DNA of 64,000 nt, from the NCBI GenBank assembly GCA_042408445.1, contig JBHORC010000016.1, forward strand, positions 13,012-77,011. Direction: 5' to 3'. The notes beneath the pieces are model-generated. The model did no database searches, was not told where the DNA came from, and saw only the letters and a program-made list of their open reading frames with translations. This DNA is from Chloroflexota bacterium. GTDB taxonomy: Bacteria; Chloroflexota; Limnocylindria; Limnocylindrales; CSP1-4. Below are positions 1 to 64,000 of the stretch, one piece after another (the first letter of the stretch is position 1; each line of letters opens with the position of its first letter). Made by a program: the position numbers and the translations under genes.

Positions 1-1625
1 ACGTCCGGGTCCTTGATGAACCCGTCGTTGCCGCCCTTTGGCTCGATCTGGCTCGAGTGATAGGTCGGATAGTTGGACAGCGGATCGAGCGGCACGGAGA
101 ACGCGTGCTCGGCCACGTCGTAGTTGTACTTGGAGAGGGCGCACGGCGTCTGGTCCGTGGCCTCGTTGTAGCTGGCGAAGATGTCGTTGGGCGAGACGGC
201 GTTGACCACCGACGCGATCCCGACGGCCTTCAGGTAGCTCGAGATCAGGGCCAGCGTGTCCTGACGGACCTGGCGCGTCGTCGTGCAGAGCTCGATGTTC
301 GCCTTCAGGCCGTTCTTCTCACGGACGCCGTCCGAACCGACGGTCCAGCCGGCTGCGTCGAGAACGGACTTGGCCTTCTCCGGATCGAAGGTGTACTTCG
401 GCGGCTCGCTGTAGAACCAGGCGTTCGGCGAGACGTTCGTGAAGCCGAGGGCGGCGGCGCCGCCGAGGAGTCGGCTGTTGATCTCTTCCTTGTTGACGGC
501 CCACCGGATCGCCTCTCGGATCGCGGGGTCGGAGGCCGGGCAACCCTTGCCACGTCCGGCGACGCCGCTGTTCGAGGAGCACTTGTCCGGGTTCCAGTTG
601 GGGCGGAGGAACTCGTAGGTGAGCGAGTCGAGCTGCTTCACCTGATCACCCTGGTCGGTGATCTTCGGCAGGTCGGCGTCGTTCAGGTCGTTGGCGATGT
701 CGAACTCGTTGCCCTTGTAGCCGGCGATCATCGCGTCGGCGTCGCTGTACCACTTCATGACGAGCTCGTCCAGGTTGGCCGGCTTGCCATCGATGGCGTT
801 CTTGTACTGGTCGTTGCGGACCAGGTCGATCTCCTGGCCAGGCGTGACCGACTGGTACTTGAACGGGCCGGAGACCGGCACCTTCGGCATGTCGGCGGCC
901 GTCAGGCCCTTGTGGGCGACGTGCTCCTTCATCGTGAACTTCGACATGTAGTGCTTCGGCAGCGGGACGGGCCACATCCCGAGATAGCCCTCGTAGACCT
1001 TGCCGAAGTGCACGACCATCGTCTGCGGGTCCGCGCAGTCGAACTTGGTCACGTCCTCGTAGCCGGACGTGCCGGCGTACAGGCCCGTGTTGTCCTTGTC
1101 CATGATCCAGTCCTGCGTGTACTTGTAGTCGTCACACGTCAGGGGCTCGCCGTCGGACCACTTCAGGTCCGGGCGGAGCTTCCAGGTCACGGTCATCGCG
1201 TCGCCGTTGTCGCCCGGGACCTTCACGCCGCCGTTGTCGAGCGTCGGGATCTCGGTCGCCTGGTCGGGCGCGTACTTGAAGTCGTCCGTCCCGAGGATGA
1301 GCCCACCCTGGGTCGCAGAGGACAGGTTGGCCTCGGTCGCCTGCGCCTGGTAGTAGTAGTTGAACTCCGTCGCTTCCTGCCAGTCGGCGAAGATGACCTT
1401 GCCGCCGCTGGGCGCCGCCGTCCGGCGCGTCGGATACGTCGTGTTGAACAGATCGACCTTGCCGGCCGCGGCGCTCGCGCTCGGCGCGCCACCGGAGTCG
1501 GCCGGCGCCTGGGACGGCGTCGTCCCGGTGCTCGCCTGACTGCTCGGCGACGAGCTCGATGCGCCCTGGCACGCCGCGAACACGAACATCGCGCTCGCGA
1601 GTGCGCCAGCTAGACGCTTTCGCAT
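1..1625 (-). CDS. ABC transporter substrate-binding lipoprotein, family 5 (peptide/nickel type). This is the 5' part of the gene; the C-terminus lies beyond the window start.
   Basis: It is not in the ORF track because it runs off the window. Manual minus-strand translation from ATG at 1623-1625 gives MRKRLAGALASAMFVFAACQGASSS..., a signal peptide with lipobox FAAC. An SBP_bac_5-like body follows (WKLRPDLKWSDGEPLTCDDYKYT, LVRNDQYK, FIKDPDV at the window edge). An SD GGGAGGAA lies 6 nt upstream. The listed + ORF 57..1613 is its antisense shadow. Confidence 0.8.
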   Translation of the reverse strand, partial: MRKRLAGALASAMFVFAACQGASSSSPSSQASTGTTPSQAPADSGGAPSASAAAGKVDLFNTTYPTRRTAAPSGGKVIFADWQEATEFNYYYQAQATEANLSSATQGGLILGTDDFKYAPDQATEIPTLDNGGVKVPGDNGDAMTVTWKLRPDLKWSDGEPLTCDDYKYTQDWIMDKDNTGLYAGTSGYEDVTKFDCADPQTMVVHFGKVYEGYLGMWPVPLPKHYMSKFTMKEHVAHKGLTAADMPKVPVSGPFKYQSVTPGQEIDLVRNDQYKNAIDGKPANLDELVMKWYSDADAMIAGYKGNEFDIANDLNDADLPKITDQGDQVKQLDSLTYEFLRPNWNPDKCSSNSGVAGRGKGCPASDPAIREAIRWAVNKEEINSRLLGGAAALGFTNVSPNAWFYSEPPKYTFDPEKAKSVLDAAGWTVGSDGVREKNGLKANIELCTTTRQVRQDTLALISSYLKAVGIASVVNAVSPNDIFASYNEATDQTPCALSKYNYDVAEHAFSVPLDPLSNYPTYHSSQIEPKGGNDGFIKDPD

Positions 1626-1789
1626 GAAGGTTCCTCCCACTCGAGTGTGTCTCCCCACACTGGCTGAACTGCAGGCCCGACGGGATTTCCTCGACAGCCC
1701 GGCTGCCATGCCGATGCGAGGCGCGGCCTCGGATCGAGCGGGTCAGGAACGGGATGCGCGGTCACCACAGAGCGTCTGGCTCCTGCGCT

Positions 1790-1826
1790 GCGCGTACTAT
1801 CACCACCCCCTTGGGGCGTGTCAAAT
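1790..1826 (-). promoter_or_regulatory. Possible sigma70-type promoter for the SBP gene (TTGACA-N17-GATAGT on the minus strand)
   Basis: A perfect -35 hexamer (+ strand tgtcaa ~1819-1824) with a plausible -10 lies in the 195-nt gap between the anti-sigma stop and the SBP start. Coordinates are approximate. Confidence 0.25.
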
Positions 1827-2408
1827 CGGCTCAGCTGGCCGTCCGGTCGGCTTGGCCGAGTGCACCTCCTTCCGAACTTGCCAGATCTCCGGCGGGATGT
1901 TCGCAGTGACGCCGCCCGAGGTCGCATCGGCCTCGTCGGCGGCGGCCGCGGAAGGAGTCGAGGTGACGCGCCGGCTCGAGGCCAGATAGGCGGTCTCGAT
2001 GATCCGCTCCGCGTTCACGGTCCGGGCGTCCGGTGACGCCGCCGGCGCGGCGGACTCGTCGAACCGGTCGGCGCCGAGACGGAACGGCAGGACGAGCACG
2101 CCGACGATCGCGAAGCTCATCGCGACCCCGGCGAGCGGCGACATCACAGCCGGCCGCCGGCGCAACGCGGTGATCCGAGCGCGGAGTCGCGGCCACGAAT
2201 CCGCGCGCGGCTCGGCCATCTCCACGTCATCGGCGAGGCGCCGGAGCGCCGTGATCGCCAGCAGCGTGGACTCGACCGCCTCGGTGCAGCGCGGGCACTG
2301 ATCGAGGTGACGAAGCGCAGCGGCGGTCTCCGGGCGGACCTCGGCGCGATCGACGAAGTCGACCAGCACGGGCCGGTGGCGGGCGCAGGCGCGACCGAAA
2401 TCGATCAC
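1821..2408 (-). CDS. Anti-sigma factor with zf-HC2 type zinc-binding motif and a transmembrane segment
   Basis: It has the HLDQCPRCTE (HxxxCxxC) motif and a hydrophobic segment AGVAMSFAIVGVLVLPF. Its GTG start overlaps the stop of the upstream ECF sigma gene (GTGA). Confidence 0.65.
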   Translation of the reverse strand: MIDFGRACARHRPVLVDFVDRAEVRPETAAALRHLDQCPRCTEAVESTLLAITALRRLADDVEMAEPRADSWPRLRARITALRRRPAVMSPLAGVAMSFAIVGVLVLPFRLGADRFDESAAPAASPDARTVNAERIIETAYLASSRRVTSTPSAAAADEADATSGGVTANIPPEIWQVRKEVHSAKPTGRPAEPI

Positions 2409-3094
2409 GAGGCCTTCGCCTTTGCCTCGTCCTTCGGCGTCAGATACGCACCGCCGAAGCGGCGGTCGCGCTCCAGGTGCCCCCGGAGGCTGCGCAACGC
2501 GTAATGGAGCCGCGACTTCACGGTCCCGAGCTGGATGTCGAGCACCTCGGCCGTCTCCTGGAGCGACAGGCGCTGCAGGTAATAGAGGACGACGACGCTC
2601 CGGTGCTTCTCCGGCAGGGCGGCGATCCCGTCACGCACGATGGTGCGCAGCTCCGCCTGCTCGGCGTGATCGGACGGCAGCGGCGCGTCGTCCGCCCGCG
2701 TGGCCTCGGTCGCCTCGTCGATCGGATCGGTCGAGACGCGCCGCCGGGCCAGCCGCGAGTAGCAGAGATTCAGGGACACGCGGTGCAGCCATGGCAGGGG
2801 CGATACGTCGGCGTGGAGCGTATGGCGGCGTTGGTACGCGCGAGCGAAGGTGTCCTGGAGAATCTCCTCGGCGGCCTGCCGGTCGCCGGTCAGCCCATAG
2901 GCTGTCCGGTAGATCGCGGCGCGATACCGGGCGAAGAACTCCTCGAAGGCATCCAGATCATCGTCCTGGACACGGCGCAGCAGCTCCGCATCCAGGGCCT
3001 GACTCGGTCGCGACGTGGCGCCTCCCGCAGCGTCGGTCGTCGTTGGATCCAGTCTCCGTGCAGGCGATGTGGCCCGCGGGCCATCTGTTGACAT
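2405..3094 (-). CDS. ECF (sigma-70 family) RNA polymerase sigma factor
   Basis: Region 2 (LLRRVQDDDLDAFEEFFARYRAAIYRTAYGLTGD...AEEILQDTFARAY) and region 4 (LPEKHRSVVVLYYLQRLSLQETAEVLDIQLGTVKSRLHYAL) are present. The start was chosen at ATG 3094 (MSTDGP); the ORF-track N-terminal extension to 3235 is Arg/Ser-rich and probably not translated. Confidence 0.75.
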   Translation of the reverse strand: MSTDGPRATSPARRLDPTTTDAAGGATSRPSQALDAELLRRVQDDDLDAFEEFFARYRAAIYRTAYGLTGDRQAAEEILQDTFARAYQRRHTLHADVSPLPWLHRVSLNLCYSRLARRRVSTDPIDEATEATRADDAPLPSDHAEQAELRTIVRDGIAALPEKHRSVVVLYYLQRLSLQETAEVLDIQLGTVKSRLHYALRSLRGHLERDRRFGGAYLTPKDEAKAKAS

Positions 3095-3192
3095 CACAAT
3101 ACGGCCAGATCGAACGGATGGTTCACTTCCCAGCGCGACCTGGCGACGCTCGGGCACCGCGGGGGCCGGGGCGGACGACCCGGACCGTCGTC

Positions 3193-4692
3193 TCAGTCCG
3201 GACAGGGCATCTCCGCGCCGGCCATCGGTCGCCACCGCAGGTTCGGCTGCCGGGCTGCCGTCGCCTCGTCCAGCCGACCGACCGGCGCGGTATGTGGCGC
3301 GCTCTTCACAAGCTCGGGATCGTCGTGGGATTCCCGGGCGATCGCGATCAGTGCGTCGGCGAACGCGTCGAGGGTCTCGAGCGACTCCGTCTCGGTCGGC
3401 TCGATGAGCATCGCCTCCTCGACGGTCAGCGGAAAGTAGATCGTCGGCGGGTGGAAGCCCTTGTCGATCAGCCGCTTCGCGACGTCGAGCGTGCGGACGC
3501 CCGTCTCGCGCTTGAGCGTCGCCGCCGAGGCGACGAACTCGTGCTTGCAGTGGCGGTCGAACGGGATGTCGTACGCCTCGCCGACCCGCTTGCGGAGGTA
3601 GTTCGCGGCGAGGACCGCGTCGTCGCTGACCTCCCGCAGCCCGGCCGCGCCGTGGGCCCGAAGGTATGCGTATGCCCGGACGAGCACGCCGGTGTTGCCG
3701 ACGAAGCTCCGGAGCCGCCCGATCGACGTCGGCCGCTCGTCCGGCCGTTCCAGCCGGAACGATCCGTCGTCGGCGCGGAGCACGCGCGGCGTCGGCAGGA
3801 ACGGCACGAGCCGGTCCCCCACCCCGACCGGTCCGGCACCCGGACCGCCACCGCCGTGCGGCGTCGAGAACGTCTTGTGGACGTTGAAGTGCATGACGTC
3901 GAAGCCGGCCTCGCCCGGCTTGAACCGGCCGAGGATGGCGTTCAGGTTCGCGCCGTCCATGTAGGCCAGGGCGCCGGCCTCGTGGACGAGATCGAGCAGC
4001 TCGCCGATCCGCTTCTCGAACAGTCCGAGCGTGGACGGGTTCGTGATCATCACGGCCGCGGTCCGCGGCCCGAGCGCGGCCTGGAACTTCTCGAGGTCCA
4101 CGCCGCCGTCCGGCGCGGACGGGATCGTGATCGTCCGGAAGCCGGCCATCGACGCCGTCGCGGGGTTCGTCCCGTGGGAGCTGTCCGGGACGAGCACCTC
4201 GTCGCGGTCCGTGTCGCCGCGGCTCCGGTGGTACGCGCGGATCATCAGGATGCCGGTCAGCTCACCCTGGGCACCGGCAGCCGGCTGGAGCGTGACCGCC
4301 GTCATGCCGCTGATCGCGGCGAGGATCTCCTCGAGCTCGAAGAGGAGCTGAAGCGTCCCCTGGGCGACCTCGTCCGGGGCGAGCGGGTGGAGCGACGCGA
4401 AGCCGGGCAGCCGGGCGGCCCACTCGTTCAGCTTCGGGTTGAACTTCATCGTGCACGAGCCGAGCGGGTAGAAGCCGGTGTCGACCGCGTAGTTGAGCTG
4501 CGACAGGTTGACGTAGTGGCGGACCACCTCCGGCTCGTTCAGCTCCGGCAGCGCCGGCGGCGTGGCGCGCCGCGCCGCGGCCGGGATCCGGTCCAGCGCG
4601 TCCTTGGGTGGATGCGGGATCTTGCCGTCGCCCCGACCCGGCCGCGATCGCTCGAACAGCGTCGGCTGGAGGCGCTCCCCGACGACGCTCAT
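3193..4692 (-). CDS. gcvPB: Glycine dehydrogenase (decarboxylating) subunit 2, P-protein C-terminal subunit
   Basis: Full-length similarity to GcvPB (NLSQLNYAVDTGFYPLGSCTMKFNP, HFNVHKTFSTPHGGGGPG). The start is set at ATG 4692 (MSVVGERL), which forms an ATGA overlap with the gcvPA stop. The ORF-track N-terminal Arg-rich extension is ignored. Confidence 0.9.
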   Translation of the reverse strand: MSVVGERLQPTLFERSRPGRGDGKIPHPPKDALDRIPAAARRATPPALPELNEPEVVRHYVNLSQLNYAVDTGFYPLGSCTMKFNPKLNEWAARLPGFASLHPLAPDEVAQGTLQLLFELEEILAAISGMTAVTLQPAAGAQGELTGILMIRAYHRSRGDTDRDEVLVPDSSHGTNPATASMAGFRTITIPSAPDGGVDLEKFQAALGPRTAAVMITNPSTLGLFEKRIGELLDLVHEAGALAYMDGANLNAILGRFKPGEAGFDVMHFNVHKTFSTPHGGGGPGAGPVGVGDRLVPFLPTPRVLRADDGSFRLERPDERPTSIGRLRSFVGNTGVLVRAYAYLRAHGAAGLREVSDDAVLAANYLRKRVGEAYDIPFDRHCKHEFVASAATLKRETGVRTLDVAKRLIDKGFHPPTIYFPLTVEEAMLIEPTETESLETLDAFADALIAIARESHDDPELVKSAPHTAPVGRLDEATAARQPNLRWRPMAGAEMPCPD

Positions 4693-6122
4693 CGCGCGAC
4701 CTCCACGTGTTCGCGGGCGCCTGCGGGGCCGGGGCCCGTCCCGTTCGCGTCGCCGGCGGCATGGTCGGTGCCGAGCTCCGCCTGGAGGGCCGTCGCGAAC
4801 TCGGCGATCTCGTCGTCGGTGGTGACCTCGGTGGCGCACACCAGGAGCGCGTCCGCGAGCGACGGCTCGTCGGGGATCACGTCGGCGAGGACGAGCCCGG
4901 CCAGGACGCCGCGGTCGAGCAGCCGGCGGTGGACGCGTCGGGCGTCCGGCACCTGGATCGCGAACTCGTTGAGGTATGCGCCGGGATGGACGCGCCGGAC
5001 GCCGACGCCCGCGAGCGCCGCCTCGAGCCGCTCGGCGCGCGCCGCCCCCTGGGCGGCGACGTCGCGCAGCCCGTGCGGACCGATCGCGGCGAGGTACACG
5101 CTTGCGGCGAGCGCCAAAAGCGCCTGGTTCGTGCAGATGTTGCTCGCCGCCTTGTCGCGCCGGATGTCCTGCTCGCGCGCGCGGAGCGTCATCACGTAGG
5201 CGCGCTGGCCGCGGACGTCGGTCGTCATCCCGACGAGCCGGCCGGGGATCTGGCGGACGAGGGCGTCCGTGGAGGCGAGGATCCCGAGATACGGCCCGCC
5301 GTACTGCGGCGGGATCCCGAGCGGCTGCCCCTCGCCGGCGGCGATGTCCGCGCCGTACGCGCCGGGCGGTGCCAGCACCGCGAGCGAGACCGGTTCGATG
5401 ACGCTCACGAACAACGCTCCGGCGCCGTGGGCGAGCCGACCGATCTCCTCGACGGGCTCGAGGAGCCCCAGGAAGTTCGGCTGACCGGCAACGACGCCCG
5501 CGACCGGCGGGCCGTCGCCGAGCAGCCGCTCGAGCGCCGCGAGGTCCGTCGTCCCGGCCGCGTCACCGTCGGCGACGAGCGGGATGTCCTCCAGCTGGAG
5601 GCCGCCGCCGAAGTACGCGGCGAGCGTCTGACGGTAGTGCGGGTGGACGGCCTTCGAGACGAGGACGCGTTCGCGTCGCGTCGCCCGGCACGTCATCAGG
5701 GCCGCCTCGGCGGTCGCCGCGGCGCCGTCGTAGTGGGAGGCGCTCACGACATCGAGATCGACGAGCTCCGCGAGCAGCGACTCGTACTCGTAGATGCTCT
5801 GGAGCGTCCCCTGGCTCACCTCGGGCTGGTAGGGCGTGTAGGCGGTGTACCACTCGCCGCGGAGGAGGATCTGATCGACGACCGGCGGCGACCAGTGGCG
5901 ATAGACACCCGCGCCCAGGAACGAGGCGAGGTCCGTCCGGTTCCGGTTCGCCAGCCGCTGCAGGCGAGCGGCGAGCTCCAGCTCCGGCTCGGGCGCGGGC
6001 AGGTCCAGGCTGGTCGCGCGAAGCGCCTCCGGAATGTCCGAGAAGAGGTCGTCGACGCTGGCGATGCCGAGCGCCGCGAGCATCCGCTCGCGGTCGCCGG
6101 CGGTGTGCGGACCGTAGGGCAC
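4689..6122 (-). CDS. gcvPA: Glycine dehydrogenase (decarboxylating) subunit 1, P-protein N-terminal subunit
   Basis: Typical GcvPA sequence (YTPYQPEVSQGTLQSIYEYESL, ASNICTNQALLAL). Confidence 0.9.
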   Translation of the reverse strand: MPYGPHTAGDRERMLAALGIASVDDLFSDIPEALRATSLDLPAPEPELELAARLQRLANRNRTDLASFLGAGVYRHWSPPVVDQILLRGEWYTAYTPYQPEVSQGTLQSIYEYESLLAELVDLDVVSASHYDGAAATAEAALMTCRATRRERVLVSKAVHPHYRQTLAAYFGGGLQLEDIPLVADGDAAGTTDLAALERLLGDGPPVAGVVAGQPNFLGLLEPVEEIGRLAHGAGALFVSVIEPVSLAVLAPPGAYGADIAAGEGQPLGIPPQYGGPYLGILASTDALVRQIPGRLVGMTTDVRGQRAYVMTLRAREQDIRRDKAASNICTNQALLALAASVYLAAIGPHGLRDVAAQGAARAERLEAALAGVGVRRVHPGAYLNEFAIQVPDARRVHRRLLDRGVLAGLVLADVIPDEPSLADALLVCATEVTTDDEIAEFATALQAELGTDHAAGDANGTGPGPAGAREHVEVAR

Positions 6123-6124
6123 TG

Positions 6125-6505
6125 CTAGCCCGCGGCGATCAACGCGTCGTAGGCCGCCGCGTCGAGGAGGTCGTCAACCTCCGGCGCCTCCGAGAGCCGC
6201 ACGCGGATCATCCAGCCCTCCCCGTACGGGTCGCCGTTCACGACCTCCGGGGAACCCGCGAGCGCGTCGTTCGTCGCGACCACCTCGCCGGTGAGCGGCG
6301 CGAAGAGGTCGCTGACCGCCTTCACCGACTCGACCACGCCGAACGCCGCGAACTGGCGGAGCTCGCGGCCGGTCTCCGGCAGCTCGACGAAAACGATGTC
6401 GCCGAGCTGATCGGCGGCGTAGGCGGTGATCCCGACGGTCGCCTCGTCACCCTCGACGCGGACCCATTCGTGGTCCTTCGTGTACCGCAGATCGGCAGGG
6501 ACCAT
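6125..6505 (-). CDS. gcvH: Glycine cleavage system H protein (lipoyl carrier)
   Basis: 126 aa with the lipoyl-lysine motif region ESVKAVSDLFAPLTGEV. Confidence 0.9.
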   Translation of the reverse strand: MVPADLRYTKDHEWVRVEGDEATVGITAYAADQLGDIVFVELPETGRELRQFAAFGVVESVKAVSDLFAPLTGEVVATNDALAGSPEVVNGDPYGEGWMIRVRLSEAPEVDDLLDAAAYDALIAAG

Positions 6506-6581
6506 CGCGCGTGTGCTCCTCCTCGGCCGGGCAGGATCGACCGTCGACGGCGGCGATCGGGCGAGAGCGGCTTCCGTCCCG

Positions 6582-7697
6582 TCAGCGAGCCCGCCGATAG
6601 AACGGCAGGGCGACGACCTCGGCGGGGACCCGTTGGCCGCGGATCTCGACGTCGATCATCGTACCCGGCTCCGCGTCACCCGTTGCGACGTAGCCCATCG
6701 AGATCGCCTCTCCGAGGGTCGGCGACTGCGTCCCGGAGGTGACGACGCCGGTGACCCGATCGTCGGCGTGGATCGGATAGCCGTGCCGGGCGATCCCGCG
6801 GCCACGGACGATCAGGCCGACCAGGCGGCGAGCGACGCCGTCGCGGGCAACCTTCTCGAGCGCCGCGCGGCCGACGAAGTCGTCCGGCTTGTCGAGCTTC
6901 ACGACGCGGCCGAGATTCGCCTCGAACGGGTTCGTGCTCCGGTCCAGCTCGTTTCCGTAGAGCGGCATCCCGGCCTCGAGCCGCAGCGTGTCGCGGGCAC
7001 CGAGGCCGATCGGAGCAAGACCCTCCCCTGCCCCGGCCGTCATGGCGGCATCCCACACCTCGGCGGCGCGAGCCGTCTCCACGAACACCTCGAAGCCGTC
7101 CTCGCCGGTGTAGCCCGTCCGCGCCACGAGGGCAGGCACCCCCGCCACCGAACCCTCGGCAATCGCGTAGTACTTCAGCCCCGCCAGGTCGATGCCGGTG
7201 AGCGGCTGGAGGATGCCGATGGACCGCGGCCCCTGGATCGCGACGAGCGCCGTCGCGAGCGACCGGTCGTCGAGCACCGCCTTGAAGCCCGCGAGCCGCT
7301 CGGCCAGTGCGTCGCTCACCACCTGGGCATTGCTCGCATTCGCCACGACGAGGAACCGATCCTCGGCGAGGCGGTACACGATCAGGTCGTCGAGGATCCC
7401 GCCGTTCGGCGCGACGATCATCGAGTAGTGGGCGCGACCCTCCGCGAGCGCCGGCGGGTTGGTGACGAGGGCGTGGGCCAGCGCGCGACCCGCCTCCGGC
7501 CCCTCGACGAACAGCTCGCCCATGTGCGACAGGTCGAACAGGCCGGCGCGCTCGCGGACCGCCCGGTGCTCCTCGAGGATCCCGGCGTACTGGACCGGCA
7601 TGAGCCAGCCGGCGAAGTCGATCATCCGCGCCCCGAGCGCGACGTGGCGCTGATGCAGGGGCGTCTCGTGAAGGCCGGGTTCCGCGATGTCGGTCAT
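6582..7697 (-). CDS. gcvT: Glycine cleavage system aminomethyltransferase T protein
   Basis: GcvT homology across the protein (LFDLSHMGELFVEGPEA, ARTGYTGEDGFE). The start was chosen at ATG 7697 (MTDIAEPG); the track extension to 7793 is Arg-rich. Confidence 0.85.
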   Translation of the reverse strand: MTDIAEPGLHETPLHQRHVALGARMIDFAGWLMPVQYAGILEEHRAVRERAGLFDLSHMGELFVEGPEAGRALAHALVTNPPALAEGRAHYSMIVAPNGGILDDLIVYRLAEDRFLVVANASNAQVVSDALAERLAGFKAVLDDRSLATALVAIQGPRSIGILQPLTGIDLAGLKYYAIAEGSVAGVPALVARTGYTGEDGFEVFVETARAAEVWDAAMTAGAGEGLAPIGLGARDTLRLEAGMPLYGNELDRSTNPFEANLGRVVKLDKPDDFVGRAALEKVARDGVARRLVGLIVRGRGIARHGYPIHADDRVTGVVTSGTQSPTLGEAISMGYVATGDAEPGTMIDVEIRGQRVPAEVVALPFYRRAR

Positions 7698-7713
7698 CGT
7701 CTCGATGGCCGGA

Positions 7714-8232
7714 TCACGCGCCGGGGAGCGGCGCTTCGACGCTGGGCGGCACCGCGGTGGCCGGGACCGTGCTTCCGCCGAAGCGCGCCGCACCGGCCGG
7801 ATCGACGACCTCGGCGGCCTTGGCGACGAGCGCCCGCTCGGTCTCGAAGGTCAGCAGCGCCGATGCCTCGTGGAACGTCGCCCACCGCACCTGGTCGAAC
7901 TCGTGGTCGTGCCGCGACAGATCGCCGCCGACCGGCTCCATCAGGAAGTAGTGGACGGTCTTGTGGATCCGGGTCCCGCGCTGGACGAACCAGTACTCGA
8001 TCGAATCGAGGACGTCCGTGATCCGGACCTCCAGCCCGGTCTCCTCGCCGACCTCGCGGAGCGCCGTCTGCTCGCGCGTCTCGCCCGGATTCGGGGTCCC
8101 CTTCGGGAGCGTCCACGTGAGGATGTCGCGGTCACGACGACGCGCGCCGACAACCAGCGAGGGGGTTCCGTCCTCGAAGCGGACGACGATGCCGCCGGCC
8201 GAAGTGGCGGTCGCGGTCCTCAGCCGCGCCAC
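7714..8232 (-). CDS. NUDIX family hydrolase
   Basis: Nudix box GETREQTALREVGEETG; 172 aa; GTG start. Confidence 0.8.
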   Translation of the reverse strand: MARLRTATATSAGGIVVRFEDGTPSLVVGARRRDRDILTWTLPKGTPNPGETREQTALREVGEETGLEVRITDVLDSIEYWFVQRGTRIHKTVHYFLMEPVGGDLSRHDHEFDQVRWATFHEASALLTFETERALVAKAAEVVDPAGAARFGGSTVPATAVPPSVEAPLPGA

Positions 8233-8562
8233 GGCGCCGTTGCGGCGCGCGAGCGACGCGTCGAGCCGGCGAACGTGGAGCCCGACCAGCGGATCGAGAC
8301 CCGGGGCCGTGGCCGGCCGTCGCCCGCCCTGGTCGGTGGAGCCGGACGGACCGCTCGCCAGTCGCCACGGAGCCGGGCGAGGATGCCGTCCCCGGCACGG
8401 TCGACGACCGTGAGACGGGTCGAGGCGGGGCGGAACGAGCTCGCGCCACGAAGACCGAGTCGCCGTTCGCGGGCACGGTCTGACGGGGTGACGAACCGCG
8501 CGGTCTGGCGGGCCGCGTACCGCGCGGCGATGCTGCGCTCCATGTGGCCGAATGGTAGCGCG

Positions 8563-9699
8563 TCAGTCGGTCGTTGCAAGACGTGAAGACAGCGCGGAAC
8601 CGAGCTCCGACGCGGCATTCGGTGTCAGGGCGCCACGGCGTTCCGCGATCGAGATCTCCCGCCGGGCGAGAACGCGGTACAGCACGGCAACCTCCGGCGC
8701 GCGTGCGTCGAGCGCGGCGACGTGGGCAGCGACCGTGCCGCGGTCGCCGCGGATCGCCGGGCCGGTCAGGGCGCGATCGATCCCGAGGGTGCGCGCGTTC
8801 GCGAGCGTCTGCTCGATGAGGTTGCCGTAGATGGCGAGGCTGCCGCTCTCGTCGAGCCCGACGAGGCGCCCGAGCTCCGCGATCGCGTCGAGCAGCGCAT
8901 CGAAGCCGCCGGCCGCGAGGACCGCCGCCGCGTGGTAGGCCGCCTTCGATCCGGGCGCGAGGCGGACCGGCGTCGCGCCGAGCGCCTCGGCCATCCGGGC
9001 GAGCAGATCGAGCAGCTGCTCGTCGCCCTCGATCGCGACGGTCGCGCCGTGGAGCGCGGCGACCGCGCGTTCGACGTCCGCAAAGGCCACGAGCGGGTGG
9101 AACGAGCCGACCTGGGTGCCGGCGGCCATCGCGGCCGCGAGGGCATCCGCGCCGAGGAGGCCGCTCGTGTGGACCATCGCCTGTCCGCCGTACATGTGGA
9201 CGCTGCCGGCGACGCGCGGGATCACGTCGTCCGGCACGGCGAGGATGATCAGCTCGACCTCCTCGACGAGCGGCGGCGCGTCCGTGAAGGGACGGACGCC
9301 CGGGACGAGGCTCCGGAACCGGCCGCGGCGCGCGGCGTCGCGACTTGCGACGGCGTGGACCCGCCAGCCCGCCCGGTCGAGCGCGACGCCGAGTGCCGTC
9401 CCCACGGCACCGGCTCCCACGATCCCGATCACCGGCGGCTCGCCGGTCGCGCTCTGGACGTGCGGGTGGGTGTGGGGACGCACGTCGTGCTCCGGGTCGT
9501 GGTCGTGGTCGTGGTGGGCCGCGGGCGTTCCGGGGCCATGGGCCGCGTCGCCACCTGGCGAACCGGCCCCGTCGTCCCCAGCGTCCTCGCGCTCACGGGA
9601 TCGCGTCGGGTCGAGGTCGATCCCGGCTTCCTCGATCGCCGCCAGCGTCTCCGCGCGGTCGTCCCGTCGCGGCTCGTCGCGACGATCCCAGGCTTTCAC
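8563..9699 (-). CDS. Rossmann-fold NAD(P)-binding protein (DUF2520 / F420-dependent NADP oxidoreductase-like) with a His/Asp-rich N-terminal extension
   Basis: GxGxxG motif IGIVGAGAVGTALG followed by a DUF2520-like C-terminus. Upstream is AAHHDHDHDPEHDVRPHTHPHV. The start is uncertain; the best candidate is GTG at 9697-9699 (VKAWDRR...), since no in-frame ATG exists between the stop-free extension and the Rossmann motif. The first ~300 aa of the track ORF (to 10257) are antisense to aconitase and are rejected. Confidence 0.55.
   Translation of the reverse strand: MKAWDRRDEPRRDDRAETLAAIEEAGIDLDPTRSREREDAGDDGAGSPGGDAAHGPGTPAAHHDHDHDPEHDVRPHTHPHVQSATGEPPVIGIVGAGAVGTALGVALDRAGWRVHAVASRDAARRGRFRSLVPGVRPFTDAPPLVEEVELIILAVPDDVIPRVAGSVHMYGGQAMVHTSGLLGADALAAAMAAGTQVGSFHPLVAFADVERAVAALHGATVAIEGDEQLLDLLARMAEALGATPVRLAPGSKAAYHAAAVLAAGGFDALLDAIAELGRLVGLDESGSLAIYGNLIEQTLANARTLGIDRALTGPAIRGDRGTVAAHVAALDARAPEVAVLYRVLARREISIAERRGALTPNAASELGSALSSRLATTD
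9496..9516. repeat. Perfect tandem hexanucleotide repeat (GTCGTG)x3 encoding HDHDHD on the minus strand
   Basis: + strand reads gtcgtggtcgtggtcgtggtg; it lies inside the His-rich N-terminal extension of the DUF2520 gene. Confidence 0.6.
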
Positions 9700-9832
9700 C
9701 CGCGGCCGCCGGCGGTGGGGTGCGAGGGGCGGCCCGGCGAGCGGCCGGCGGGGCGGCCGATGGCGGGCCCGCGGCGGGCATCGCGGTACTCTTCCACGCA
9801 CCGAGTGTACCGATCGTCCAGCTGGAGAACGT

Positions 9833-12679
9833 GTGGTCCGAACCGATCCCCTTGGTGCCCGAGCAAGCCTCGGGCCAGGCCTGCCGGACGTCTGGCGACT
9901 CGCCGCCCTCGATGATCGGATCGATCTCGGCCGCGCGCCCGTCACGCTGAAGATCCTGCTCGAGAACGTCCTGCGCCACGCGGGCGGCGGGATCGTCGAG
10001 GAGCGCGACGTCGAGACGCTCGCGTCGTGGCGGCCCGGTGCCGCCGCCGAGGCGGAAGTTCCCTTCATGCCGGCACGGGTGATCCTCCAGGACTTCACGG
10101 GCGTCCCGGCGATCGTGGATCTCGCGGTGATGCGCGACGCGATGGCGGAGCTCGGCGGCGATCCGGCGAAGGTGAACCCGCTCGTTCCCGCGGACCTCGT
10201 CATCGACCACTCCGTCCAGGTCGACATGTTCGGCTCCGCGGGCGCGTTCGCGTTCAACGTGGAGCGCGAGTACGAGCGGAACGGGGAGCGGTATCAGCTC
10301 CTTCGCTGGGCCCAGACGGCGTTCCGCGACCTCCGCGTCGTGCCGCCCGGGACCGGCATCGTCCACCAGGTGAACCTCGAGTACCTCGCGACGGTGGTGA
10401 CGGATGCCCCGGACGGAGCGGGCGGCCGGATCGCCTACCCGGACACGCTCGTCGGCACCGACTCCCACACGACGATGGTCAACGCGCTCGGGGTGCTCGG
10501 CTACGGCGTCGGCGGGATCGAGGCCGAGGCCGTCCTCCTCGGCCAGCCGCTGTACCAGCCGATGCCGCACGTCGTCGGCGTCCGGCTCCATGGTGAGCTG
10601 CCACAGGGCTCGACCGCGACGGATCTCGTCCTCGTCGTCACCCAGATGCTCCGGTCGCACGGCGTCGTCGGCGCGTTCGTCGAGTTCGCGGGTGACGGGC
10701 TGGCCGGTCTCGCGCTCGCCGATCGGGCCACGATCAGCAACATGAGCCCGGAGTTCGGGGCGACATGCACGCTCTTCCCGATCGACGACGAGACGCTCGC
10801 GTACCTCCGGTTGACGGGCCGGCCGCAGGAGCGGATCGAGCTGGTCGAGCGCTACGCGAAGGAGCAGGGTCTGTGGCGGGAGCCCGGCCGCAGCCCGGAC
10901 TTCGACGAGGTGCTCGAGCTGGACCTCGCGACCGTCGACCCATCCGTCGCCGGCCCGCGTCGACCGCAGGATCGCGTGCCGCTGACGGCGCTGCGGGGCA
11001 ACTTCCGGACGAACTTCCCGGACGGCCTGCAGGCGCTGGACGAAGGCGAGGTCGAAGCGCAGCTGCCCGTGGCCGGCGAGGTCGAGGCAGCGTCCGCCGA
11101 GTCGTTCCCGGCCAGTGATCCCCCGTCGTTCGCGAGCAGTCCGGCCGGCGACGAGGTCTCGCCGCCACCGCCGGGACCAAGCGCATCCGGCGATGGCAAG
11201 CACTACCGCGAGGTCGAGGTCGTCGTCGACGACGAGCGCGTCAGGATCGCGAGCGGATCGGTCGCGATCGCGGCGATCACCTCGTGCACGAACACCTCGA
11301 ACCCGACCGTCATGATCGGCGCGGGCTTGCTCGCGCGGAATGCGGTCGCGCGCGGCCTGACCGTCGCGCCGACCGTCAAGACCTCGCTCGCGCCGGGCTC
11401 GAAGGCCGTCACCGCCTATCTCGCGGCCGCCGGCCTGATGGCGCCCCTCGAGCAGCTCGGGTTCGCGCTGGCCGGCTACGGCTGCACGACGTGCATCGGC
11501 AACTCGGGACCGCTCCAGGAGACGGTCGCCGCCGCCGTCGAGGAGAACGACCTCGTCGTCGCGGCGGTCCTCTCCGGCAATCGCAACTTCGAGGGCCGCA
11601 TCCATCCCCTCGCGCGGGCGAGCTATCTCGCGTCGCCGCCCCTTGTCGTCGCGTTCGCGCTTGCCGGTCGCGTCGACATCGACCTGACGACCGAGCCGCT
11701 CGGTGTCGGCTCCGACGGCCGGGGGGTGATGCTCAGCGACGTCTGGCCGTCGGCAGACGAGATCCGGTCCGTTATCGGCACCGCGATCGACCCGGACCTC
11801 TTCCGGCGGACGTACGCCGTGGTCTTCGACGGCGACGAGCGCTGGCGGGCGCTGCCCATCCCGGCCGGCGACCGCTACGACTGGAATCCCCGCTCCACCT
11901 ACATCGCCCGGCCACCGTTCTTCGAGGGCCTGACCGCGGAGCCCGCGGCGGTCACCGAGATCGAGGGCGCACGCGTCCTCGCCCTGCTCGGCGACTCCGT
12001 CACGACGGACCATATCAGCCCGGCCGGCTCGATCCCCGCCTGGTCACCGGCCGGCGACTGGCTCCAGGAGCGGAATGTCCCGCCGGTCGAGTTCAACTCG
12101 TACGGGGCCCGCCGCGGTCATCACGAGGTGATGATGCGGGGCACGTTCGGGAACATCCGGCTGCGGAACCAGCTCGTGCCCGGCAAGGAAGGGCCGTACA
12201 CGCTGCACCTGCCGGACGGCGAGGAGCAGTTCATCTACGACGCGGCGATGCGCTACCGCAAGGAGCAGACGCCGCTCGTCGTGATCGCCGGCCGCGAGTA
12301 CGGCTCGGGATCCTCTCGCGACTGGGCGGCCAAGGGAACGATGCTCCTCGGCGTCCGGGCGGTCATCGCCGAGAGCTACGAGCGCATTCACCGCTCGAAC
12401 CTCGTCGGGATGGGCGTGTTGCCCCTCCAGTTCGCGCCAGGCGAGAGCGCCTCGTCGCTCGCCCTGACCGGCCGGGAGACCTACACGATCCACGGCCTGA
12501 CCGGCGATCTCGTCCCGAAGCAACGGCTGACAGTCGTCGCGCGGGCCGACGCTGCCGACGGCGGCGTGGAGCGCCGGTTCGACGTCGTCGCCCGCCTCGA
12601 CGGCCCGATCGACGTGGGCTACTACCGGCAGGGCGGGATCCTCCCCGCAGTCCTGCGGAGGCTCGCGGCCGAGGCCTGA
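9833..12679 (+). CDS. acnA: Aconitate hydratase A (aconitase)
   Basis: Near full-length colinearity with actinobacterial AcnA (LKILLENVLR, ARVILQDFTGVPAIVDLAVMRDA, DSHTTMVNALGVLGYGVGGIEAEA, SGNRNFEGRIHP, end GGILPAVLRRLA). The start was chosen at the GTG at 9833, about 35 aa before LKILLEN; the track ORF start at 9116 is an upstream stop-free extension. Confidence 0.9.
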   Translation: MVRTDPLGARASLGPGLPDVWRLAALDDRIDLGRAPVTLKILLENVLRHAGGGIVEERDVETLASWRPGAAAEAEVPFMPARVILQDFTGVPAIVDLAVMRDAMAELGGDPAKVNPLVPADLVIDHSVQVDMFGSAGAFAFNVEREYERNGERYQLLRWAQTAFRDLRVVPPGTGIVHQVNLEYLATVVTDAPDGAGGRIAYPDTLVGTDSHTTMVNALGVLGYGVGGIEAEAVLLGQPLYQPMPHVVGVRLHGELPQGSTATDLVLVVTQMLRSHGVVGAFVEFAGDGLAGLALADRATISNMSPEFGATCTLFPIDDETLAYLRLTGRPQERIELVERYAKEQGLWREPGRSPDFDEVLELDLATVDPSVAGPRRPQDRVPLTALRGNFRTNFPDGLQALDEGEVEAQLPVAGEVEAASAESFPASDPPSFASSPAGDEVSPPPPGPSASGDGKHYREVEVVVDDERVRIASGSVAIAAITSCTNTSNPTVMIGAGLLARNAVARGLTVAPTVKTSLAPGSKAVTAYLAAAGLMAPLEQLGFALAGYGCTTCIGNSGPLQETVAAAVEENDLVVAAVLSGNRNFEGRIHPLARASYLASPPLVVAFALAGRVDIDLTTEPLGVGSDGRGVMLSDVWPSADEIRSVIGTAIDPDLFRRTYAVVFDGDERWRALPIPAGDRYDWNPRSTYIARPPFFEGLTAEPAAVTEIEGARVLALLGDSVTTDHISPAGSIPAWSPAGDWLQERNVPPVEFNSYGARRGHHEVMMRGTFGNIRLRNQLVPGKEGPYTLHLPDGEEQFIYDAAMRYRKEQTPLVVIAGREYGSGSSRDWAAKGTMLLGVRAVIAESYERIHRSNLVGMGVLPLQFAPGESASSLALTGRETYTIHGLTGDLVPKQRLTVVARADAADGGVERRFDVVARLDGPIDVGYYRQGGILPAVLRRLAAEA

Positions 12680-12707
12680 TCGGGGCTCCGCCGCACGGTT
12701 CTTCGCC

Positions 12708-12734
12708 CGCGCGCACGCGTTCGTTATGCGCGCG
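12708..12734 (+). terminator. GC-rich hairpin downstream of acnA (possible terminator, no U-tract)
   Basis: CGCGCGCA-11 nt loop-TGCGCGCG begins 29 nt after the acnA stop. Confidence 0.3.
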
Positions 12735-12774
12735 TCCCGCCGCCTCGCGCCGGTGCCACCCCGGATCGGCGATC

Positions 12775-13680
12775 GTGGGCGGCGTGAATCTCGTCGACCG
12801 GTTCCGCACGCTCGGCGGCGGGCTGGATCACCCGGAAGGGGTGGCGTGGGATCCCGTCGCGGGCGCGCTGTACGCGGGCGGCGAGGCCGGCCAGCTCTAC
12901 TGCGTCACGCTCGACGGGTCGGTCGAGCAGGTCGCGACGACCGGTGGGTTCCTCCTCGGGATCGCCGTCTCGGACGGGACCGTCTTCGCGTGCGACGTCG
13001 CGAAGGGGGCAGTGGTGGCGATCGAACCCGAGACGGCGTCGTGGAAGGTGGTCGCCGACGGTGACGGTGCGGGCGATCGCATGCGGGCTCCGAACTGGCT
13101 CGCCTTCGACGAGGGCGGCCGGCTCTACGTCACGGACTCCGGCGACTGGGGCCGGGGCGACGGTCGGATCTGGGCCGTCGAGGCCGACGGGCGTGCGCGC
13201 GTCTGGACGGAGGCGACGAACCGGCTCCCGAACGGCTGCTGCCTGAGCGGCGACGGAACCGCGTTGTTCGTCATCGAGACGAACGGCCCGTCGGTGTCGC
13301 GCGTGCCGATCCTCGCCGATGGGACGGCCGGTCCACCGGAGCTCGTCGCGGAGCTGCCCGGGACCGTACCCGATGGCATCGCCCTCTGTGCCGACGGATC
13401 GCTGCTCGTGTCCTGTCAGCGCCCCGACGCCGTCTACCGGATCGCGCCGGACGGCGGCGTGGAGCTCCTTGCGGTCGACCCGACCGGCCAGATGCTGGGC
13501 GCGCCGTCGAACGTCGCCTGGGCGGGTCCGGACCTCGACCGCCTGGTCACGTCAAACCTCGGCCGATGGCACCTGACGATCGCCGACCTGTCGGACACGG
13601 GTCTGCGCGGCGTGGGGCTGCCGCGGGCCGATGCCGGGGCGAGTGGCCGAGGCAGGGTGCTGGTCGGCGATACTGGATAG
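12775..13680 (+). CDS. SMP-30/gluconolactonase/LRE-like (SGL) beta-propeller protein
   Basis: SGL-family repeats (DHPEGVAWDP, RLYVTDSGDWGRGDGRIWAVEADG, PNGCCLSGDG, VPDGIALCADGSLLVS). The start is GTG 12775 (the second GTG at 12784 is also possible). The last codons (GDTG*) are formed by the 13-bp direct repeat shared with tRNA-Val. Confidence 0.7.
   Translation: MGGVNLVDRFRTLGGGLDHPEGVAWDPVAGALYAGGEAGQLYCVTLDGSVEQVATTGGFLLGIAVSDGTVFACDVAKGAVVAIEPETASWKVVADGDGAGDRMRAPNWLAFDEGGRLYVTDSGDWGRGDGRIWAVEADGRARVWTEATNRLPNGCCLSGDGTALFVIETNGPSVSRVPILADGTAGPPELVAELPGTVPDGIALCADGSLLVSCQRPDAVYRIAPDGGVELLAVDPTGQMLGAPSNVAWAGPDLDRLVTSNLGRWHLTIADLSDTGLRGVGLPRADAGASGRGRVLVGDTG
13666..13678. repeat. Direct repeat copy 1 (GGCGATACTGGAT), identical to the 3' part of tRNA-Val at 15610-15622
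   Basis: Exact 13-bp match (15/16 with flanks) to tRNA-Val positions 59-71; the two copies bracket a ~1.93 kb segment. Confidence 0.6.
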
Positions 13681-13764
13681 ACGCCTGCCGCAGTCGTCGC
13701 GGTAATCTCCGGGCGCCAGCCACGGGCGAGCCTGATCTCGCTCGCATCGGACCAGCGAGGAACC

Positions 13765-15333
<1,569 letters not shown>

Positions 15334-15351
15334 CGCCCGCGCTGTGGGCCG

Positions 15352-15576
15352 TTACCCGGTGCCGGCGCTGGTGCGGTCGCCCGCGTCACGGGGTGCGATC
15401 GGCAGGCGGGCCTCGTCGCCCGTCCACGGCCGTGCCCGGCGCCACAAGCCCCTGACCGCGCGTCGGTGGGCGGTGTACGCCTCGCCGTCCCTGGTGGCCA
15501 GCGTCGGCTCCTCGTAGAGGCGGACGAAGCTCGCGACGCCGACCCAGACCACGATGGCGTCGACCAGCAGGGTGTG
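15352..15576 (-). pseudogene. C-terminal remnant of an isoprenylcysteine carboxyl methyltransferase (ICMT/PEMT)-family membrane methyltransferase
   Basis: The fragment VVWVGVASFVRLYEEPTLATRDGEAYTAHRRAVRGLW matches the conserved ICMT C-terminus (RIRYEEetL...GeeYreY..rV). Only ~50 aa remain, and the upstream part of the track ORF overlaps tRNA-Val, so it is a truncated gene. Confidence 0.35.
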
Positions 15577-15604
15577 GCGAACGTCTGCGCCTGTCGAGTG
15601 AGGG

Positions 15605-15680
15605 TGGTGGGCGATACTGGATTCGAACCAGTGACCCCGCGGATGTGAACCGCGTGCTCTAACCACTGAGCCAATCGCCC
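15605..15680 (-). tRNA. tRNA-Val (anticodon CAC), 76 nt with encoded CCA
   Basis: Manual cloverleaf of GGGCGATTGGCTCAGTGGTTAGAGCACGCGGTTCACATCCGCGGGGTCACTGGTTCGAATCCAGTATCGCCCACCA: 7-bp acceptor stem, D-stem GCTC/GAGC, anticodon stem CGCGG/CCGCG with loop TTCACAT, T-loop TTCGAAT. Confidence 0.85.
15610..15622. repeat. Direct repeat copy 2 (GGCGATACTGGAT) within the T-arm/acceptor 3' half of tRNA-Val
   Basis: See copy 1 at 13666-13678. Confidence 0.6.
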
Positions 15681-15716
15681 GAATCGCGCGGCACGTGCGC
15701 CGGCGAGGTCAGCCGA

Positions 15717-16004
15717 TCATACGCGGAGGCCCGGCCACCGGGCAACGACGACGTCCGCGTCCACGCCCTCGACGGCAACCAGCTTCTGCCGTCCTGTCGC
15801 GCCCGCGATCAGGCGGACGGCACTTCTCGGAAGCTCCAGCTCGTCGGCGAGCAGGCGGAGGAGCGACTGGTTCGCGGCGCCGGCAACCGCGGGCGCGGCA
15901 ACCCGGGCTCGAAGCGTTCCCTCGACCACGCCGTCCACGCGGTCGGACCCGGAACGCGGGGTGAGGCGGACGGCGAACCGGACGTCGGGCCCAGCCAGGC
16001 TCAG
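15717..16004 (-). CDS. DUF167 (YggU family) protein
   Basis: C-terminal ~88 aa (VRFAVRLTPRSGSDRVDGVVEGTLRARVAAPAVAGAANQSLLRLLADELELPRSAVRLIAGATGRQKLVAV) match DUF167. No canonical start codon lies near the domain start, so the start may be a CTG or may overlap the yggT end. The N-terminal part of track ORF 15717..16259 is out-of-frame overlap with yggT. Confidence 0.5.
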   Translation of the reverse strand: MSLAGPDVRFAVRLTPRSGSDRVDGVVEGTLRARVAAPAVAGAANQSLLRLLADELELPRSAVRLIAGATGRQKLVAVEGVDADVVVARWPGLRV

Positions 16005-16246
16005 AACAACCGCAGCAGGATCGTCAGCACGATGAGGACGATCATCGGTGAGAAATCGAGGGCGCCGGTCTGCGGAAGCGCGCGACGGACGGGGCCGAGG
16101 ATCGGCTCCGTGGTCGAGATCACGAACGAGCCGAGCTGGGAACGACCGCCGGGATCGATCCACGACAGCAGGACGCGCCCCAGGATGAGCACCGTGGCCG
16201 CGAGCAGCGCGAACTCGATCAGGTTCCGGCCGAAGAGCCCCACCAC
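16001..16246 (-). CDS. yggT: YggT family membrane protein (cell-division associated)
   Basis: 81 aa with two TM segments and the typical YggT sequence (LIEFALLAATVLILGRVLLSWI...MIVLIVLTILLRLF). Confidence 0.75.
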   Translation of the reverse strand: MVGLFGRNLIEFALLAATVLILGRVLLSWIDPGGRSQLGSFVISTTEPILGPVRRALPQTGALDFSPMIVLIVLTILLRLF

Positions 16247-16295
16247 AGGATTCTAGCAAGAGCCCCCCGTTGGACGCGACACGGTGCCGGCTGGA

Positions 16296-17627
16296 TCAAG
16301 GACCGATGGGTCGGATGCGATCGATCTGGCGGGAATGGGTCCGAAGCCAGACGTCTCCGTCGACGACGGCAAGCGCCGTCTCGTACGAGCCGTTCCCGGT
16401 TCCAACGGCGAACACGCCGTCGATCTGGTCGGTGTCGACATTCCAGCGCCGGACGTCGCCGTTGATCGCGCTCGCGATCCAGATGGAGCCACCGACGGCG
16501 GCCAGGTTCGGCCAGGCGCCGACGAACTGCGAGGAAACGACCTTGCCGGTCGCCGCGTCGAGCCGGGTCACCTGGTCGTGACCGGCAACCCAGACCGAAC
16601 CGGACGCGACGACAACCTCCCGTGCGTCGGCGACCGGCGTCGTTCCGACGATCCGGTTCGTCCCGGTGTCGATCCTGGCCACGCCGCCGGCGCCCGTCGA
16701 ACTGCTGCCTCCGCCGCCGAACGCAAGCCATGCCGACGTTGCGTCGAGCGCGATCCCCCACGGTTGTCCCGGCAGGTCGATCGACGCGACGATCCTCGCG
16801 TCGGCAGGATTCACCCGGACGACCCGGTTCGAGGCGGGCAGCACCACCCAGAGATCGTGTCCGTCCGTCGCGAGCCCTGCAGGCTCTGCGCCGACGGGGA
16901 TCCGCCGTCTGACCGTGTTCGTCGCCGGGTCGATCTGGACGAGATCTCCGGCAGCGACCGTCACCCAGACGAAGCCGCCATCGAACACGATCCGCCGCGG
17001 GTCGGAGCCCACGTCGATCACCGCGGAGATCGCGTTCGTCGCGGGATCGATGCGGGCGACCGACGGCCCGTACGTCGTCCAGACCGCACCCGCTCCCCCG
17101 ACGATGCTCACCACGCAGTCCCACGACCCGGTGTACGGGCAGAACTGCGGCTCGGCGACGGGCTGGACCCCGGCGTCGACGATCGCGACGGTCGTCCCGA
17201 TCCGGGTCACCGTCGTCTCGCTGGCCACCGCCGTCGGGGTGACCGACGGCGACGGCACGGGGGACGGTGCGGTGGACGGCGGGCTCGCGACGGTCCGGAA
17301 GCGGGTTCCGATCACGGAGGCGCCGAAGGCGATCGCGAGCACGACCGCGGCCGCGGCGAGAAGCGACGACAGGCGCGGCACGTTTGTCGCCCGCACGCGA
17401 ACGGGCCTCGGCGCCATCGCCCCGGCCGCAAACGCCGGCGATGGTGCCGCGAGGATCGGCGAGGCGAGGCCGACGAGAGCGGCGTGGTCCTTGCCAAGCT
17501 CATCGGCGACCATCCGGCAGGGGCAGCACGTCGCCAGGTGCCGCTCGAGCTCGGCTGCCTCGGCCTCCACCAGCGGGAAGTCGATCCGTGTCGCCGCGAG
17601 CATCCGGAACCGGCGGTGGTCCTTCAT
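16296..17627 (-). CDS. Anti-sigma factor (zf-HC2) with a single TM segment and a C-terminal extracytoplasmic beta-propeller domain
   Basis: N-terminal HLATCCPCR zinc-finger motif, TM segment LLAAAAVVLAIAFGASVIG, a Pro/Ser/Thr linker, then repeated ~40-aa units (IDPATN..., VNPADARIVASIDLPGQPWGIALD) typical of YVTN/NHL-like propellers. An ATGA overlap links it to the upstream ECF sigma gene. Confidence 0.7.
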   Translation of the reverse strand: MKDHRRFRMLAATRIDFPLVEAEAAELERHLATCCPCRMVADELGKDHAALVGLASPILAAPSPAFAAGAMAPRPVRVRATNVPRLSSLLAAAAVVLAIAFGASVIGTRFRTVASPPSTAPSPVPSPSVTPTAVASETTVTRIGTTVAIVDAGVQPVAEPQFCPYTGSWDCVVSIVGGAGAVWTTYGPSVARIDPATNAISAVIDVGSDPRRIVFDGGFVWVTVAAGDLVQIDPATNTVRRRIPVGAEPAGLATDGHDLWVVLPASNRVVRVNPADARIVASIDLPGQPWGIALDATSAWLAFGGGGSSSTGAGGVARIDTGTNRIVGTTPVADAREVVVASGSVWVAGHDQVTRLDAATGKVVSSQFVGAWPNLAAVGGSIWIASAINGDVRRWNVDTDQIDGVFAVGTGNGSYETALAVVDGDVWLRTHSRQIDRIRPIGP

Positions 17628-18217
17628 TCGGACGCTCCCTTCGTCAGCTGATCCCGGAGGGCGAGGCGGGAGCGCCAGAGGATGTTCCGGGTCGCGCCCT
17701 CGCTGCGGCCGAGGATCCTCGCGACTTCCGGGCCCGTGAAGCTGTGGGCGGTCAGGAGCAGCGCCATCCGGTGCTCCGTCGGCAGCGTGGCGAGCGCCGC
17801 GAGCAGCTCGGCCTCCCGCTCATGGCGGAGGACGGTCTGCTCGGCCGCCTCGTCGACCTCCTCACGAGCGTGGCCGGCGAGCAGCCGGCCGAAGCGATCC
17901 GCGACGGACCGACGTCGCGCGCGGCTCTTGACGAGGTTCGTACAGACCGTGAACAGCCACGCCCGGACGTTCGCCGGTGGACGTCCCTCCTCGCGCTCGC
18001 GGAGGAGTCGGAGGAACGCCTCCTGGACGAGATCGTCGGCGGCAACCGGGTCCCGGGTGATCGACGCGGCGTAGCCGTGAAGGTCGCGCCGGTACGCGTC
18101 GTACGCGGTCCCGACATCGAGATCCACGTCGTCATCCCTCGCGGGAGCGACAGCCTCTGACACGACCTTCCCTTCGAATGCGTCGACCGACCATGGCCGC
18201 GCGACGGCAGACCTCAT
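17624..18217 (-). CDS. ECF sigma factor
   Basis: Region 2 (AYDAYRRDLHGYAASITRDPVAADDLVQEAFLRLL) and region 4 (LPTEHRMALLLTAHSFTGPEVARILGRSEGATRNILWRSR). The start was chosen at ATG 18217 (MRSAVARPW). Confidence 0.75.
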   Translation of the reverse strand: MRSAVARPWSVDAFEGKVVSEAVAPARDDDVDLDVGTAYDAYRRDLHGYAASITRDPVAADDLVQEAFLRLLREREEGRPPANVRAWLFTVCTNLVKSRARRRSVADRFGRLLAGHAREEVDEAAEQTVLRHEREAELLAALATLPTEHRMALLLTAHSFTGPEVARILGRSEGATRNILWRSRLALRDQLTKGASE

Positions 18218-18375
18218 CACCGCAACGACGCCTGACGCCGGGACACTGTCACAACGCCATCGGCCGCCCGTTGGGCTGTGACGGAACCGATGGCTGCGGC
18301 GTCGTGAGGGCATCAACGGGCTTCGAGCCGGCCGGCGAGCCCACCACTGCCCGAATCGCCCAAGGAGCACCCGTC

Positions 18376-18621
18376 ATGACCACCGCGACAACCACCCGCT
18401 CGGCCGCCCGCCTGAACCCGCTGACCCTCCTCGTGCTGGCCATCGCCCTCGCGGCGAGCTTCACGGCCGGCGCCTGGACGAGCAGCCTCGGTCGAACCGT
18501 CCAGCCGGACGTGGCCTCCGCGCCAGCGCCGACGCCCACCTTCGACGCGGTCCAGTTCCGGGCGGAGGAGCGCGCTCCCCTGTTCGCCCCGATTCAGTGG
18601 AGCCGACGCACCCCCTACTGA
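18376..18621 (+). CDS. Small (81 aa) membrane-anchored hypothetical protein, divergent from the ECF sigma operon
   Basis: A perfect SD AAGGAG lies 8 nt before ATG 18376. The N-terminal TM segment is LNPLTLLVLAIALAASFTAGAW, and GC3 is high. A GGAAC motif ~90 nt upstream could be an ECF-type -35. Confidence 0.45.
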   Translation: MTTATTTRSAARLNPLTLLVLAIALAASFTAGAWTSSLGRTVQPDVASAPAPTPTFDAVQFRAEERAPLFAPIQWSRRTPY

Positions 18622-18715
18622 ACGCATCGACGGTCGAGCCGCCGCGCGCAGGTGGCGGCTCGACCGCTTTCACTGGGTCCGGAAGCCACCGCCGTGGCTT
18701 CCGGCCAGCCGGTGC

Positions 18716-19465
18716 TTAGTGCGCGTGCAGCGCGGTTCCCGCCTCGTCGTGGCCGTCGTGGTGCGGACGGTCGCCGAAGATCGCGCGGCCCACCCGGACG
18801 ATCGTCGCGCCCTCCTCGACCGCGATCGGGAAGTCGTCGGTCATCCCCATCGAGAGCTCCGGCCCGAGCTCCGGCCACCCGCTGCGCAGCTGCTCCGACA
18901 GCCTCCGCAGGGCGACGAACGTGGGCCGGGCGTCCTCCGCGCGGGCGACCAGCCGGCCGACCGTCATCAGGCCGCGGATCTCCAGGTGGTCGAGCCTCCG
19001 GAGGGCGTCGACCGCCGCGCCAAGCGCATCCGGCGCAAACCCCGCCTTGGCCTCGTCGCGGTCGACGTTGACCTGGAGCAGCACCCGGTAGCGGGCGCCG
19101 GAACCCCCGTCGGCGACGAGCCGGTCCAGCCGTTCCGCCAGTGACACCGAGTCCACCGTCTGGATCGTGTCGAACGTCACGATGGCGCGCTTCGCCTTGT
19201 TCGACTGCAAGGGACCGATCAGGTCCCAGCGGGCGCCGGCGACGGCAGCCACCTTGCCTTCACCTTCCTGGACCCGGTTCTCGCCGAAGCGCTCGAAGCC
19301 CGCCTCCAGGGCCGTCCGGACCCGCTCGGCCGAGACGGTCTTGCTCACCGCGATGAGCGTGACGTCAGCGGGCGATCGACCCGAGTGCTCGCAGGCGTCG
19401 GCGATCTGCCCGAGCACACGGTCACGCGCCGCCCGGAGATCGGCCAGGTCCGTCGCCGCCGTCAT
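18716..19465 (-). CDS. yggS: YggS family pyridoxal-phosphate homeostasis protein (PLPBP)
   Basis: PLP-binding lysine context LIAVSKT, alanine-racemase-N-like fold motifs, and an unusual His-rich C-terminal tail RPHHDGHDEAGTALHAH. Confidence 0.85.
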   Translation of the reverse strand: MTAATDLADLRAARDRVLGQIADACEHSGRSPADVTLIAVSKTVSAERVRTALEAGFERFGENRVQEGEGKVAAVAGARWDLIGPLQSNKAKRAIVTFDTIQTVDSVSLAERLDRLVADGGSGARYRVLLQVNVDRDEAKAGFAPDALGAAVDALRRLDHLEIRGLMTVGRLVARAEDARPTFVALRRLSEQLRSGWPELGPELSMGMTDDFPIAVEEGATIVRVGRAIFGDRPHHDGHDEAGTALHAH

Positions 19466-19493
19466 CGAGTTCGACCGGTCGCCCGGCCCGTCG

Positions 19494-20723
19494 CTACTTG
19501 CGGCGGAGGAACGAAGGGATCTCGAGGTCGTCCGCGTCGTAGGTCGTGGGGCGACGTGCCGGCACGGCCTCCGCGACGCTCCGCTCGACGCGCGGCGCGG
19601 TGAGGACCGCGGCCGCGGCGTGGTCGTCGCGATCCATCGAGCCGCCGTCGGCGGTCTCCTGACGCTGTCGCTCGAGCTCCTCGAGGAAGTCGCGCTCGCG
19701 CGGTGCGCGGAGCGAGGACTGCTCGCCGGCCGGCTGCGCCGCCTGGGCGTGACGCGCCGACTCGCGCTTGCGCGATCCGTCGAAGCCGGTGGCGATGACC
19801 GTGATCATCACCTCTTCGCCGAGCCGGTCATTGAAGCTCGTCCCGAAGATGATGTTCGCCTCCGGATCCGCCGCGGCGGCGATCTCCTCGGCCGCTTCGG
19901 TCACCTCGTGGAGGCTCAGGTTCGAGGAGCCGCTGATGTTGAACAGGATCCCCTGCGCGCCCTGGATGTTGACCTCCAGGAGCGGGCTCGCGATCGCCTG
20001 ACGCGCCGCCTCGAGGGCGCGGTTCTCGCCCGTCGCCCGGCCGATCCCCATGAGCGCCGACCCGGCGTCGCGCATGATCGCGCGAACGTCCGCGAAGTCG
20101 AGGTTGATCAGCCCGGGCATCGTGATGATGTCGCTGATCCCCTGGACACCCTGGCGGAGCACGTCGTCCACGACGCGGAACGCGTCGATGATCGAGGTGT
20201 TCTTCTGGACGACGTCCTTCAGCCGGTCGTTCGGGATCGTGATCAGCGTGTCGACCTGGGCCTTGAGCTCCTCGGACGCCTTCTCCGCGACGAGCCGCCG
20301 CTTGGGGCCCTCGAAGCTGAACGGCTTCGTCACGACGCCGATCGTGAGCGCGCCGGCTTCCTTCGCGATCTGGGCGACGATCGGTGCCGCGCCGGAGCCG
20401 GTGCCGCCGCCGAGGCCCGCGGTGATGAACACCATGTCGGACTCTTCGAGCGCCTGGGCGATCTTCTCGGAATCCTCCTCGGCCGCCCGCGCGCCGATCG
20501 AGCTGTCGCCGCCCGCCCCAAGGCCCCGCGTGATCTTGTCGCCGATCCGGATCTTGTGCGGTGCGTCCGACTGGAGGAGCGCCTGCGCGTCCGTGTTGCA
20601 GGAGATGAACTCGACGCCCATCATCTCGGCCCGGATCATCCGGTTCACGGCGTTGCTTCCGCCGCCGCCGACGCCGATGACCCGGATGAGCGCAAAGTTC
20701 TCGGAATCGGACCGCAGCGGCAT
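19494..20723 (-). CDS. ftsZ: Cell division GTPase FtsZ
   Basis: Tubulin signature [24 protein letters not shown], and a C-terminal [11 protein letters not shown] peptide. The start is ATG 20723 ([11 protein letters not shown]) with an SD GGAGG 5 nt upstream; the track extension to 20864 is rejected. Confidence 0.95.
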
Positions 20724-20968
20724 CGCTTCCTCCGGGAGTCTGTCCTGGCTCGGTGGCGACGACCACATCCCTCTGGGCCGGCCGTCACGTGGTACTTCGC
20801 GGGTGTTCGGGACCCCTCCCCCGCGGGCGCTCCTCGGGTCCGTGACTGGCGGCGAGTCTACCACCGGGTCCCACCCGTTCGAGCGTCATCTTGGACACGA
20901 ATCGCTGGAATTCTGCCCGTCCGCCGGCCGGGATCGGTGGCGCCGCGGCCTCCGGACGACCGCCGCGG

Positions 20969-21418
20969 TCAGCCGGCGAGGAAGCTCAGGAGGACGGTCC
21001 GCTCGGCGTTGTCGGCGTTCGGATCGAGGAGCGCGATCGACTGCCAGGTGCCCAGCGCGAGCCGGCCCGCGATCACCGGCACGGTGACCGACGGGGCGGC
21101 GAGGAGCGGCACGACGTGATCGGCGCCGTGCCCGGCTGAGCCGTGGCGATGACGCCAGCGATCGTCGCGCGGGAGCAGGCGATCGAGGGCGGCGAGGGCG
21201 TCGTCGTCGGAGCCGGCGCCCAGCTCGAGGATCACGACGCCGGCCGTGGCGTGCGGCACGAACACCGACAGCAGACCGTCCGCCGCGTCGCGGGCATCTG
21301 CGTCGGCGGCGTTCGCCGGACGACCTGCCTGTTCCCCCACGAAGGCGGCGCAGGCCGGTGTGAGGTCCGTGAAGCCGCGCTCGCGGCCGGTTCGGACGGT
21401 GATGCGCCGCGTGTTCAC
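20969..21418 (-). CDS. YjbQ/UPF0047 family protein (secondary thiamine-phosphate synthase-like)
   Basis: ITVRTGRERGFTDLTP...VFVPHATAGVVILE...HVVPLLAAPSVTVPVIAGRLALGTWQSIALLD matches UPF0047. The GTG start at 21418 overlaps the upstream stop (GTGA). Confidence 0.7.
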   Translation of the reverse strand: MNTRRITVRTGRERGFTDLTPACAAFVGEQAGRPANAADADARDAADGLLSVFVPHATAGVVILELGAGSDDDALAALDRLLPRDDRWRHRHGSAGHGADHVVPLLAAPSVTVPVIAGRLALGTWQSIALLDPNADNAERTVLLSFLAG

Positions 21419-22107
21419 CGCCCGATCGCGACGGGCTCCGGCCCGATCGGACGGCGGACGGCTCGCCACGCCCACGCCATGGCGCCGTCGACATCGTCCA
21501 TCGTCATCGCGAGGTCGTCCGGGCCCGCGTAGAACCAGCAGGTCGTCGGCCACGTGAGCGGCCCGAGCGCGTCGAGGCGGACGAGCCCGAGGACGAGATC
21601 GGCCGGCGCCATCAGGCCGGGCCCGGCTTCGGTCGTGCAGTCGCCGAGGATGAGCTCGAGCAGCGTCGCCTTCAGCAGGAAGCGCGAGGTGCGGGCGTCG
21701 GCGAGGCGGCGACCGTCGAGGACGTCCTCGATCCAGACCCGCGGGTCCGGCAGACGGGCGTCCTTGAGCGCGAATCCCCAGAACGCGTGGTTGTCCTGCT
21801 CGACAAGGAACCGGCCGAGGCCCTCGGCGACGTCGACGTCCCCGGCCGTCCGGAGGTGGTTCCGGCGGAAGACGTCGGGCCAGCGGCCCAGCGTCGCGAG
21901 CCCTTTCGACAGGGCCGGCGGCAGGGCGATCGCAGGAGCGCGGAGATCCTCACCGGTGTCGCCGTCCGGGATCGCGCGCGCCCTGGCCCGCGCCGCCATC
22001 GATCGCGCGATCGGCGCCGGGCCGAGCCAGCCCGAGAGGAGCCGCTCGAGCGCGGCGGGTCCGGGGTTCTGGAGGATGTCGAGCGGAAACGGCGCGTCGG
22101 TCACCAC
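21415..22107 (-). CDS. Hypothetical protein (230 aa) located between ftsA and ftsZ
   Basis: It starts 10 nt after the ftsA stop and is coupled to the downstream YjbQ gene. No recognisable domain; its coding status is supported only by operon context and GC3. Confidence 0.5.
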   Translation of the reverse strand: MVTDAPFPLDILQNPGPAALERLLSGWLGPAPIARSMAARARARAIPDGDTGEDLRAPAIALPPALSKGLATLGRWPDVFRRNHLRTAGDVDVAEGLGRFLVEQDNHAFWGFALKDARLPDPRVWIEDVLDGRRLADARTSRFLLKATLLELILGDCTTEAGPGLMAPADLVLGLVRLDALGPLTWPTTCWFYAGPDDLAMTMDDVDGAMAWAWRAVRRPIGPEPVAIGR

Positions 22108-22116
22108 GCCGAGACT

Positions 22117-23349
22117 CTACGGGAAGATGCTCCGGAGAGCATCACGGATCCGGCCGAGACCGCCCATCGCCGGCGCGGACTCGTACCGCATCGGCTCGTC
22201 GCCGTCGAGGGTCGAGGCGCCCCAGAGCAGCAGCCCGACGGCGGTCGAGTAGGCCGGCGTCAGGATCGTGTCGACGAGGCCGCCAATCCCGGTCGGCGCG
22301 GCGATCCGGACGGGCATCCCGAGGACCTCGCGACCCAGTTCCGCCGTCCCGGAGAGCTGGGCCGCTCCGCCGGTCAGGATGATCCCCGCGGGCATCATTC
22401 CAGGGCCACCGCGGGCCATCTCGGCGCGCATCAGCTCGAACGTCTCGCGCATCCGGGCCTCGATGATCTCGCAGACTTCGCGGCGGCGGATCGTCCGCCC
22501 GGCGTCCTCGCCGAGGACGCTCACGGTGATCTCCTCGTCATCGTCCACCGCCTCGAGGTTGCACGTCCCGTGCGAGATCTTCAGCTCCTCGGCGACCTGG
22601 AGGCTCGTCTTGAGGCCCAGGGCAACGTCGTTGGTGACGTTGTTGCCACCGATCGGCAGGACGGCCGTCCGGAGCGGCGAGCCGTCGGCGAACATCGCCA
22701 GATCGATCGTGCCGGCACCGATGTCGGCCACCGCCACACCGAGCTCCTTCTCGGTCTCCGAGAGGACGGCGTCCGAGCTCGCGAGCGCGGATGCGACCAA
22801 TTCGTCGATCTTGACCCCGGCCGCGTTCACGCACTTCGAAAGGTTCTGGACGGCGGTCGCGGCCGCGCTGACGATGTGGACCTCGACCTCGAGCCGGAGC
22901 GCACTCATCCCGAGCGGATCCTTGACGCCTTCCTGGCCGTCGACCTTGAACCCGCGGCGCTCGACGTGGAGGACGACCTGGCTCGACGGGATCGACACGG
23001 CTCGCGCGACCTCGACGGCCCGGTTCACATCCTCGCGGCTGACTTCCTTGCGTGGCCCGCTGACCGCCACCTGGCCCGGTGAGTTCAGGCTCTCGACGTG
23101 CTGGCCGCCGACGGCCACGAACGCGCGATCGATCTTCCAGCCGGACAGCCGCTCGGCGCGCTCGACGGATTCGGCGATCGAGCGGACGGTCTGGTCGATG
23201 TTGACCACGACGCCCTTCTTCAGCCCGGACGAGGGAACGGTCCCGTGGCCCATGACCGTCATCCGGCCGTCGCGGCTGACCTCGCCGATGAGGGTGCAGA
23301 CCTTCGACGTGCCGACGTCGATCGCGACGAGGACCGCTTCTCTCTCCAC
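22117..23349 (-). CDS. ftsA: Cell division protein FtsA
   Basis: Actin-like ATPase motifs (VAIDVGTSKVCTLIG, ILTGGAAQLSG); 410 aa. Confidence 0.9.
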   Translation of the reverse strand: MEREAVLVAIDVGTSKVCTLIGEVSRDGRMTVMGHGTVPSSGLKKGVVVNIDQTVRSIAESVERAERLSGWKIDRAFVAVGGQHVESLNSPGQVAVSGPRKEVSREDVNRAVEVARAVSIPSSQVVLHVERRGFKVDGQEGVKDPLGMSALRLEVEVHIVSAAATAVQNLSKCVNAAGVKIDELVASALASSDAVLSETEKELGVAVADIGAGTIDLAMFADGSPLRTAVLPIGGNNVTNDVALGLKTSLQVAEELKISHGTCNLEAVDDDEEITVSVLGEDAGRTIRRREVCEIIEARMRETFELMRAEMARGGPGMMPAGIILTGGAAQLSGTAELGREVLGMPVRIAAPTGIGGLVDTILTPAYSTAVGLLLWGASTLDGDEPMRYESAPAMGGLGRIRDALRSIFP

Positions 23350-23382
23350 GTTCGTCGTCCGTGCCTCCTGGGTGCAGCTGGT

Positions 23383-23706
23383 CTAGACGAAGTGACGGCG
23401 GATGAGCGCCACGTTGTTGAAGATCCGGAACCCGAAGTTGATCAGCGCCACGAGGTACAGGTCGAGGCTGAGCCGGTCACCGATGAAGGTGAGGATGACG
23501 GCCACGATCGCGTTCGTGACGAAGCCGCTGATGAAGATCCGATTGTCGTAAGCGCCGTCGAGCTCGGCCCGCACGGCCCCGAGCACCGAATCGAGCGCGG
23601 CGAGGATCGCCACGGCCGAATAACGGGTGAACTCGAAGCCGACGTTGACGTTGAGGACGAGCCCGGCAAGGACGCCCACGAGGAGACCCGCCAGGGGTAG
23701 AAACAC
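23383..23706 (-). CDS. sbp: Small basic protein Sbp (DUF1290), a dcw-cluster membrane protein
   Basis: 107 aa, multi-TM, resembles the sbp gene that sits between divIB and ftsA in Bacillus-type dcw clusters. Confidence 0.7.
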   Translation of the reverse strand: MFLPLAGLLVGVLAGLVLNVNVGFEFTRYSAVAILAALDSVLGAVRAELDGAYDNRIFISGFVTNAIVAVILTFIGDRLSLDLYLVALINFGFRIFNNVALIRRHFV

Positions 23707-23967
23707 GCCTCAGCGCCCTCTCTCCGGTGCGTTTCGGCAAGGCTACCCGACGGCGACCCCCCGTGCCACGCTGGGCGACCGTGCTCCCTGCGAGCCGCGT
23801 GCCTCGCGGCGGCCTCTCCGGCTGACGCATCCCGCGCGACTGATGTCATCGGCTTCGCCGACGACGAGGTCGCGCGTGCGGCGCAGCCTCCGGGCCGCCG
23901 CGTTGACGGACAGGCAACCTCGCAACCGGAGCCGGGACCTCGACGCGGTCGCGGTCGGGAGCGGCCT

Positions 23968-24834
23968 TCATGGTTTTGGGGTTGGTGTGGGGCGGGCGCT
24001 TGGCTTCGGGATGTAGGTGCCGTCGTGGTCGTCCGCGAGGATGATCGTCTCGAGCGTCGGCTCGCGGCCGGCGAGGAGCTTCGAGAGGAGCTGGACCTGG
24101 CCCGGGACGAGTGCCGGTGTTCGCTGGCTGCGGCCGTACTTGCCGAAGACGGCGAGCCAGCCCTTCGGTCCGGTCGAGATCGTGAAGCCGCGCTCGTCGG
24201 TCACGATGACGGCGAGCGCCTTCGCCGAGCTGCCGATCTGCGTCGGGTCGAGCGACGCCAGCCGAGTCGCCGCATCGAGATCGACCGGATCGATCGTCGA
24301 CTGGACATCGAGCCGGGCGGAATCGACGCGCTCGTCGGTCACGACCGGGATCGCCGCGACCGCCGAGTCCTCGGGCGCGTCGGCCGCGACGTCGGCGAAG
24401 ACGAAGCCGGTCTCGTCGACGGCGAACCGATGCGTCCCCACGCCCCACAACACGACCGCCCGGCGCTCGTGCAGGACGACCCGGACAACGTTCGGAAGCC
24501 CGACAGACACCGTCGCATCGCGGACCGACGGCAGCTCGCGCAGCCGTTCGACGATCGGCTGGGTGGAGAGGCCGACGAGGTTCGTCCCATCCGCCAGTCC
24601 GAGGCGATCCCGGACGACCTCCTCGGGCGTGATCGCGGCACCGCTGATCTCGAGGCGCTCGAAGCCGAATGCCGGCGTCGCCGCGAGCCCGTACATGACG
24701 CCTGCGACGGTAAGCATGACGAGCAGCGCCCCGGCACGGACGGGCGAGAGACGGGCCGACGCGCGTCGGACGCGCGGCCGGCGACGTGGCGTGCCGGCGG
24801 CCGCACGGAACCGGCGGGGCGTCCTGGCGGTCAT
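23968..24834 (-). CDS. ftsQ: Cell division protein FtsQ/DivIB (POTRA domain)
   Basis: Basic cytoplasmic N-terminus, one TM segment (LLVMLTVAGVMYGLAA), then a POTRA-like region (ISGAAITPEEVVRDRLGL). Confidence 0.8.
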   Translation of the reverse strand: MTARTPRRFRAAAGTPRRRPRVRRASARLSPVRAGALLVMLTVAGVMYGLAATPAFGFERLEISGAAITPEEVVRDRLGLADGTNLVGLSTQPIVERLRELPSVRDATVSVGLPNVVRVVLHERRAVVLWGVGTHRFAVDETGFVFADVAADAPEDSAVAAIPVVTDERVDSARLDVQSTIDPVDLDAATRLASLDPTQIGSSAKALAVIVTDERGFTISTGPKGWLAVFGKYGRSQRTPALVPGQVQLLSKLLAGREPTLETIILADDHDGTYIPKPSARPTPTPKP

Positions 24835-24870
24835 CGCGCGTCCTGGCGCGTCATCGGGACACGGCGGCGG

Positions 24871-26004
24871 TCATCGCGGCAGATCGGCGGTCGTCAGCCG
24901 GCGACCCGCCCGCTCGGCGTGTCGTTCGATGGCGAGGTCGACGACGCGGACGCAGACATCCCCGAACGTGTACCCGCCGTCCGCGGGCATCGTCGGGAAG
25001 AGGCTGATCGGCGTGAAGCCGGGGATCGTGTTGATCTCCGAGAGGAACACGGACTCCCCGGCGACAAGGAAGTCGATCCGGGCGAACCCTTCGGCGCCGA
25101 TCGCCCGGTAGGCGTCGCGGGCGATCTTCAGGATCGAGGCGCGCATCGGGCCCGGGACCTCCGCCCGGATCGACGTCTCGGACAGGCCCGGCGTGTACTT
25201 CGCGGCGTAGTCGTAGAACTCGTGGCCGGCGAGGATCTCGCCGGGGCCGTAGAGCTCGAGGTGGGCGGGGTCGTTGCCGATCACGCTGACCTCCAGGTCG
25301 CGCGCGCCGGTGAGGTACGCCTCCGCGAGCGCGACGACGTCGTGCCGGAACGCCTCGTCGAGGGCGGCCGGAATTTCCGCTGCGTCGTGGACGAGCGTGA
25401 TCCCGACCGACGAGCCGAGATTCGACGGCTTGACGATCAGCCGCCCGCTGGCCGTGCCGCGGGCAAAGGCGGTTAGCTCCGCGATGACCGCGTCGCGGCC
25501 CGCTCGCCAGCGGCTGGCCCGGATCTCGACCCAGTCGACGACCGGCAGCCCGAAGCCGCGGACGAGCCGCTTGAACACGGCCTTGTCCATCCCGAGCGCG
25601 GACGCGGTCACCCCCGAGCCGGTGTAGGCGAGGTCGGCCGCCTCGAGCATCGCCTGGACCGTTCCGTCCTCGCCGAACGGCCCGTGGAGCGCGATGAACA
25701 CGACCGGACGCGGTTCGATGGCTGCAATCCGGTCGACGGCGGCGCCGGCGGTCATCGGCCCATGGGCGCCGATTGCCGGTGGGTGGTCGTAGGCTGCCGC
25801 AGGCCGGCCCTCGCGCCGATGGTCGGGCGGCAGCCACCACCACTGGCCGTCGAGGTCGATCAGGACCTCGCGGGCGTCCTCGCCGCGGTCCCGGAGCGCT
25901 TCCGCGATCGCCGTCCCCGAGACGATCGAGACATCGTGCTCCGCGGACGGACCGCCGAGCAGCACGACGATCGGCGGGCGGGGCGCGGCGCCCGGCGTGG
26001 TCAT
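24871..26004 (-). CDS. ddl: D-alanine--D-alanine ligase
   Basis: ATP-grasp Ddl motifs (IVVLLGGPSAEHDVS, GEDGTVQAMLE, EINTIPGFT). The start is ATG 26004, forming an ATGA overlap with the murB stop. Confidence 0.9.
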   Translation of the reverse strand: MTTPGAAPRPPIVVLLGGPSAEHDVSIVSGTAIAEALRDRGEDAREVLIDLDGQWWWLPPDHRREGRPAAAYDHPPAIGAHGPMTAGAAVDRIAAIEPRPVVFIALHGPFGEDGTVQAMLEAADLAYTGSGVTASALGMDKAVFKRLVRGFGLPVVDWVEIRASRWRAGRDAVIAELTAFARGTASGRLIVKPSNLGSSVGITLVHDAAEIPAALDEAFRHDVVALAEAYLTGARDLEVSVIGNDPAHLELYGPGEILAGHEFYDYAAKYTPGLSETSIRAEVPGPMRASILKIARDAYRAIGAEGFARIDFLVAGESVFLSEINTIPGFTPISLFPTMPADGGYTFGDVCVRVVDLAIERHAERAGRRLTTADLPR

Positions 26005-26918
26005 GCGTCTCCCTCCTCGCGCCAATCGCCGAGGAAGACGACCTCGGGCTCCAGCCGGACGCCGGTCTCGCGATGGACGGCGGCAGCGACCTCGTCGACC
26101 AGGCCCCGGACGTCGGCTGCCGTCCCGTGGCGGTCGTTGACGATGAAATTCGCGTGCTTCTCGGACACCGTGGCGCCGCCACGCGTCCGGCCCTTCCAGC
26201 CGATCGCGTCGATGAGCCGGCCGGCCGAATCCCCCTCCGGGTTCCGGAAGGTCGACCCCGCCGACGGGATCCCGAGCGGCTGATGCTCGCGGCGCCATCG
26301 GCGGATGTCGTCGAGCCGAGCGGCGATCGTGGTGGCATCCGCCGGTTGGAGCCGGAACGTCGCGCCGAGCACGACCTCCTCCGGCCGGTGCTTGAGCCGG
26401 CTGTCGCGGTACCGGAGCTCGAGACCCGCGGCGTCCAGCCGCGCGTCCGTGCCGTCGCCGAGGAGGATGTCCGCCGACTCGAGGATCGCGGCGACGTCGC
26501 TGTCATGGGCGCCGGCGTTCGCCCAGACGGCGCCCCCAACGGTGCCCGGGATCGCGAGACCGAACTCGAGGCCGGTCAGGCCCGCCTTCTGGGTCTCGGT
26601 CGCAGCCCGGGCCATCGGGACGCCGGACTCAGCGATGTAGCGATCGCCGTCGATCCGCGAGCCCTCCGCCCGGTTCTGGACCACAAGGCCGCGGATGCCC
26701 GCGTCGGCGATGACGACGTCGCTCCCCCGCCCGAGCAGCGTCAGGGGAATGCCCCGCGACCGGGCGAACCGGACGATCGCGCGCACCTCGTGGACGTTGT
26801 GGACGGTCGCGAACAGGTCGGCGGGACCGCCGACGCGCATCGTCGTGAACCGGGCCAGCGGCTCGTCGCGCGACGTCTTCACGCCGATGCGCCGCTGGAT
26901 CGCCGTCCCGATCGCCAT
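26001..26918 (-). CDS. murB: UDP-N-acetylenolpyruvoylglucosamine reductase
   Basis: FAD-binding motifs of MurB (LARFTTMRVGGPADL, GRGSDVVIAD, IPSAGSTFRNPEG). The start was chosen at ATG 26918 (MAIGTAI); the N-terminal 143 aa of the track ORF are rejected. Confidence 0.8.
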   Translation of the reverse strand: MAIGTAIQRRIGVKTSRDEPLARFTTMRVGGPADLFATVHNVHEVRAIVRFARSRGIPLTLLGRGSDVVIADAGIRGLVVQNRAEGSRIDGDRYIAESGVPMARAATETQKAGLTGLEFGLAIPGTVGGAVWANAGAHDSDVAAILESADILLGDGTDARLDAAGLELRYRDSRLKHRPEEVVLGATFRLQPADATTIAARLDDIRRWRREHQPLGIPSAGSTFRNPEGDSAGRLIDAIGWKGRTRGGATVSEKHANFIVNDRHGTAADVRGLVDEVAAAVHRETGVRLEPEVVFLGDWREEGDA

Positions 26919-27030
26919 CGCGTCGAACGGGACCGGGGCGGGCGCGTCTGCTGGCTGCTCCACGCCGTTGATCACCGGCTGCCAGGGACGGCCGGTCGGA
27001 GCGGCGGGCGGGCGGCGCAACGGAGTCCGC

Positions 27031-28191
27031 TCATTCGGCACCCCGCGCGATCGCCTCGACCGTCTCCGCGCTCGGCAACGGCCGCCGCTCGGCCAGCGCC
27101 AGCACGAGCGACGCGACCGCGTCGGCCGCGTGCGGCCGACCGAACCGGCGCGCGGCCGCCGCCATCGACGCCCGCAGCGGCTCGTCGAACAGGATCTCCG
27201 TCGCCGCCACGAGCGCGTCGGCGTCGAATGCCTCGTCCGGGACGATCCGCGCCGCGCCCGACTCGGCGAGAACGGCGGCATTCGCCTCCTGGTGTGCGCC
27301 GGCGTGGGGATACGGCACGAAGACGGCCGGAATCCCGAGGGCGGCAACCTCCGCGACCGTCGACGAGCCTGCCCGACCGACGACGAGATCCGCCGCGACG
27401 AGCGCCGCGAGCATGTCCTCGCGCAGGAACGGATAGGGCCGGTAGCGCGTTCGCCCGTCCGAGGGGAGGCGCTCGCGCTCGGCGAGGGCCGGTGCGTAGG
27501 CCGCCTCGCCCGTGACGTGCAGGATGTGGACGCGGCTCACGAGCCGCGGCAGTGCTGCCGCGACGGCGGCGTTGAAGCGCTTGACGGCCTGGGAGCCACC
27601 GAAGATCAGGACGGTCTTCGCATCGGGCGGCAGGTCGAGCCGCTCGCGCGCGGCCGCGCGCGTGATCCCCGTGACATCGCGGATCGGCGTTCCGGTCACG
27701 AAGGTCGGGACGTGGGCGGCACCGAGCGCGGCGCCCGCCGCCGCATACGACACGGCCAGCGCATCGGACAGCCGGGCCGTCGCCCGGACCGCGCGACCGG
27801 GCGTGGCGTTGCCCTCCCAGAGCACGACGGGGATCCGCAGCGGCGCCGCAGCCATCAGGACCGGCACGGCGACGTAGCCACCGGTCGTGAGGATCGCCGC
27901 GGGCCGTTCCGCGGCGAGGATCGCGGCGGCCTGCGGGACCGACGCGCCGAGGCGGATCGGGTCGAGGACGGCGTGGACGGACAGGTCGACGGTCCGCAGC
28001 GACCGGAGCACGAGCCGGCGGCAGCGGATCCCGGCGTCACGCACGATCCCGGCCTCGAGTCCGCGATGGCCGCCGACCCAGACGAGGTCAGGCGCGGTCG
28101 GACGGTCGGACCGCTCGCGCAGCGAACGCGCCACGGCGAGCGCCGGGAAGATGTGCCCTCCCGTCCCGCCCCCGGCGATCAACAGCCGCAT
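27031..28191 (-). CDS. murG: UDP-N-acetylglucosamine--N-acetylmuramyl-(pentapeptide) pyrophosphoryl-undecaprenol N-acetylglucosamine transferase
   Basis: MRLLIAGGGTGGHIFPALAV with a glycosyltransferase 28 C-terminal domain. Confidence 0.9.
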   Translation of the reverse strand: MRLLIAGGGTGGHIFPALAVARSLRERSDRPTAPDLVWVGGHRGLEAGIVRDAGIRCRRLVLRSLRTVDLSVHAVLDPIRLGASVPQAAAILAAERPAAILTTGGYVAVPVLMAAAPLRIPVVLWEGNATPGRAVRATARLSDALAVSYAAAGAALGAAHVPTFVTGTPIRDVTGITRAAARERLDLPPDAKTVLIFGGSQAVKRFNAAVAAALPRLVSRVHILHVTGEAAYAPALAERERLPSDGRTRYRPYPFLREDMLAALVAADLVVGRAGSSTVAEVAALGIPAVFVPYPHAGAHQEANAAVLAESGAARIVPDEAFDADALVAATEILFDEPLRASMAAAARRFGRPHAADAVASLVLALAERRPLPSAETVEAIARGAE

Positions 28192-29467
28192 CGTTCCAAG
28201 TTCCTCGTTCGACGGTCTCGCGGGAGATCGACAGCAGGGTGCCGACGGCCGCGAGACTGATGGTCAGCGACGAGCCGCCGGCGCTGATGAACGGCAGCGT
28301 GATGCCGGTCACCGGGATGAGCGCGACGACCACGCCGATGTTGATGAACGCCTGGATGCAGAGCCAGGCGGTGATGCCCGCGGCGAGCAGCGCGCCGAAC
28401 GTATCGGGCGCGCCGAGCGCGACGCGGATCCCAGAGTAGGCGAGCCCGACGAAGAGCAGGATCACGACCGCCGCCCCGATCAGCCCGAACTCCTCGCCGA
28501 TGATCGCGAAGATGTAGTCGTTGCTCGCGTTCGGCAGGAACAGGCCACCCGCCAGCCGGCTCTCGCCGAGGCCCGCGCCGAGGATCCCGCCGAGGCCGAG
28601 GGCGAGCAGACCCTGGATCGTGTGGAAGCCGGCGCCGAGCGGATCGGACCACGGGTCGAGCCACGTCCGGATCCGGTCGAGCTGGTAGCCGCGGAGCCCG
28701 ACGGCCACGACCGCGACGAGCGCCGCGAAGCCGACGACCGCGAGGTGGATGAGGCTGCCGCCGGCGACGAAGAACATCGTGAGCCCGGTCAGGCCGATCA
28801 CGATCGTCGTGCCGAGATCCGGCTCCTTGAACACGAGCGCCACGATCGGCACGAGGATGATCAGGAACGGGATCGTGCCGCCCCAGAAGCCCTTCGTCTT
28901 CGAGCCCCGCTTCGCGAACCAATGCGCGAGATACACGATCAGCCCCAGCTTCGCGAACTCGGCGGGGTGGAGCGCCGGCAGCAGCGGCAGCTTCAGCCAA
29001 CGGGCGGACCCGCCCACGACGATGTTCAGCGACGGCACGAAGACGAGGACGAGCAGGACGACGGCGAAGGCGTAGAACGGCACCGAGATGAAGCGGAGAT
29101 AGCGGTAGTCGACGCGCATCATTCCCGCGAGGGCGACCATCCCGAGCGCGGCCCAGCCGATCTGCGGGCCGACGATCGCCAGCGTGTCGTCCGTGGCGAT
29201 GTAGGCCTTCATCGCCGAGCTGGAATAGACCATCAGGATGCCGATCGCGGTCAGCGCGACAACGATCACGAGGATCGCGTAGTCCGCCTGGTGTCGCTCC
29301 CGGTTGAGCGCCGTCGCCTTCTGCCGAGCGGGGGTTCGCGGCGTCGGACCGGTGTCCCGCTCGACGCGTTCGAGCGGGCGGTTCAGGGTGTCGGTCGCCA
29401 CCGTGCCGAGCCGGCCGCCACCGATCCGGCGGACGCCCGGAACGCCGAGACGCGCCGTGTCCCTCAT
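28088..29467 (-). CDS. ftsW: FtsW/RodA (SEDS) family lipid II flippase/peptidoglycan polymerase
   Basis: ~10 TM segments and SEDS motifs (PAEFAKLGLIVYLAHW, SNDYIFAIIGEEFGLIG). Its C-terminal tail overlaps the murG start by ~100 nt. Confidence 0.85.
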   Translation of the reverse strand: MRDTARLGVPGVRRIGGGRLGTVATDTLNRPLERVERDTGPTPRTPARQKATALNRERHQADYAILVIVVALTAIGILMVYSSSAMKAYIATDDTLAIVGPQIGWAALGMVALAGMMRVDYRYLRFISVPFYAFAVVLLVLVFVPSLNIVVGGSARWLKLPLLPALHPAEFAKLGLIVYLAHWFAKRGSKTKGFWGGTIPFLIILVPIVALVFKEPDLGTTIVIGLTGLTMFFVAGGSLIHLAVVGFAALVAVVAVGLRGYQLDRIRTWLDPWSDPLGAGFHTIQGLLALGLGGILGAGLGESRLAGGLFLPNASNDYIFAIIGEEFGLIGAAVVILLFVGLAYSGIRVALGAPDTFGALLAAGITAWLCIQAFINIGVVVALIPVTGITLPFISAGGSSLTISLAAVGTLLSISRETVERGTWNDAAVDRRGRDGRAHLPGARRGAFAARAVRPSDRA

Positions 29468-31038
29468 TCGGTCCTCCCTGTTGCTCGCGGATTGCCCGCC
29501 GCGCGCCGCTCCTCGGCGAGGCCCGCGACCGCCTGCTTGAACGCCCGGCCACGCGCCGCGTAGTCCACGAACATGTCGAAGCTCGCCGCGGCCGGGCTGA
29601 GGAGCACCGTAGCCGGCTCGACCGCTCCGGCGGCGAGCGCTTCCCGGGCGATCGCGTCGGCCGATCGAACCGCGGCTTCCAGGGTCGACGCCCGCTCCGT
29701 TCGCTGGAGGCCGGCCGCCCGGAACCTCGCCTCGAGGTCCGGTCCGCTCTCGCCGATCAGGATCGCTGCAGCCGCCCGCTCGGCGACGACCGGTCCGAGC
29801 ATCGAGAGATCGACGCCCTTGTCCCGGCCGCCGGCAATCAGCACGATGGGCGGGTCGAAGGCGCGGAGCGCCGCGATCACGGCGTCCGGCTGCGTCCCCT
29901 GCGAGTCGTTGACGAAGCGGACGCCGTCGATGAGCGCGACCGGCTCGAGGCGATGCTCAACGCCCGTGAAGCCGGCGGCGCCGCGCCGGATCGCATCGGG
30001 CGCGATCCCGAACAGGAGGGCGGTCGCCACGGCCGCGAGGGCGTTCGACACGTTGTGCGCGCCGGGGATCGCCAGCTCGCCGACGGGCAGGATCCGGCCG
30101 CCGGGGCCCGTCGCCGCTGCGCCGCCACCCACGAGCGGCAGACGGCCGACCCCCGCGGCGACGATCCAGCCGTCCTCGACCCCGACGCCGCCCGGGATCG
30201 GCCGGGCGGTCCGGTACAGGGTCGCGGGCGCCGTACCGAGACCCGCATACGCGGTCACGACCGGGTCGTCCGCGTTCAGGACGAGGGCACCGTCTGGGTC
30301 CACGAGCTCGGCGAGCCGCCGCTTCACGGCCCGGTACCGGCCCACGGATCCATGCCGATCGAGATGATCGGAGGTCACGTTCGTGTAGACCGCGACGGTC
30401 GTGCCGCGGGACAGGGTCGGGAGCTGCAGTTCGCTGAGCTCGATCACGACGCGATGATCCGGCGTGAGCTCCGGCAGGCGCTCGACGAGCGGCACGCCGA
30501 TGTTCCCACCGAGCACGACGGGGTGCGACGGATCCTCGGCGAGCAGCGCCGCGATCAGGGATGAGGTCGTCGTCTTGCCCTTCGTGCCGGTGATCCCGAC
30601 CGTCGGCGCGGGGCACAGACGCAGGAACAGGTCCGGCTCGCTGACGAGCGCGGGGACCGAGGTGTCGCCGCCGAGGCGGCGATCGACGAGGCCCTGGAGC
30701 GCATCGCGGAGGCGCGGCTCCGTCGTCGGATAGTCCGGGTTGATCGACGGCGAGGTGGTGACGAGCGCCGCCCCGTCCCAGGCGCTCGCCGGATCGATGT
30801 CGGGTCCGGCCAGCAGCCCGATCGGCCGGCCGTCGAGCCGACCGCGCGCCTCGTCGAGCTCGGCTTCGGGCCGGCCGTCATAAACGGTCACGACGGCACC
30901 GGCGTCGACGAGGAACCGGGCCAGCGCGATCCCGCTCCGCGCGAACCCGAGCACCGTGATCGGCCGGTCCCGCAAGGCACCGCCGCGGACGTCGTCCAGC
31001 GAGAGCCGATCCAGGTCGATCACCGCGTCCGTCGTCAT
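29464..31038 (-). CDS. murD: UDP-N-acetylmuramoylalanine--D-glutamate ligase
   Basis: Mur ligase motifs (VGITGTKGKTTTSSL, DSQGTQPDAV). The start is ATG 31038 (MTTDAV). The 1116-aa track ORF 29464..32814 is a stop-free read-through and is rejected beyond 31038. Confidence 0.9.
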   Translation of the reverse strand: MTTDAVIDLDRLSLDDVRGGALRDRPITVLGFARSGIALARFLVDAGAVVTVYDGRPEAELDEARGRLDGRPIGLLAGPDIDPASAWDGAALVTTSPSINPDYPTTEPRLRDALQGLVDRRLGGDTSVPALVSEPDLFLRLCPAPTVGITGTKGKTTTSSLIAALLAEDPSHPVVLGGNIGVPLVERLPELTPDHRVVIELSELQLPTLSRGTTVAVYTNVTSDHLDRHGSVGRYRAVKRRLAELVDPDGALVLNADDPVVTAYAGLGTAPATLYRTARPIPGGVGVEDGWIVAAGVGRLPLVGGGAAATGPGGRILPVGELAIPGAHNVSNALAAVATALLFGIAPDAIRRGAAGFTGVEHRLEPVALIDGVRFVNDSQGTQPDAVIAALRAFDPPIVLIAGGRDKGVDLSMLGPVVAERAAAAILIGESGPDLEARFRAAGLQRTERASTLEAAVRSADAIAREALAAGAVEPATVLLSPAAASFDMFVDYAARGRAFKQAVAGLAEERRAAGNPRATGRTE

Positions 31039-31043
31039 CGTCG

Positions 31044-32024
31044 TCACGGCAGCTTCTGGATCGAGGCGAGGAAGAGCGTCACGCCAAGGAGCCCGGCGAG
31101 GATCCCGACGATCCAGAACCGGAGGGTGATCTTCTCCTCGTCCCACCCGGCCAGCTCGAAGTGATGGTGCAACGGCGCCATCCGGAAGATCCGCTTGCCG
31201 CCGCTCAGCTTGAAGTAGCCGATCTGGATGATGTCCGAGCCCGTCTCGATCACGAAGACCAGGCCGATCAATGGCAGGACGAGGATCTGCCCGGTGATCA
31301 GGGCGATCACGGCAAGCGTCGCCCCCAGCGACAGGGACCCCGAATCGCCCATGAAGACCTGCGCGGGGTGGACGTTGAACCAGAGGAAGCCGAGCAGCGC
31401 GCCGATGATCAGCGCGCAGAGGAACGCGAGGTTCGGCTGGGCCGGGACGTTGAGCAGCGCCACGAGAAGGAACGCCACGAACGCGAAGACGAGCGTGCCA
31501 CCGGCGAGCCCATCGAGGCCATCGGTGATGTTCACGCCGTTGCTCGCGGCGATGATCGCGAAGGCCGCGAACAGGACGTAGATGACCGGCTCGATGTGGA
31601 CGGCGCCGACGAATGGCACCGCGATCTGGTCGATCTGGTAGGTGCGCTGGATCATGAACGCCGCCGCGAAGGCGAAGACGACCTGCCACAGGAGCTTCTG
31701 GCGAACCCGGATCCCCTCCCCGGTCTTGGCGTTCAGGTAGTCGTCGAACGCACCGAGCAGCCCGACGCCGGCCAGGGCGGCGAGCGGCGCGTAGATGCCG
31801 CCCTCCGGCGGGAATCGGAGCAGGAGGTACAGGGCGAGGACGACGCCGATCAGCAACGCGCCACCCATCGTCGGGGTGCCGTGCTTGATCTGGTGCGTGT
31901 CCGGGCCCTCGATCCGGATCTGCTTCGTGAAGCCGGCGGTCCGCAGCAGGCGGATGTACGGCGGCATGAGGATCACGACGATCGCGAACGCGAGCAGCAG
32001 ACCCTGGATCAGCTCGACGGTCAT
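31044..32024 (-). CDS. mraY: Phospho-N-acetylmuramoyl-pentapeptide transferase
   Basis: Typical MraY (TPTMGG, NGVNITDGLDGLAGG, MGDSGSLSLG). Confidence 0.95.
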   Translation of the reverse strand: MTVELIQGLLLAFAIVVILMPPYIRLLRTAGFTKQIRIEGPDTHQIKHGTPTMGGALLIGVVLALYLLLRFPPEGGIYAPLAALAGVGLLGAFDDYLNAKTGEGIRVRQKLLWQVVFAFAAAFMIQRTYQIDQIAVPFVGAVHIEPVIYVLFAAFAIIAASNGVNITDGLDGLAGGTLVFAFVAFLLVALLNVPAQPNLAFLCALIIGALLGFLWFNVHPAQVFMGDSGSLSLGATLAVIALITGQILVLPLIGLVFVIETGSDIIQIGYFKLSGGKRIFRMAPLHHHFELAGWDEEKITLRFWIVGILAGLLGVTLFLASIQKLP

Positions 32025-33562
32025 GCCGAGATTCCCGAGTCCGACTCGGTTCGCGGCTCGGGCCGGGCCACCGCCGACGCACCCGCCGACGCACCGGCCG
32101 AGGTCCTCGCGCCGAGGTCCGCGACGAGCTGATCCACGAGGACGTCGAGGCCGATCCCACGTGACGCCTTGACGAGGACGACATCGGCCGGCCGAAGGAG
32201 GTCCAGGAGCACATCCCGCGCGGCTTCGCGATCTCCAACGCGCACGATCGCCTCCGCGGACATCGCGCCGGCGGCGCCATCGGCGATCCCCGCCGCGCCC
32301 GCGCCGACCGCGACCAGGACGTCGGCCCGCTGCGCGGCGTGGGCACCGGTCCGGCGGTGCCCGTCCTCGTGGTCGTCGCCCAGCTCGAGCATCTCGCCGA
32401 GCACGGCCACACGCCGGCCCGGCAGCTCCGAGAGGAGATCGAGCGCCGCCGCAACCGAGCCGGGCGACGCGTTGTAGCTGTCGTCGATGATCGTGACCTC
32501 GCCCGCCCGGACGACCTGGACGCGATGCGGGGCGCTCCAGCCGATCGCGAGCGCATCCACGACCGTATCGAGCCGCATCCCGGCAGCGAGACCCGCGGCC
32601 GCGGCCGCGAGCGCGTTATGGACGGAGAGCGCCCCGAGCGTCGGGATCCGTGCGTTCCGACGCTCGCCGTTGGCGACGAGGGCGAACGCCATCCCCTCGA
32701 CGCCACGCGACTCGACCGCCTCCGCGCGAACATCCGCGTCGGGCGCGAAGCCGTAGAAGACGGCACGGGCGCGCGTCCGGGCGGCCATCCGACGAACGCG
32801 CGGGTCGTCGGCATTCAGGATCGCCACGCCGTCCGCCGGGAGCGCCTCGACGAGCTCGCCCTTCGCCTGCTCGATGGCATCGAGCGTCCCGATCCGGGAC
32901 AGATGGACGGCCTGGACCGCCGTGACGATCCCGATCTCGGGTCGCCCGATGCGGGCGAGGTCGGCGATCTCGCCGCCGACGTACATCCCCATCTCGAGCA
33001 CTGCGGCGCGATGCTCGCCGCGGAGCCGGAGGACCGTCAGCGGAAGGCCGATCTCATTGTTCAGGTTGCCCTCGTTGCGGAGCGTCGGCATCGCGGCGCC
33101 GAGCACGGTCGCGACGGCCTCCTTCGTCGACGTCTTCGCGATCGAGCCGGTGATGCCGACGACGAGCGGGTCGAAGCGTGCCCGCCAGGCCGACGCGACG
33201 GCCTGGAGTCCGATCAGCGGGTCGGGGACGGCGATCACGGTCGCGTCGACGGCCGACAGATCGACATCGTCGGGCGGTCGGGCGACGAGCACGGCGGCGG
33301 CGCCGGCGGCGAGCGCTGCCGCGACGAACCGGTGCCCGTCCGTGTGCTCCCCGGGCAACGCGACGAAGAGGTTGCCGGGCCGGACCTCGCGGGAATCGAC
33401 GGCGCCGTCGCGGACGAGTCGCCCGGAGCGGTGGAGCAGGGATCCGCCCGTCGCCTCGAGCAGGTCGTCGGCGGACAGGCCCCGGTCGGGACCCCCGTCG
33501 ATCGGCAGCGACGGATCCCGACGATCGGTCACGCGGCCCAGTGTCGCACAGGCGCCGCTCAC
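32021..33562 (-). CDS. murF: UDP-N-acetylmuramoyl-tripeptide--D-alanyl-D-alanine ligase
   Basis: Mur ligase domains (VVGITGSIAKTSTKE, DDSYNASPGSVAAAL). An ATGA overlap links it to mraY. Confidence 0.9.
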   Translation of the reverse strand: MSGACATLGRVTDRRDPSLPIDGGPDRGLSADDLLEATGGSLLHRSGRLVRDGAVDSREVRPGNLFVALPGEHTDGHRFVAAALAAGAAAVLVARPPDDVDLSAVDATVIAVPDPLIGLQAVASAWRARFDPLVVGITGSIAKTSTKEAVATVLGAAMPTLRNEGNLNNEIGLPLTVLRLRGEHRAAVLEMGMYVGGEIADLARIGRPEIGIVTAVQAVHLSRIGTLDAIEQAKGELVEALPADGVAILNADDPRVRRMAARTRARAVFYGFAPDADVRAEAVESRGVEGMAFALVANGERRNARIPTLGALSVHNALAAAAAGLAAGMRLDTVVDALAIGWSAPHRVQVVRAGEVTIIDDSYNASPGSVAAALDLLSELPGRRVAVLGEMLELGDDHEDGHRRTGAHAAQRADVLVAVGAGAAGIADGAAGAMSAEAIVRVGDREAARDVLLDLLRPADVVLVKASRGIGLDVLVDQLVADLGARTSAGASAGASAVARPEPRTESDSGISA

Positions 33563-35397
33563 CGGGACGCGGTCGTGGCCGGCGGTGCGTCGTCAGTTCG
33601 GTCGGGCAGGAGGTCGGGCGTCGTGATCGCGTCGTGGGCGATCCGCCGGAACAGCTCGAAGGACATCACCGGCATCTCGAGCTGACCGAGCTTGGCGACG
33701 GTCGGCGTCCCCTCCTCGATCCGGATGGCGACGACGAGATCCGGCCGGCCGGTCTCCCGGGCGATGTAGCCGATGAACGAGTAGTTGAAGATGTCGCGCT
33801 TCCAGCCGCCGTGGCCGCCGTACATCTTCGGGTCCCAGATCTGGGCCGTTCCGGTCTTGCCGCCGACATCGAATCCGGGGATCAGCGTCCGGTCCCGGTA
33901 GAACGGAACGGTCGTGACGACGTGGCGCATCATCCCGATCAGCGTCCCGGACAGGCTCGCGCTGATGACGGTGCCCTTCGCGGAGACCTCGCGGGCGTTC
34001 GTCCCGACGGCCTTCACGACGTGCGGCTGGATCAGGTTGCCGCCGTTGACCATCGCCGAGAACGCGGCGGCGAGCTGCATCGGCGTCACGGCGACACCCT
34101 GGCCGAACGAGCCGTTCGCGAGGTCGATCTGGCGCCACGTTCGCTTCGCCGGGTCGTGGACGATCCCGCCGACCTCACCCGCGAGATCGACGCCGGTCGG
34201 GCTGCCGAAACCGAACCGCGTCCAGGTCGAGTGGAGGATCGTGGCCGCGGTCTTCGTGCTCGGGTCGAGTCCGATCGCGACCTTGGCCGCGACGACGTTC
34301 CTTGAGTAGGCGATCGCGTCCTCGAAGGTCATCATGCCCTTGGCCTTGTGGTCCGCGTCGTCGACGTGCGACTGGCCGCCATCGAGCCGCAGGATGCCGG
34401 TGTCCCGGATCCGCGTCTTCGTCGTGACCTCGCCCCGCTCGAGCGCCGCGACGGAGGTCAGCATCTTGAAGACGGAGCCGGGCTCGTAGGTCGAGCTGAC
34501 GATCGGGTCGATGAACCGGTTGGCGTCGGAGGTCGCGATCGCGGCGTAGTCGTTCGCGTCGTAGGACGGGTACGAGGCCTCCGCGAGGATCTCGCCGGTG
34601 TACGGATTCAGGACGACGGCCGAGACGGACTTCGCCCGATCGGCGGCCCAGGCCGCGAGGATCTCCTGCTCGACGTCCGTCTGGAGCCCCGCGTCGATCG
34701 TCAGCCGGATGTCCTCGCCCGGCGCGCCGGGATCCTGGACGACGGCGGTCTCCGGGATCTGGCGGGAGGCGATGTCGCGCTGCGCCTGGACGATCTTCGG
34801 CCGCCCGGCGAGCTGATCCTGGTAGAACTGCTCGACGCCGTACTGGCCGACGCCTTCGCGGTTGACGAAGCCCATCAGCTTGGCGCCGAGGGTCGTGTTC
34901 GGGGCACCGCCGGGCTGGGGGTAGACCCGGACCGGCTCGGGCTCGAGCGACACGCCCTTCACCAGGCCGGCGTCGATCGCCGACTGGACGCGGGCGGCAA
35001 CGGTCGTGTCGAGGTCGTGGGCGAGGACCACGTACTTGCGCTCGGAGGTCTCGCGATCGGTCAGCGCCTGGGCATCCGCGTCCGCGAGGCCGAGGATTCC
35101 GACCAGCGTCGCGGCGACGTCACGGCGGCGGCTTGCCTCGATCTGCGACGGCGTGGAGATGAGCCGCTGCCGCTCGATCGTCGTCGCCAGGACGACGACA
35201 CCCGTCCGGTCGTAGATGTCGCCGCGCCGGCTCGGGGTGGTCTCCCGGATCGTCGTCTGCTGGAACGCCTCGCCCGCGAGGCGATCGCGCTGGCCGACCT
35301 GCCAGTAGGCGAGGCGGGCGAGCAGGGCCGCGCCGACCGTCGCGAAGACGATCAGCAGGAAGAAGGCGCGGCGCCGCGAATCCGTCCGTCCCATCAT
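33559..35397 (-). CDS. ftsI: Penicillin-binding protein (FtsI-type class B transpeptidase)
   Basis: N-terminal TM segment, PBP dimerisation domain, transpeptidase motifs (STYEPGSVFK-like SxxK, SRN, KTGTAQ). Confidence 0.9.
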   Translation of the reverse strand: MMGRTDSRRRAFFLLIVFATVGAALLARLAYWQVGQRDRLAGEAFQQTTIRETTPSRRGDIYDRTGVVVLATTIERQRLISTPSQIEASRRRDVAATLVGILGLADADAQALTDRETSERKYVVLAHDLDTTVAARVQSAIDAGLVKGVSLEPEPVRVYPQPGGAPNTTLGAKLMGFVNREGVGQYGVEQFYQDQLAGRPKIVQAQRDIASRQIPETAVVQDPGAPGEDIRLTIDAGLQTDVEQEILAAWAADRAKSVSAVVLNPYTGEILAEASYPSYDANDYAAIATSDANRFIDPIVSSTYEPGSVFKMLTSVAALERGEVTTKTRIRDTGILRLDGGQSHVDDADHKAKGMMTFEDAIAYSRNVVAAKVAIGLDPSTKTAATILHSTWTRFGFGSPTGVDLAGEVGGIVHDPAKRTWRQIDLANGSFGQGVAVTPMQLAAAFSAMVNGGNLIQPHVVKAVGTNAREVSAKGTVISASLSGTLIGMMRHVVTTVPFYRDRTLIPGFDVGGKTGTAQIWDPKMYGGHGGWKRDIFNYSFIGYIARETGRPDLVVAIRIEEGTPTVAKLGQLEMPVMSFELFRRIAHDAITTPDLLPDRTDDAPPATTASR

Positions 35398-35413
35398 CGG
35401 CTTTGGCGATGCG

Positions 35414-35788
35414 TCAGCGGACGACGAGCGGAGCGGACAGCTGCGTCAGGCCGGCATCGATCGCGAGCTTGCGAACCGCGGGTGCCTGCCCCAGCCGGTT
35501 GAGGTCCGTCAGGAGCTCGGACTTGCGGACGAGGAGCGCGTCCCGCTGTTCGCTGAGCTTCGCCATGTCGTACCCGGTCGCCGACACGCGCATCGTCTGG
35601 GCGAGCGAGAAGAAGGCGAGGACGAACGCGACGACGATCGTGCCGAGCATGATCGGGAGACGGTTCGTCCGGCGCCGCGCGCGAACGGCGCCGCGAACGC
35701 GTCGCCGCGGCAGGGTCGGCGCATCGACGACGCGCGATCGCTGCGGGAGGAACGAGGAACGGGGGCGCGCCCCGGAGTAGACGGCCAC
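35414..35788 (-). CDS. ftsL: Cell division protein FtsL (septum formation initiator family)
   Basis: Basic N-terminus, one TM segment (LPIMLGTIVVAFVLAFFSL), then a coiled-coil-like segment (MAKLSEQRDALLVRKSELLTDLNRL). The GTG start overlaps the preceding stop (TAGTG). Confidence 0.7.
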   Translation of the reverse strand: MAVYSGARPRSSFLPQRSRVVDAPTLPRRRVRGAVRARRRTNRLPIMLGTIVVAFVLAFFSLAQTMRVSATGYDMAKLSEQRDALLVRKSELLTDLNRLGQAPAVRKLAIDAGLTQLSAPLVVR

Positions 35789-35988
35789 TACTCGCCCAGC
35801 GCGAAGCGAAGACGCGGGGTCCGCGGGTCGAGGAACGCGAGCGGGTCCGCCGCCGTTGACGCGCCGAAGCCGTCGCGGTCGAGCTCGTCCTCGGTCGGTT
35901 GGTGCCGCCGGACCGACTGCCGCTCGTGCAGCTCGTGCTGACGTCGTCCGTAGGTCCGTCGGCGGCTGGACTGGTGTCGCTTGCTCAC
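35788..35988 (-). CDS. Small basic hypothetical protein (66 aa) between rsmH and ftsL
   Basis: A GTG start at 35986-35988 is preceded by a strong SD AGGAGGAG (4-nt spacer). GC3 is ~85%. Its stop overlaps the ftsL GTG by 1 nt (TAGTG), suggesting translational coupling. The product is VSKRHQSSRRRTYGRRQHELHERQSVRRHQPTEDELDRDGFGASTAADPLAFLDPRTPRLRFALGE. Confidence 0.4.
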   Translation of the reverse strand: MSKRHQSSRRRTYGRRQHELHERQSVRRHQPTEDELDRDGFGASTAADPLAFLDPRTPRLRFALGE

Positions 35989-36028
35989 GGGACTCCTCCT
36001 CTCGATCGACTGGCTGGCTGGCGTTCGG

Positions 36029-36976
36029 TCAGGCGGCGAGCCGCTCGGCGGCTCGGAGGCGGGCGCTGCGGGCCCGCGGGTTGGCAGCGATCTCGGCATC
36101 GGTGGGCGTCAGCGACGGCCGCGTCACGAGGCGCAGTCGCGGGTTCCGGCCGCAGACGCAGACCGGCAGCTCCGGCGGGCAGATGCAGCCGCGCCGTTCG
36201 GCGGCGATGAACCGCTTGACGATCCGATCCTCGAGCGAGTGGTAGCTCAGGACGACGAGCCGGCCGCCGGGCCGCAGCAGATCCATCGAGGCGGCGAGCC
36301 CCTCCTGGAGCGCATCGAGCTCGGCGTTGACGGCGATCCGGAGCGCCTGGAACACACGGGTCGCGGGGTGGATGCGGCGCCGGATGCGGGGGTTGCCCGG
36401 GGCGACGCGCTCGACGAGGGCGGCGAGCTCTTCGGCCGTCGTGATCGGCGTCGTCGCGCGCGTCGCAACGATCGCGCGGGCGATCCGGCCGGCCTGCGGC
36501 TCCTCGCCGTAGCGCTTGAGGAGCGCAGTCAGCTCGCCGGCGTCGAGCGTCGCGAGCAGCTCGGACGCCGGGACGCCGCGGCTCGCATCGAACCGCATGT
36601 CGAGCGGGCCGCCGGTCCGGAAGCCGAAGCCGCGCTCGCGGTCGGCCAGCTGGAAGCTCGACAGCCCGAGATCGAACAGCATCCCGTCGACGGCCGCAAA
36701 GCCGGAATCCGGCGCGACCGCCGCGAGCTCGCGGAAGTTCGCCTGACGGAGGACGAGTCGGTCGCCGAATCGTGGCCCCAGGCGGCCAGCGACTCTGGCG
36801 ATGGCCGCCCCGTCGGCGTCGAGTCCGAGGAGGCGGCCATCAGGGTTGCTCGCCTCCAGGATCCGCTCGGTGTGCCCACCGCCGCCGAGGGTGGCGTCGA
36901 TGTGAAGGCTGCCGGGGGCAGGTGCGAGCATCGACATGACCTCCTCCACCAGCACCGGCAGGTGCCCTTCCTGCAT
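36029..36976 (-). CDS. rsmH: 16S rRNA (cytosine1402-N4)-methyltransferase
   Basis: SAM-binding motifs (IDATLGGGGH, FDLGLSSFQLADRERGFGFR). The start is ATG 36976 (MQEGHLPVLV). The upstream 120 aa of the track ORF are rejected. Confidence 0.9.
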   Translation of the reverse strand: MQEGHLPVLVEEVMSMLAPAPGSLHIDATLGGGGHTERILEASNPDGRLLGLDADGAAIARVAGRLGPRFGDRLVLRQANFRELAAVAPDSGFAAVDGMLFDLGLSSFQLADRERGFGFRTGGPLDMRFDASRGVPASELLATLDAGELTALLKRYGEEPQAGRIARAIVATRATTPITTAEELAALVERVAPGNPRIRRRIHPATRVFQALRIAVNAELDALQEGLAASMDLLRPGGRLVVLSYHSLEDRIVKRFIAAERRGCICPPELPVCVCGRNPRLRLVTRPSLTPTDAEIAANPRARSARLRAAERLAA

Positions 36977-37058
36977 CACTCCTCCACCTTCGACGGACGG
37001 ATCCCGAGCGGACCCTGGAAGCGCATGTGGTCGGCCCGCGGCTGCGCGGGCGAGTCGT

Positions 37059-37487
37059 TCAGATGCCGAGGCCTCCGATGGCCCGGGCGAGGGCGTCCGG
37101 ATCCTCGAGGCTCCGGCGGTACGACTCCCAGCGGTCGGGAGCCCAGATCTCGGCGTGATCGCGGGTGCCGACGACGACGGCCTCGCTGCCGAGGCCCGCC
37201 ATGTCGCGCAGGTAGCCGGGGATGAGGACGCGGCCCTGGCCGTCGAGGGTCGACTCGACGGCGCCGGCGAAGATGAAGCGCTCGAAGAGCCGGGCGTTGC
37301 CATCGGTGATCGGCAGCGTCGCGACCTTCTCGGCAAGGGCGTCCCAGCTCGCCCGGGTGTGGATCGCGAGGCAGTTCTCCAGCCAGCGCGAGACGACCAG
37401 TCCGGCGTCCAGCTGGGCGCGGAACTTCGACGGGACGGCGAGCCGTCCCTTGTCGTCCACCGTGTGCCGGTACTCGCCGGTGAACAC
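37059..37487 (-). CDS. mraZ: Transcriptional regulator MraZ
   Basis: Two SpoVT/AbrB-like MraZ halves (FTGEYRHTVDDKGRLAVPSKFR, LDGQGRVLIPGYLR). The start was chosen at the GTG giving VFTGEY, the canonical MraZ N-terminus; the track start at 37568 would overlap its own operator repeats. Confidence 0.85.
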   Translation of the reverse strand: MFTGEYRHTVDDKGRLAVPSKFRAQLDAGLVVSRWLENCLAIHTRASWDALAEKVATLPITDGNARLFERFIFAGAVESTLDGQGRVLIPGYLRDMAGLGSEAVVVGTRDHAEIWAPDRWESYRRSLEDPDALARAIGGLGI

Positions 37488-37564
37488 CTGAGGGGCTTCC
37501 CCTGTGCGGGTGCGCTGCCTGGTCAGGCGATCGACGTGGTGAGGGGTCCTGTTGGGGTTGTTCC

Positions 37565-37590
37565 CCACTTTCCACCACTTCGTGCCACTT
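37565..37590 (-). promoter_or_regulatory. Putative MraZ operator: three direct repeats AAGTGG with exact 10-bp periodicity upstream of mraZ
   Basis: + strand CCACTT occurs at 37565, 37575 and 37585. The spacing and GTGG core match known MraZ-binding repeats, ~80-100 nt upstream of the chosen mraZ start. Confidence 0.4.
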
Positions 37591-38040
37591 CAGCGCATCA
37601 TAGCGCTCCGACACCCCTCGTCAATGCCCGTTTCGACGTCGGGGCGCGTGGAGGCAACGCCCGCTGCGGAGCGGCTCCGCCGCGTTGGGCCTCGGGTGGC
37701 GCGACGTGGCGCGACGTCTGGGGCCGGTCGCCGCGCGTGCCTCGCCGATCCGGCCGAACGCACACCCCCGGAACGTTGGGTCGCGTTCACGGGCCGCGCC
37801 CGCTCCCGGCCGGCGGTGCCCGTGCTCAGCGCCTCCGCGGAATCCGGTCAGATGCAGCCAACTGCGAGCGGATGGCAGGGTCCGGCCGTCGCGATGAGGC
37901 CGAAGGTTCCCCGGGTGTTCGTCTGGCCGACTTCCCCAGGCGGCAGGGCGACGCGCCGTGGCCTTGGGCATGAACCGTTCGCGGGGCGACCGCCCGAATG
38001 AGGCGCGACCTCGAACACGCGCCTCAGCGAGGCTCGGCCG

Positions 38041-38886
38041 TCAACGGGTCGGCGTCGGGATCCTCAGCTTGTCGCCGGCGTGGATGGGCCGGCGGAGGTT
38101 CGGGTTCATGGCGAGGACCCGGTCGTACGACACCCCGAAGTAGTTCGCGATGCTGCGGAGGTTGTCGCCCGAGCGGATCGTGTAGATCCAGCAGTCGGCG
38201 GTCGACGGGCACTTCGTCAGGAGCGCGAACCGGTCGCTCGTCGGCGCCGGGGTCGGGGTCGCCGTCGCGGCGGGCGTCGGCGTCGGTTCGAGGGTGGGCG
38301 CCGGGGACGAGCTTGCCGTCGGCGCGGACGGCGATGGCAGCGCCGAGGGGCTGACCGCGTCGACCGACGCGGACGCGCCCTCCCCGCCGGATTCGGCCGG
38401 CGACGACACCGCGGACGGGATCGCGCCGACCTCGAACGGCGTCGGCGAGGCAAGCGCCAGCTCGAAGCCGCCGCGAACCGCAAGGAACCCGAAGGACGCC
38501 GCGATCGCCGCAAGCAACAGGAGGGTTGCCCCGATCACGGCCGGCGAGATCTGCTCGCGCCGACGCGTCGCGGGCGGCGCCGGGGCATTCGCGATGAGCA
38601 GGCCGCGGAGGTAGCGCGGGCAATTGACGTGCGCGCTCGTCAGGCAGACCAGCTCCTGCTGCCGACCGGACTGCGGGACGGGGTCGACCAGGGCGACGCA
38701 GACGTGACGGGGATCGACGGTTGCCGTCGCTTCGCGGACCATCCCGTCGGCGTCGTAACGCGCAAGAAACCTGCACGGCTCGGGTGTGATCACGGGGAGA
38801 TCCGACGGTGCGTCCCGGAAGGGCGCCGCTCGTCGCGTCGTCCGCCCGCGCCCTCGCTCGGCTCCTGTCTTCCGGCCCTCCGCCAC
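38041..38886 (-). CDS. Membrane-anchored LysM domain protein with a cytoplasmic Cys-containing N-terminal domain
   Basis: C-terminal LysM (YTIRSGDNLRSIANYFGVSYDRVLAMNPNL...GDKLRIP), a Pro/Thr/Ser-rich linker, TM segment IGATLLLLAAIAASFGFLAV, and N-terminal cysteines (CRF...HVCV...VCLTSAHVNCP). Confidence 0.7.
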   Translation of the reverse strand: MAEGRKTGAERGRGRTTRRAAPFRDAPSDLPVITPEPCRFLARYDADGMVREATATVDPRHVCVALVDPVPQSGRQQELVCLTSAHVNCPRYLRGLLIANAPAPPATRRREQISPAVIGATLLLLAAIAASFGFLAVRGGFELALASPTPFEVGAIPSAVSSPAESGGEGASASVDAVSPSALPSPSAPTASSSPAPTLEPTPTPAATATPTPAPTSDRFALLTKCPSTADCWIYTIRSGDNLRSIANYFGVSYDRVLAMNPNLRRPIHAGDKLRIPTPTR

Positions 38887-39023
38887 GCGCCCTCCGGTTC
38901 CGACAGCCCTCCGACGGCGGGCAGTCTAGTACGTTTGGAACCTTGCCGCGACGTTCAAGCCGGTGCTAGAGTCCGCCGCCAGATCGGGATCCCGATCGAT
39001 TCCGCGCTGAGGCGACCCTCGCG

Positions 39024-39266
39024 ATGGCCCTCCCCCTCCCCACGATCAGCCTCGAACCGGATCCGTACCGGCTGGCGCCGCAGCGCATCCGACGGTGCAC
39101 GTTTCGGCGACTCATCCAGATCGACAGCGGGGCGGATCGGCTGTACGACGTGGAGTGCCTGCTGCCCGATCGCCGGGTGCCGATCCCCCTCGGCCATCTC
39201 GACGCCGCCACGCCGATCTGCAATGCGTGCACGGCGCCGCACACGTTCCGACCGGACGAGGACTGA
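39024..39266 (+). CDS. Small hypothetical Cys-containing protein (80 aa), possible zinc-ribbon
   Basis: ATG with GAGG upstream, GC3 ~90%. Cysteine pattern C-x19-C ... C-x2-C (ICNAC). No homology assignable. Confidence 0.3.
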   Translation: MALPLPTISLEPDPYRLAPQRIRRCTFRRLIQIDSGADRLYDVECLLPDRRVPIPLGHLDAATPICNACTAPHTFRPDED

Positions 39267-39348
39267 CCGCTCCTTCGTCCACTGACGCTCCGTCAGCGAC
39301 CAGGGTCGCCACGACAGCGCCGCACGCGGCTCGCGCTCGGGACTGGGA

Positions 39349-39726
39349 AGAGCGTCAGCGAGGCCGTCTGTAAGCCGAGTTCTGTCGCGACGGCGAACCG
39401 TCGCGGATGGCCATCCATCTGGGGCCGCCGGTTGCCCGACGGCTCATGCGGCCGACCCGAGGGCTGGGCAGCGCACCTCTCCCCCGCCGAGTTGCCCCGA
39501 CGGGTTGCGCCCTCCTATTTGGCCTTGCTCCGGGTGGAGTTTGCCCCGTTTCACTCCGTCGCCGGCTTGCGCCTCCGACGGCATCGTCACTGTGGCACTG
39601 GTCCTCGTCTCACGACGGGCGGGCGTTACCCGCCACCCTGCGCTGCGGAGCTCGGACTTTCCTCACGCCGTTCACGGGGTTGCCCCCGACGTGGCGCGCG
39701 ACCATCCGACGGCCTCGCTGACGGTG
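39349..39726 (-). ncRNA. rnpB: RNase P RNA (bacterial type A)
   Basis: The minus strand carries GGAAAGTCCGAGCTCC...CAGGGTGGCGGGTAACGCCCGCC (P4/CR-I region) and ACAGAACTCGGCTTACAG (CR-V). A 16-bp P1 helix forms between + 39353-39368 and 39708-39724; the total is ~378 nt. The overlapping track ORFs (39432..40109 etc.) are spurious. Confidence 0.85.
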
Positions 39727-39782
39727 GGATTCTAGCCGCTCGCGTCCGACGCACCGGCGTCGCCCGTCCGGCACGCGGTGGA

Positions 39783-40247
39783 TCAGCCCTCGTGCTCGGC
39801 GACGAACACGATCTCGCCAGCCGGCCCCGTCAGGATCAGGCGACCGTCTCCCGTCCGGGTCGCCTTCGTCGCCGTCGAGACGCCGCGGACGAAGATGCCC
39901 TCCTGATTCATGATCCGCTCGTCCACGCAGGCCATCGCCGTCATCGCGAGCGCCTTCTCGTCGAACCGGATCGCGCCGGACCCCGGCTCGAACCCGTACG
40001 TGCCGCCGTAGGAATTGCAGCCCGCAGAGCCGCTGACTGCACTGTCGGTGAACCGGATCGTTGGCGCCACGGGACCGATCGGCCGCACGCCGTTGATCGT
40101 GAACGCTGACCAGGACGTTCCGGCGAGCGACGGAGCGGCCGCCGGCGACGCACCGCCCGAGTCGCCCCCGGCGTCATCGCAGCCGGCGACCACAAGGGAG
40201 ATCGCGAGGAACGCGAGGAACAGGCCGAGCCGGGCGAGCGTGCGCAT
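39783..40247 (-). CDS. META-domain (HslJ-like, DUF306) lipoprotein
   Basis: The start was chosen at ATG 40247, giving the signal peptide MRTLARLGLFLAFLAISLVVAGC (lipobox). The META domain follows (GTSWSAFTINGVRP...GCNSYGGTYGF...ALAMTAMAC). Confidence 0.7.
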   Translation of the reverse strand: MRTLARLGLFLAFLAISLVVAGCDDAGGDSGGASPAAAPSLAGTSWSAFTINGVRPIGPVAPTIRFTDSAVSGSAGCNSYGGTYGFEPGSGAIRFDEKALAMTAMACVDERIMNQEGIFVRGVSTATKATRTGDGRLILTGPAGEIVFVAEHEG

Positions 40248-40273
40248 CGCCCGCCTGACGACGACCAGCCCGG

Positions 40274-40738
40274 TCAGGTTCCGGCGGCCGCGGCCGGTCG
40301 GGTGACCACGACCGCGCGCCCGCCCGCCGCGACCCGATCGATGGCCTCGTTGCACATCGCGTCGGCCAGCGTGTTCTGCGCGCGGGGCACGTGCGTCGCC
40401 GACCACCGCTCGAACCCGCGGAGCGTCCGCCTCGACGCCTCCCAGAGTGGGATCAGCTTCGCGTCCTTGACCCGCCATCGTCCGGCAAGCTGCTCGACGA
40501 TCAGCTTGGAGTCCAGGAGCATCACCACCTCGCGTGCCCCGAGCTCCGCCGCGAGGGCGAGCGCCCGGACGACGGCGGTGTACTCCGCCACGTTGTTCGT
40601 CTGCACGCCGAGGAACTCGGAGATCGTCGCGTCCGGCCGGGCACGGGGGTCACGTGCATCGGGGCGAGCGAGGTCGATCAGGACAGCGCCGGCCGACGCC
40701 GGTCCCGGGTTCCCGCGGGCCGCGCCGTCCGTCCGCAC
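40274..40738 (-). CDS. Ribonuclease H (RNase HI-like)
   Basis: DGAARGNPGPASAGAVL...TNNVAEYTAVVRALALAAELGAREVVMLLDSKLIVEQLAGRWRVK...HVPRAQNTLADAMCNEAID contains the DEDD catalytic core. The GTG start at 40738 (VRTDG) was chosen; the upstream part of the track ORF overlaps sdhB out of frame. Confidence 0.75.
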   Translation of the reverse strand: MRTDGAARGNPGPASAGAVLIDLARPDARDPRARPDATISEFLGVQTNNVAEYTAVVRALALAAELGAREVVMLLDSKLIVEQLAGRWRVKDAKLIPLWEASRRTLRGFERWSATHVPRAQNTLADAMCNEAIDRVAAGGRAVVVTRPAAAAGT

Positions 40739-40818
40739 GACGAACCCGGGCCGCCGACCCGCATCGCGCGTCTCCTGCGAGGCCGCCGGACCCGGCAGAT
40801 CGGGAAACAGACGGTCCG

Positions 40819-41523
40819 TCAGCTCTGTCGCTCGACGATCGCGGAGCTGACCTCGAGGATCGCCTGGGTGATGTGGATCCCCCGCGGACACGCATCCGAG
40901 CAGTTGAAGATCGTCCGGCAGCGCCAGACGCCGTCCTTGTCGGCGAGGATCTCGAGCCGCTCGTCGGCGCCGGCATCCCGCGAGTCGAAGATGAACCGGT
41001 GGGCGTTGACGATCGCGGCGGGGCCGACATACGACGGCTGGGCCCAGAACGACGGGCAGGACGACGTGCACGCCGCGCAGAGGATGCACTTCGTCGTGTC
41101 GTCGTAGCGGGCTCGATCCTTCGGGCTCTGGATCCGCTCGCGGGCCGGCGCGGGGCCGTCCTCGACGAGGTACGGCTGGACGCTCTTCAGCTTCGCGAAG
41201 AAGCCGTCCATGTCGACGACGAGGTCCTTCACGACCGGCAGCCCGGGCAGCGGGGCGATCGTGATCCGGCGCTTGCCCAGCTGCTCGAGCCGCACGGTGC
41301 AGGCGAGCCGGTTGCGACCGTTGATCAGCATCGCGTCCGAACCGCAGACGCCGTGCGCACACGACCGCCGGAACGTCAGCGTCCCGTCCTGCTCGTACTT
41401 CACGCGGTGGAGCAGATCGAGGATCCGGTCGCCCTTCGGGTCGCCCTCGACCTGGTAGGCCTCCCAGTGCGGGCGTTCGTCCCGTTCGGGGTCGTAGCGA
41501 AGGATTCGGAGATCGACCTGCAT
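40819..41523 (-). CDS. sdhB: Succinate dehydrogenase iron-sulfur subunit
   Basis: 2Fe-2S (CAHGVCGSDAM), 4Fe-4S (CILCAACTSSCP) and 3Fe-4S (CRTIFNCSDACP) cysteine clusters. Confidence 0.9.
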   Translation of the reverse strand: MQVDLRILRYDPERDERPHWEAYQVEGDPKGDRILDLLHRVKYEQDGTLTFRRSCAHGVCGSDAMLINGRNRLACTVRLEQLGKRRITIAPLPGLPVVKDLVVDMDGFFAKLKSVQPYLVEDGPAPARERIQSPKDRARYDDTTKCILCAACTSSCPSFWAQPSYVGPAAIVNAHRFIFDSRDAGADERLEILADKDGVWRCRTIFNCSDACPRGIHITQAILEVSSAIVERQS

Positions 41524-41550
41524 GCTCGTTCGGCTCGGCTTTCGTTCGGC

Positions 41551-43302
<1,752 letters not shown>

Positions 43303-43304
43303 CG

Positions 43305-43724
43305 TCAGGTCGCGGCCGGCAGGAGGCTCTTCACGGTGAGCAGGGCGATCGAGCCCATCGCGAACAGGACGATCGCGACGATGTACAGGGCCATCGTGAT
43401 CAACGTGCGGAGACCGCCGTGGGTGTAGTCCTGGACGATCGTCCGGAGACCCATGAACGCGTGGAAGACGACGAACGCGAGCATGAGCCAGTCCGCCGTC
43501 CGGACGCCGAGGTTCGCCCAGCGCTGGTCGATCCACGACGCGCTCTGGTCCGCCGGGTCGTACAGGACGTGGGTGATCAGGAAGTGGCTCAGCGCGAGCA
43601 CGAACAGCCCCAGCCCGGTGAGCCGCATCAGGTACCAGACAGCGAGCTCCCAGCCGCCGCCGGACGGTCGCGCCCGGCTGCCGCTCGCGCCGCGGCGGAT
43701 GCCGGCGCCGCCCGAGGCGCTCAT
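43305..43724 (-). CDS. sdhD: Succinate dehydrogenase hydrophobic membrane anchor subunit
   Basis: Three TM helices. The start is ATG 43724, forming an ATGA overlap with the sdhC stop. Confidence 0.7.
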
Positions 43725-44089
43725 CGCGTCCCCTCCCAGATCGGTCGGAGGATGACGAACGCGACCGGAAGCCCGACGACGACGAAGATCGCCCACGCCG
43801 CGAGCCACATCTCGCGGTGGAAGCGCGTCATCGCCGGCCAGAAATCCATGATCACGATCCGCAGCCCGTTGAGGGCGTGGTAGAGGAGCGCGGCGCCGAG
43901 AAGCATCTCCCCCACCCGGCCGATCGGGCTCGCGTAGATCGACAGGAGCTCGTCATAGAGGCGCGGGTTCGCGCCCGAGAGCCAGATGTCAAAGACGTGG
44001 AGGACGATGAAGACCCAGATCGCGAGGCCGGAGATCCGGTGGAACGCCCACGCGACCATGCCGACCGAGCCGCGATAGCGGAACAGCAT
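43721..44089 (-). CDS. sdhC: Succinate dehydrogenase cytochrome b subunit
   Basis: 122 aa, three TM helices, haem-ligand His context ([11 protein letters not shown]...LHVFD). Confidence 0.8.
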
Positions 44090-44126
44090 CGGCGGTCGAT
44101 CCCCTCGTGCAGCCGGCCGTCGGGCG

Positions 44127-45203
44127 TCAGGCGGCCGAGCCGGCCGACCCGGCGGACCCGGCCGTCGTCCCGGCGCCGCTCGACGCGGGCGATGCCGTTC
44201 GGCCGAGCTCGTCGATCACCGCGTCGGCGAACTGGCTCGTTCCGGCGTCACCACCGAGATCCGACGTCGTTCGGCGGCCTTCCGCGATCACGGTCCGGAT
44301 CGCGCCCTCGACCCGTTCGGCCGCGGCCTGCTCGCCGAGGTGCCGGAGCATCAGCACACCGGACAGCATCAGGGCCGTCGGGTTCGCCTTGTTCTGGCCC
44401 GCGTACTTCGGGGCCGAGCCGTGGACGGGCTCGAACACAGCCGCCTCGAGCCCGATGTTCGCCCCCGGTGCGACGCCGAGCCCACCCACCAGGCCGGCGC
44501 ACAGGTCGCTGACGATGTCGCCGTACAGGTTCGGCAGCACGAGCACGTCGTAGAGGTCCGGCTTCTGGACGAGCTGCATGCACATGTTGTCGACGATCCG
44601 GTCCTCGAATTCGACCCGACCTTCGTACTCCGCGGCGACGGTCCGACAGCTCTCCAGGAAGAGCCCGTCGGACAGTTTCATGATGTTCGCCTTGTGCACT
44701 GCTGTGACCTTGCGGCGGCCGTTGGCGACCGCGTAGTCGAAGGCGAACCGGGCGATCCGCTCCGACGCCTCCCGCGTGATGATCTTGATGCTCTCCGCCG
44801 CATCACGACCGACGCGATGCTCGATGCCGGCGTAGAGGTCCTCGGTGTTCTCGCGGACGATGACCAGGTCGACGTCCTCGTAGCGCGTCTCGAGGCCCTT
44901 GATCGAGCGCGCCGGCCGAAGGTTGGCGTACAGGCCGAGCGTCTGGCGAAGCGTGACGTTGACGCTCCGGAAGCCCTCGCCGACCGGCGTCGTGATCGGA
45001 CCCTTCAGCGCGACCCGGTTCCGCAGGATCGATTCGAGGACCGGCTCCGGAAGCGGCGTGCCGTGCTCCGCGAGCATCGCCTCGCCCGCTTCCTGGACCT
45101 CCCACTCGAACGCGACGCCCGATGCGTCGAGGACGCGACGCGTCGCCTCCGCGAGCTCCGGTCCAATGCCGTCGCCGGGGATCAGGGTGACTCGGTGGGC
45201 CAT
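44127..45203 (-). CDS. NAD-dependent isocitrate dehydrogenase (isocitrate/isopropylmalate dehydrogenase family)
   Basis: [38 protein letters not shown] motifs. It has a low-complexity C-terminal tail [23 protein letters not shown]. Assigning it to IDH rather than IMDH rests on TCA context plus motif similarity. Confidence 0.75.
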
Positions 45204-45314
45204 GCAGCCATTCTATCCGTGGGACCGCCGCGAGCGACGGGCGCGGGCCGGACGACGACGACACGGCCGGCTCCCGATGAAGGAGCCGGCCGTCAGAGCC
45301 GCCAGCGGACCGCG

Positions 45315-46580
45315 TCAGGGAGCCAAGCGTTGCCACGTCGCCCGCTCGGCGATCCCCGCCGGGAGCTTCCGACCCGGCAGCGAGCCAGTCGGATCCAGCA
45401 GCCAGGTCGACGCGTCGGCACCGTAGTACGCGATCACCTGCGACCCGTCTGGCGAGAACTGGGCCACGTCGAGGTTGGTGGCCTGCATCCCCGGACCGAT
45501 CTCGAGGACCGCTCCTCCGCGGGCCGGCACGACGGCGAGGTGCTTGAGGCTGCTCCCGTGATAGCGAATGAAGAGCAGGAGCGAGCCGTCCGGCGACCAC
45601 ACAGGGCCCTCGTCGATCACGCCGCCGCCTGACGCCGGAGCGAACGCCGGCGTCACGTCGCGCCCGGTCGCGACCTCGAAGAGTCGGAGGCGGCCGTCGG
45701 TGCCGTCCCACACGTTGGTCGCGATGGTCGTGCCGTCCGGCGATAGGCTCGCATTGAGACTGGCGGACCGCGCCGCGTTCGCCGTGATCGTCCGGAGGCC
45801 GCCGCCGTCTACGCCCACCGCAAACAGGCCATCACCCGATGTGGTCGACCCGCGGAAGGTCAGCTCGCTGTCACCAGGCCCGAAGGCGAGGAATTCAGGT
45901 GTCAAGCCGCCGGTATCGATCACCTGCGGCTGGGTCGAGCCATCGACCGTCAAGACTTGGAGCGCTTGCTTTCCGGCGATGTCGGACGAGACCGCGACCC
46001 GCGTTCCGTCGTGCGTCCAGACGGCGTCGTACAGGTTGGTGACGGGCGACGTCAGGGGACGCACGTCCGTCCCGTCGACGTTCGCGACCATGATCGTGCC
46101 GGCTTTCCCGTCCGTGGCCGGGTTCACGGCCGCGTCGCGAAGAAAGAGGAACCTGGTCCCGTCGGGTGACAGCCACGGGAGGGTGTCATCGGACGGTCCC
46201 GCGATCACTGTCGACACAGCGCCGCTGACGGCGTCGAGCGTGTGGATGTCGTGGTCCGACCCGCTGAACAGGATTGCGCCGTTGCGAGCCGGGCCGAAGG
46301 GCGCCGGGAGCGGGCGGGGGCGAGAGCCGACGAAGAGGGCGGCCGCGGCGATCACCGCGACGAGGCCGATCACGACGAGCAGCCAGGCGACCCTGGGCAA
46401 CGGGGCGGAACGGAGGGTTGTCTGCACTGGGAGCCACCTTTCGAGGCTCGACCATGCCGGTCGCTGCCGGGTATGGGCCGTTCGAACCAGGACGTCGTCG
46501 AGGTAGTCGGGCGCGCCGCGTCCGGCCTGTTCGCCGAGCCAGTTCGAGACGACGCCGTTGAAGTCGTTCCGCTTGATCAT
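45315..46580 (-). CDS. Putative anti-sigma factor / membrane sensor with a periplasmic TolB-like (PD40 repeat) beta-propeller
   Basis: An ATGA overlap links it to the upstream ECF sigma gene. A cytoplasmic N-terminus (~60 aa, no zf-HC2) is followed by TM segment VAWLLVVIGLVAVIAAAALFV and repeated SPDG/THDG/WSPDGS PD40-type blades. Confidence 0.6.
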   Translation of the reverse strand: MIKRNDFNGVVSNWLGEQAGRGAPDYLDDVLVRTAHTRQRPAWSSLERWLPVQTTLRSAPLPRVAWLLVVIGLVAVIAAAALFVGSRPRPLPAPFGPARNGAILFSGSDHDIHTLDAVSGAVSTVIAGPSDDTLPWLSPDGTRFLFLRDAAVNPATDGKAGTIMVANVDGTDVRPLTSPVTNLYDAVWTHDGTRVAVSSDIAGKQALQVLTVDGSTQPQVIDTGGLTPEFLAFGPGDSELTFRGSTTSGDGLFAVGVDGGGLRTITANAARSASLNASLSPDGTTIATNVWDGTDGRLRLFEVATGRDVTPAFAPASGGGVIDEGPVWSPDGSLLLFIRYHGSSLKHLAVVPARGGAVLEIGPGMQATNLDVAQFSPDGSQVIAYYGADASTWLLDPTGSLPGRKLPAGIAERATWQRLAP

Positions 46581-47134
46581 GCGAGGCCGCCCTCCACGAG
46601 CTCAGCCCGCGGACGGGCATCGGCGTCGAGCGCCGCACGCATGGCTTGAAGCGCCCGGTGCAGGCGCGATTTCGCCGTTCCGAGCGGGATTCCGAGCGCG
46701 AACGCGACTTCCGGCAACGGTAGGTCGAGATAGTGGTGAAGGACGATGAGGGCCCGCGCCTGAGGCTCGAGGCGGCTGAAGCCGCGTTCGAGCTGGTCGC
46801 GGTCGACCATGACGGCGTTGGCGTCGTCTCGGTCGGGATGATCGATCGGGGTCAGGTCGACATCGAGGAGATGGCGCCGCAGGCGGCGCGCCTCGTCGAT
46901 GCAGGCCCGGTAGAGCAGCCGATGGAGCCAGGCGTCGAACCGGTCCGGGCTGCGCAGGGTGGGTAGGTCGCGCCAGGCCCGGACGAGCGCCTCCTGGACG
47001 GCGTCCTTGGCTTGGTCAGGGTCGCGGAGGATGAGCCGGGCGGCGGCGTCGAGCCGGACGATCGCGGCGGCCGCAAGCGTGGCGAAGGCGTCATGATCGC
47101 CTTGCCGCGCTCGTTCCACGAGTTCCTGCTGCAT
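46577..47134 (-). CDS. ECF sigma factor
   Basis: Region 2 ([41 protein letters not shown]) and region 4 ([41 protein letters not shown]). The start was chosen at ATG 47134 ([10 protein letters not shown]). Confidence 0.8.
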
Positions 47135-47271
47135 TGCGCCCCTCGGCGGCGGCACGGCCGACGTGGCGTGCACATTGAGTATGGCGAGACGGCCCGGGCC
47201 GACCGTTCCGAATTCGCCTCGGGCGCTACCATCGGACCCCCCAACCGCGTCGATGAGGGAGTCCGCCGCGC

Positions 47272-48456
47272 GTGAAGATCCAGGAAGCCGACGCCAAGTC
47301 GCTCCTCATGGCTCAGGGCCTGCCGGTCCCGCCGTGGGCGGTCGCCCATTCGGCGTCGGAGGCTCGCGCCGCCGCCGAGCGATTCCTCGCGGACGCGCCA
47401 GCCGGCCAACCCGTCGTCATCAAGGCGCAGGTGCTCGTCGGCGGCCGCGGCAAGGCCGGCGGCGTGAAGCTCGCGGCGACCGCCGACGAGGCGGAGCGGG
47501 TCGCGGCCGCGATCCTCGGCCTCGAGATCAAGGGGATCCCCGTCCGAAAGGTCCTCGTCGGTCCCGCCGCGACGATCGTCAAGGAGCTCTACCTCTCGGC
47601 GGTCCTCGACCGGTCGAGCCGGCGGATCCTCCTCATGGGATCGGCGGAAGGCGGCGTCGAGATCGAGCAGGTCGCCGCCGAACGACCCGACGCGATCGTC
47701 ACCGTCCCGGCGGACCCGTTCCTCGGTCTCCTCCCCTACCAGGCCCGGGAGATGGCCTTCCGTCTCGGGCTCGGCGCGCATCTCAAGGCGTTCGTCGGGA
47801 TCGCGACCGGGCTGGTCCGGACGATCCAGGCCTACGATGCGGACCTCGTCGAGATCAACCCGCTCGCGATCGTCCAGGAGGGCGGCGAGGGGCGCGAGGG
47901 CGGCGCCGCCGAGAGCCTCCAATGCCTCGACGCGAAGATCACCCTCGACGATTCGGCCCTGTGGCGGCATCCCGGCCTGGAGGATCTCCGCGATCCGGAC
48001 GAGGAGGACCCCACGGATCGGGCGGCGCGCGAGGCGGGGCTCACGTTCATCAAGCTCGACGGGACGATCGGCTGCATGGTCAACGGCGCCGGGCTGGCGA
48101 TGACGACGATGGACCTGGTGAAGCGGGCCGGCGGCGAGCCGGCGAACTTCCTCGACATCGGCGGCGGCGCCAGGGCGGACAAGGTCGCCGCCGCGATGCG
48201 CCTGATCCTCGCCGACCCGAAGGTGAACGCGATCCTCGTGAACATCTTCGGCGGGATCACCCGCGGCGACGAGGTTGCCCGCGGCCTCATCGAGGCGCGC
48301 GGCCAGCAGGAGCGCGACGTCCCGATGGTCGTCCGGATCGTCGGCACGAACGCCGCCGAGGCCGCGGTACTGCTCCGGGAGGCGCGGTTCGAGACGGCGG
48401 AGACGCTCGACGAGGCGGCCCGGCGGGCGGTCGAAGCGTCGCGAGCCGCGGCATGA
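47272..48456 (+). CDS. sucC: Succinyl-CoA synthetase beta subunit (ADP-forming)
   Basis: ATP-grasp SucC ([42 protein letters not shown]). GTG start with a GAGGGAG SD. Confidence 0.95.
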
Positions 48457-49337
48457 GCATCCTGATCGACCGCTCGAGCCGCGTCGTCGTGCACGGGCTC
48501 ACCGGGCGCGAGGGCTCGTTCCATGGAGCGGCGATGCTCGAGTACGGCACCAACGTCGTCGCGGGCATGACCCCCGGCAAGGGCGGTCAGACGGCGCTGG
48601 ACGGTCGTGTGCCGGTCTTCGACACCGTCGCGGACGCCGTCCGGGAGACGGGCGCGGACACGTCCTGCATCTTCGTGCCGGCGCCCGGCGCGCCGGATGC
48701 CGTCATGGAGGCCGCCGCCGCCGGAATCCGGACGATCTTCTGCATCACCGAGGGTATCCCGGCGCTGGACATGATCCCGGCGGTCGAGGCTGTTCGGCTC
48801 GCCGGGGCGCGCCTGATCGGCCCCAACTGCCCCGGGGCGACATCCCCGGGTCAGGCGAAGGTCGGGATCATCCCCGGATCGATCCACCGGGAAGGCGGCG
48901 TCGGGGTCGTGTCGCGATCCGGGACCTTGACCTACGAGGCGGTCCAGGCGATGACCGATGCCGGTCTTGGCCAGTCGACGTGCGTGGGGATCGGTGGCGA
49001 TCCCGTGATCGGGACGACGTTCCTGGACGTCCTCCAGCTGTTCGGGGCGGATCCCGCGACGGACGCGATCGTCCTCATCGGCGAGATCGGCGGCGCCGCG
49101 GAGGAAACCGCCGCGGCGTGGGCCGCGGACCACCTGCGCGACGTCCCGAAGGCGGCGTTCATCGCGGGGCGAACGGCTCCCGAGGGCAAGCGGATGGGCC
49201 ACGCCGGGGCGATCATCTCCGGCGGCGCGGGCACGGCCGCCTCGAAGGTCGCCGCGCTCGAAGCCGCGGGGTTCCGGATCGCCGACTCGCCGACCGAGCT
49301 GCCGCAGCTCCTGCGCGATGCCGGCTACCGTGGCTGA
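48453..49337 (+). CDS. sucD: Succinyl-CoA synthetase alpha subunit
   Basis: The start [21 protein letters not shown] forms an ATGA overlap with sucC. It has CoA-binding and phosphohistidine-loop motifs ([10 protein letters not shown]). The 724-aa track ORF 47163..49337 is real only from 48453. Confidence 0.95.
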
Positions 49338-49344
49338 TCCGGGG

Positions 49345-49965
49345 ATGACGACCGCCGACGAGATCCGCAGCCTGTTCGCCTACGACCGCTGGGCGTCCGA
49401 GCGGCTGTTCCGCGTCCTTGAAGGCGTCGACGACGCGACATGGTCGGCGTCGAACGTGATTGACGAGCGCGGCCTCGGCGGGATCCTCGTCCACATGCTG
49501 GGTGCGTACCAGCGGTGGTGGCTCGGCCTCTCGGGCTCGGACCGCACGCCACGGCCGGAGATGGAGCCCCTGCCGTCGCCGGCGGAGTTCCGTGCCCGAT
49601 TCGAGGCGGAGTGGGAGGCCGCGGCCGCCTGGCTGGCAAGCGTGGACGACGCCTGGCTCGCGGGCGACGACGAGGGCGTCGGGTTCGCCTGGATGCTTCG
49701 CCACGTCGTGAACCACGGGACACAGCACCGCTCGGAGGCGGCCGCACTGCTCACCCAGGTCGGTCGGTCGCCCGGGGACCTCGACATGATCTTCTGGATC
49801 GAGGATCGGGCCGGCTGGCGCGACGGGGTGCCGCCGTCCCAGCAGGGCGGCGGGCCCGGGAACGCGACGGAGATCGCGCCGGACCCGGATGACGCCGGCG
49901 AGCCGGGCGCCGACGACACGAACCTCCCACTTCCATCGATCGATGCGGCAACCGAGGCGGGCTGA
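49345..49965 (+). CDS. DinB/YfiT-like (DinB_2) metal-dependent hydrolase family protein
   Basis: DRWASERLF...ILVHMLGAYQRWW...MLRHVVNHGTQHRSEAAALL matches the DinB_2 four-helix bundle His triad. Confidence 0.65.
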   Translation: MTTADEIRSLFAYDRWASERLFRVLEGVDDATWSASNVIDERGLGGILVHMLGAYQRWWLGLSGSDRTPRPEMEPLPSPAEFRARFEAEWEAAAAWLASVDDAWLAGDDEGVGFAWMLRHVVNHGTQHRSEAAALLTQVGRSPGDLDMIFWIEDRAGWRDGVPPSQQGGGPGNATEIAPDPDDAGEPGADDTNLPLPSIDAATEAG

Positions 49966-50435
49966 TGGCCGCCCTGATGGACCTGGTGGCGGGCGATCTC
50001 CGCTCGATCCTGCTCGCGCTCTCGGTCGAGGACTGGGATGCCCTCGACGATCCGTCGCGGTTCGATGGTCACCTGTCGCTGGGCGGCGGTCTCGACCCGA
50101 CGTGGCTCGACCTGTTCTCCGAAGCCGTTCGCCGGGCGACCGGCGATGACGCGCCGAGCGACTTCATCGACGCGCGCCACGAGCTCGATGGGCCGGGTGG
50201 CGGCGGGGATCGGGTGATCGAGCGGGTCGACCCGGGCTGGATCGACTCGATCGCGCGGCTGCCGGACGACCTCGTCGATGCCGTTGCGGGGCGGTGGATC
50301 GACCTCATCGAGGAGGAGCTCGGCTTCCTGCCGCGCGAGGAGAAGCCGTGGATCCGCAAGCTCGCCGGCGATCTCGTCGCCTTTGCGCGCTCGGCGGACC
50401 GCTCCTCCGACGTGATCTTCGCCTGGGCGCTCTGA
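49965..50435 (+). CDS. Acidic hypothetical protein (156 aa)
   Basis: A TGATG overlap links it to the DinB-like gene. It is Asp/Glu-rich with no assignable domain. Confidence 0.45.
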   Translation: MAALMDLVAGDLRSILLALSVEDWDALDDPSRFDGHLSLGGGLDPTWLDLFSEAVRRATGDDAPSDFIDARHELDGPGGGGDRVIERVDPGWIDSIARLPDDLVDAVAGRWIDLIEEELGFLPREEKPWIRKLAGDLVAFARSADRSSDVIFAWAL

Positions 50436-50439
50436 GGGG

Positions 50440-50916
50440 CTAGGCGGCCGGAAACCCGAGGCTCGTCCAGGCCGGGCCGCCCGGCGCCTCGATCAGCTCG
50501 ACGAGCACGCCGTGGCACGAACGTGGGTGGAGGAACGCGACGGGACCCTCGGCGCCGCGTCGCGGAGCGCTGTCGATCAGCTCGAGCCCATCGATCTCGA
50601 GCCGGAGCAACGTCTCGGCGAGGTTTCGGACCTCGAAGCAGACGTGGTGGAACCCCTCCCCCTTGCTGGCCAGGAACCGGGCGACGCCCGTCGTTTCGTC
50701 CGTCGGCTCGACGAGCTCGACCTTCGACTCGCCAACGGCGAGAAAGGCAATCCGGACGCGGTCCTGGGGGATGTCCATCACCGTCTCGAGCTCGAGGCCG
50801 AGGATGTCGTGCCAGAAGCGGCTGGCGTCCTCGATCGAGCGGACGATCAACGCGACGTGATGGACCTTGCCGAGGCGACGGATCGCCTCCGGAACGGCCG
50901 GCGGAGTTCTCGACAT
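50440..50916 (-). CDS. Methylmalonyl-CoA epimerase (VOC/glyoxalase family)
   Basis: VHHVALIVRSIEDASRFWHDILGLEL...GFHHVCFEV...HGVLVELIE is typical MCE. Confidence 0.85.
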   Translation of the reverse strand: MSRTPPAVPEAIRRLGKVHHVALIVRSIEDASRFWHDILGLELETVMDIPQDRVRIAFLAVGESKVELVEPTDETTGVARFLASKGEGFHHVCFEVRNLAETLLRLEIDGLELIDSAPRRGAEGPVAFLHPRSCHGVLVELIEAPGGPAWTSLGFPAA

Positions 50917-50924
50917 GGCTTCTC

Positions 50925-52610
<1,686 letters not shown>

Positions 52611-52626
52611 GGCTGCACCTCGTTGA

Positions 52627-53154
52627 TCAACCCAGGACAACGAGGAGGTCGCCGACCTCGATCGTCTGCCCCTCCCCGACCGCGACCCGTTCGACACGCC
52701 CCGCCCGGGGCGCCCGCAGCTCGTTCTGCATCTTCATCGCCTCCACGACGAGCAGCGTCTGGCCGGCCTCGACGTCGTCGCCGCCCGTCACCCGGACCGC
52801 CGCCACCCGTCCCGGAATGATCGCCCGGATGTCGACCGGTGCGCTCGGCCCCGCCGCATGGGCTCCGCGGGTCGCCCGCTCGCGGAGCGCCGCGCGCGCC
52901 GCGTCCTCGACGTCGAGCTCGAACCGCCAACCGTCGACGACGACCTCGAGGCGGGAGTGGCCGTGGTCGGGGGCGGCGAGCGGGGTCACGATCGCGGCGC
53001 GGGCGGGTGCCGTCGGGCCGGCGCCGGGTGGCCGGATCGCGGCGTCGCCCGTCGGCGACAGGTCGATCGACGGGGCGTCGACGGATCCGGGCTCCAGCTC
53101 GACTGGGTCCGCGTTGGGGTCCGCGACGAGCGAGACCCGGACGGGGCCGGTCAT
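52627..53154 (-). CDS. Biotin carboxyl carrier / biotin-lipoyl attachment domain protein of an acyl-CoA carboxylase
   Basis: The C-terminal biotinyl domain has an EAMKM motif. The start is ATG 53154, forming an ATGA overlap with the biotin carboxylase stop. Confidence 0.8.
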
Positions 53155-54785
53155 CGCGGCCGCCGGTCCAGGGCGGCCGCCCGTCCCGCACGGGCCCACC
53201 CTGATGGTCCGCCGCGCGGGGCCGCCGGTGCGCCGGCCGGTGGCCGGGTAGCGGGCGCGCCGGCCGTGGCGGCCCCGGCCGCAGCGGCGACCCAGCGGGC
53301 GACCTCGAGGGCCTCGGCCCGTCCCTCGACGAGGGCACTTGCCCAGTGCTCGTCCACCCAGTCGATCGACGGCGGGCCGGCGCGGAAGAGGTCGCTCCGG
53401 ACGAGGAAGCGGTGGAAGGGCAGCGTCGTCTGGATCCCGGCCACTTCGGCCTCGTCCAGCGCACGCTCGAGCCGGTCCAGCGCCCGGCCCCGGTCGGCGT
53501 CGACGACCAGGAGCTTGGCGATCAGCGGGTCATAGTCGGGCGGGACCCGGTCTCCGGACCGAATCGCCGTGTCGACGCGGACGCCGGGACCGCCGGGCAT
53601 GTGCCACCGTGTCACCGTCCCGGGCGTCGGGGCGAAGGCGCGGGCCGGGTCCTCCGCCGAGAGCCGGACCTCGATCGCGTGACGCGGCGGGTCGGCGGCA
53701 GCGGCCGCGGCGGCGACCACTCCTTCGGACAGCGGCCGCCCGGCCGCGAGGAACAGCTGCTCACGGACGATGTCGATGTCGGCCACCAGCTCAGTCACGC
53801 CGTGCTCGACCTGGAGTCGGGTGTTGACCTCGAGGAACCAGAACCGGCGGTCGGGGTCGAACAGGAACTCCGCGGTCGCCGCGTTCTCCAACCCGGCGGC
53901 GCGCGCGGCGCGGACGGCCATCCCGTGCAGGTCGCCGCGCTCCTCGGCCGTGAGTCCGGGCGCCGGCGCCTCCTCCACGAGCTTCTGATGCCGCCGCTGG
54001 ACCGAGCAGTCGCGCTCGCCTACGGCGACGATCGTCCCGCCGCGGTCGCCCAGCAGCTGGACCTCGATGTGGCGTGCCGGCCGGATCTCCCGCTCCAGGT
54101 AGACGGTCCCGTCGCCGAACGCGGACCGGGCCTCGGCGGCCGCGGCGGTCAGCGACGCCGGCAGATCCGACTCACCCGGGACGCGACGCATCCCCCGCCC
54201 TCCCCCGCCGGCCGCGGCCTTGACGAGGAGCGGATAGCCGACGCGTCGAGCCACGGTCGCGATGGCGTCGAGCGCGTCGGGCCGGTCGATCTCCGCCGCC
54301 TCGAGGGTGCCCGGGACGACCGGCACACCGGCCGCGGCCGCCGACCGGCGCGCCGCGAGCTTGTCGCCGAGGGCCGCGATGGAGGCGCTCGACGGGCCGA
54401 CGAACACAAGACCGGCCCCCTCCACGGCCGCGGCGAACGCGGCCCGTTCGGACAGGAAGCCGTAGCCGGGATGGACCGCCTCGGCGCCCGTCGCGACGGC
54501 GGCCTCGATGATCGCCTCGCCTCGGAGATAGCTCTCGGCCGCGGGCGGCGGGCCAAGGCGAACGGCCTGGTCCGCCGCCCGGACGTGAGCCGCGTTCGCA
54601 TCTGCGTCGCTGTAGACGGCGACGGTCTCGATGCCCAGCTCACGGCACGCCCGGATGATGCGGAGGGCGATCTCCCCCCGGTTCGCGATGAGGACCCTGC
54701 CGAAGGGACGGTCCGGGCGTGGTCCGTCTTTGCGCAAAGACGCCCGGCGGTCGGCGTCCCTCCCCGAGTGCGCGGCATCCGTCAA
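53151..54785 (-). CDS. Biotin carboxylase subunit of acyl-CoA (propionyl-CoA) carboxylase
   Basis: ATP-grasp biotin carboxylase ([41 protein letters not shown]). The TTG start overlaps the pccB stop. The N-terminus contains palindrome 1 (residues ASLRKDG). Confidence 0.9.
54725..54742. promoter_or_regulatory. Palindrome 1: CGTCTTTGCGCAAAGACG (18-bp perfect inverted repeat)
   Basis: Seen directly in sequence. It encodes SLRKD in frame near the 5' end of the biotin carboxylase gene. Exact coordinates come from the ORF frame. Confidence 0.6.
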
Positions 54786-56383
54786 AGGGGAATGTTCCCG
54801 TGCTTCTTCGGCGGGTTCGTGTCCCGCTTCGTCGCGAGCACATCCAGTGCCGCGATGAGTCGCGGCCGCGTCTCGGACGGGAGGATGACGTCGTCGAGGT
54901 AGCCGCGCGCCGCGGCGATGTAGGGATGGGCGAACCGTGCGCGGTACTCGTCGACGAGGCGGCGCTGTTCGGCTGCCGCATCAGCGGCCCCATCGATCTG
55001 GTCGCGGTAGATGACGTTCACCGCGCCGTCGGCGCCCATGACGGCAATCTCTGCGGTCGGCCACCCGACGTTGAGGTCGCCGCGAAGATGCTTGCTGCTC
55101 ATGACGTCGTATGCGCCGCCGTAAGCCTTGCGGGTGATGACGGTCAGCTTTGGAACCGTCGCCTCTGCGTAGGCGAACAGCAGCTTCGCGCCGTGCCGGA
55201 TGATTCCGCCGTGCTCCTGGTCGACACCGGGAAGGAAGCCGGGAACGTCGACGAAGGTCACGAGCGGAACGTTGAAGCAGTCGCAGGTCCGGACGAAGCG
55301 CGCCGCTTTCGTCGACGCCGCGATGTCGAGCGCCCCGGCGAGGACGGAGGGTTGCTGCGCGACGATCCCGACACTCCGGCCGGCGAGTCGACCGAACCCG
55401 ACGAGGATGTTCTGCGCCCAGTCCGGCTGGATCTCGAGGAAGGTTCCGTCGTCGACGACGCGCCGAATGACCTCGTGCATGTCGTAGGCGAGACTCGGGT
55501 CGTCCGGGACGATGTCGTTCAGGTCGGCGTCGCGACGATCCGCCGGATCCGTCCACTCGGTCCGCGGAGGGTCGTCGACGTTGTTCTGCGGGAGGTAGGC
55601 CAGGATTTCGCGAACCGTCTCGAGCGCCGCAGCCTCGTCCGGCGTCGCGATGTGGGCGACGCCGCTGACGGACGTGTGCGTTGCCGCTCCGCCGAGACGC
55701 TCCGCGTCGACGTCCTCGTGGGTGACCGCGCGGACGACGTTCGGGCCGGTGACGAACATGTAGCTCGTCCCCTCCACCATCACGGTGAAGTCGGTGATCG
55801 CCGGCGAGTAGACCGCTCCCCCGGCGCACGGCCCCATGACGACGGAGAGCTGCGGAACGACGCCCGACGCCAGCGTGTTGCGGAGGAAGATGTCGGCGTA
55901 TCCACCGAGCGACACGACGCCTTCCTGGATCCGCGCCCCACCCGAGTCGTTCAATCCGATGATCGGCGCTCCGACCTTCATCGCCAGATCCATCAGCTTG
56001 CAGACCTTGGCGGCATACGCCTCGGACAGTGAGCCACCGAAGACGGTGAAGTCCTGACTGAAGACGAACACGACTCGCCCATCGATCGTTCCATGGCCGG
56101 TCACCACACCGTCGCCGAGAATCGCGTCGGGGTCGCTGTCCGCGCCCCGCGCCGTGACGAATGCATCGATCTCGACGAACGACCCCGGGTCGAGCAGGAG
56201 ATCGATTCGTTCGCGGGCGGTCAGCTTGCCGCGGGCATGCTGCTGGTCGACGCGCGCCTCGCCGCCTCCCTCGAGCGACCGAGCGCGCATCGACGCGAGA
56301 CGCGCGGCGCCGCCGTCGTTGTTCACGGAGTCGTCGTCATGGGCCCACTCCCGTTCGCTGTCTTTGCGCAAGGACAGATGCAC
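54782..56383 (-). CDS. Propionyl-CoA / acyl-CoA carboxylase carboxyltransferase (beta) subunit
   Basis: [27 protein letters not shown] and two carboxyltransferase domains. GTG start. Codons 3-8 (LSLRKDS) are encoded by palindrome 2. Confidence 0.9.
56358..56377. promoter_or_regulatory. Palindrome 2: CTGTCTTTGCGCAAGGACAG (20 bp, 1 mismatch)
   Basis: It overlaps the first codons of the carboxyltransferase gene (SLRKD again), ~90 nt from the DnaA-box pair. Confidence 0.6.
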
Positions 56384-56462
56384 AGGTCAACGTCCGACCG
56401 ATGATAGAGGTGGGCGATCGCGCGAATGCACCGCGAATCGGGGGCCGCTCGGCCTCTGTCAC

Positions 56463-56504
56463 ATATCCACAAAATGGTGAACAACTCGCCGGATCTGTGG
56501 ATAA
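56463..56504. promoter_or_regulatory. Pair of convergent DnaA boxes (ATATCCACA ... TGTGGATAA) in an AT-rich stretch of the pccB-parA intergenic region
   Basis: Box 1 is at 56463-56471 (8/9 to TTATCCACA). Box 2 is at 56496-56504 (perfect complement of TTATCCACA). The intervening aaaatggtgaacaac is unusually AT-rich for this genome. Confidence 0.5.
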
Positions 56505-56586
56505 CGTCGTCGCCCGCCCACCTGGTCGGAGGAGTAGCATCACGGCCAGTCCCCGTCCGACGCGTCGACCCGTCCGACGCCGATTC

Positions 56587-57378
56587 ATGCTTCGAGGTGA
56601 TGCCCCGGTGACGCAGGTGATCGCGATTGCGAACCAGAAGGGCGGAGTCGGCAAGACGACGACAGCCATCAATCTCGCGGGCGCCCTCGAGGAGGAGGGC
56701 TATCGCATTCTCTGCATCGACATGGACCCGCAGGCGAATCTGACGGCGGGCCTGGGAATCAACCTGAACACGGTCGACAAGTCGATGGCTGACGTCCTCG
56801 CGGACGGACGCGCGACCCTCGCCGACGTTGTTCGACCGACGGACAGCGCGGGGATCGACATCGCGCCTGCGAACATCGACCTCGCAAGCACCGAGGGTGA
56901 GCTGTTCACCGCCCTCGGCCGCGAGCAGGTCCTGCGCGATGCGCTCGAGGGCCAGGTCGGCGTCTACGACTTCGTCCTGATCGACTGCCCGCCAAACCTC
57001 GGCCTCCTGACCGTCAACGGCCTGGTCGCTGCGAACAGCGTGATCATCCCCGTCCAGACCCAGTACTACGCGATGAAGGGCCTGAACAACCTGGTCAAGG
57101 TCATCAACATGATCCGGATGAAGTTGAACCGCGACCTTCGGATCCTCGGCCTGCTGCCAACCTTCTTCGACAGCCGAACGAACCTCGCGCGGGACATGCT
57201 GGACGAGCTGCGCGTCGTCGGCGATCACCACGTGTTCAGCAGCATCATCCGGAACACGGTGAAGCTCGGCGAGGCCCCCCTCGCCGGACGGCCGATCACG
57301 TCCTACGCCGGCGCCTCAGAAGCGGCGCGGACCTATCGCGAGCTTGCCCGTGAGGTGATCGACCTTGGCCAGGCCTGA
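56587..57378 (+). CDS. parA: Chromosome partitioning ATPase ParA/Soj
   Basis: Deviant Walker A (IAIANQKGGVGKTTTAINLA), ParA-type motifs (DMDPQANLT, LIDCPPNLGLLT). The start is ATG 56587 (MLRGDAPVTQVIAI). Confidence 0.9.
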   Translation: MLRGDAPVTQVIAIANQKGGVGKTTTAINLAGALEEEGYRILCIDMDPQANLTAGLGINLNTVDKSMADVLADGRATLADVVRPTDSAGIDIAPANIDLASTEGELFTALGREQVLRDALEGQVGVYDFVLIDCPPNLGLLTVNGLVAANSVIIPVQTQYYAMKGLNNLVKVINMIRMKLNRDLRILGLLPTFFDSRTNLARDMLDELRVVGDHHVFSSIIRNTVKLGEAPLAGRPITSYAGASEAARTYRELAREVIDLGQA

Positions 57379-58369
57379 TTTCCGCGCCGTCGCAGCACGA
57401 CGCCTCGCCGAGGATCGCGAACTCTCACCCGCGATCGTCAGCCTGCTCAGCTCGGACAAGGTGGGCCGGGCGACTGGCATCAAGATCCTGCCGATCGACC
57501 GGATCGAGTCGAACCCGCAGCAGCCCCGGATGGTGTTCGACGAGGACGCCCTCCACGAGCTCGCCGGCTCCATCAAGGAGCACGGTGTCCTCCAGCCCAT
57601 CCTCGTCCGACCGCTCGGCGAGAACCGATACCAGCTGATCGCCGGTGAGCGTCGCTGGCGCGCGACGCGTGAAGCCGGCCTCACGACGATCCCGGCGCTC
57701 GTCGAGGAGATGGACGACGACACCGCCCTGGAGATCTCGATCATCGAGAACCTCCAGCGCGAGGACCTCTCGCCGCTCGAAGAAGCCTCGATGTACGACC
57801 GAATGATCCACGAGCACGGGTACAGCATCCGGAAGCTCGCGGAGAAGCTCGGCAAGGACAAGGGCTATCTGGAGAACCGCCTTCGCCTCGCCGATGCGCC
57901 GGAGGAGATCCGGCAGCTCGTGTCCTTGCGCAAAGACACGCTCTCGCACGCCTACGAACTGCTGAAGGTCGACGACCCGAAGAAGCGGCGGAAGCTGGCG
58001 GCCCAGGTCGCCGCCGGCGAGCTGTCGCTGGTGAAGCTCCGCGAGCGGATCGAGGGTCGCCGACCCCATCTCGTCGACGACGCGGTCACGGAGCTCCCGG
58101 CTCCGACCACCCTCGACCGTGACGAGGACGCCGCGGCCGGCTGGGAGGCGCCCGCCGAGGCGTCCGGCCCGCTGGGGGACGATTCCCTCGTGCAGGCGCG
58201 ACATCAGCTCAACGAGGCGGTCGAGGATCTGGTTTCCGTCTTGCGGTCGCCGGACGTCGTCCGGTCGATCCCCGACGTGGATCGGGCGAACCTCGCGAAG
58301 TACCTGACGATCGCCAAGCTGAAGCTCGAGAACGCGATCGCCGTCGTCCGGACGGGCGACCCCGGCTGA
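57365..58369 (+). CDS. parB: Chromosome partitioning protein ParB/Spo0J
   Basis: ParB box (QPRMVFDEDALHELAGSIKEHGVLQPILVRP), HTH (SIRKLAEKLGKDKGYLENRLRL), C-terminal dimerisation region. The TTG start overlaps the parA end (GTG at VGRATG is an alternative). It contains palindrome 3. Confidence 0.85.
   Translation: MARPDFRAVAARRLAEDRELSPAIVSLLSSDKVGRATGIKILPIDRIESNPQQPRMVFDEDALHELAGSIKEHGVLQPILVRPLGENRYQLIAGERRWRATREAGLTTIPALVEEMDDDTALEISIIENLQREDLSPLEEASMYDRMIHEHGYSIRKLAEKLGKDKGYLENRLRLADAPEEIRQLVSLRKDTLSHAYELLKVDDPKKRRKLAAQVAAGELSLVKLRERIEGRRPHLVDDAVTELPAPTTLDRDEDAAAGWEAPAEASGPLGDDSLVQARHQLNEAVEDLVSVLRSPDVVRSIPDVDRANLAKYLTIAKLKLENAIAVVRTGDPG
57920..57939. promoter_or_regulatory. Palindrome 3: GTGTCCTTGCGCAAAGACAC (20 bp, 1 mismatch) inside parB
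   Basis: It encodes VSLRKDT at ParB residues 186-192, in the same reading frame and peptide as copies 1 and 2. Confidence 0.6.
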
Positions 58370-58489
58370 CGCCTCGCCGCGGTCGGCCCGCCACTTTGGC
58401 TTGGTGGCCCGTCGGAGGGAGCCCGGCTGCTGCCTCGGGTCGCCCGGGCCGCCGGTTGCGCGGACGCGCGGGCGCCCTACCGCCGCTCG

Positions 58490-59245
58490 TCAGGTGAGGA
58501 CGGCGCGGACCCAGGCGACGGCCAGAACGGCGAGCGCGATCGCCTCGAGCTGCCACGACCGCTCGCGGCCGGCCGCGGATCGTCTCGCCGCGGTCCCGCC
58601 CGCAACGCTGGCGGCAACGCCGGCAGCCACGATCACTGCGCCGTCGACGATGGCGATCCCCGCGATGATCCCGGCTCCCGTCGCGATCACGGTCACGACG
58701 GCGTAGAGGCCGCCGCTCACCGCGGCCGCCCGCCGGGCGCCGAGGACCGCGGCGACCGAGGTCCGGCCCGCCGCCTCGTCGCGCTCCACGTCGACCAGGG
58801 CGTTCCCGATCGCGAGGCCCGCGCCGGCTGCCATCGCGGCGGGGACGACAACCAGGAACGCCGGGGCGATTGGCCCCGTGGCGCCGACCCAGCCGAAGAG
58901 CGGCAGGATCGGGATCCCGACGGCGAACGGCAGCCACGACCAGACCGTCCCCTTCAGTCGCAGGTCGTACGCGAGGCCGATCGCAACGACCAGGACGGCG
59001 ATCAGCCCGGTGAGCGTTCCGAGGGACCAGGCAAGCGCGATCCCGCCGAGGAAGCAGACCGCCGCGAGCGCTCTGGCAGCGCGCGGTTCGACGAGCCCGG
59101 ACGGGATCGGCTTGCCGGGCTTGAGGCCCCGGTCGTGGACCGCGTCGACGACGTCGTTCACCGTCCCGATGCCGAGCTGGAGGAGCGTCATCGCGGCGCC
59201 AACTCGGAGGCCGGTGTCCGCCCCGCCGCCCGCGACCGCCGCCAC
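58490..59245 (-). CDS. UbiA family prenyltransferase (integral membrane), N-terminally short
   Basis: The NDxxDxxxD motif (NDVVDAVHD) lies only 29 aa from the first available start (GTG 59245). The upstream frame is stop-free for >60 codons but lacks ATG/GTG/TTG, so the true N-terminus is unresolved and the gene may be truncated. Confidence 0.55.
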   Translation of the reverse strand: MAAVAGGGADTGLRVGAAMTLLQLGIGTVNDVVDAVHDRGLKPGKPIPSGLVEPRAARALAAVCFLGGIALAWSLGTLTGLIAVLVVAIGLAYDLRLKGTVWSWLPFAVGIPILPLFGWVGATGPIAPAFLVVVPAAMAAGAGLAIGNALVDVERDEAAGRTSVAAVLGARRAAAVSGGLYAVVTVIATGAGIIAGIAIVDGAVIVAAGVAASVAGGTAARRSAAGRERSWQLEAIALAVLAVAWVRAVLT

Positions 59246-59336
59246 TCCCCCACTGACGAGGCCGTCGAGGATCGATGGGAATGGATGGGTGATCCGGATC
59301 CAGCCGATCGCCCGGTCGACCGCTCTCGGCGGGCTG

Positions 59337-59789
59337 TCAGACGTAGACGAGCTCGCCGAAGTTCGCCACGAGGTACTCGATCAAGCGGTCCCGACCATCG
59401 GCCACCTGGGACCGAATGCCCGGGACCAGGGCGAAGAGCGTGATCGCGGGGACCATCAGGTTCCCGTCGCGATCGCGACCGATCGATGCGGGCGGGCCGC
59501 CGCCGGAAGCGAACACCCGTTCGAAACCGGCCTCGTCGAGCCCGGCCGCTCGCCGGAAGTCCGCCACGACCTTGCGGACACCGCGGCGGATCGCGACGTC
59601 CCGCATCAGCTCGGCCGCCCACGCGTCGAGCTGGTCGTCGGACTGCTCGGCGAGTCGGTCGCGATATTCGCTGGGGTCGGCGGATAGGCCGGTCGTCGCC
59701 ACGGATTCTCCCTGCTCGAGATCGGCCGGAGTATGCCAGAGTCGCCGGTCTCGGGGCCTTGCCCGTTTGGGTCTCGAGGTGGCCGACAC
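59337..59789 (-). CDS. Hypothetical protein (150 aa)
   Basis: No domain recognised; ends LIEYLVANFGELVYV; coding supported by GC3 only. Confidence 0.4.
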   Translation of the reverse strand: MSATSRPKRARPRDRRLWHTPADLEQGESVATTGLSADPSEYRDRLAEQSDDQLDAWAAELMRDVAIRRGVRKVVADFRRAAGLDEAGFERVFASGGGPPASIGRDRDGNLMVPAITLFALVPGIRSQVADGRDRLIEYLVANFGELVYV

Positions 59790-59814
59790 GACCGTGGGGT
59801 CTGGCGCCGCGCCG

Positions 59815-61377
59815 TCAGTCCGTCGCGTCCGCCGCTTCCATCGCCGGCGACGCCGCCGCCGCGGACTCGCGCTCGAGGGCTTCCCGGGCCGCCGCCTCCG
59901 CTGCGGCGCGACTCCCCTCCGGCCAGTCGTTGAACAGCTCGGTCAGCCAGCGTCCGAACCGACCCGGCGGCCGGGCGGGAGGGACATCGGCGACGAGGAG
60001 GCGCAGCTCCTCGTGGACCCGCCCGGTCAGCGCCGCGACGGCCTCGCGGCGTGCCGTCCCGCTCGTCGGGATCGGCGCACCGACACGGACCGTGATCCGG
60101 CGACCGAAGCCGAGCCACGAGGTCCCGATGAGGGCGATCGGGACGATCGGGACCCGCTCCCGGAGCGCGAACCAGGCCGGCCCCTCACTGAGCGGGCCCA
60201 CACGGGACTCGATCGGCTGGATCCTCCCCTCCCCCGCGATTGCGACGACGCTCCCGGCGGCGATCGCCGCGTGCACCCGGCGCGCCGCCTCGAGCAGGTC
60301 GTTCTTGCCGGGTCGGTACGGAATCGTCAGGCCGGTCCAGGTCATCAGCCGGTTTCGGCCGCCGACAGACATGTCCTCCTCCTTCGGGCCGAAGAACATC
60401 AGTCGGGGCCGCATCGGAAGGGTCGCCATCAGGACGAACGGATCCGCCCACCCGAGATGGTTGAAGCAGTAGATGGCCGGGCCACCCGGCAGCCGCTCGC
60501 GCCCCTCGACCCGAAGACGAAACAGGGCGTGGCAGAACAGCCAGGCCGCCCGGCGGCTGAGTCTCGTCCGGATCGCCCGCCGCAGGGGGTGGAGACGGTC
60601 CGGCGACGCCGGCCGACGCGCACGACCGCCCGGCGCTCCCGTCCGCGTCGCATCTGGCTCCGCGCCGTCCGTGCCGGCCGCTCGCGCCATCGGCTCCGGA
60701 TCGAGATCGGCGATCCGTTCGAGGACCTCGTCGGCGATCTCGGCTGAGCCGGGGGCGGGCGGAACGGCCGCGTTCGGGACAAGGACGGCACGCATTCCCG
60801 CGGCCCGCGCGGCGGCAAGGCCGTTGAACGAGTCTTCGACCACGAGGACGGCCGCCGGATGGACGGCCAGCCGTCGCGCCGCCTCGAGGAACACGTCCGG
60901 AGCCGGCTTGCCCCGCTCGACCTCATCCGACGAGACGACCGCCCGGAAGACCTCGGACAGGCCGGTCGCGACGAGCGCCGCATCGATCACCGCCCGATGC
61001 GAGGACGAGGCGAGGGCGACGGGCCAGCGGGCGGCGATCCGGCGCACGGTCTCGACGGCGTCCGCGATCGTCGGCGCGCCCTCGTGCCGATAGCGCTCGA
61101 CCATCGCGTCGACGACCTCGCGCTCGATGTCGGCCGCCGGGAGATCGAGGCCGAGACGGTCGCGCATCGTCTCCGACCACTGCCGCGAGTTCGCACCCAT
61201 GACGGCGCGCTGATCCTCCGCCGTCCAGGTCCGCCCGTGTCGAGCCCCGAAGGCGTGACGGACCTCGTCCCACCAGATCTCGGAATCGACGACGACACCG
61301 TCGAGGTCGAAGATCACGGCCGCGATCGGCCGGCCGGCTCCGCCCCGCGGACTCGCCTCGAGGTCGTCGGCGTTCAC
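59815..61377 (-). CDS. Fusion protein: HAD-IA hydrolase (beta-phosphoglucomutase-like) N-terminal domain + 1-acyl-sn-glycerol-3-phosphate acyltransferase (PlsC/LPLAT) C-terminal domain
   Basis: HAD motif I FDLDGVVVDSE, motif III GKPAPDVF, motif IV VVEDSFNGLAAARAAG. An Ala/Pro/Gly linker follows, then LPLAT motifs NHLGWADPF (HX4D), FFGPKEE, IAGEGRI, PIVPIAL. Confidence 0.75.
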   Translation of the reverse strand: MNADDLEASPRGGAGRPIAAVIFDLDGVVVDSEIWWDEVRHAFGARHGRTWTAEDQRAVMGANSRQWSETMRDRLGLDLPAADIEREVVDAMVERYRHEGAPTIADAVETVRRIAARWPVALASSSHRAVIDAALVATGLSEVFRAVVSSDEVERGKPAPDVFLEAARRLAVHPAAVLVVEDSFNGLAAARAAGMRAVLVPNAAVPPAPGSAEIADEVLERIADLDPEPMARAAGTDGAEPDATRTGAPGGRARRPASPDRLHPLRRAIRTRLSRRAAWLFCHALFRLRVEGRERLPGGPAIYCFNHLGWADPFVLMATLPMRPRLMFFGPKEEDMSVGGRNRLMTWTGLTIPYRPGKNDLLEAARRVHAAIAAGSVVAIAGEGRIQPIESRVGPLSEGPAWFALRERVPIVPIALIGTSWLGFGRRITVRVGAPIPTSGTARREAVAALTGRVHEELRLLVADVPPARPPGRFGRWLTELFNDWPEGSRAAAEAAAREALERESAAAASPAMEAADATD

Positions 61378-61883
61378 CCCGCTGCGGACGCCCTCTTGGC
61401 TGCCGCCGGGGTCCCGGGCGACCGGCCGGCCGGGCGACGGCCGCCGGTTGGCGCGTCGTCGAGGACGGACATCGGGCGGCCGTCGATCGCGGCGATGATC
61501 CGGAGCGCGAAGGCCGCGACCCGATCGGCCTCGGCGTCGACGCCGCGAAGGATCGTCCCCTCGACCTGGAAGCTGAGCAGGCGATGTCCCGCCTGCGTCT
61601 CGAGTCCGAGCTCCCCGACAGACACGCGATTCCAGCGGATCAGCTTCGTCGAGGCGCGCGGACCTTCACCGGGAACGTTGACCCGGACGAAGCAGACGAC
61701 GAGGCCCGCATCCGTCGGCACGAGGATCGAGTACCGGGACGCCGGCTCCTCTCCCCAGGCCACCCAGCAGTGCGGATCGCCCTCCGCACCGAACGCGGCG
61801 AGAACGGGATCCACGACCGCGGCGACCTTGCTCGAGGCCGCGTCCTTGTGCGGTGCCGAGGCCCGCCACTCGCTGAGTCGCAC
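61374..61883 (-). CDS. Hypothetical protein (169 aa), translationally coupled to the HAD-PlsC fusion gene
   Basis: ATGA-type overlap at 61374-61377; no assignable domain. Confidence 0.45.
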   Translation of the reverse strand: MRLSEWRASAPHKDAASSKVAAVVDPVLAAFGAEGDPHCWVAWGEEPASRYSILVPTDAGLVVCFVRVNVPGEGPRASTKLIRWNRVSVGELGLETQAGHRLLSFQVEGTILRGVDAEADRVAAFALRIIAAIDGRPMSVLDDAPTGGRRPAGRSPGTPAAAKRASAAG

Positions 61884-62076
61884 TGCGCCCTCCGGTTGCG
61901 CTCCGGCGTGGTTCGTGGGGTCCGGCCGAGGCTAGCACAGTCCTGTACCGTTCCCGTCGCGCGGGCCAGACGCGGGCGGGAGCGGCGCGTCGCCGGGGCA
62001 CTCGAGAACGGGAGGCAGGCGACGAAGGAATGAACGGGAACGTCGCACACCGCTCCGGATCGTCACGGCAGCGACC

Positions 62077-63213
62077 GTGAGCCCTGTTGTCATCGCGGAT
62101 CGTTTCGCGGCAGCGATCGTCCCCGGGGCGGCCGATCCGCGGCTTCTCGCCCTCCTCGTCGGCGGCGTCATCGCGGGACTCGTGCTGCTGGGTCGCGGGT
62201 TCAGCGGCTACCGCGCCGCCGGCCGGATCGGCGGCACGGCCCCATCGCGGATCAGCTCGATCGCGCTCGGCGAGGTGCTCGTGACCGGGACGGCCGAACC
62301 CATCGAGCTCACCCTCGTCTCGCCGCTCCAGAGCGCACCGTGCGTCTACTACCGGGCGCGCGTCGCGCAGACCGGCGACACCGAGCACGATGTCTTCCGC
62401 GAGGAGCGGGCGGTGGGGTTCCGCGTGCGCGACGAGAGCGGGACCGTCCGCGTCTTCCCCGGCCATGCGCGGTTCGATGTCCCGGAGCGCTTCGACGAGC
62501 GGGCGGGTCAATGGGGTGGTGACCCGGCCGGGCTGCTGCCGAGAACCGGCTCGGCATTCGGCCCCGGGCAGGATCGCGACGCCCAGATCGCCGCGCTGCT
62601 GACGGTTCGCGATCCGCGGGTGTCGGGTGGCGACGGGACTCCCTGGGCGAACAGTGGCGGCCTTTCGGCCGGTCTGTCGCTCGCCGGGACGGGCGGAGGC
62701 CGCCGATACATGGAGGCAAGGATCGAGCCAGGCGACGTCGTGACGGTGCTCGGCACGGTCGTCCCGTTCTCTGACGTCGCCGACCCGACCGCGGCGAACA
62801 TCCTCGACGGGAGCGCGGTGACCGCGGACGACCCCGAGATCGCGGCGGACCTGGCGGCAGCGCGCGGAGCGGGCGTCCTCGTCGGGACCGCGAGCGAGGC
62901 GTGGGGCAACGCGGCGATCGAGGGCTTCGGGATCGGTCGGCCCGTTCGCGCTCCCGAGCTCGATCCCGGGGCAACCGCGCCGCCGCCGCCCGACCCGGCG
63001 CTCGCCCAGCGAGCCCGCGACGCATTCGAGATCGCCCCCGATGCGCTGGTCCTCGCCGCCGCCGAGGACGCACCCCTCCTGATCTCGTTCGGGGCGCCGA
63101 CCGCGATCGAGGCGCGCGAGCAGGGTCGGTTCCTGATCGGCCTCCTCGGCGCCGTCGTCTCGATCGCGTCGGCGATGACGCTCGCGGTCGTCCTGGGCGG
63201 AGGGCTTCGATGA
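62077..63213 (+). CDS. Membrane protein with N- and C-terminal TM anchors, GIDE-like (tentative)
   Basis: TM segments LLALLVGGVIAGLVLL and FLIGLLGAVVSIASAMTLAVVLG flank a ~300-aa soluble region. This topology is shared with bacterial GIDE-domain proteins, but the family call is weak. Confidence 0.5.
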   Translation: MSPVVIADRFAAAIVPGAADPRLLALLVGGVIAGLVLLGRGFSGYRAAGRIGGTAPSRISSIALGEVLVTGTAEPIELTLVSPLQSAPCVYYRARVAQTGDTEHDVFREERAVGFRVRDESGTVRVFPGHARFDVPERFDERAGQWGGDPAGLLPRTGSAFGPGQDRDAQIAALLTVRDPRVSGGDGTPWANSGGLSAGLSLAGTGGGRRYMEARIEPGDVVTVLGTVVPFSDVADPTAANILDGSAVTADDPEIAADLAAARGAGVLVGTASEAWGNAAIEGFGIGRPVRAPELDPGATAPPPPDPALAQRARDAFEIAPDALVLAAAEDAPLLISFGAPTAIEAREQGRFLIGLLGAVVSIASAMTLAVVLGGGLR

Positions 63214-63914
63214 CCCTGCCCGTCGCCGCCGCGGCGTTCGCGATCGGCCTCGTCGTCGCGATCATCCTGTTCCTCCTCGTCGCCACCTACAACGACGTCG
63301 TCGCCCTCGAGCGGCGGATCGACAAGGCGTTCGCGAACATCGAGGTCGTCCTGCAACAGCGTCACGACCAGCTCCCGGCGCTTGTTGACGCGGTTCGCGG
63401 TCTCATGGCGTTCGAACGCGACGTGCTGACGCGGGTCACGCTGGCCCGCTCGGCGTTCTCGACGGAGGCTCCCATCGCCGTGCAGGCCGCGACCGCAGCC
63501 GAGACGACCGGGGCGATCCGCTCGCTGTTCGCGACGGTCGAGCGGTATCCCGAGGTCAGGTCGGCGGAGAACGTCCTCGCACTCCAGGCGGAGATCGAGC
63601 GGCTGGAGGCGATGATCGCGGACCGGCGCGAGCTCTACAACGATCAGGTGTTCCGGCTGAACTCGCGGATCGGCCAGGTGCCTGGGGTCTTCATCGCCGC
63701 CCTGTTCGGGTGGCGGACGCGCCCGTTCTTCGATGCCGGGCCGGTCGCCGACGTTCCGCCCGTCACGACCCTCGCGGCCGAGGAGGATGCCGACGACCTG
63801 GACGACGACGCCGGCTCGGAGCCCGTGGCGGGTCTCGACGATGTCGCGGTGCCGGGAGACCGGGACGCCCCCGCGCGGTCTGGCGGGTCAGGGACGACCC
63901 CGCCCGAGGCGTGA
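63210..63914 (+). CDS. lemA: LemA family protein
   Basis: N-terminal TM segment plus LemA core (YNDVVALERRIDKAFANIEVVLQQRHDQLPALV...YPEVRSAENVLALQAEIERLE). The start is ATG 63210, forming an ATGA overlap with the previous gene; the track ORF N-terminus from 62901 is rejected. Confidence 0.8.
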   Translation: MTLPVAAAAFAIGLVVAIILFLLVATYNDVVALERRIDKAFANIEVVLQQRHDQLPALVDAVRGLMAFERDVLTRVTLARSAFSTEAPIAVQAATAAETTGAIRSLFATVERYPEVRSAENVLALQAEIERLEAMIADRRELYNDQVFRLNSRIGQVPGVFIAALFGWRTRPFFDAGPVADVPPVTTLAAEEDADDLDDDAGSEPVAGLDDVAVPGDRDAPARSGGSGTTPPEA

Positions 63915-64000
63915 GCTCGGTCGGCCCTTCTCCGACGCGGCTCGTGCTCGCCCGGCACGGCGAGACGGAATGGTCGCGATCCGGCCAGCACACCGGTCGG
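63911..64000 (+). CDS. Histidine phosphatase (phosphoglycerate mutase family) protein, 5' end only
   Basis: LVLARHGETEWSRSGQHTGR is the RHGE catalytic-His motif of branch-1 histidine phosphatases. GTG 63911 overlaps the lemA stop (GTGA); GTG 63944 is an alternative start. The gene runs off the window. Confidence 0.5.
   Translation, partial: MSSVGPSPTRLVLARHGETEWSRSGQHTGR

Follow-up and report, generated by a model that had tools for sequence, protein, structure and literature searches.

Analysis of a 64-kb stretch of Limnocylindria DNA (hereafter the window) indicates that the 16-bp palindrome GTCTTTGCGCAAAGAC is probably the parS site of the main-chromosome ParABS system in one large Limnocylindria clade, where it would take the place of the canonical parS sequence, TGTTNCACGTGAAACA. 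A non-canonical, parS-like centromere was one of the candidate roles that the original prediction had offered for this palindrome, and that role is now backed by synteny in more than 60 genomes, by selection that acts at the level of the DNA, by the absence of canonical parS sites from the loci that we searched, and by altered DNA-contact residues in ParB. From the co-localisation of site and gene, together with the altered contact residues, we infer that ParB binds the 16-mer.

A search of the window with the motif GTCYTTGCGCAARGAC returned exactly the three palindromes, at the coordinates, that the original prediction had listed, and there were still only three when two mismatches were allowed (Table 1). 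The prediction had further held that a palindrome of this kind should be rare by chance. Consistent with this, the number of matches expected from shuffled sequences was 0.03, and none of 100 shuffles contained three or more; the core TTGCGCAA was found at the same three places only, with 0.21 expected. Copies 2 and 3 are the reverse complement of one another, each having one asymmetric pair (T4/G13). Copy 1 is situated 41 nt past the stop codon of the carboxyltransferase gene, within the N-terminal leader of biotin carboxylase, a part of the gene that is poorly conserved. Copy 2 closely follows a conserved -10-like TATCAT and precedes the probable start codon of the carboxyltransferase gene (GTG, position 56326) by approximately 34 nt, and copy 3 occupies codons equivalent to residues 193-198 of Caulobacter ParB. 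The motif had been noted to differ from canonical parS, and indeed no match to TGTTNCACGTGAAACA with three or fewer mismatches was present in the window, and none in the related loci, which total 1.09 Mb. What the motif does have is the generic architecture of a parS site, i.e. it is palindromic over 16 bp, has CG at its centre and is present in several copies in and beside parAB.

Table 1 Features of the parAB locus (positions in the window)
Feature	Coordinates	Strand	Description
Biotin carboxylase gene	53151..54785	-	TTG start overlapping the carboxyltransferase TGA stop (TTGA)
Palindrome copy 1	54726..54741	.	GTCTTTGCGCAAAGAC, perfect; 18-bp palindrome counting flanks (54725-54742)
Carboxyltransferase gene, PccB-like	54782..56326	-	Conserved N-terminus begins (V/L)PTN(D/E)ER
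Palindrome copy 2	56360..56375	.	GTCTTTGCGCAAGGAC; intergenic, between the carboxyltransferase gene and parA
DnaA-box inverted pair	56463..56504	.	ATATCCACA on + strand, 56463-56471; TTATCCACA on - strand, 56496-56504
parA	56608..57378	+	Soj-type Walker ATPase; likely GTG start at 56608
parB	57365..58369	+	334 aa; ParB_N and HTH_ParB domains, intact GERRWRA and ENLQRED motifs
Palindrome copy 3	57922..57937	+	GTCCTTGCGCAAAGAC; inside parB, codons (V)-S-L-R-K-D of the HTH domain

We compared the window with 63 related genomes of uncultured Chloroflexota (ParB 50-84% identical), which gave 1.09 Mb of related loci and, with the window, 64 loci in all. These related loci contained 121 exact copies of the 16-mer and 46 copies with one mismatch, and, with a single exception, copies with two or fewer mismatches were inside parB or no more than about 5 kb from it, at syntenic positions. 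Each locus carries two to four copies, at positions common to more than 60 species. In particular, the site within parB (parB nt 551-569) was present in 64 of 64 loci when up to two mismatches were allowed. The other syntenic positions are upstream of parA and at either end of the biotin carboxylase gene: at the 5' end in approximately 52 related loci at the same threshold, with the frame kept in 45 of 52, and sometimes at the 3' end. The 16-mer forms a sharp conservation footprint with unconserved flanks, nothing beyond the 16 bp being conserved, and it ranked top in a de novo count of palindromes in the related loci. (Another recurrent palindrome, GTCGTCCGGACGAC, turned out to be merely conserved coding sequence of the mutase gene.) When metagenomes were scanned, 120 contigs contained an exact match; 64 of these represented the parAB locus, and the remaining 56 had one copy each, in unrelated GC backgrounds, and look like background.

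The distribution of the copies bears on the suggestion that they stem from a short element that is mobile or REP-like, or from in-frame insertion of the kind represented by the Rickettsia palindromic elements. Such an element would account for a short palindrome that is tolerated in coding sequence in one frame (SLRKD) and in three coding contexts. However, the 64-kb window holds no copies other than those at the locus, the positions are ancient and shared among the species compared, conservation stops at the edges of the 16-mer, and ParB aligns with canonical ParBs with no insertion at SLRKD. In the loci compared, the uniform scatter of copies that had been named as the outcome favouring a REP-like element was not seen, nor were the many dispersed copies and variable presence among relatives that characterise REP elements and MITEs; instead, the motif was found at the orthologous positions of the relatives. 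We therefore reject the in-frame insertion element, and regard a mobile origin of any sort as extremely improbable.

The original prediction also had each palindrome encoding SLRKD, in frame, in a different protein. This is truly so for copy 3, which is read as V-S-L-R-K-D in ParB, and probably so for copy 1, in the N-terminal leader of biotin carboxylase; it does not hold for copy 2, which belongs to the 5' untranslated region of the carboxyltransferase gene. Among relatives the frame of copy 2 with respect to that gene is random (20, 17 and 11 cases in the three frames), and in some of them there are intervening stop codons, which argues that copy 2 is non-coding. The sequence of the gene suggests in addition that its true start is probably the GTG at 56326 and not the mechanical ORF start at 56383. 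For the biotin carboxylase gene, relatives have a stop-overlapping GTG or TTG in frame with the gene, followed by leaders of variable length.

Codon usage at the parB site argues that it is the DNA that is under selection. The Lys codon of the site is AAA in 53 of 62 sequences (85%), as compared with 14 of 444 (3%) in other Lys columns, and the Leu codon is TTG in 40 of 45 (89%), as compared with approximately 4% elsewhere. Moreover, Val is encoded by GTG in all 62 sequences, Arg by CGC in 61 of 62, and Ser always by TCY. Thus, the parB site is held by rare synonymous codons, as would be expected if selection acts on the DNA. Conservation of SLRKD as a peptide motif, or chance resemblance among the copies, might have been considered given that SLRKD sits in a highly conserved stretch of the HTH domain of ParB. 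But the synonymous positions are fixed to rare codons, copy 2 encodes no peptide, the leader peptide around copy 1 is otherwise unconserved, and chance is excluded by the shuffles; we give this explanation next to no weight. Note that because the site lies within the codons of ParB itself, a mutation in the site can also alter the protein: a TTG-to-GTG change, which results in L195V, is found in 17 of 62 species. (No ParB substitutions were found that track the minor site variants between species.)

We next consider the symmetry of the site. In a comparison of 179 sites, all of the asymmetries were one-sided and none was compensatory; the pair at positions 4 and 13 was TA in 83 sites, TG in 55, CA in 41 and CG in none, and at least one consensus arm was always retained. 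Variation of this one-sided type is as expected for a DNA site that would be contacted by a dimer, and not for a hairpin. These data speak against the palindrome being a structural element, such as an intercistronic RNA hairpin, a processing site or a DNA cruciform, for which one could cite the self-complementarity of the sequence and the presence of two or three copies at cistron boundaries of one operon. Besides the lack of compensatory changes and of the C4-G13 state, copies 2 and 3 contain a C.A mismatch when read as sense-strand RNA, one copy is located midway through a gene that is read from the other strand, and the RNA folding z-scores at the sites, -0.25 to -0.8, are no different from those of shuffles. 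An RNA hairpin is rejected on the basis of the one-sided variants and the z-scores, and a structural role in general seems very unlikely.

Judging by its sequence, the parB product is a member of the ParB family with a non-canonical specificity set. The protein matches ParB_N (Pfam PF02195, E = 4e-38), with LIAGERRWRA and IIENLQREDL readable in the translation, and HTH_ParB (Pfam PF17762, E = 2e-19); its CTP-clamp motifs are intact, it is 40-48% identical to canonical ParBs, and it aligns without gaps over the DNA-binding region with the proteins of structures 6T1F, 6SDK, 1VZ0 and 4UMK. When compared to Caulobacter ParB (6T1F), the differences are Q162I, S172D, R173K, T179R, A184D, G201S and R204Y. 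The residues that contact parS include those at positions 162, 172, 173, 201 and 204 (Jalal et al. 2020), and R173 and G201 have been reported to be invariant in ParB orthologues. This ParB lacks the invariant pair, having K173 and S201 together with I162, D172 and Y204, and the changes in contact residues are fixed across the clade. The start codon of parA is 7 nt after a conserved Shine-Dalgarno sequence, GAGGTGA, and the end of parA overlaps the start of parB. This parA-parB operon is kept in 60 of 64 loci, the other four ending at a contig edge before parA. Because the window includes ftsZ, genes of the TCA cycle and a dcw cluster, and because related contigs are as long as 2.5 Mb, we assign the locus to the main chromosome. 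(A plasmid-type system was rejected, there being no close plasmid relative by DNA or protein.)

The region between the carboxyltransferase gene and parA also contains the DnaA boxes pointed out in the original prediction, which form a real, conserved inverted pair with a conserved GGTGAACAAC between them. They are the only two DnaA boxes in the 64-kb window, and related loci adding up to 1.06 Mb contained 121 boxes, of which 113 are at this same spot upstream of parA. A -10-like TAGCAT for parA (56535-56540) follows shortly after the pair, which has the look of a promoter element of parA rather than of an origin; no dnaA gene, AT-rich unwinding element or clear skew switch was found in the window. 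(A scan of the intergenic region for sigma-70 promoters and terminators found nothing, and the -10-like boxes TATCAT and TAGCAT were taken from the alignment of relatives.)

The setting of the upstream copies raises the idea that they are operators, bound by some dimeric transcription factor that is not ParB, from which the genes for propionyl-CoA carboxylase and methylmalonyl-CoA mutase, and perhaps parAB as well, are controlled. Upstream copies are found at the 5' ends of the genes for carboxyltransferase, biotin carboxylase, sometimes the carrier protein and, in an alternative architecture, the mutase, which are successive cistrons of one metabolic pathway, and the carboxyltransferase-proximal copy is 7-30 nt downstream of the conserved TATCAT, a classical position for a repressor. 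A metabolic operator leaves unexplained, however, the most conserved copy (64 of 64 loci), which is 557 nt inside parB and maintained through rare codons. Furthermore, two of the upstream positions are within a translationally coupled operon (stop/start overlap), where no promoter is expected, and no regulator gene was found among the annotated neighbours in the window and four sister-clade loci. Finally, relatives that have the mutase gene instead of the pcc genes beside parA keep both the parB-internal site and the one ahead of parA, which argues that the sites are associated with parAB. We consider such an operator improbable, though conceivable for the upstream copies taken by themselves.

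The proposed centromere shares with the canonical ParABS systems (Bacillus Spo0J, Caulobacter ParB and Thermus ParB) a main-chromosome parA-parB operon and a ParB with ParB_N (GERRxRA, ENLQRE) and HTH_ParB domains. Canonical parS is likewise 16 bp long and palindromic around a central CG, with one copy inside parB and others within a few kb, but apart from that CG the Limnocylindria site agrees with it at just two A's in each arm, and the neighbours here are pcc or mutase genes instead of the usual rsmG/jag/dnaA region. The site also resembles the proven parS of Burkholderia cenocepacia chromosome 2, gTTTATGCGCATAAAc, which matches at 12 of 16 bases and has the same TGCGCA core, the arms differing at positions 3, 5, 12 and 14. 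Bsr parS sites have been described as 16-bp palindromes with a T-rich 5' arm and a 6-bp core of 2C/2G/1A/1T around a central CG (PMC5450999), a description that fits the Limnocylindria site (GTCTTT/GC GC/AAAGAC, core TGCGCA). The Bsr centromeres of the Burkholderiales also occur as several copies clustered near parAB, but they belong to secondary replicons of an unrelated phylum, and the likeness seen here is one between the sites. With respect to the protein, the top matches among solved structures were those of Noc, a ParB paralogue with switched specificity, whose site, NBS (ATTTCCCGGGAAAT), is recognised by a ParB-fold HTH that was naturally re-specified via positions 173, 179, 184 and 201. 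The Limnocylindria ParB differs in having a ParA partner, K173/R179/D184/S201 in place of Q/K/K/R, and another target sequence. We found no relevant earlier report of a Limnocylindria parS or of a non-canonical chromosomal parS in the literature.

The claim is limited by what is seen in a sister Limnocylindria clade (L186-L189), whose ParB has a near-identical recognition region (GKDKGY.ENRLRL...AAYEL). In these loci no copy of the 16-mer with up to four mismatches was found within 10 kb either side of parAB, none was found in parB, and no alternative palindrome or repeated k-mer was shared near parAB. The same type of ParB can thus exist without nearby copies of the site, and we do not generalise the proposal to the sister ParB clade. 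For a GKDK-type ParB of a Chlorohelix plasmid (L065) there was no obvious related palindrome. (A rarer sister ParB subfamily, with GKGKGY...RPDTLTHARE, was also found.)

If the 16-mer is the centromere of this clade, each monomer of a CTP-bound ParB dimer would read one 8-bp arm, GTCTTTGC, through its re-specified helix-turn-helix. Binding at three to four sites, approximately 1.5 kb apart, would close the CTP clamp, and ParB would then slide off the site to fill a partition complex that spans roughly 5-8 kb of the pcc-parAB locus, on which ParA would act to bring about chromosome segregation.

A bolder version may be entertained, by analogy with KorB. KorB of plasmid RK2 is a ParB-family CTPase and a global repressor that acts at the palindrome OB, TTTAGCSGCTAAA. 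As a ParB-family protein with palindromic sites at promoters, it may offer a parallel for the pcc copy that lies at the promoter/5' untranslated region, and the Limnocylindria ParB matches the solved KorB structure 8QA8 (E = 1.6e-16); OB, on the other hand, has another length and sequence and is plasmid-borne, and the partner KorA was not seen here. We regard a regulatory role of the Limnocylindria ParB as speculative. The parB-site codons, at residues 193-198, end three residues before contact residue 201. The full version, in which the lineage swapped its main-chromosome centromere, wrote one parS into the codons of the DNA-binding domain of ParB, and uses ParB as a KorB-like regulator that couples segregation to the propionyl-CoA carboxylase pathway, strikes us as unlikely.

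Chromosomal parS is regarded as almost universal. [quoted passage not shown] The seven-residue change in the reading head of ParB (I162, D172, K173, R179, D184, S201 and Y204) would make the route of the specificity switch testable, and ParB with its site would give DNA-labelling tools a candidate orthogonal ParB/parS system.

The window has a G+C content of ~72% and carries TCA-cycle enzymes, glycine-cleavage genes and a dcw cell-division cluster, and is therefore main-chromosome DNA; searches of plasmid collections returned no close relative. (Note that the dcw-type cluster lies 20-35 kb away from parAB, and that nearly every gene to the left of 56.4 kb is on the minus strand.) At the palindromes the gene order is methylmalonyl-CoA mutase, biotin carrier protein, biotin carboxylase and carboxyltransferase (all minus), then parA and parB (plus). 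A pattern search of the 64-kb window, in which up to two mismatches were allowed, returned exactly three matches to GTCYTTGCGCAARGAC, at the coordinates of the original prediction. Shuffled versions of the window contained 0.03 matches, and three matches were seen in 0 of 100 shuffles. The core TTGCGCAA of the intact 16-mer, GTCTTTGCGCAAAGAC, was found in the window only at the three copies. Copy 1 is a perfect palindrome of 18 bp; copies 2 and 3 are mutual reverse complements with one asymmetric pair each.

Positions of the palindrome copies and neighbouring features in the window
Feature	Position	Strand	Remark
Palindrome copy 1	54726-54741		biotin carboxylase leader
Palindrome copy 2	56360-56375		conserved block, carboxyltransferase-parA intergenic
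Palindrome copy 3	57922-57937		inside parB
Biotin carboxylase start / carboxyltransferase stop overlap	54782-54785		TTG or GTG start (TTGA/GTGA) in window and related loci
-10-like TATCAT		carboxyltransferase strand	conserved block, 7-30 nt upstream of palindrome
Inverted DnaA-box pair ATATCCACA / TTATCCACA	56463-56471 / 56496-56504	+ / -	conserved block, conserved spacer GGTGAACAAC
-10-like TAGCAT for parA			conserved block, ~30 nt downstream of DnaA-box pair
parA ribosome-binding site			conserved block
Complete dcw-type cell-division/cell-wall cluster (mraW, PBP, Mur ligases, ftsW, murB, ftsQ, ftsA, ftsZ)	19494-37522	all -	

A ParB search of species-representative genomes gave 64 loci (ParB identity 50-84%; contigs up to 2.57 Mb), all except one from Limnocylindria/Chloroflexota MAGs. 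In these loci and the window, 1.09 Mb together, the palindrome occurs in 121 exact copies and in 46 with one mismatch. All but one of the copies with up to two mismatches are syntenic: they sit within parB, upstream of parA or at the 5' terminus of biotin carboxylase, and some genomes also have one at the 3' terminus of this gene, shortly ahead of the gene for the carrier protein; the exception, with one mismatch, lies 6.4 kb downstream of parB in a single locus (L059). The copy inside parB is present at nt 551-569 in 64/64 loci, so the motif does stand at the orthologous positions in relatives. The three-copy palindrome is real and much stronger than could be known from the window. When the related loci were aligned, the 16-mer formed a block of near-maximal information with almost none in its flanks, and in a de novo count of palindromes the motif ranked first for recurrence among both 12-mers and 14-mers. 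A search of metagenomes for exact matches gave 120 contigs, 64 of which are the parAB locus (82 sites). The other 56 hold a single copy each in unrelated G+C backgrounds (0.32-0.72), and 24 of these copies are a double variant, with both members of pair 4-13 changed from T/A to C4/G13, that was never seen at the real locus. Thus the motif is locus-specific, and a dispersed repeat is ruled out. The proposal of a palindromic insertion element fails for the same reason and because alignment with canonical ParBs revealed no insertion in ParB at the SLRKD point.

A fourth copy, absent from the window, is found in some genomes (L020, L021, L022, L024, L026 and others) ~18 nt before the biotin-carrier start. 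It falls in the C-terminal tail of biotin carboxylase, a variable stretch, reads again as SLRKD and precedes a conserved W..AGR..A.DRWPR tail. In several genomes (L015, L020, L021, L033, L060) the same variant arm is common to several sites: all three sites of L015 have GTCYGTAC, and in L033 the site centres are drifting to TTACGTAA. Such sharing hints that the sites of a genome change in concert; the ParB contact residues showed no corresponding change. In another locus (L061, ~10552-10700) the parB frame is broken right at the internal palindrome, probably by an assembly or consensus indel.

In the ParB alignment S-(L/V)-R-K-D sits in the very conserved HTH region. Because the peptide itself is in this region, we examined synonymous codon usage, with other columns of the same alignment as reference. 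The Lys codon of the site is AAA in 53/62 sequences, as compared with 14 of 444 codons at other Lys columns, and the Leu codon is TTG in 40/45 sequences, as compared with ~4% elsewhere. Moreover, the Val before SLRKD is GTG in 62/62 (GTC is preferred at other Val columns), the Arg codon is CGC in 61/62 (other Arg columns are mixed), and the Ser codon is always TCY and never TCG or AGC. That rare codons are fixed here despite ~90% G+C at third codon positions in the genome shows that the site within parB is under selection at the level of its nucleotides.

The original prediction that the palindrome encodes SLRKD in three proteins held for ParB and probably for the biotin carboxylase leader, and fell for the carboxyltransferase. 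The frame of the carboxyltransferase copy relative to the gene is random across relatives (20/17/11), with stop codons in some. The conserved N-terminus of the protein is (V/L)PTN(D/E)ER, and the likely start in the window is the GTG at 56326, 34 nt past the palindrome; by this comparison the copy is in the 5' UTR, and that it reads as SLRKD in the window is coincidental. In relatives, 15-45 nt separate the biotin carboxylase copy from the preceding carboxyltransferase stop. The biotin carboxylase start that overlaps this stop keeps its frame across leaders of differing length, and thus the palindrome is probably translated in an otherwise unconserved leader (45/52 loci). This overlap suggests translational coupling of the two genes, and a subset of relatives seems to use instead an ATG 17 nt inside the carboxyltransferase end. 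In more distant genomes an ATG further downstream is the biotin carboxylase start, which leaves the site between the genes. In the three coding contexts (parB, carboxylase leader and carboxylase tail) the frame is always the hydrophilic SLRKD and never VFAQR or LCAK, a preference explained well enough by tolerance in flexible segments.

A folded structure was considered and rejected. All departures from symmetry in 179 sites are one-sided: pair 4-13 is TA in 83, TG in 55, CA in 41 and CG in 0, and pair 5-12 is TA in 142, GA in 24, TC in 9 and CA in 4. RNA folds of the sites were no better than those of shuffles. Of the arms, GTCTTTGC was counted 214 times and GTCCTTGC 83 times; two weak arms never meet in one site, and the pattern of asymmetry is that of a dimeric DNA-binding protein needing one good arm.

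Less probably than being a centromere, the palindrome may be an operator for another regulator, or reflect a regulatory side-role of ParB, since the upstream copies stand where successive genes of one pathway begin. When the region between carboxyltransferase and parA was aligned, five conserved blocks emerged, and from the position of the TATCAT block the palindrome falls in the 5' UTR of the pcc operon of carboxylase genes or at its transcription start. In four genome loci and four metagenome contigs, however, the mutase gene adjoins parA without an intervening pcc gene, and both the site upstream of parA and that in parB are kept, so the sites go with parAB rather than with the carboxylase genes. 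The DnaA-box region noticed beside the carboxyltransferase copy is real: the conserved inverted pair accounts for the only DnaA boxes in the window, is kept in ~60 related loci and makes up 113 of the 121 boxes in 1.06 Mb. The pair looks more like a promoter element than an origin and suggests DnaA control of parAB transcription.

The ParB of the window (57365-58369) has the ParB_N and HTH_ParB domains and the motifs GERRWRA and ENLQRED, and aligns with Caulobacter ParB (6T1F) ungapped across the DNA-binding region. The parS contacts listed for Caulobacter ParB are Q162, G170, K171, S172, R173, N178, G201 and R204 (Jalal et al. 2020, PMC7383237); here, in the same numbering, the whole clade has I162, D172, K173, R179, D184, S201 and Y204. 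ParBs of the canonical GKSR...GHAR type are met only at ~45% identity and below, and canonical parS is absent from the window and from the related loci. A rarer ParB subfamily, GKGKGY(I/V)E.RLRL...RPDTLTHARE (P0148, P0151, P0153, P0159, P0271-P0277), likewise carries K173 instead of R173. This subfamily and the GKDK-type ParB of a Chlorohelix plasmid (L065) suggest a broader 'K173' branch of non-canonical ParBs. In a sister Limnocylindria clade, whose ParB (308-313 aa, with VA(A/Q)RYDT(L/I)(S/T)(A/H)AYEL) is encoded among different neighbouring genes, K173, R179 and Y204 are retained; L186-L189 (parB ~10001-10930) have nearly the same recognition helix, with A(A/Q)RYD for S(L/V)RKD. No palindrome copy with up to four mismatches was found in that clade within ±10 kb of parAB or in parB itself, and a search near parAB turned up no other palindrome common to its members; this limits the parS reading. 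(Note that the parA of the sister clade has a tRNA gene immediately upstream.)

Given the conservation, the codon selection, the absence of canonical parS and the changed ParB contact residues, the best explanation is the non-canonical parS-like centromere raised in the original prediction. We infer ParB binding, and consider the palindrome to be, probably, a chromosomal parS re-specified in this lineage, together with which ParB would have changed. No earlier report of a chromosomal parS re-specified in this way was found in the literature searched. The palindrome matches the chromosome-2 parS of Burkholderia cenocepacia, gTTTATGCGCATAAAc (review PMC7022226), at 12/16 positions, and the TGCGCA core is common to both. 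Bsr centromeres, too, have been described in terms that the palindrome fits: 16 bp, palindromic, with a 5' arm rich in T and, around a central CG, six core bases made up of two C, two G, one A and one T (PMC5450999). As a main-chromosome exception to the published centromere rule, such a site would be notable.

Follow-up and report, generated by a model that had tools for sequence, protein, structure and literature searches.

What does a pair of DnaA-box sequences do in front of parA and parB, in a stretch of chromosome in which no dnaA was found? The window, i.e., the whole 64-kb stretch of chromosomal DNA that was analysed, comes from a Limnocylindria bacterium (Chloroflexota) and carries the dcw cluster (mraZ to ftsA, plus ftsZ), TCA-cycle genes, the glycine-cleavage system, methylmalonyl-CoA mutase and an acyl-CoA carboxylase operon. 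The box pair sits between this operon (carboxyltransferase, biotin carboxylase), which lies on the minus strand, and parA-parB on the plus strand, and the DNA on either side codes for metabolic and miscellaneous proteins. An earlier note on this DNA had offered three readings of the pair: DnaA-dependent regulation of parAB, a DnaA-box cluster serving origin-proximal organisation, or part of a replication origin that does not adjoin dnaA. Our analysis favours the first of them. On balance, the two 9-mers appear to be DnaA boxes and to make up an operator upstream of the parAB promoter, and it is nearly certain that the element is functional at all. The features needed for the argument are as follows (coordinates counted from the first letter of the window).

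54725–54742, no strand: palindrome copy 1, CGTCTTTGCGCAAAGACG (family search)
54782–56326, minus strand: acyl-CoA carboxylase carboxyltransferase, divergent (Pfam Carboxyl_trans; start by alignment to relatives)
56359–56376, no strand: palindrome copy 2, 18 nt, TGTCTTTGCGCAAGGACA, parS-like, in the 5' leader of the carboxyltransferase (family search)
56401–56406, minus strand: inferred −10 of the divergent carboxylase-operon promoter, TATCAT (conserved block beside the palindrome)
56463–56471, plus strand: candidate DnaA box 1, ATATCCACA, 8/9 (consensus match); the distal and weaker one, its centre at about −80 relative to the inferred start of parA transcription
56476–56487, plus strand: 12-mer between the boxes, GGTGAACAACTC (nearly invariant in 77 relatives)
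56496–56504, minus strand: candidate DnaA box 2, TTATCCACA (TGTGGATAA on the plus strand), 9/9 (consensus match); the strong, proximal box, centred at about −47
56535–56540, plus strand: inferred −10 of the parAB promoter, TAGCAT (TAnnnT conservation)
56594–56601, plus strand: Shine-Dalgarno sequence of parA, GAGGTGAT (kept in all relatives; the GTG start follows 6 nt further)
56608–57378, plus strand: parA, 256 aa, GTG start (Pfam AAA_31, CbiA and ParA from residue 2 on)
57365–58369, plus strand: parB, overlapping the end of parA (Pfam ParB_N and HTH_ParB; synteny kept in all loci)
57921–57938, no strand: palindrome copy 3, TGTCCTTGCGCAAAGACA, within parB (at about +1313 in 79 of 81 sources)

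A box pair between two divergent operons

Read on the plus strand, the element runs CTGTCAC ATATCCACA AAAT GGTGAACAACTC GCCGGATC TGTGGATAA CGTCG, and its two boxes face each other across a gap of 24 bp. For what follows, the DnaA-box consensus of the lineage is assumed to be TTATCCACA. Box 2 matches it perfectly, while box 1 matches it at eight of nine positions and deviates from the relaxed consensus TT(A/T)TNCACA at position 1 only. When at most one mismatch is allowed, TTATCCACA has two matches in the whole 64 kb, both of them here; as about 1.06 would be expected per window, two matches inside 42 bp are far beyond chance. No third box was found in 56300–56620, even at up to two mismatches, and a search for the actinobacterial variant TTGTCCACA returned no extra site nearby.

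The description given in the earlier note stands in most respects. The pair is convergent, with one 8/9 and one perfect match, it does lie in the divergent region between the carboxylase operon and parA-parB, and the palindromes that the note placed around it are present, copy 2 lying 87 bp upstream of box 1 and copy 3 in parB, to which copy 1 can be added. Its "AT-rich island" needs qualification: at a scale of 40 nt the GC content at the boxes (45%) is indeed the lowest of the window, but this value is tied by a stretch of parA (57089–57128), and the whole of 55–58 kb is GC-poor, so the island is not unique. Over 100–200 nt, the spacer has a GC content of 58–59%, which is among the lowest in the window (mean 71.5%). 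More broadly, the region 55000–58000, i.e., parAB and the 3' part of the carboxylase operon, has about 65% GC against 70–75% across the rest of the window, and the synteny shared by the whole clade (see below) makes a recent horizontal acquisition of this GC-poor region unlikely.

The palindromes belong to a family with the consensus TGTCTTTGCGCAAAGACA, of which 252 matches were found over all 81 sources. They occupy three to four conserved places round parAB, at about −3300, −1850, −250 and +1313 from the parA start in the 80 relatives (L001–L080). Canonical parS (TGTTTCACGTGAAACA) is absent from the same 81 sources at up to two to three mismatches, and the family is probably a lineage-specific, non-canonical parS.

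Conservation across Limnocylindria

The genome relatives comprise 80 species-level genomes, all metagenome-assembled, with ParA identities of 84–95%. Nearly all of them are labelled Chloroflexota (Limnocylindria or Limnocylindrales), and three bear other phylum labels. The protein search for ParA homologues yielded only relatives of at least 87% identity, and deeper ones were reached by scanning metagenomes for the DNA pattern made of the 12-mer, N8 and box 2, which returned 120 loci (110 unique). Common to all 80 genomes is a gene order that runs from sucC to MCM, biotin carboxylase and carboxyltransferase, and continues with the divergent parA, parB, a UbiA-like gene and a HAD/acyltransferase gene. 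Some 5–10 kb further 3', the relatives encode LemA, a histidine phosphatase, a metallo-beta-lactamase-fold protein, an arginase-family protein and a MerR regulator, and none of the hallmarks of an origin.

The alignments with relatives also bear on two gene starts. The mechanical ORF of the carboxyltransferase reaches a GTG at 56383 and takes in the palindrome; in the relatives, the protein starts with MPTN..., the palindrome falls in the 5' leader, and a conserved −10-like TATGAT or TATCAT lies just upstream. By this comparison, the true start in the window is probably the GTG at 56326, near which the window differs from the relatives by an insertion of about 12–15 nt. As for ParA, many database models of this clade are 278–298 aa long, versus 256 aa here, as gene callers placed the start in the non-coding leader, ahead of the true GTG; the frequent models of 278–279 aa correspond to the ATG that the −10 block "TAGCATG" contains. 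The extra N-terminal residues are probably artefacts.

Of the 78 species-level relatives that are informative, i.e., whose loci include enough upstream sequence, about 75 have both boxes, located between −150 and −100 relative to parA. The pair is also present in the 110 unique metagenome loci, and the module persists down to a ParA identity of 62%. Over 1.35 Mb (the window and the loci), 158 of the 163 matches to the consensus with at most one mismatch fall no more than 500 nt upstream of parA, the remaining five being scattered and never perfect. Likewise, 117 of the 120 metagenome hits to the 12-mer–N8–box 2 composite have parA 60–200 nt further 3'; two of the three others sit on contigs that are cut off and the third (L127) looks chimeric. 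Counted from position 2 of box 1, the spacing of the boxes amounts to 33 nt (72 loci) or 32 nt (five loci), with box starts 33–34 bp apart. Information computed per alignment column indicates that the spacer is mostly unconserved, save for the palindrome, a block near 56400, the succession of box 1, 12-mer and box 2, positions 56532–56542 and the ribosome-binding site.

The way in which the boxes vary is informative as well. Among 77 relatives, positions 2 and 4–8 are unchanging in both boxes. Box 2 holds to the consensus at all nine positions, T1 and A9 outside its symmetric core among them: 74 of 78 relatives have TTATCCACA without a mismatch, and TTGTCCACA, TTTTCCACA and ATATCCACA are rare variants. 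In box 1, position 1 varies between A, C and T, position 9 between A, C and G, and position 3 is mostly A; in the metagenome loci, its variants include the perfect TTATCCACA and forms of the TTGTCCACA type. At position 3, the boxes now and then have G, T or C, so that TTGTCCACA, ATGTCCACA and TTTTCCACA arise, and the G and T variants at this position are recognised forms of the DnaA box. About one third of the relatives have C or G at position 9 of box 1, a change that DnaA does not tolerate and that should weaken its binding. The substitutions fall at places that DnaA tolerates or at which its affinity would be tuned, i.e., position 3, position 1 and, in the weak box only, position 9.

Between the boxes, the 12-mer GGTGAACAACTC is conserved at least as well as the boxes themselves and is not palindromic. 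Its register is also kept: it lies 5 nt (rarely 4) past box 1 and 8 nt ahead of box 2. The sequence GTGAACAAC occurs 68 times at this site and elsewhere in the 1.35 Mb only within the parA coding sequence. Two identities were considered for the 12-mer and set aside. As a low-affinity DnaA site it would match at six of nine positions and be off register for the 11-bp spacing of arrays, which makes this assignment unlikely, and as a LexA or Cheo box (GAAC-N4-GTTC) it has no conserved partner half-site.

A few loci depart from the common plan. In one relative, L055 (JACQEF010000102.1), box 1 and the 12-mer are missing and little is left of box 2, whose ...ATAACC tail appears to follow directly on the palindrome; either the locus underwent a natural deletion, or the assembly is at fault here. 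In L127 (Ga0209751_10101657, 88–116), the DNA right after box 2 is of lower GC content and carries an ORF of 794 aa on the opposite strand, and this locus is probably a chimeric assembly. Finally, 11 of 77 relatives (L010, L016, L018–L021, L023, L025, L026, L061 and L068) possess a third DnaA-box-like site (TCAACCACA, TCAGCCACA or TTAACCACA, matching at seven to eight of nine positions) at the expected −35 of parA, +18 to +28 from the box 2 start; it is absent from the window.

Geometry of the putative parAB promoter

Downstream of box 2, a hexamer of the form TAnnnT recurs at +35 to +41 from the box 2 start (mostly +38/+39) in 108 of the 110 unique metagenome loci, as TAGCAT, TAGGAT, TACCAT, TACGAT or TAGATT. 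T1, A2 and T6 are always kept, A5 is found in 85 of the 108, and positions 3–4 are free, as is characteristic of a −10 element. From this hexamer to the start codon, the distance drifts between 65 and 78 nt and not in multiples of three, hence the stretch between them is non-coding. In the window, transcription of parA would then start near 56547, if we infer the start from the position of the hexamer. A generic sigma-70 scan returned no promoter and no −35 match, and there is no conserved −35. The inferred leader of parA (56548–56590 in the window and its equivalents in the relatives) contains a semi-conserved C-rich motif, e.g., ATTCCCCCGCC or CGTCCCGCC.

On the other side of the boxes, a conserved block CATCATA(G/C) or CATGATAG accompanies the palindrome in nearly all relatives, and the −10 assigned to the divergent carboxylase-operon promoter is the reverse complement of CATCATAG or CATGATAG. 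This −10 lies about 10–150 nt from box 1, and the palindrome anywhere between 35 and 181 nt from that box. As the module is at a fixed distance from the −10 of parA while drifting with respect to both the carboxylase −10 and the palindrome, it is tied to the parA promoter.

Several other explanations of the conserved sequence were tried. A promoter lying over box 2 itself, with TGAACA as −35 and GATAAC as −10, is unlikely, given that this −10 would be without the essential final T and that the generic scan was empty. A −10 of the sigma-28 type (GCCGATAA vs. GTGGATAA) would leave box 1 unexplained. A small ORF, or an N-terminal extension of ParA from the ATG of "TAGCATG", does not fit either: the distance to the real start is a multiple of three in only about a third of the loci, and the window has no such ATG. 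As for a hairpin or structured RNA, the arms display no compensatory changes, from which it follows that the pair is not a hairpin; moreover, the element is located upstream of the inferred −10, and Rfam offered no credible match.

With respect to the putative transcription start, box 2 would cover about −51 to −43; further upstream, the 12-mer GGTGAACAACTC would fall at about −71 to −60, with box 1 beyond it at about −84 to −76. Box starts 33–34 bp apart correspond to about three helical turns, which would put both boxes on roughly the same face of the helix. DnaA might occupy the strong box constitutively and fill the weaker one as its level, or that of its ATP-bound form, rises; once bound, it would modulate RNA polymerase at a promoter without a conserved −35, possibly joined by a protein bound at the 12-mer. 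The supply of ParA and ParB would then follow the initiation potential of the cell, and the same binding would also set DnaA beside the parS-like palindromes of the lineage. Regarding the direction of the regulation, activation is the more likely, since the boxes lie upstream of the core promoter and not over it.

Competing readings and known systems

Of the three readings of the earlier note, it is the regulation of parAB by DnaA that the data favour, through conservation at the level of the class, a pattern of substitutions proper to DnaA boxes, a fixed distance to the parA −10 and drift on the other side, whereas the box cluster and the replication origin find no such backing. At the level of sequence, the pair has what is expected of DnaA boxes and of a DnaA-regulated promoter, i.e., a fixed place relative to the inferred −10. 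The identity of the bound protein can nevertheless be disputed. Another transcription factor or complex could read TATCCAC-N12-GGTGAACAACTC-N8-GTGGATA as its operator, the likeness to DnaA boxes being coincidental: the invariant 12-mer stands in a fixed register between inverted arms, and inverted TATCCAC cores would fit a multimeric regulator. Such a factor would not, however, explain why 74 of 78 genomes retain the full 9-mer TTATCCACA at the proximal site, i.e., also positions 1 and 9, which are not part of the symmetric core, or why the distal site does not mirror it. Among the variants that are tolerated, TTGTCCACA and TTTTCCACA are themselves known forms of the DnaA box; half-sites that are 33 bp apart from centre to centre are unusual for a dimeric regulator, and outside this site the 9-mer is all but missing from these genomes. 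We regard this alternative as unlikely. A 12-mer at least as conserved as the boxes means, all the same, that the regulator could be a protein recognising the whole composite. In a bolder version, box, 12-mer and box would constitute a dedicated two-protein switch, specific to Limnocylindria and with no described counterpart, in which DnaA and a GGTGAACAACTC-binding factor would couple initiation to the expression, and possibly the loading, of a ParABS system with a non-canonical parS, far from dnaA; this proposal is speculative and, in our opinion, improbable.

Alternatively, DnaA might bind here for a purpose other than transcription, parked by the parS-like sites so as to license or time segregation by ParABS, or held in a small sink, a role that may coexist with control of the promoter. 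Three palindromes flank parAB, with box 1 only 87 bp from the nearest in the window, and there is a precedent in Caulobacter crescentus, where the parS locus lies about 8 kb from Cori. As far as the account of Mera 2014 given in PMC6399470 goes, DnaA binds boxes of the Caulobacter parS region, and is required for the movement of the centromere. The two cases would be alike in having boxes near centromere-like sites and outside the origin proper, and in coupling the initiator to ParABS. Yet the Caulobacter effect concerns centromere movement rather than transcription, and the geometry seen here is locked to the −10 of parA and not to the palindromes, whose distance drifts over 35–181 nt; besides, the amount of DnaA that two boxes could titrate would be negligible, and the palindromes are only putative parS sites. 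This non-transcriptional reading has a small probability in our estimation.

Box clusters outside the origin are known from E. coli (datA, DARS1/2) and from B. subtilis (DnaA-box clusters, DBC), and the location of our pair is similar in this respect. However, these loci hold three to five or more close boxes, along with IHF or Fis sites in E. coli, while the present element has two and is tied to a promoter. The core of DARS consists of three or more close boxes, and datA and DBC of five or more; here, there are two in the window and a third, weak one in 11 of 77 relatives only, which is not the composition of a titration or recycling locus. Nor was any box cluster found in the window and the ±10-kb flanks of the 80 genome relatives (about 1.3 Mb), which yielded five stray imperfect matches. 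The pair does not amount to a cluster comparable to datA or to the DBC of B. subtilis.

That the spacer might be the chromosomal origin, or one half of a bipartite origin, minimal and unlinked to dnaA, we hold to be highly improbable, even though it starts from real observations: a consensus box pair occupies the most AT-rich 40 nt of the neighbourhood, between divergent genes and beside parAB and parS-like sites, which usually lie near origins, and the slope of the raw cumulative GC skew changes near 55 kb. Likewise, oriC is built on the same 9-mer consensus and is often found near parAB and parS. Yet an oriC has arrays of boxes, an unwinding element (DUE), DnaA-trios and usually dnaA or dnaN as a neighbour, none of which was seen in the loci searched. 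There are only two boxes, with no further match in 56300–56620 at up to two mismatches; no AT-rich unwinding element accompanies them, the 45% GC minimum being the boxes' own 40 nt between GC-rich flanks; and inspection of at least 77 relatives revealed no DnaA-trio repeats (TAG/CTA-type) by either box. In many relatives, the spacer measures about 250 nt, all of it taken up by two promoters, two leaders and a palindrome, and next to box 1 the length of the DNA is hypervariable, between about 10 and 150 nt. The skew does not help the origin reading either: the change at 55 kb is a local maximum of the cumulative curve, whereas an origin is expected at a minimum. Moreover, the skew at four-fold sites, computed on the 64 kb only, tracks gene orientation (C > G on the coding strand either way), so that the change of slope is no evidence in either direction. 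A separate point against an origin is that, to the right of parB, the genes are back on the minus strand.

A tblastn search with E. coli and B. subtilis DnaA as queries detected no dnaA in the window and 200 loci (2.08 Mb in total). The span free of dnaA extends over −56/+7 kb in the window and about ±10 kb in the 80 genome-derived relatives. The further boxes and the DUE that the earlier note had proposed to look for did not turn up, the GC content remaining at 58–59% over 100–200 nt around the pair, and most of what the note had itself named as telling against an origin (no additional boxes here, no dnaA close by) is what the loci display.

If the pair is read as a DnaA operator of parAB, its closest match among known systems is the promoter p1 of gidAB-parAB in Pseudomonas aeruginosa: DnaA binds boxes 6–10 upstream of p1 in EMSA, and extra DnaA raises the activity of p1 only when the boxes are present, a finding that links initiation to the supply of segregation proteins (PMC13438810, 2026). 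In both bacteria, the boxes lie upstream of the parA-parB promoter and not over it. In contrast, P. aeruginosa has five boxes in the oriCII region, by dnaA/oriC, in front of a four-gene gidAB-parAB operon, whereas the Limnocylindria element consists of two boxes and a 12-mer and would serve a stand-alone parAB whose neighbours are metabolic genes; none of dnaA, gidA and gidB was met over −56/+7 kb of the window or over about ±10 kb of the relatives.

A further comparison is offered by the classical promoters that respond to DnaA, such as those of dnaA and nrdAB in E. coli and of sda and dnaA in B. subtilis, at which DnaA activates or represses depending on its position and nucleotide state (PMC13438810). 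With these, the present element shares the small number of boxes (one to few), their fixed promoter-proximal place and the pairing of a strong box with a weaker one, while it differs from them in the target gene, the lineage, the invariant 12-mer and the convergent orientation of boxes across a 24-bp gap.

Beyond the operator itself, the comparison of these loci provides a first view of the −10 consensus of the lineage (gTAnnATg) and shows many database ParA models to be wrongly extended at their N-terminus. It also provides, for a lineage of about 70% GC, a working DnaA-box consensus, TTATCCACA, which is almost absent elsewhere and can be used to find the real oriC once complete metagenome-assembled genomes are examined. 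If DnaA does bind here, a link only recently shown in Pseudomonas would extend to a distant phylum, and to a parAB locus without gidAB or a nearby dnaA. A whole class of abundant, uncultured Chloroflexota of soil and freshwater would then wire its replication initiator directly to its segregation genes.
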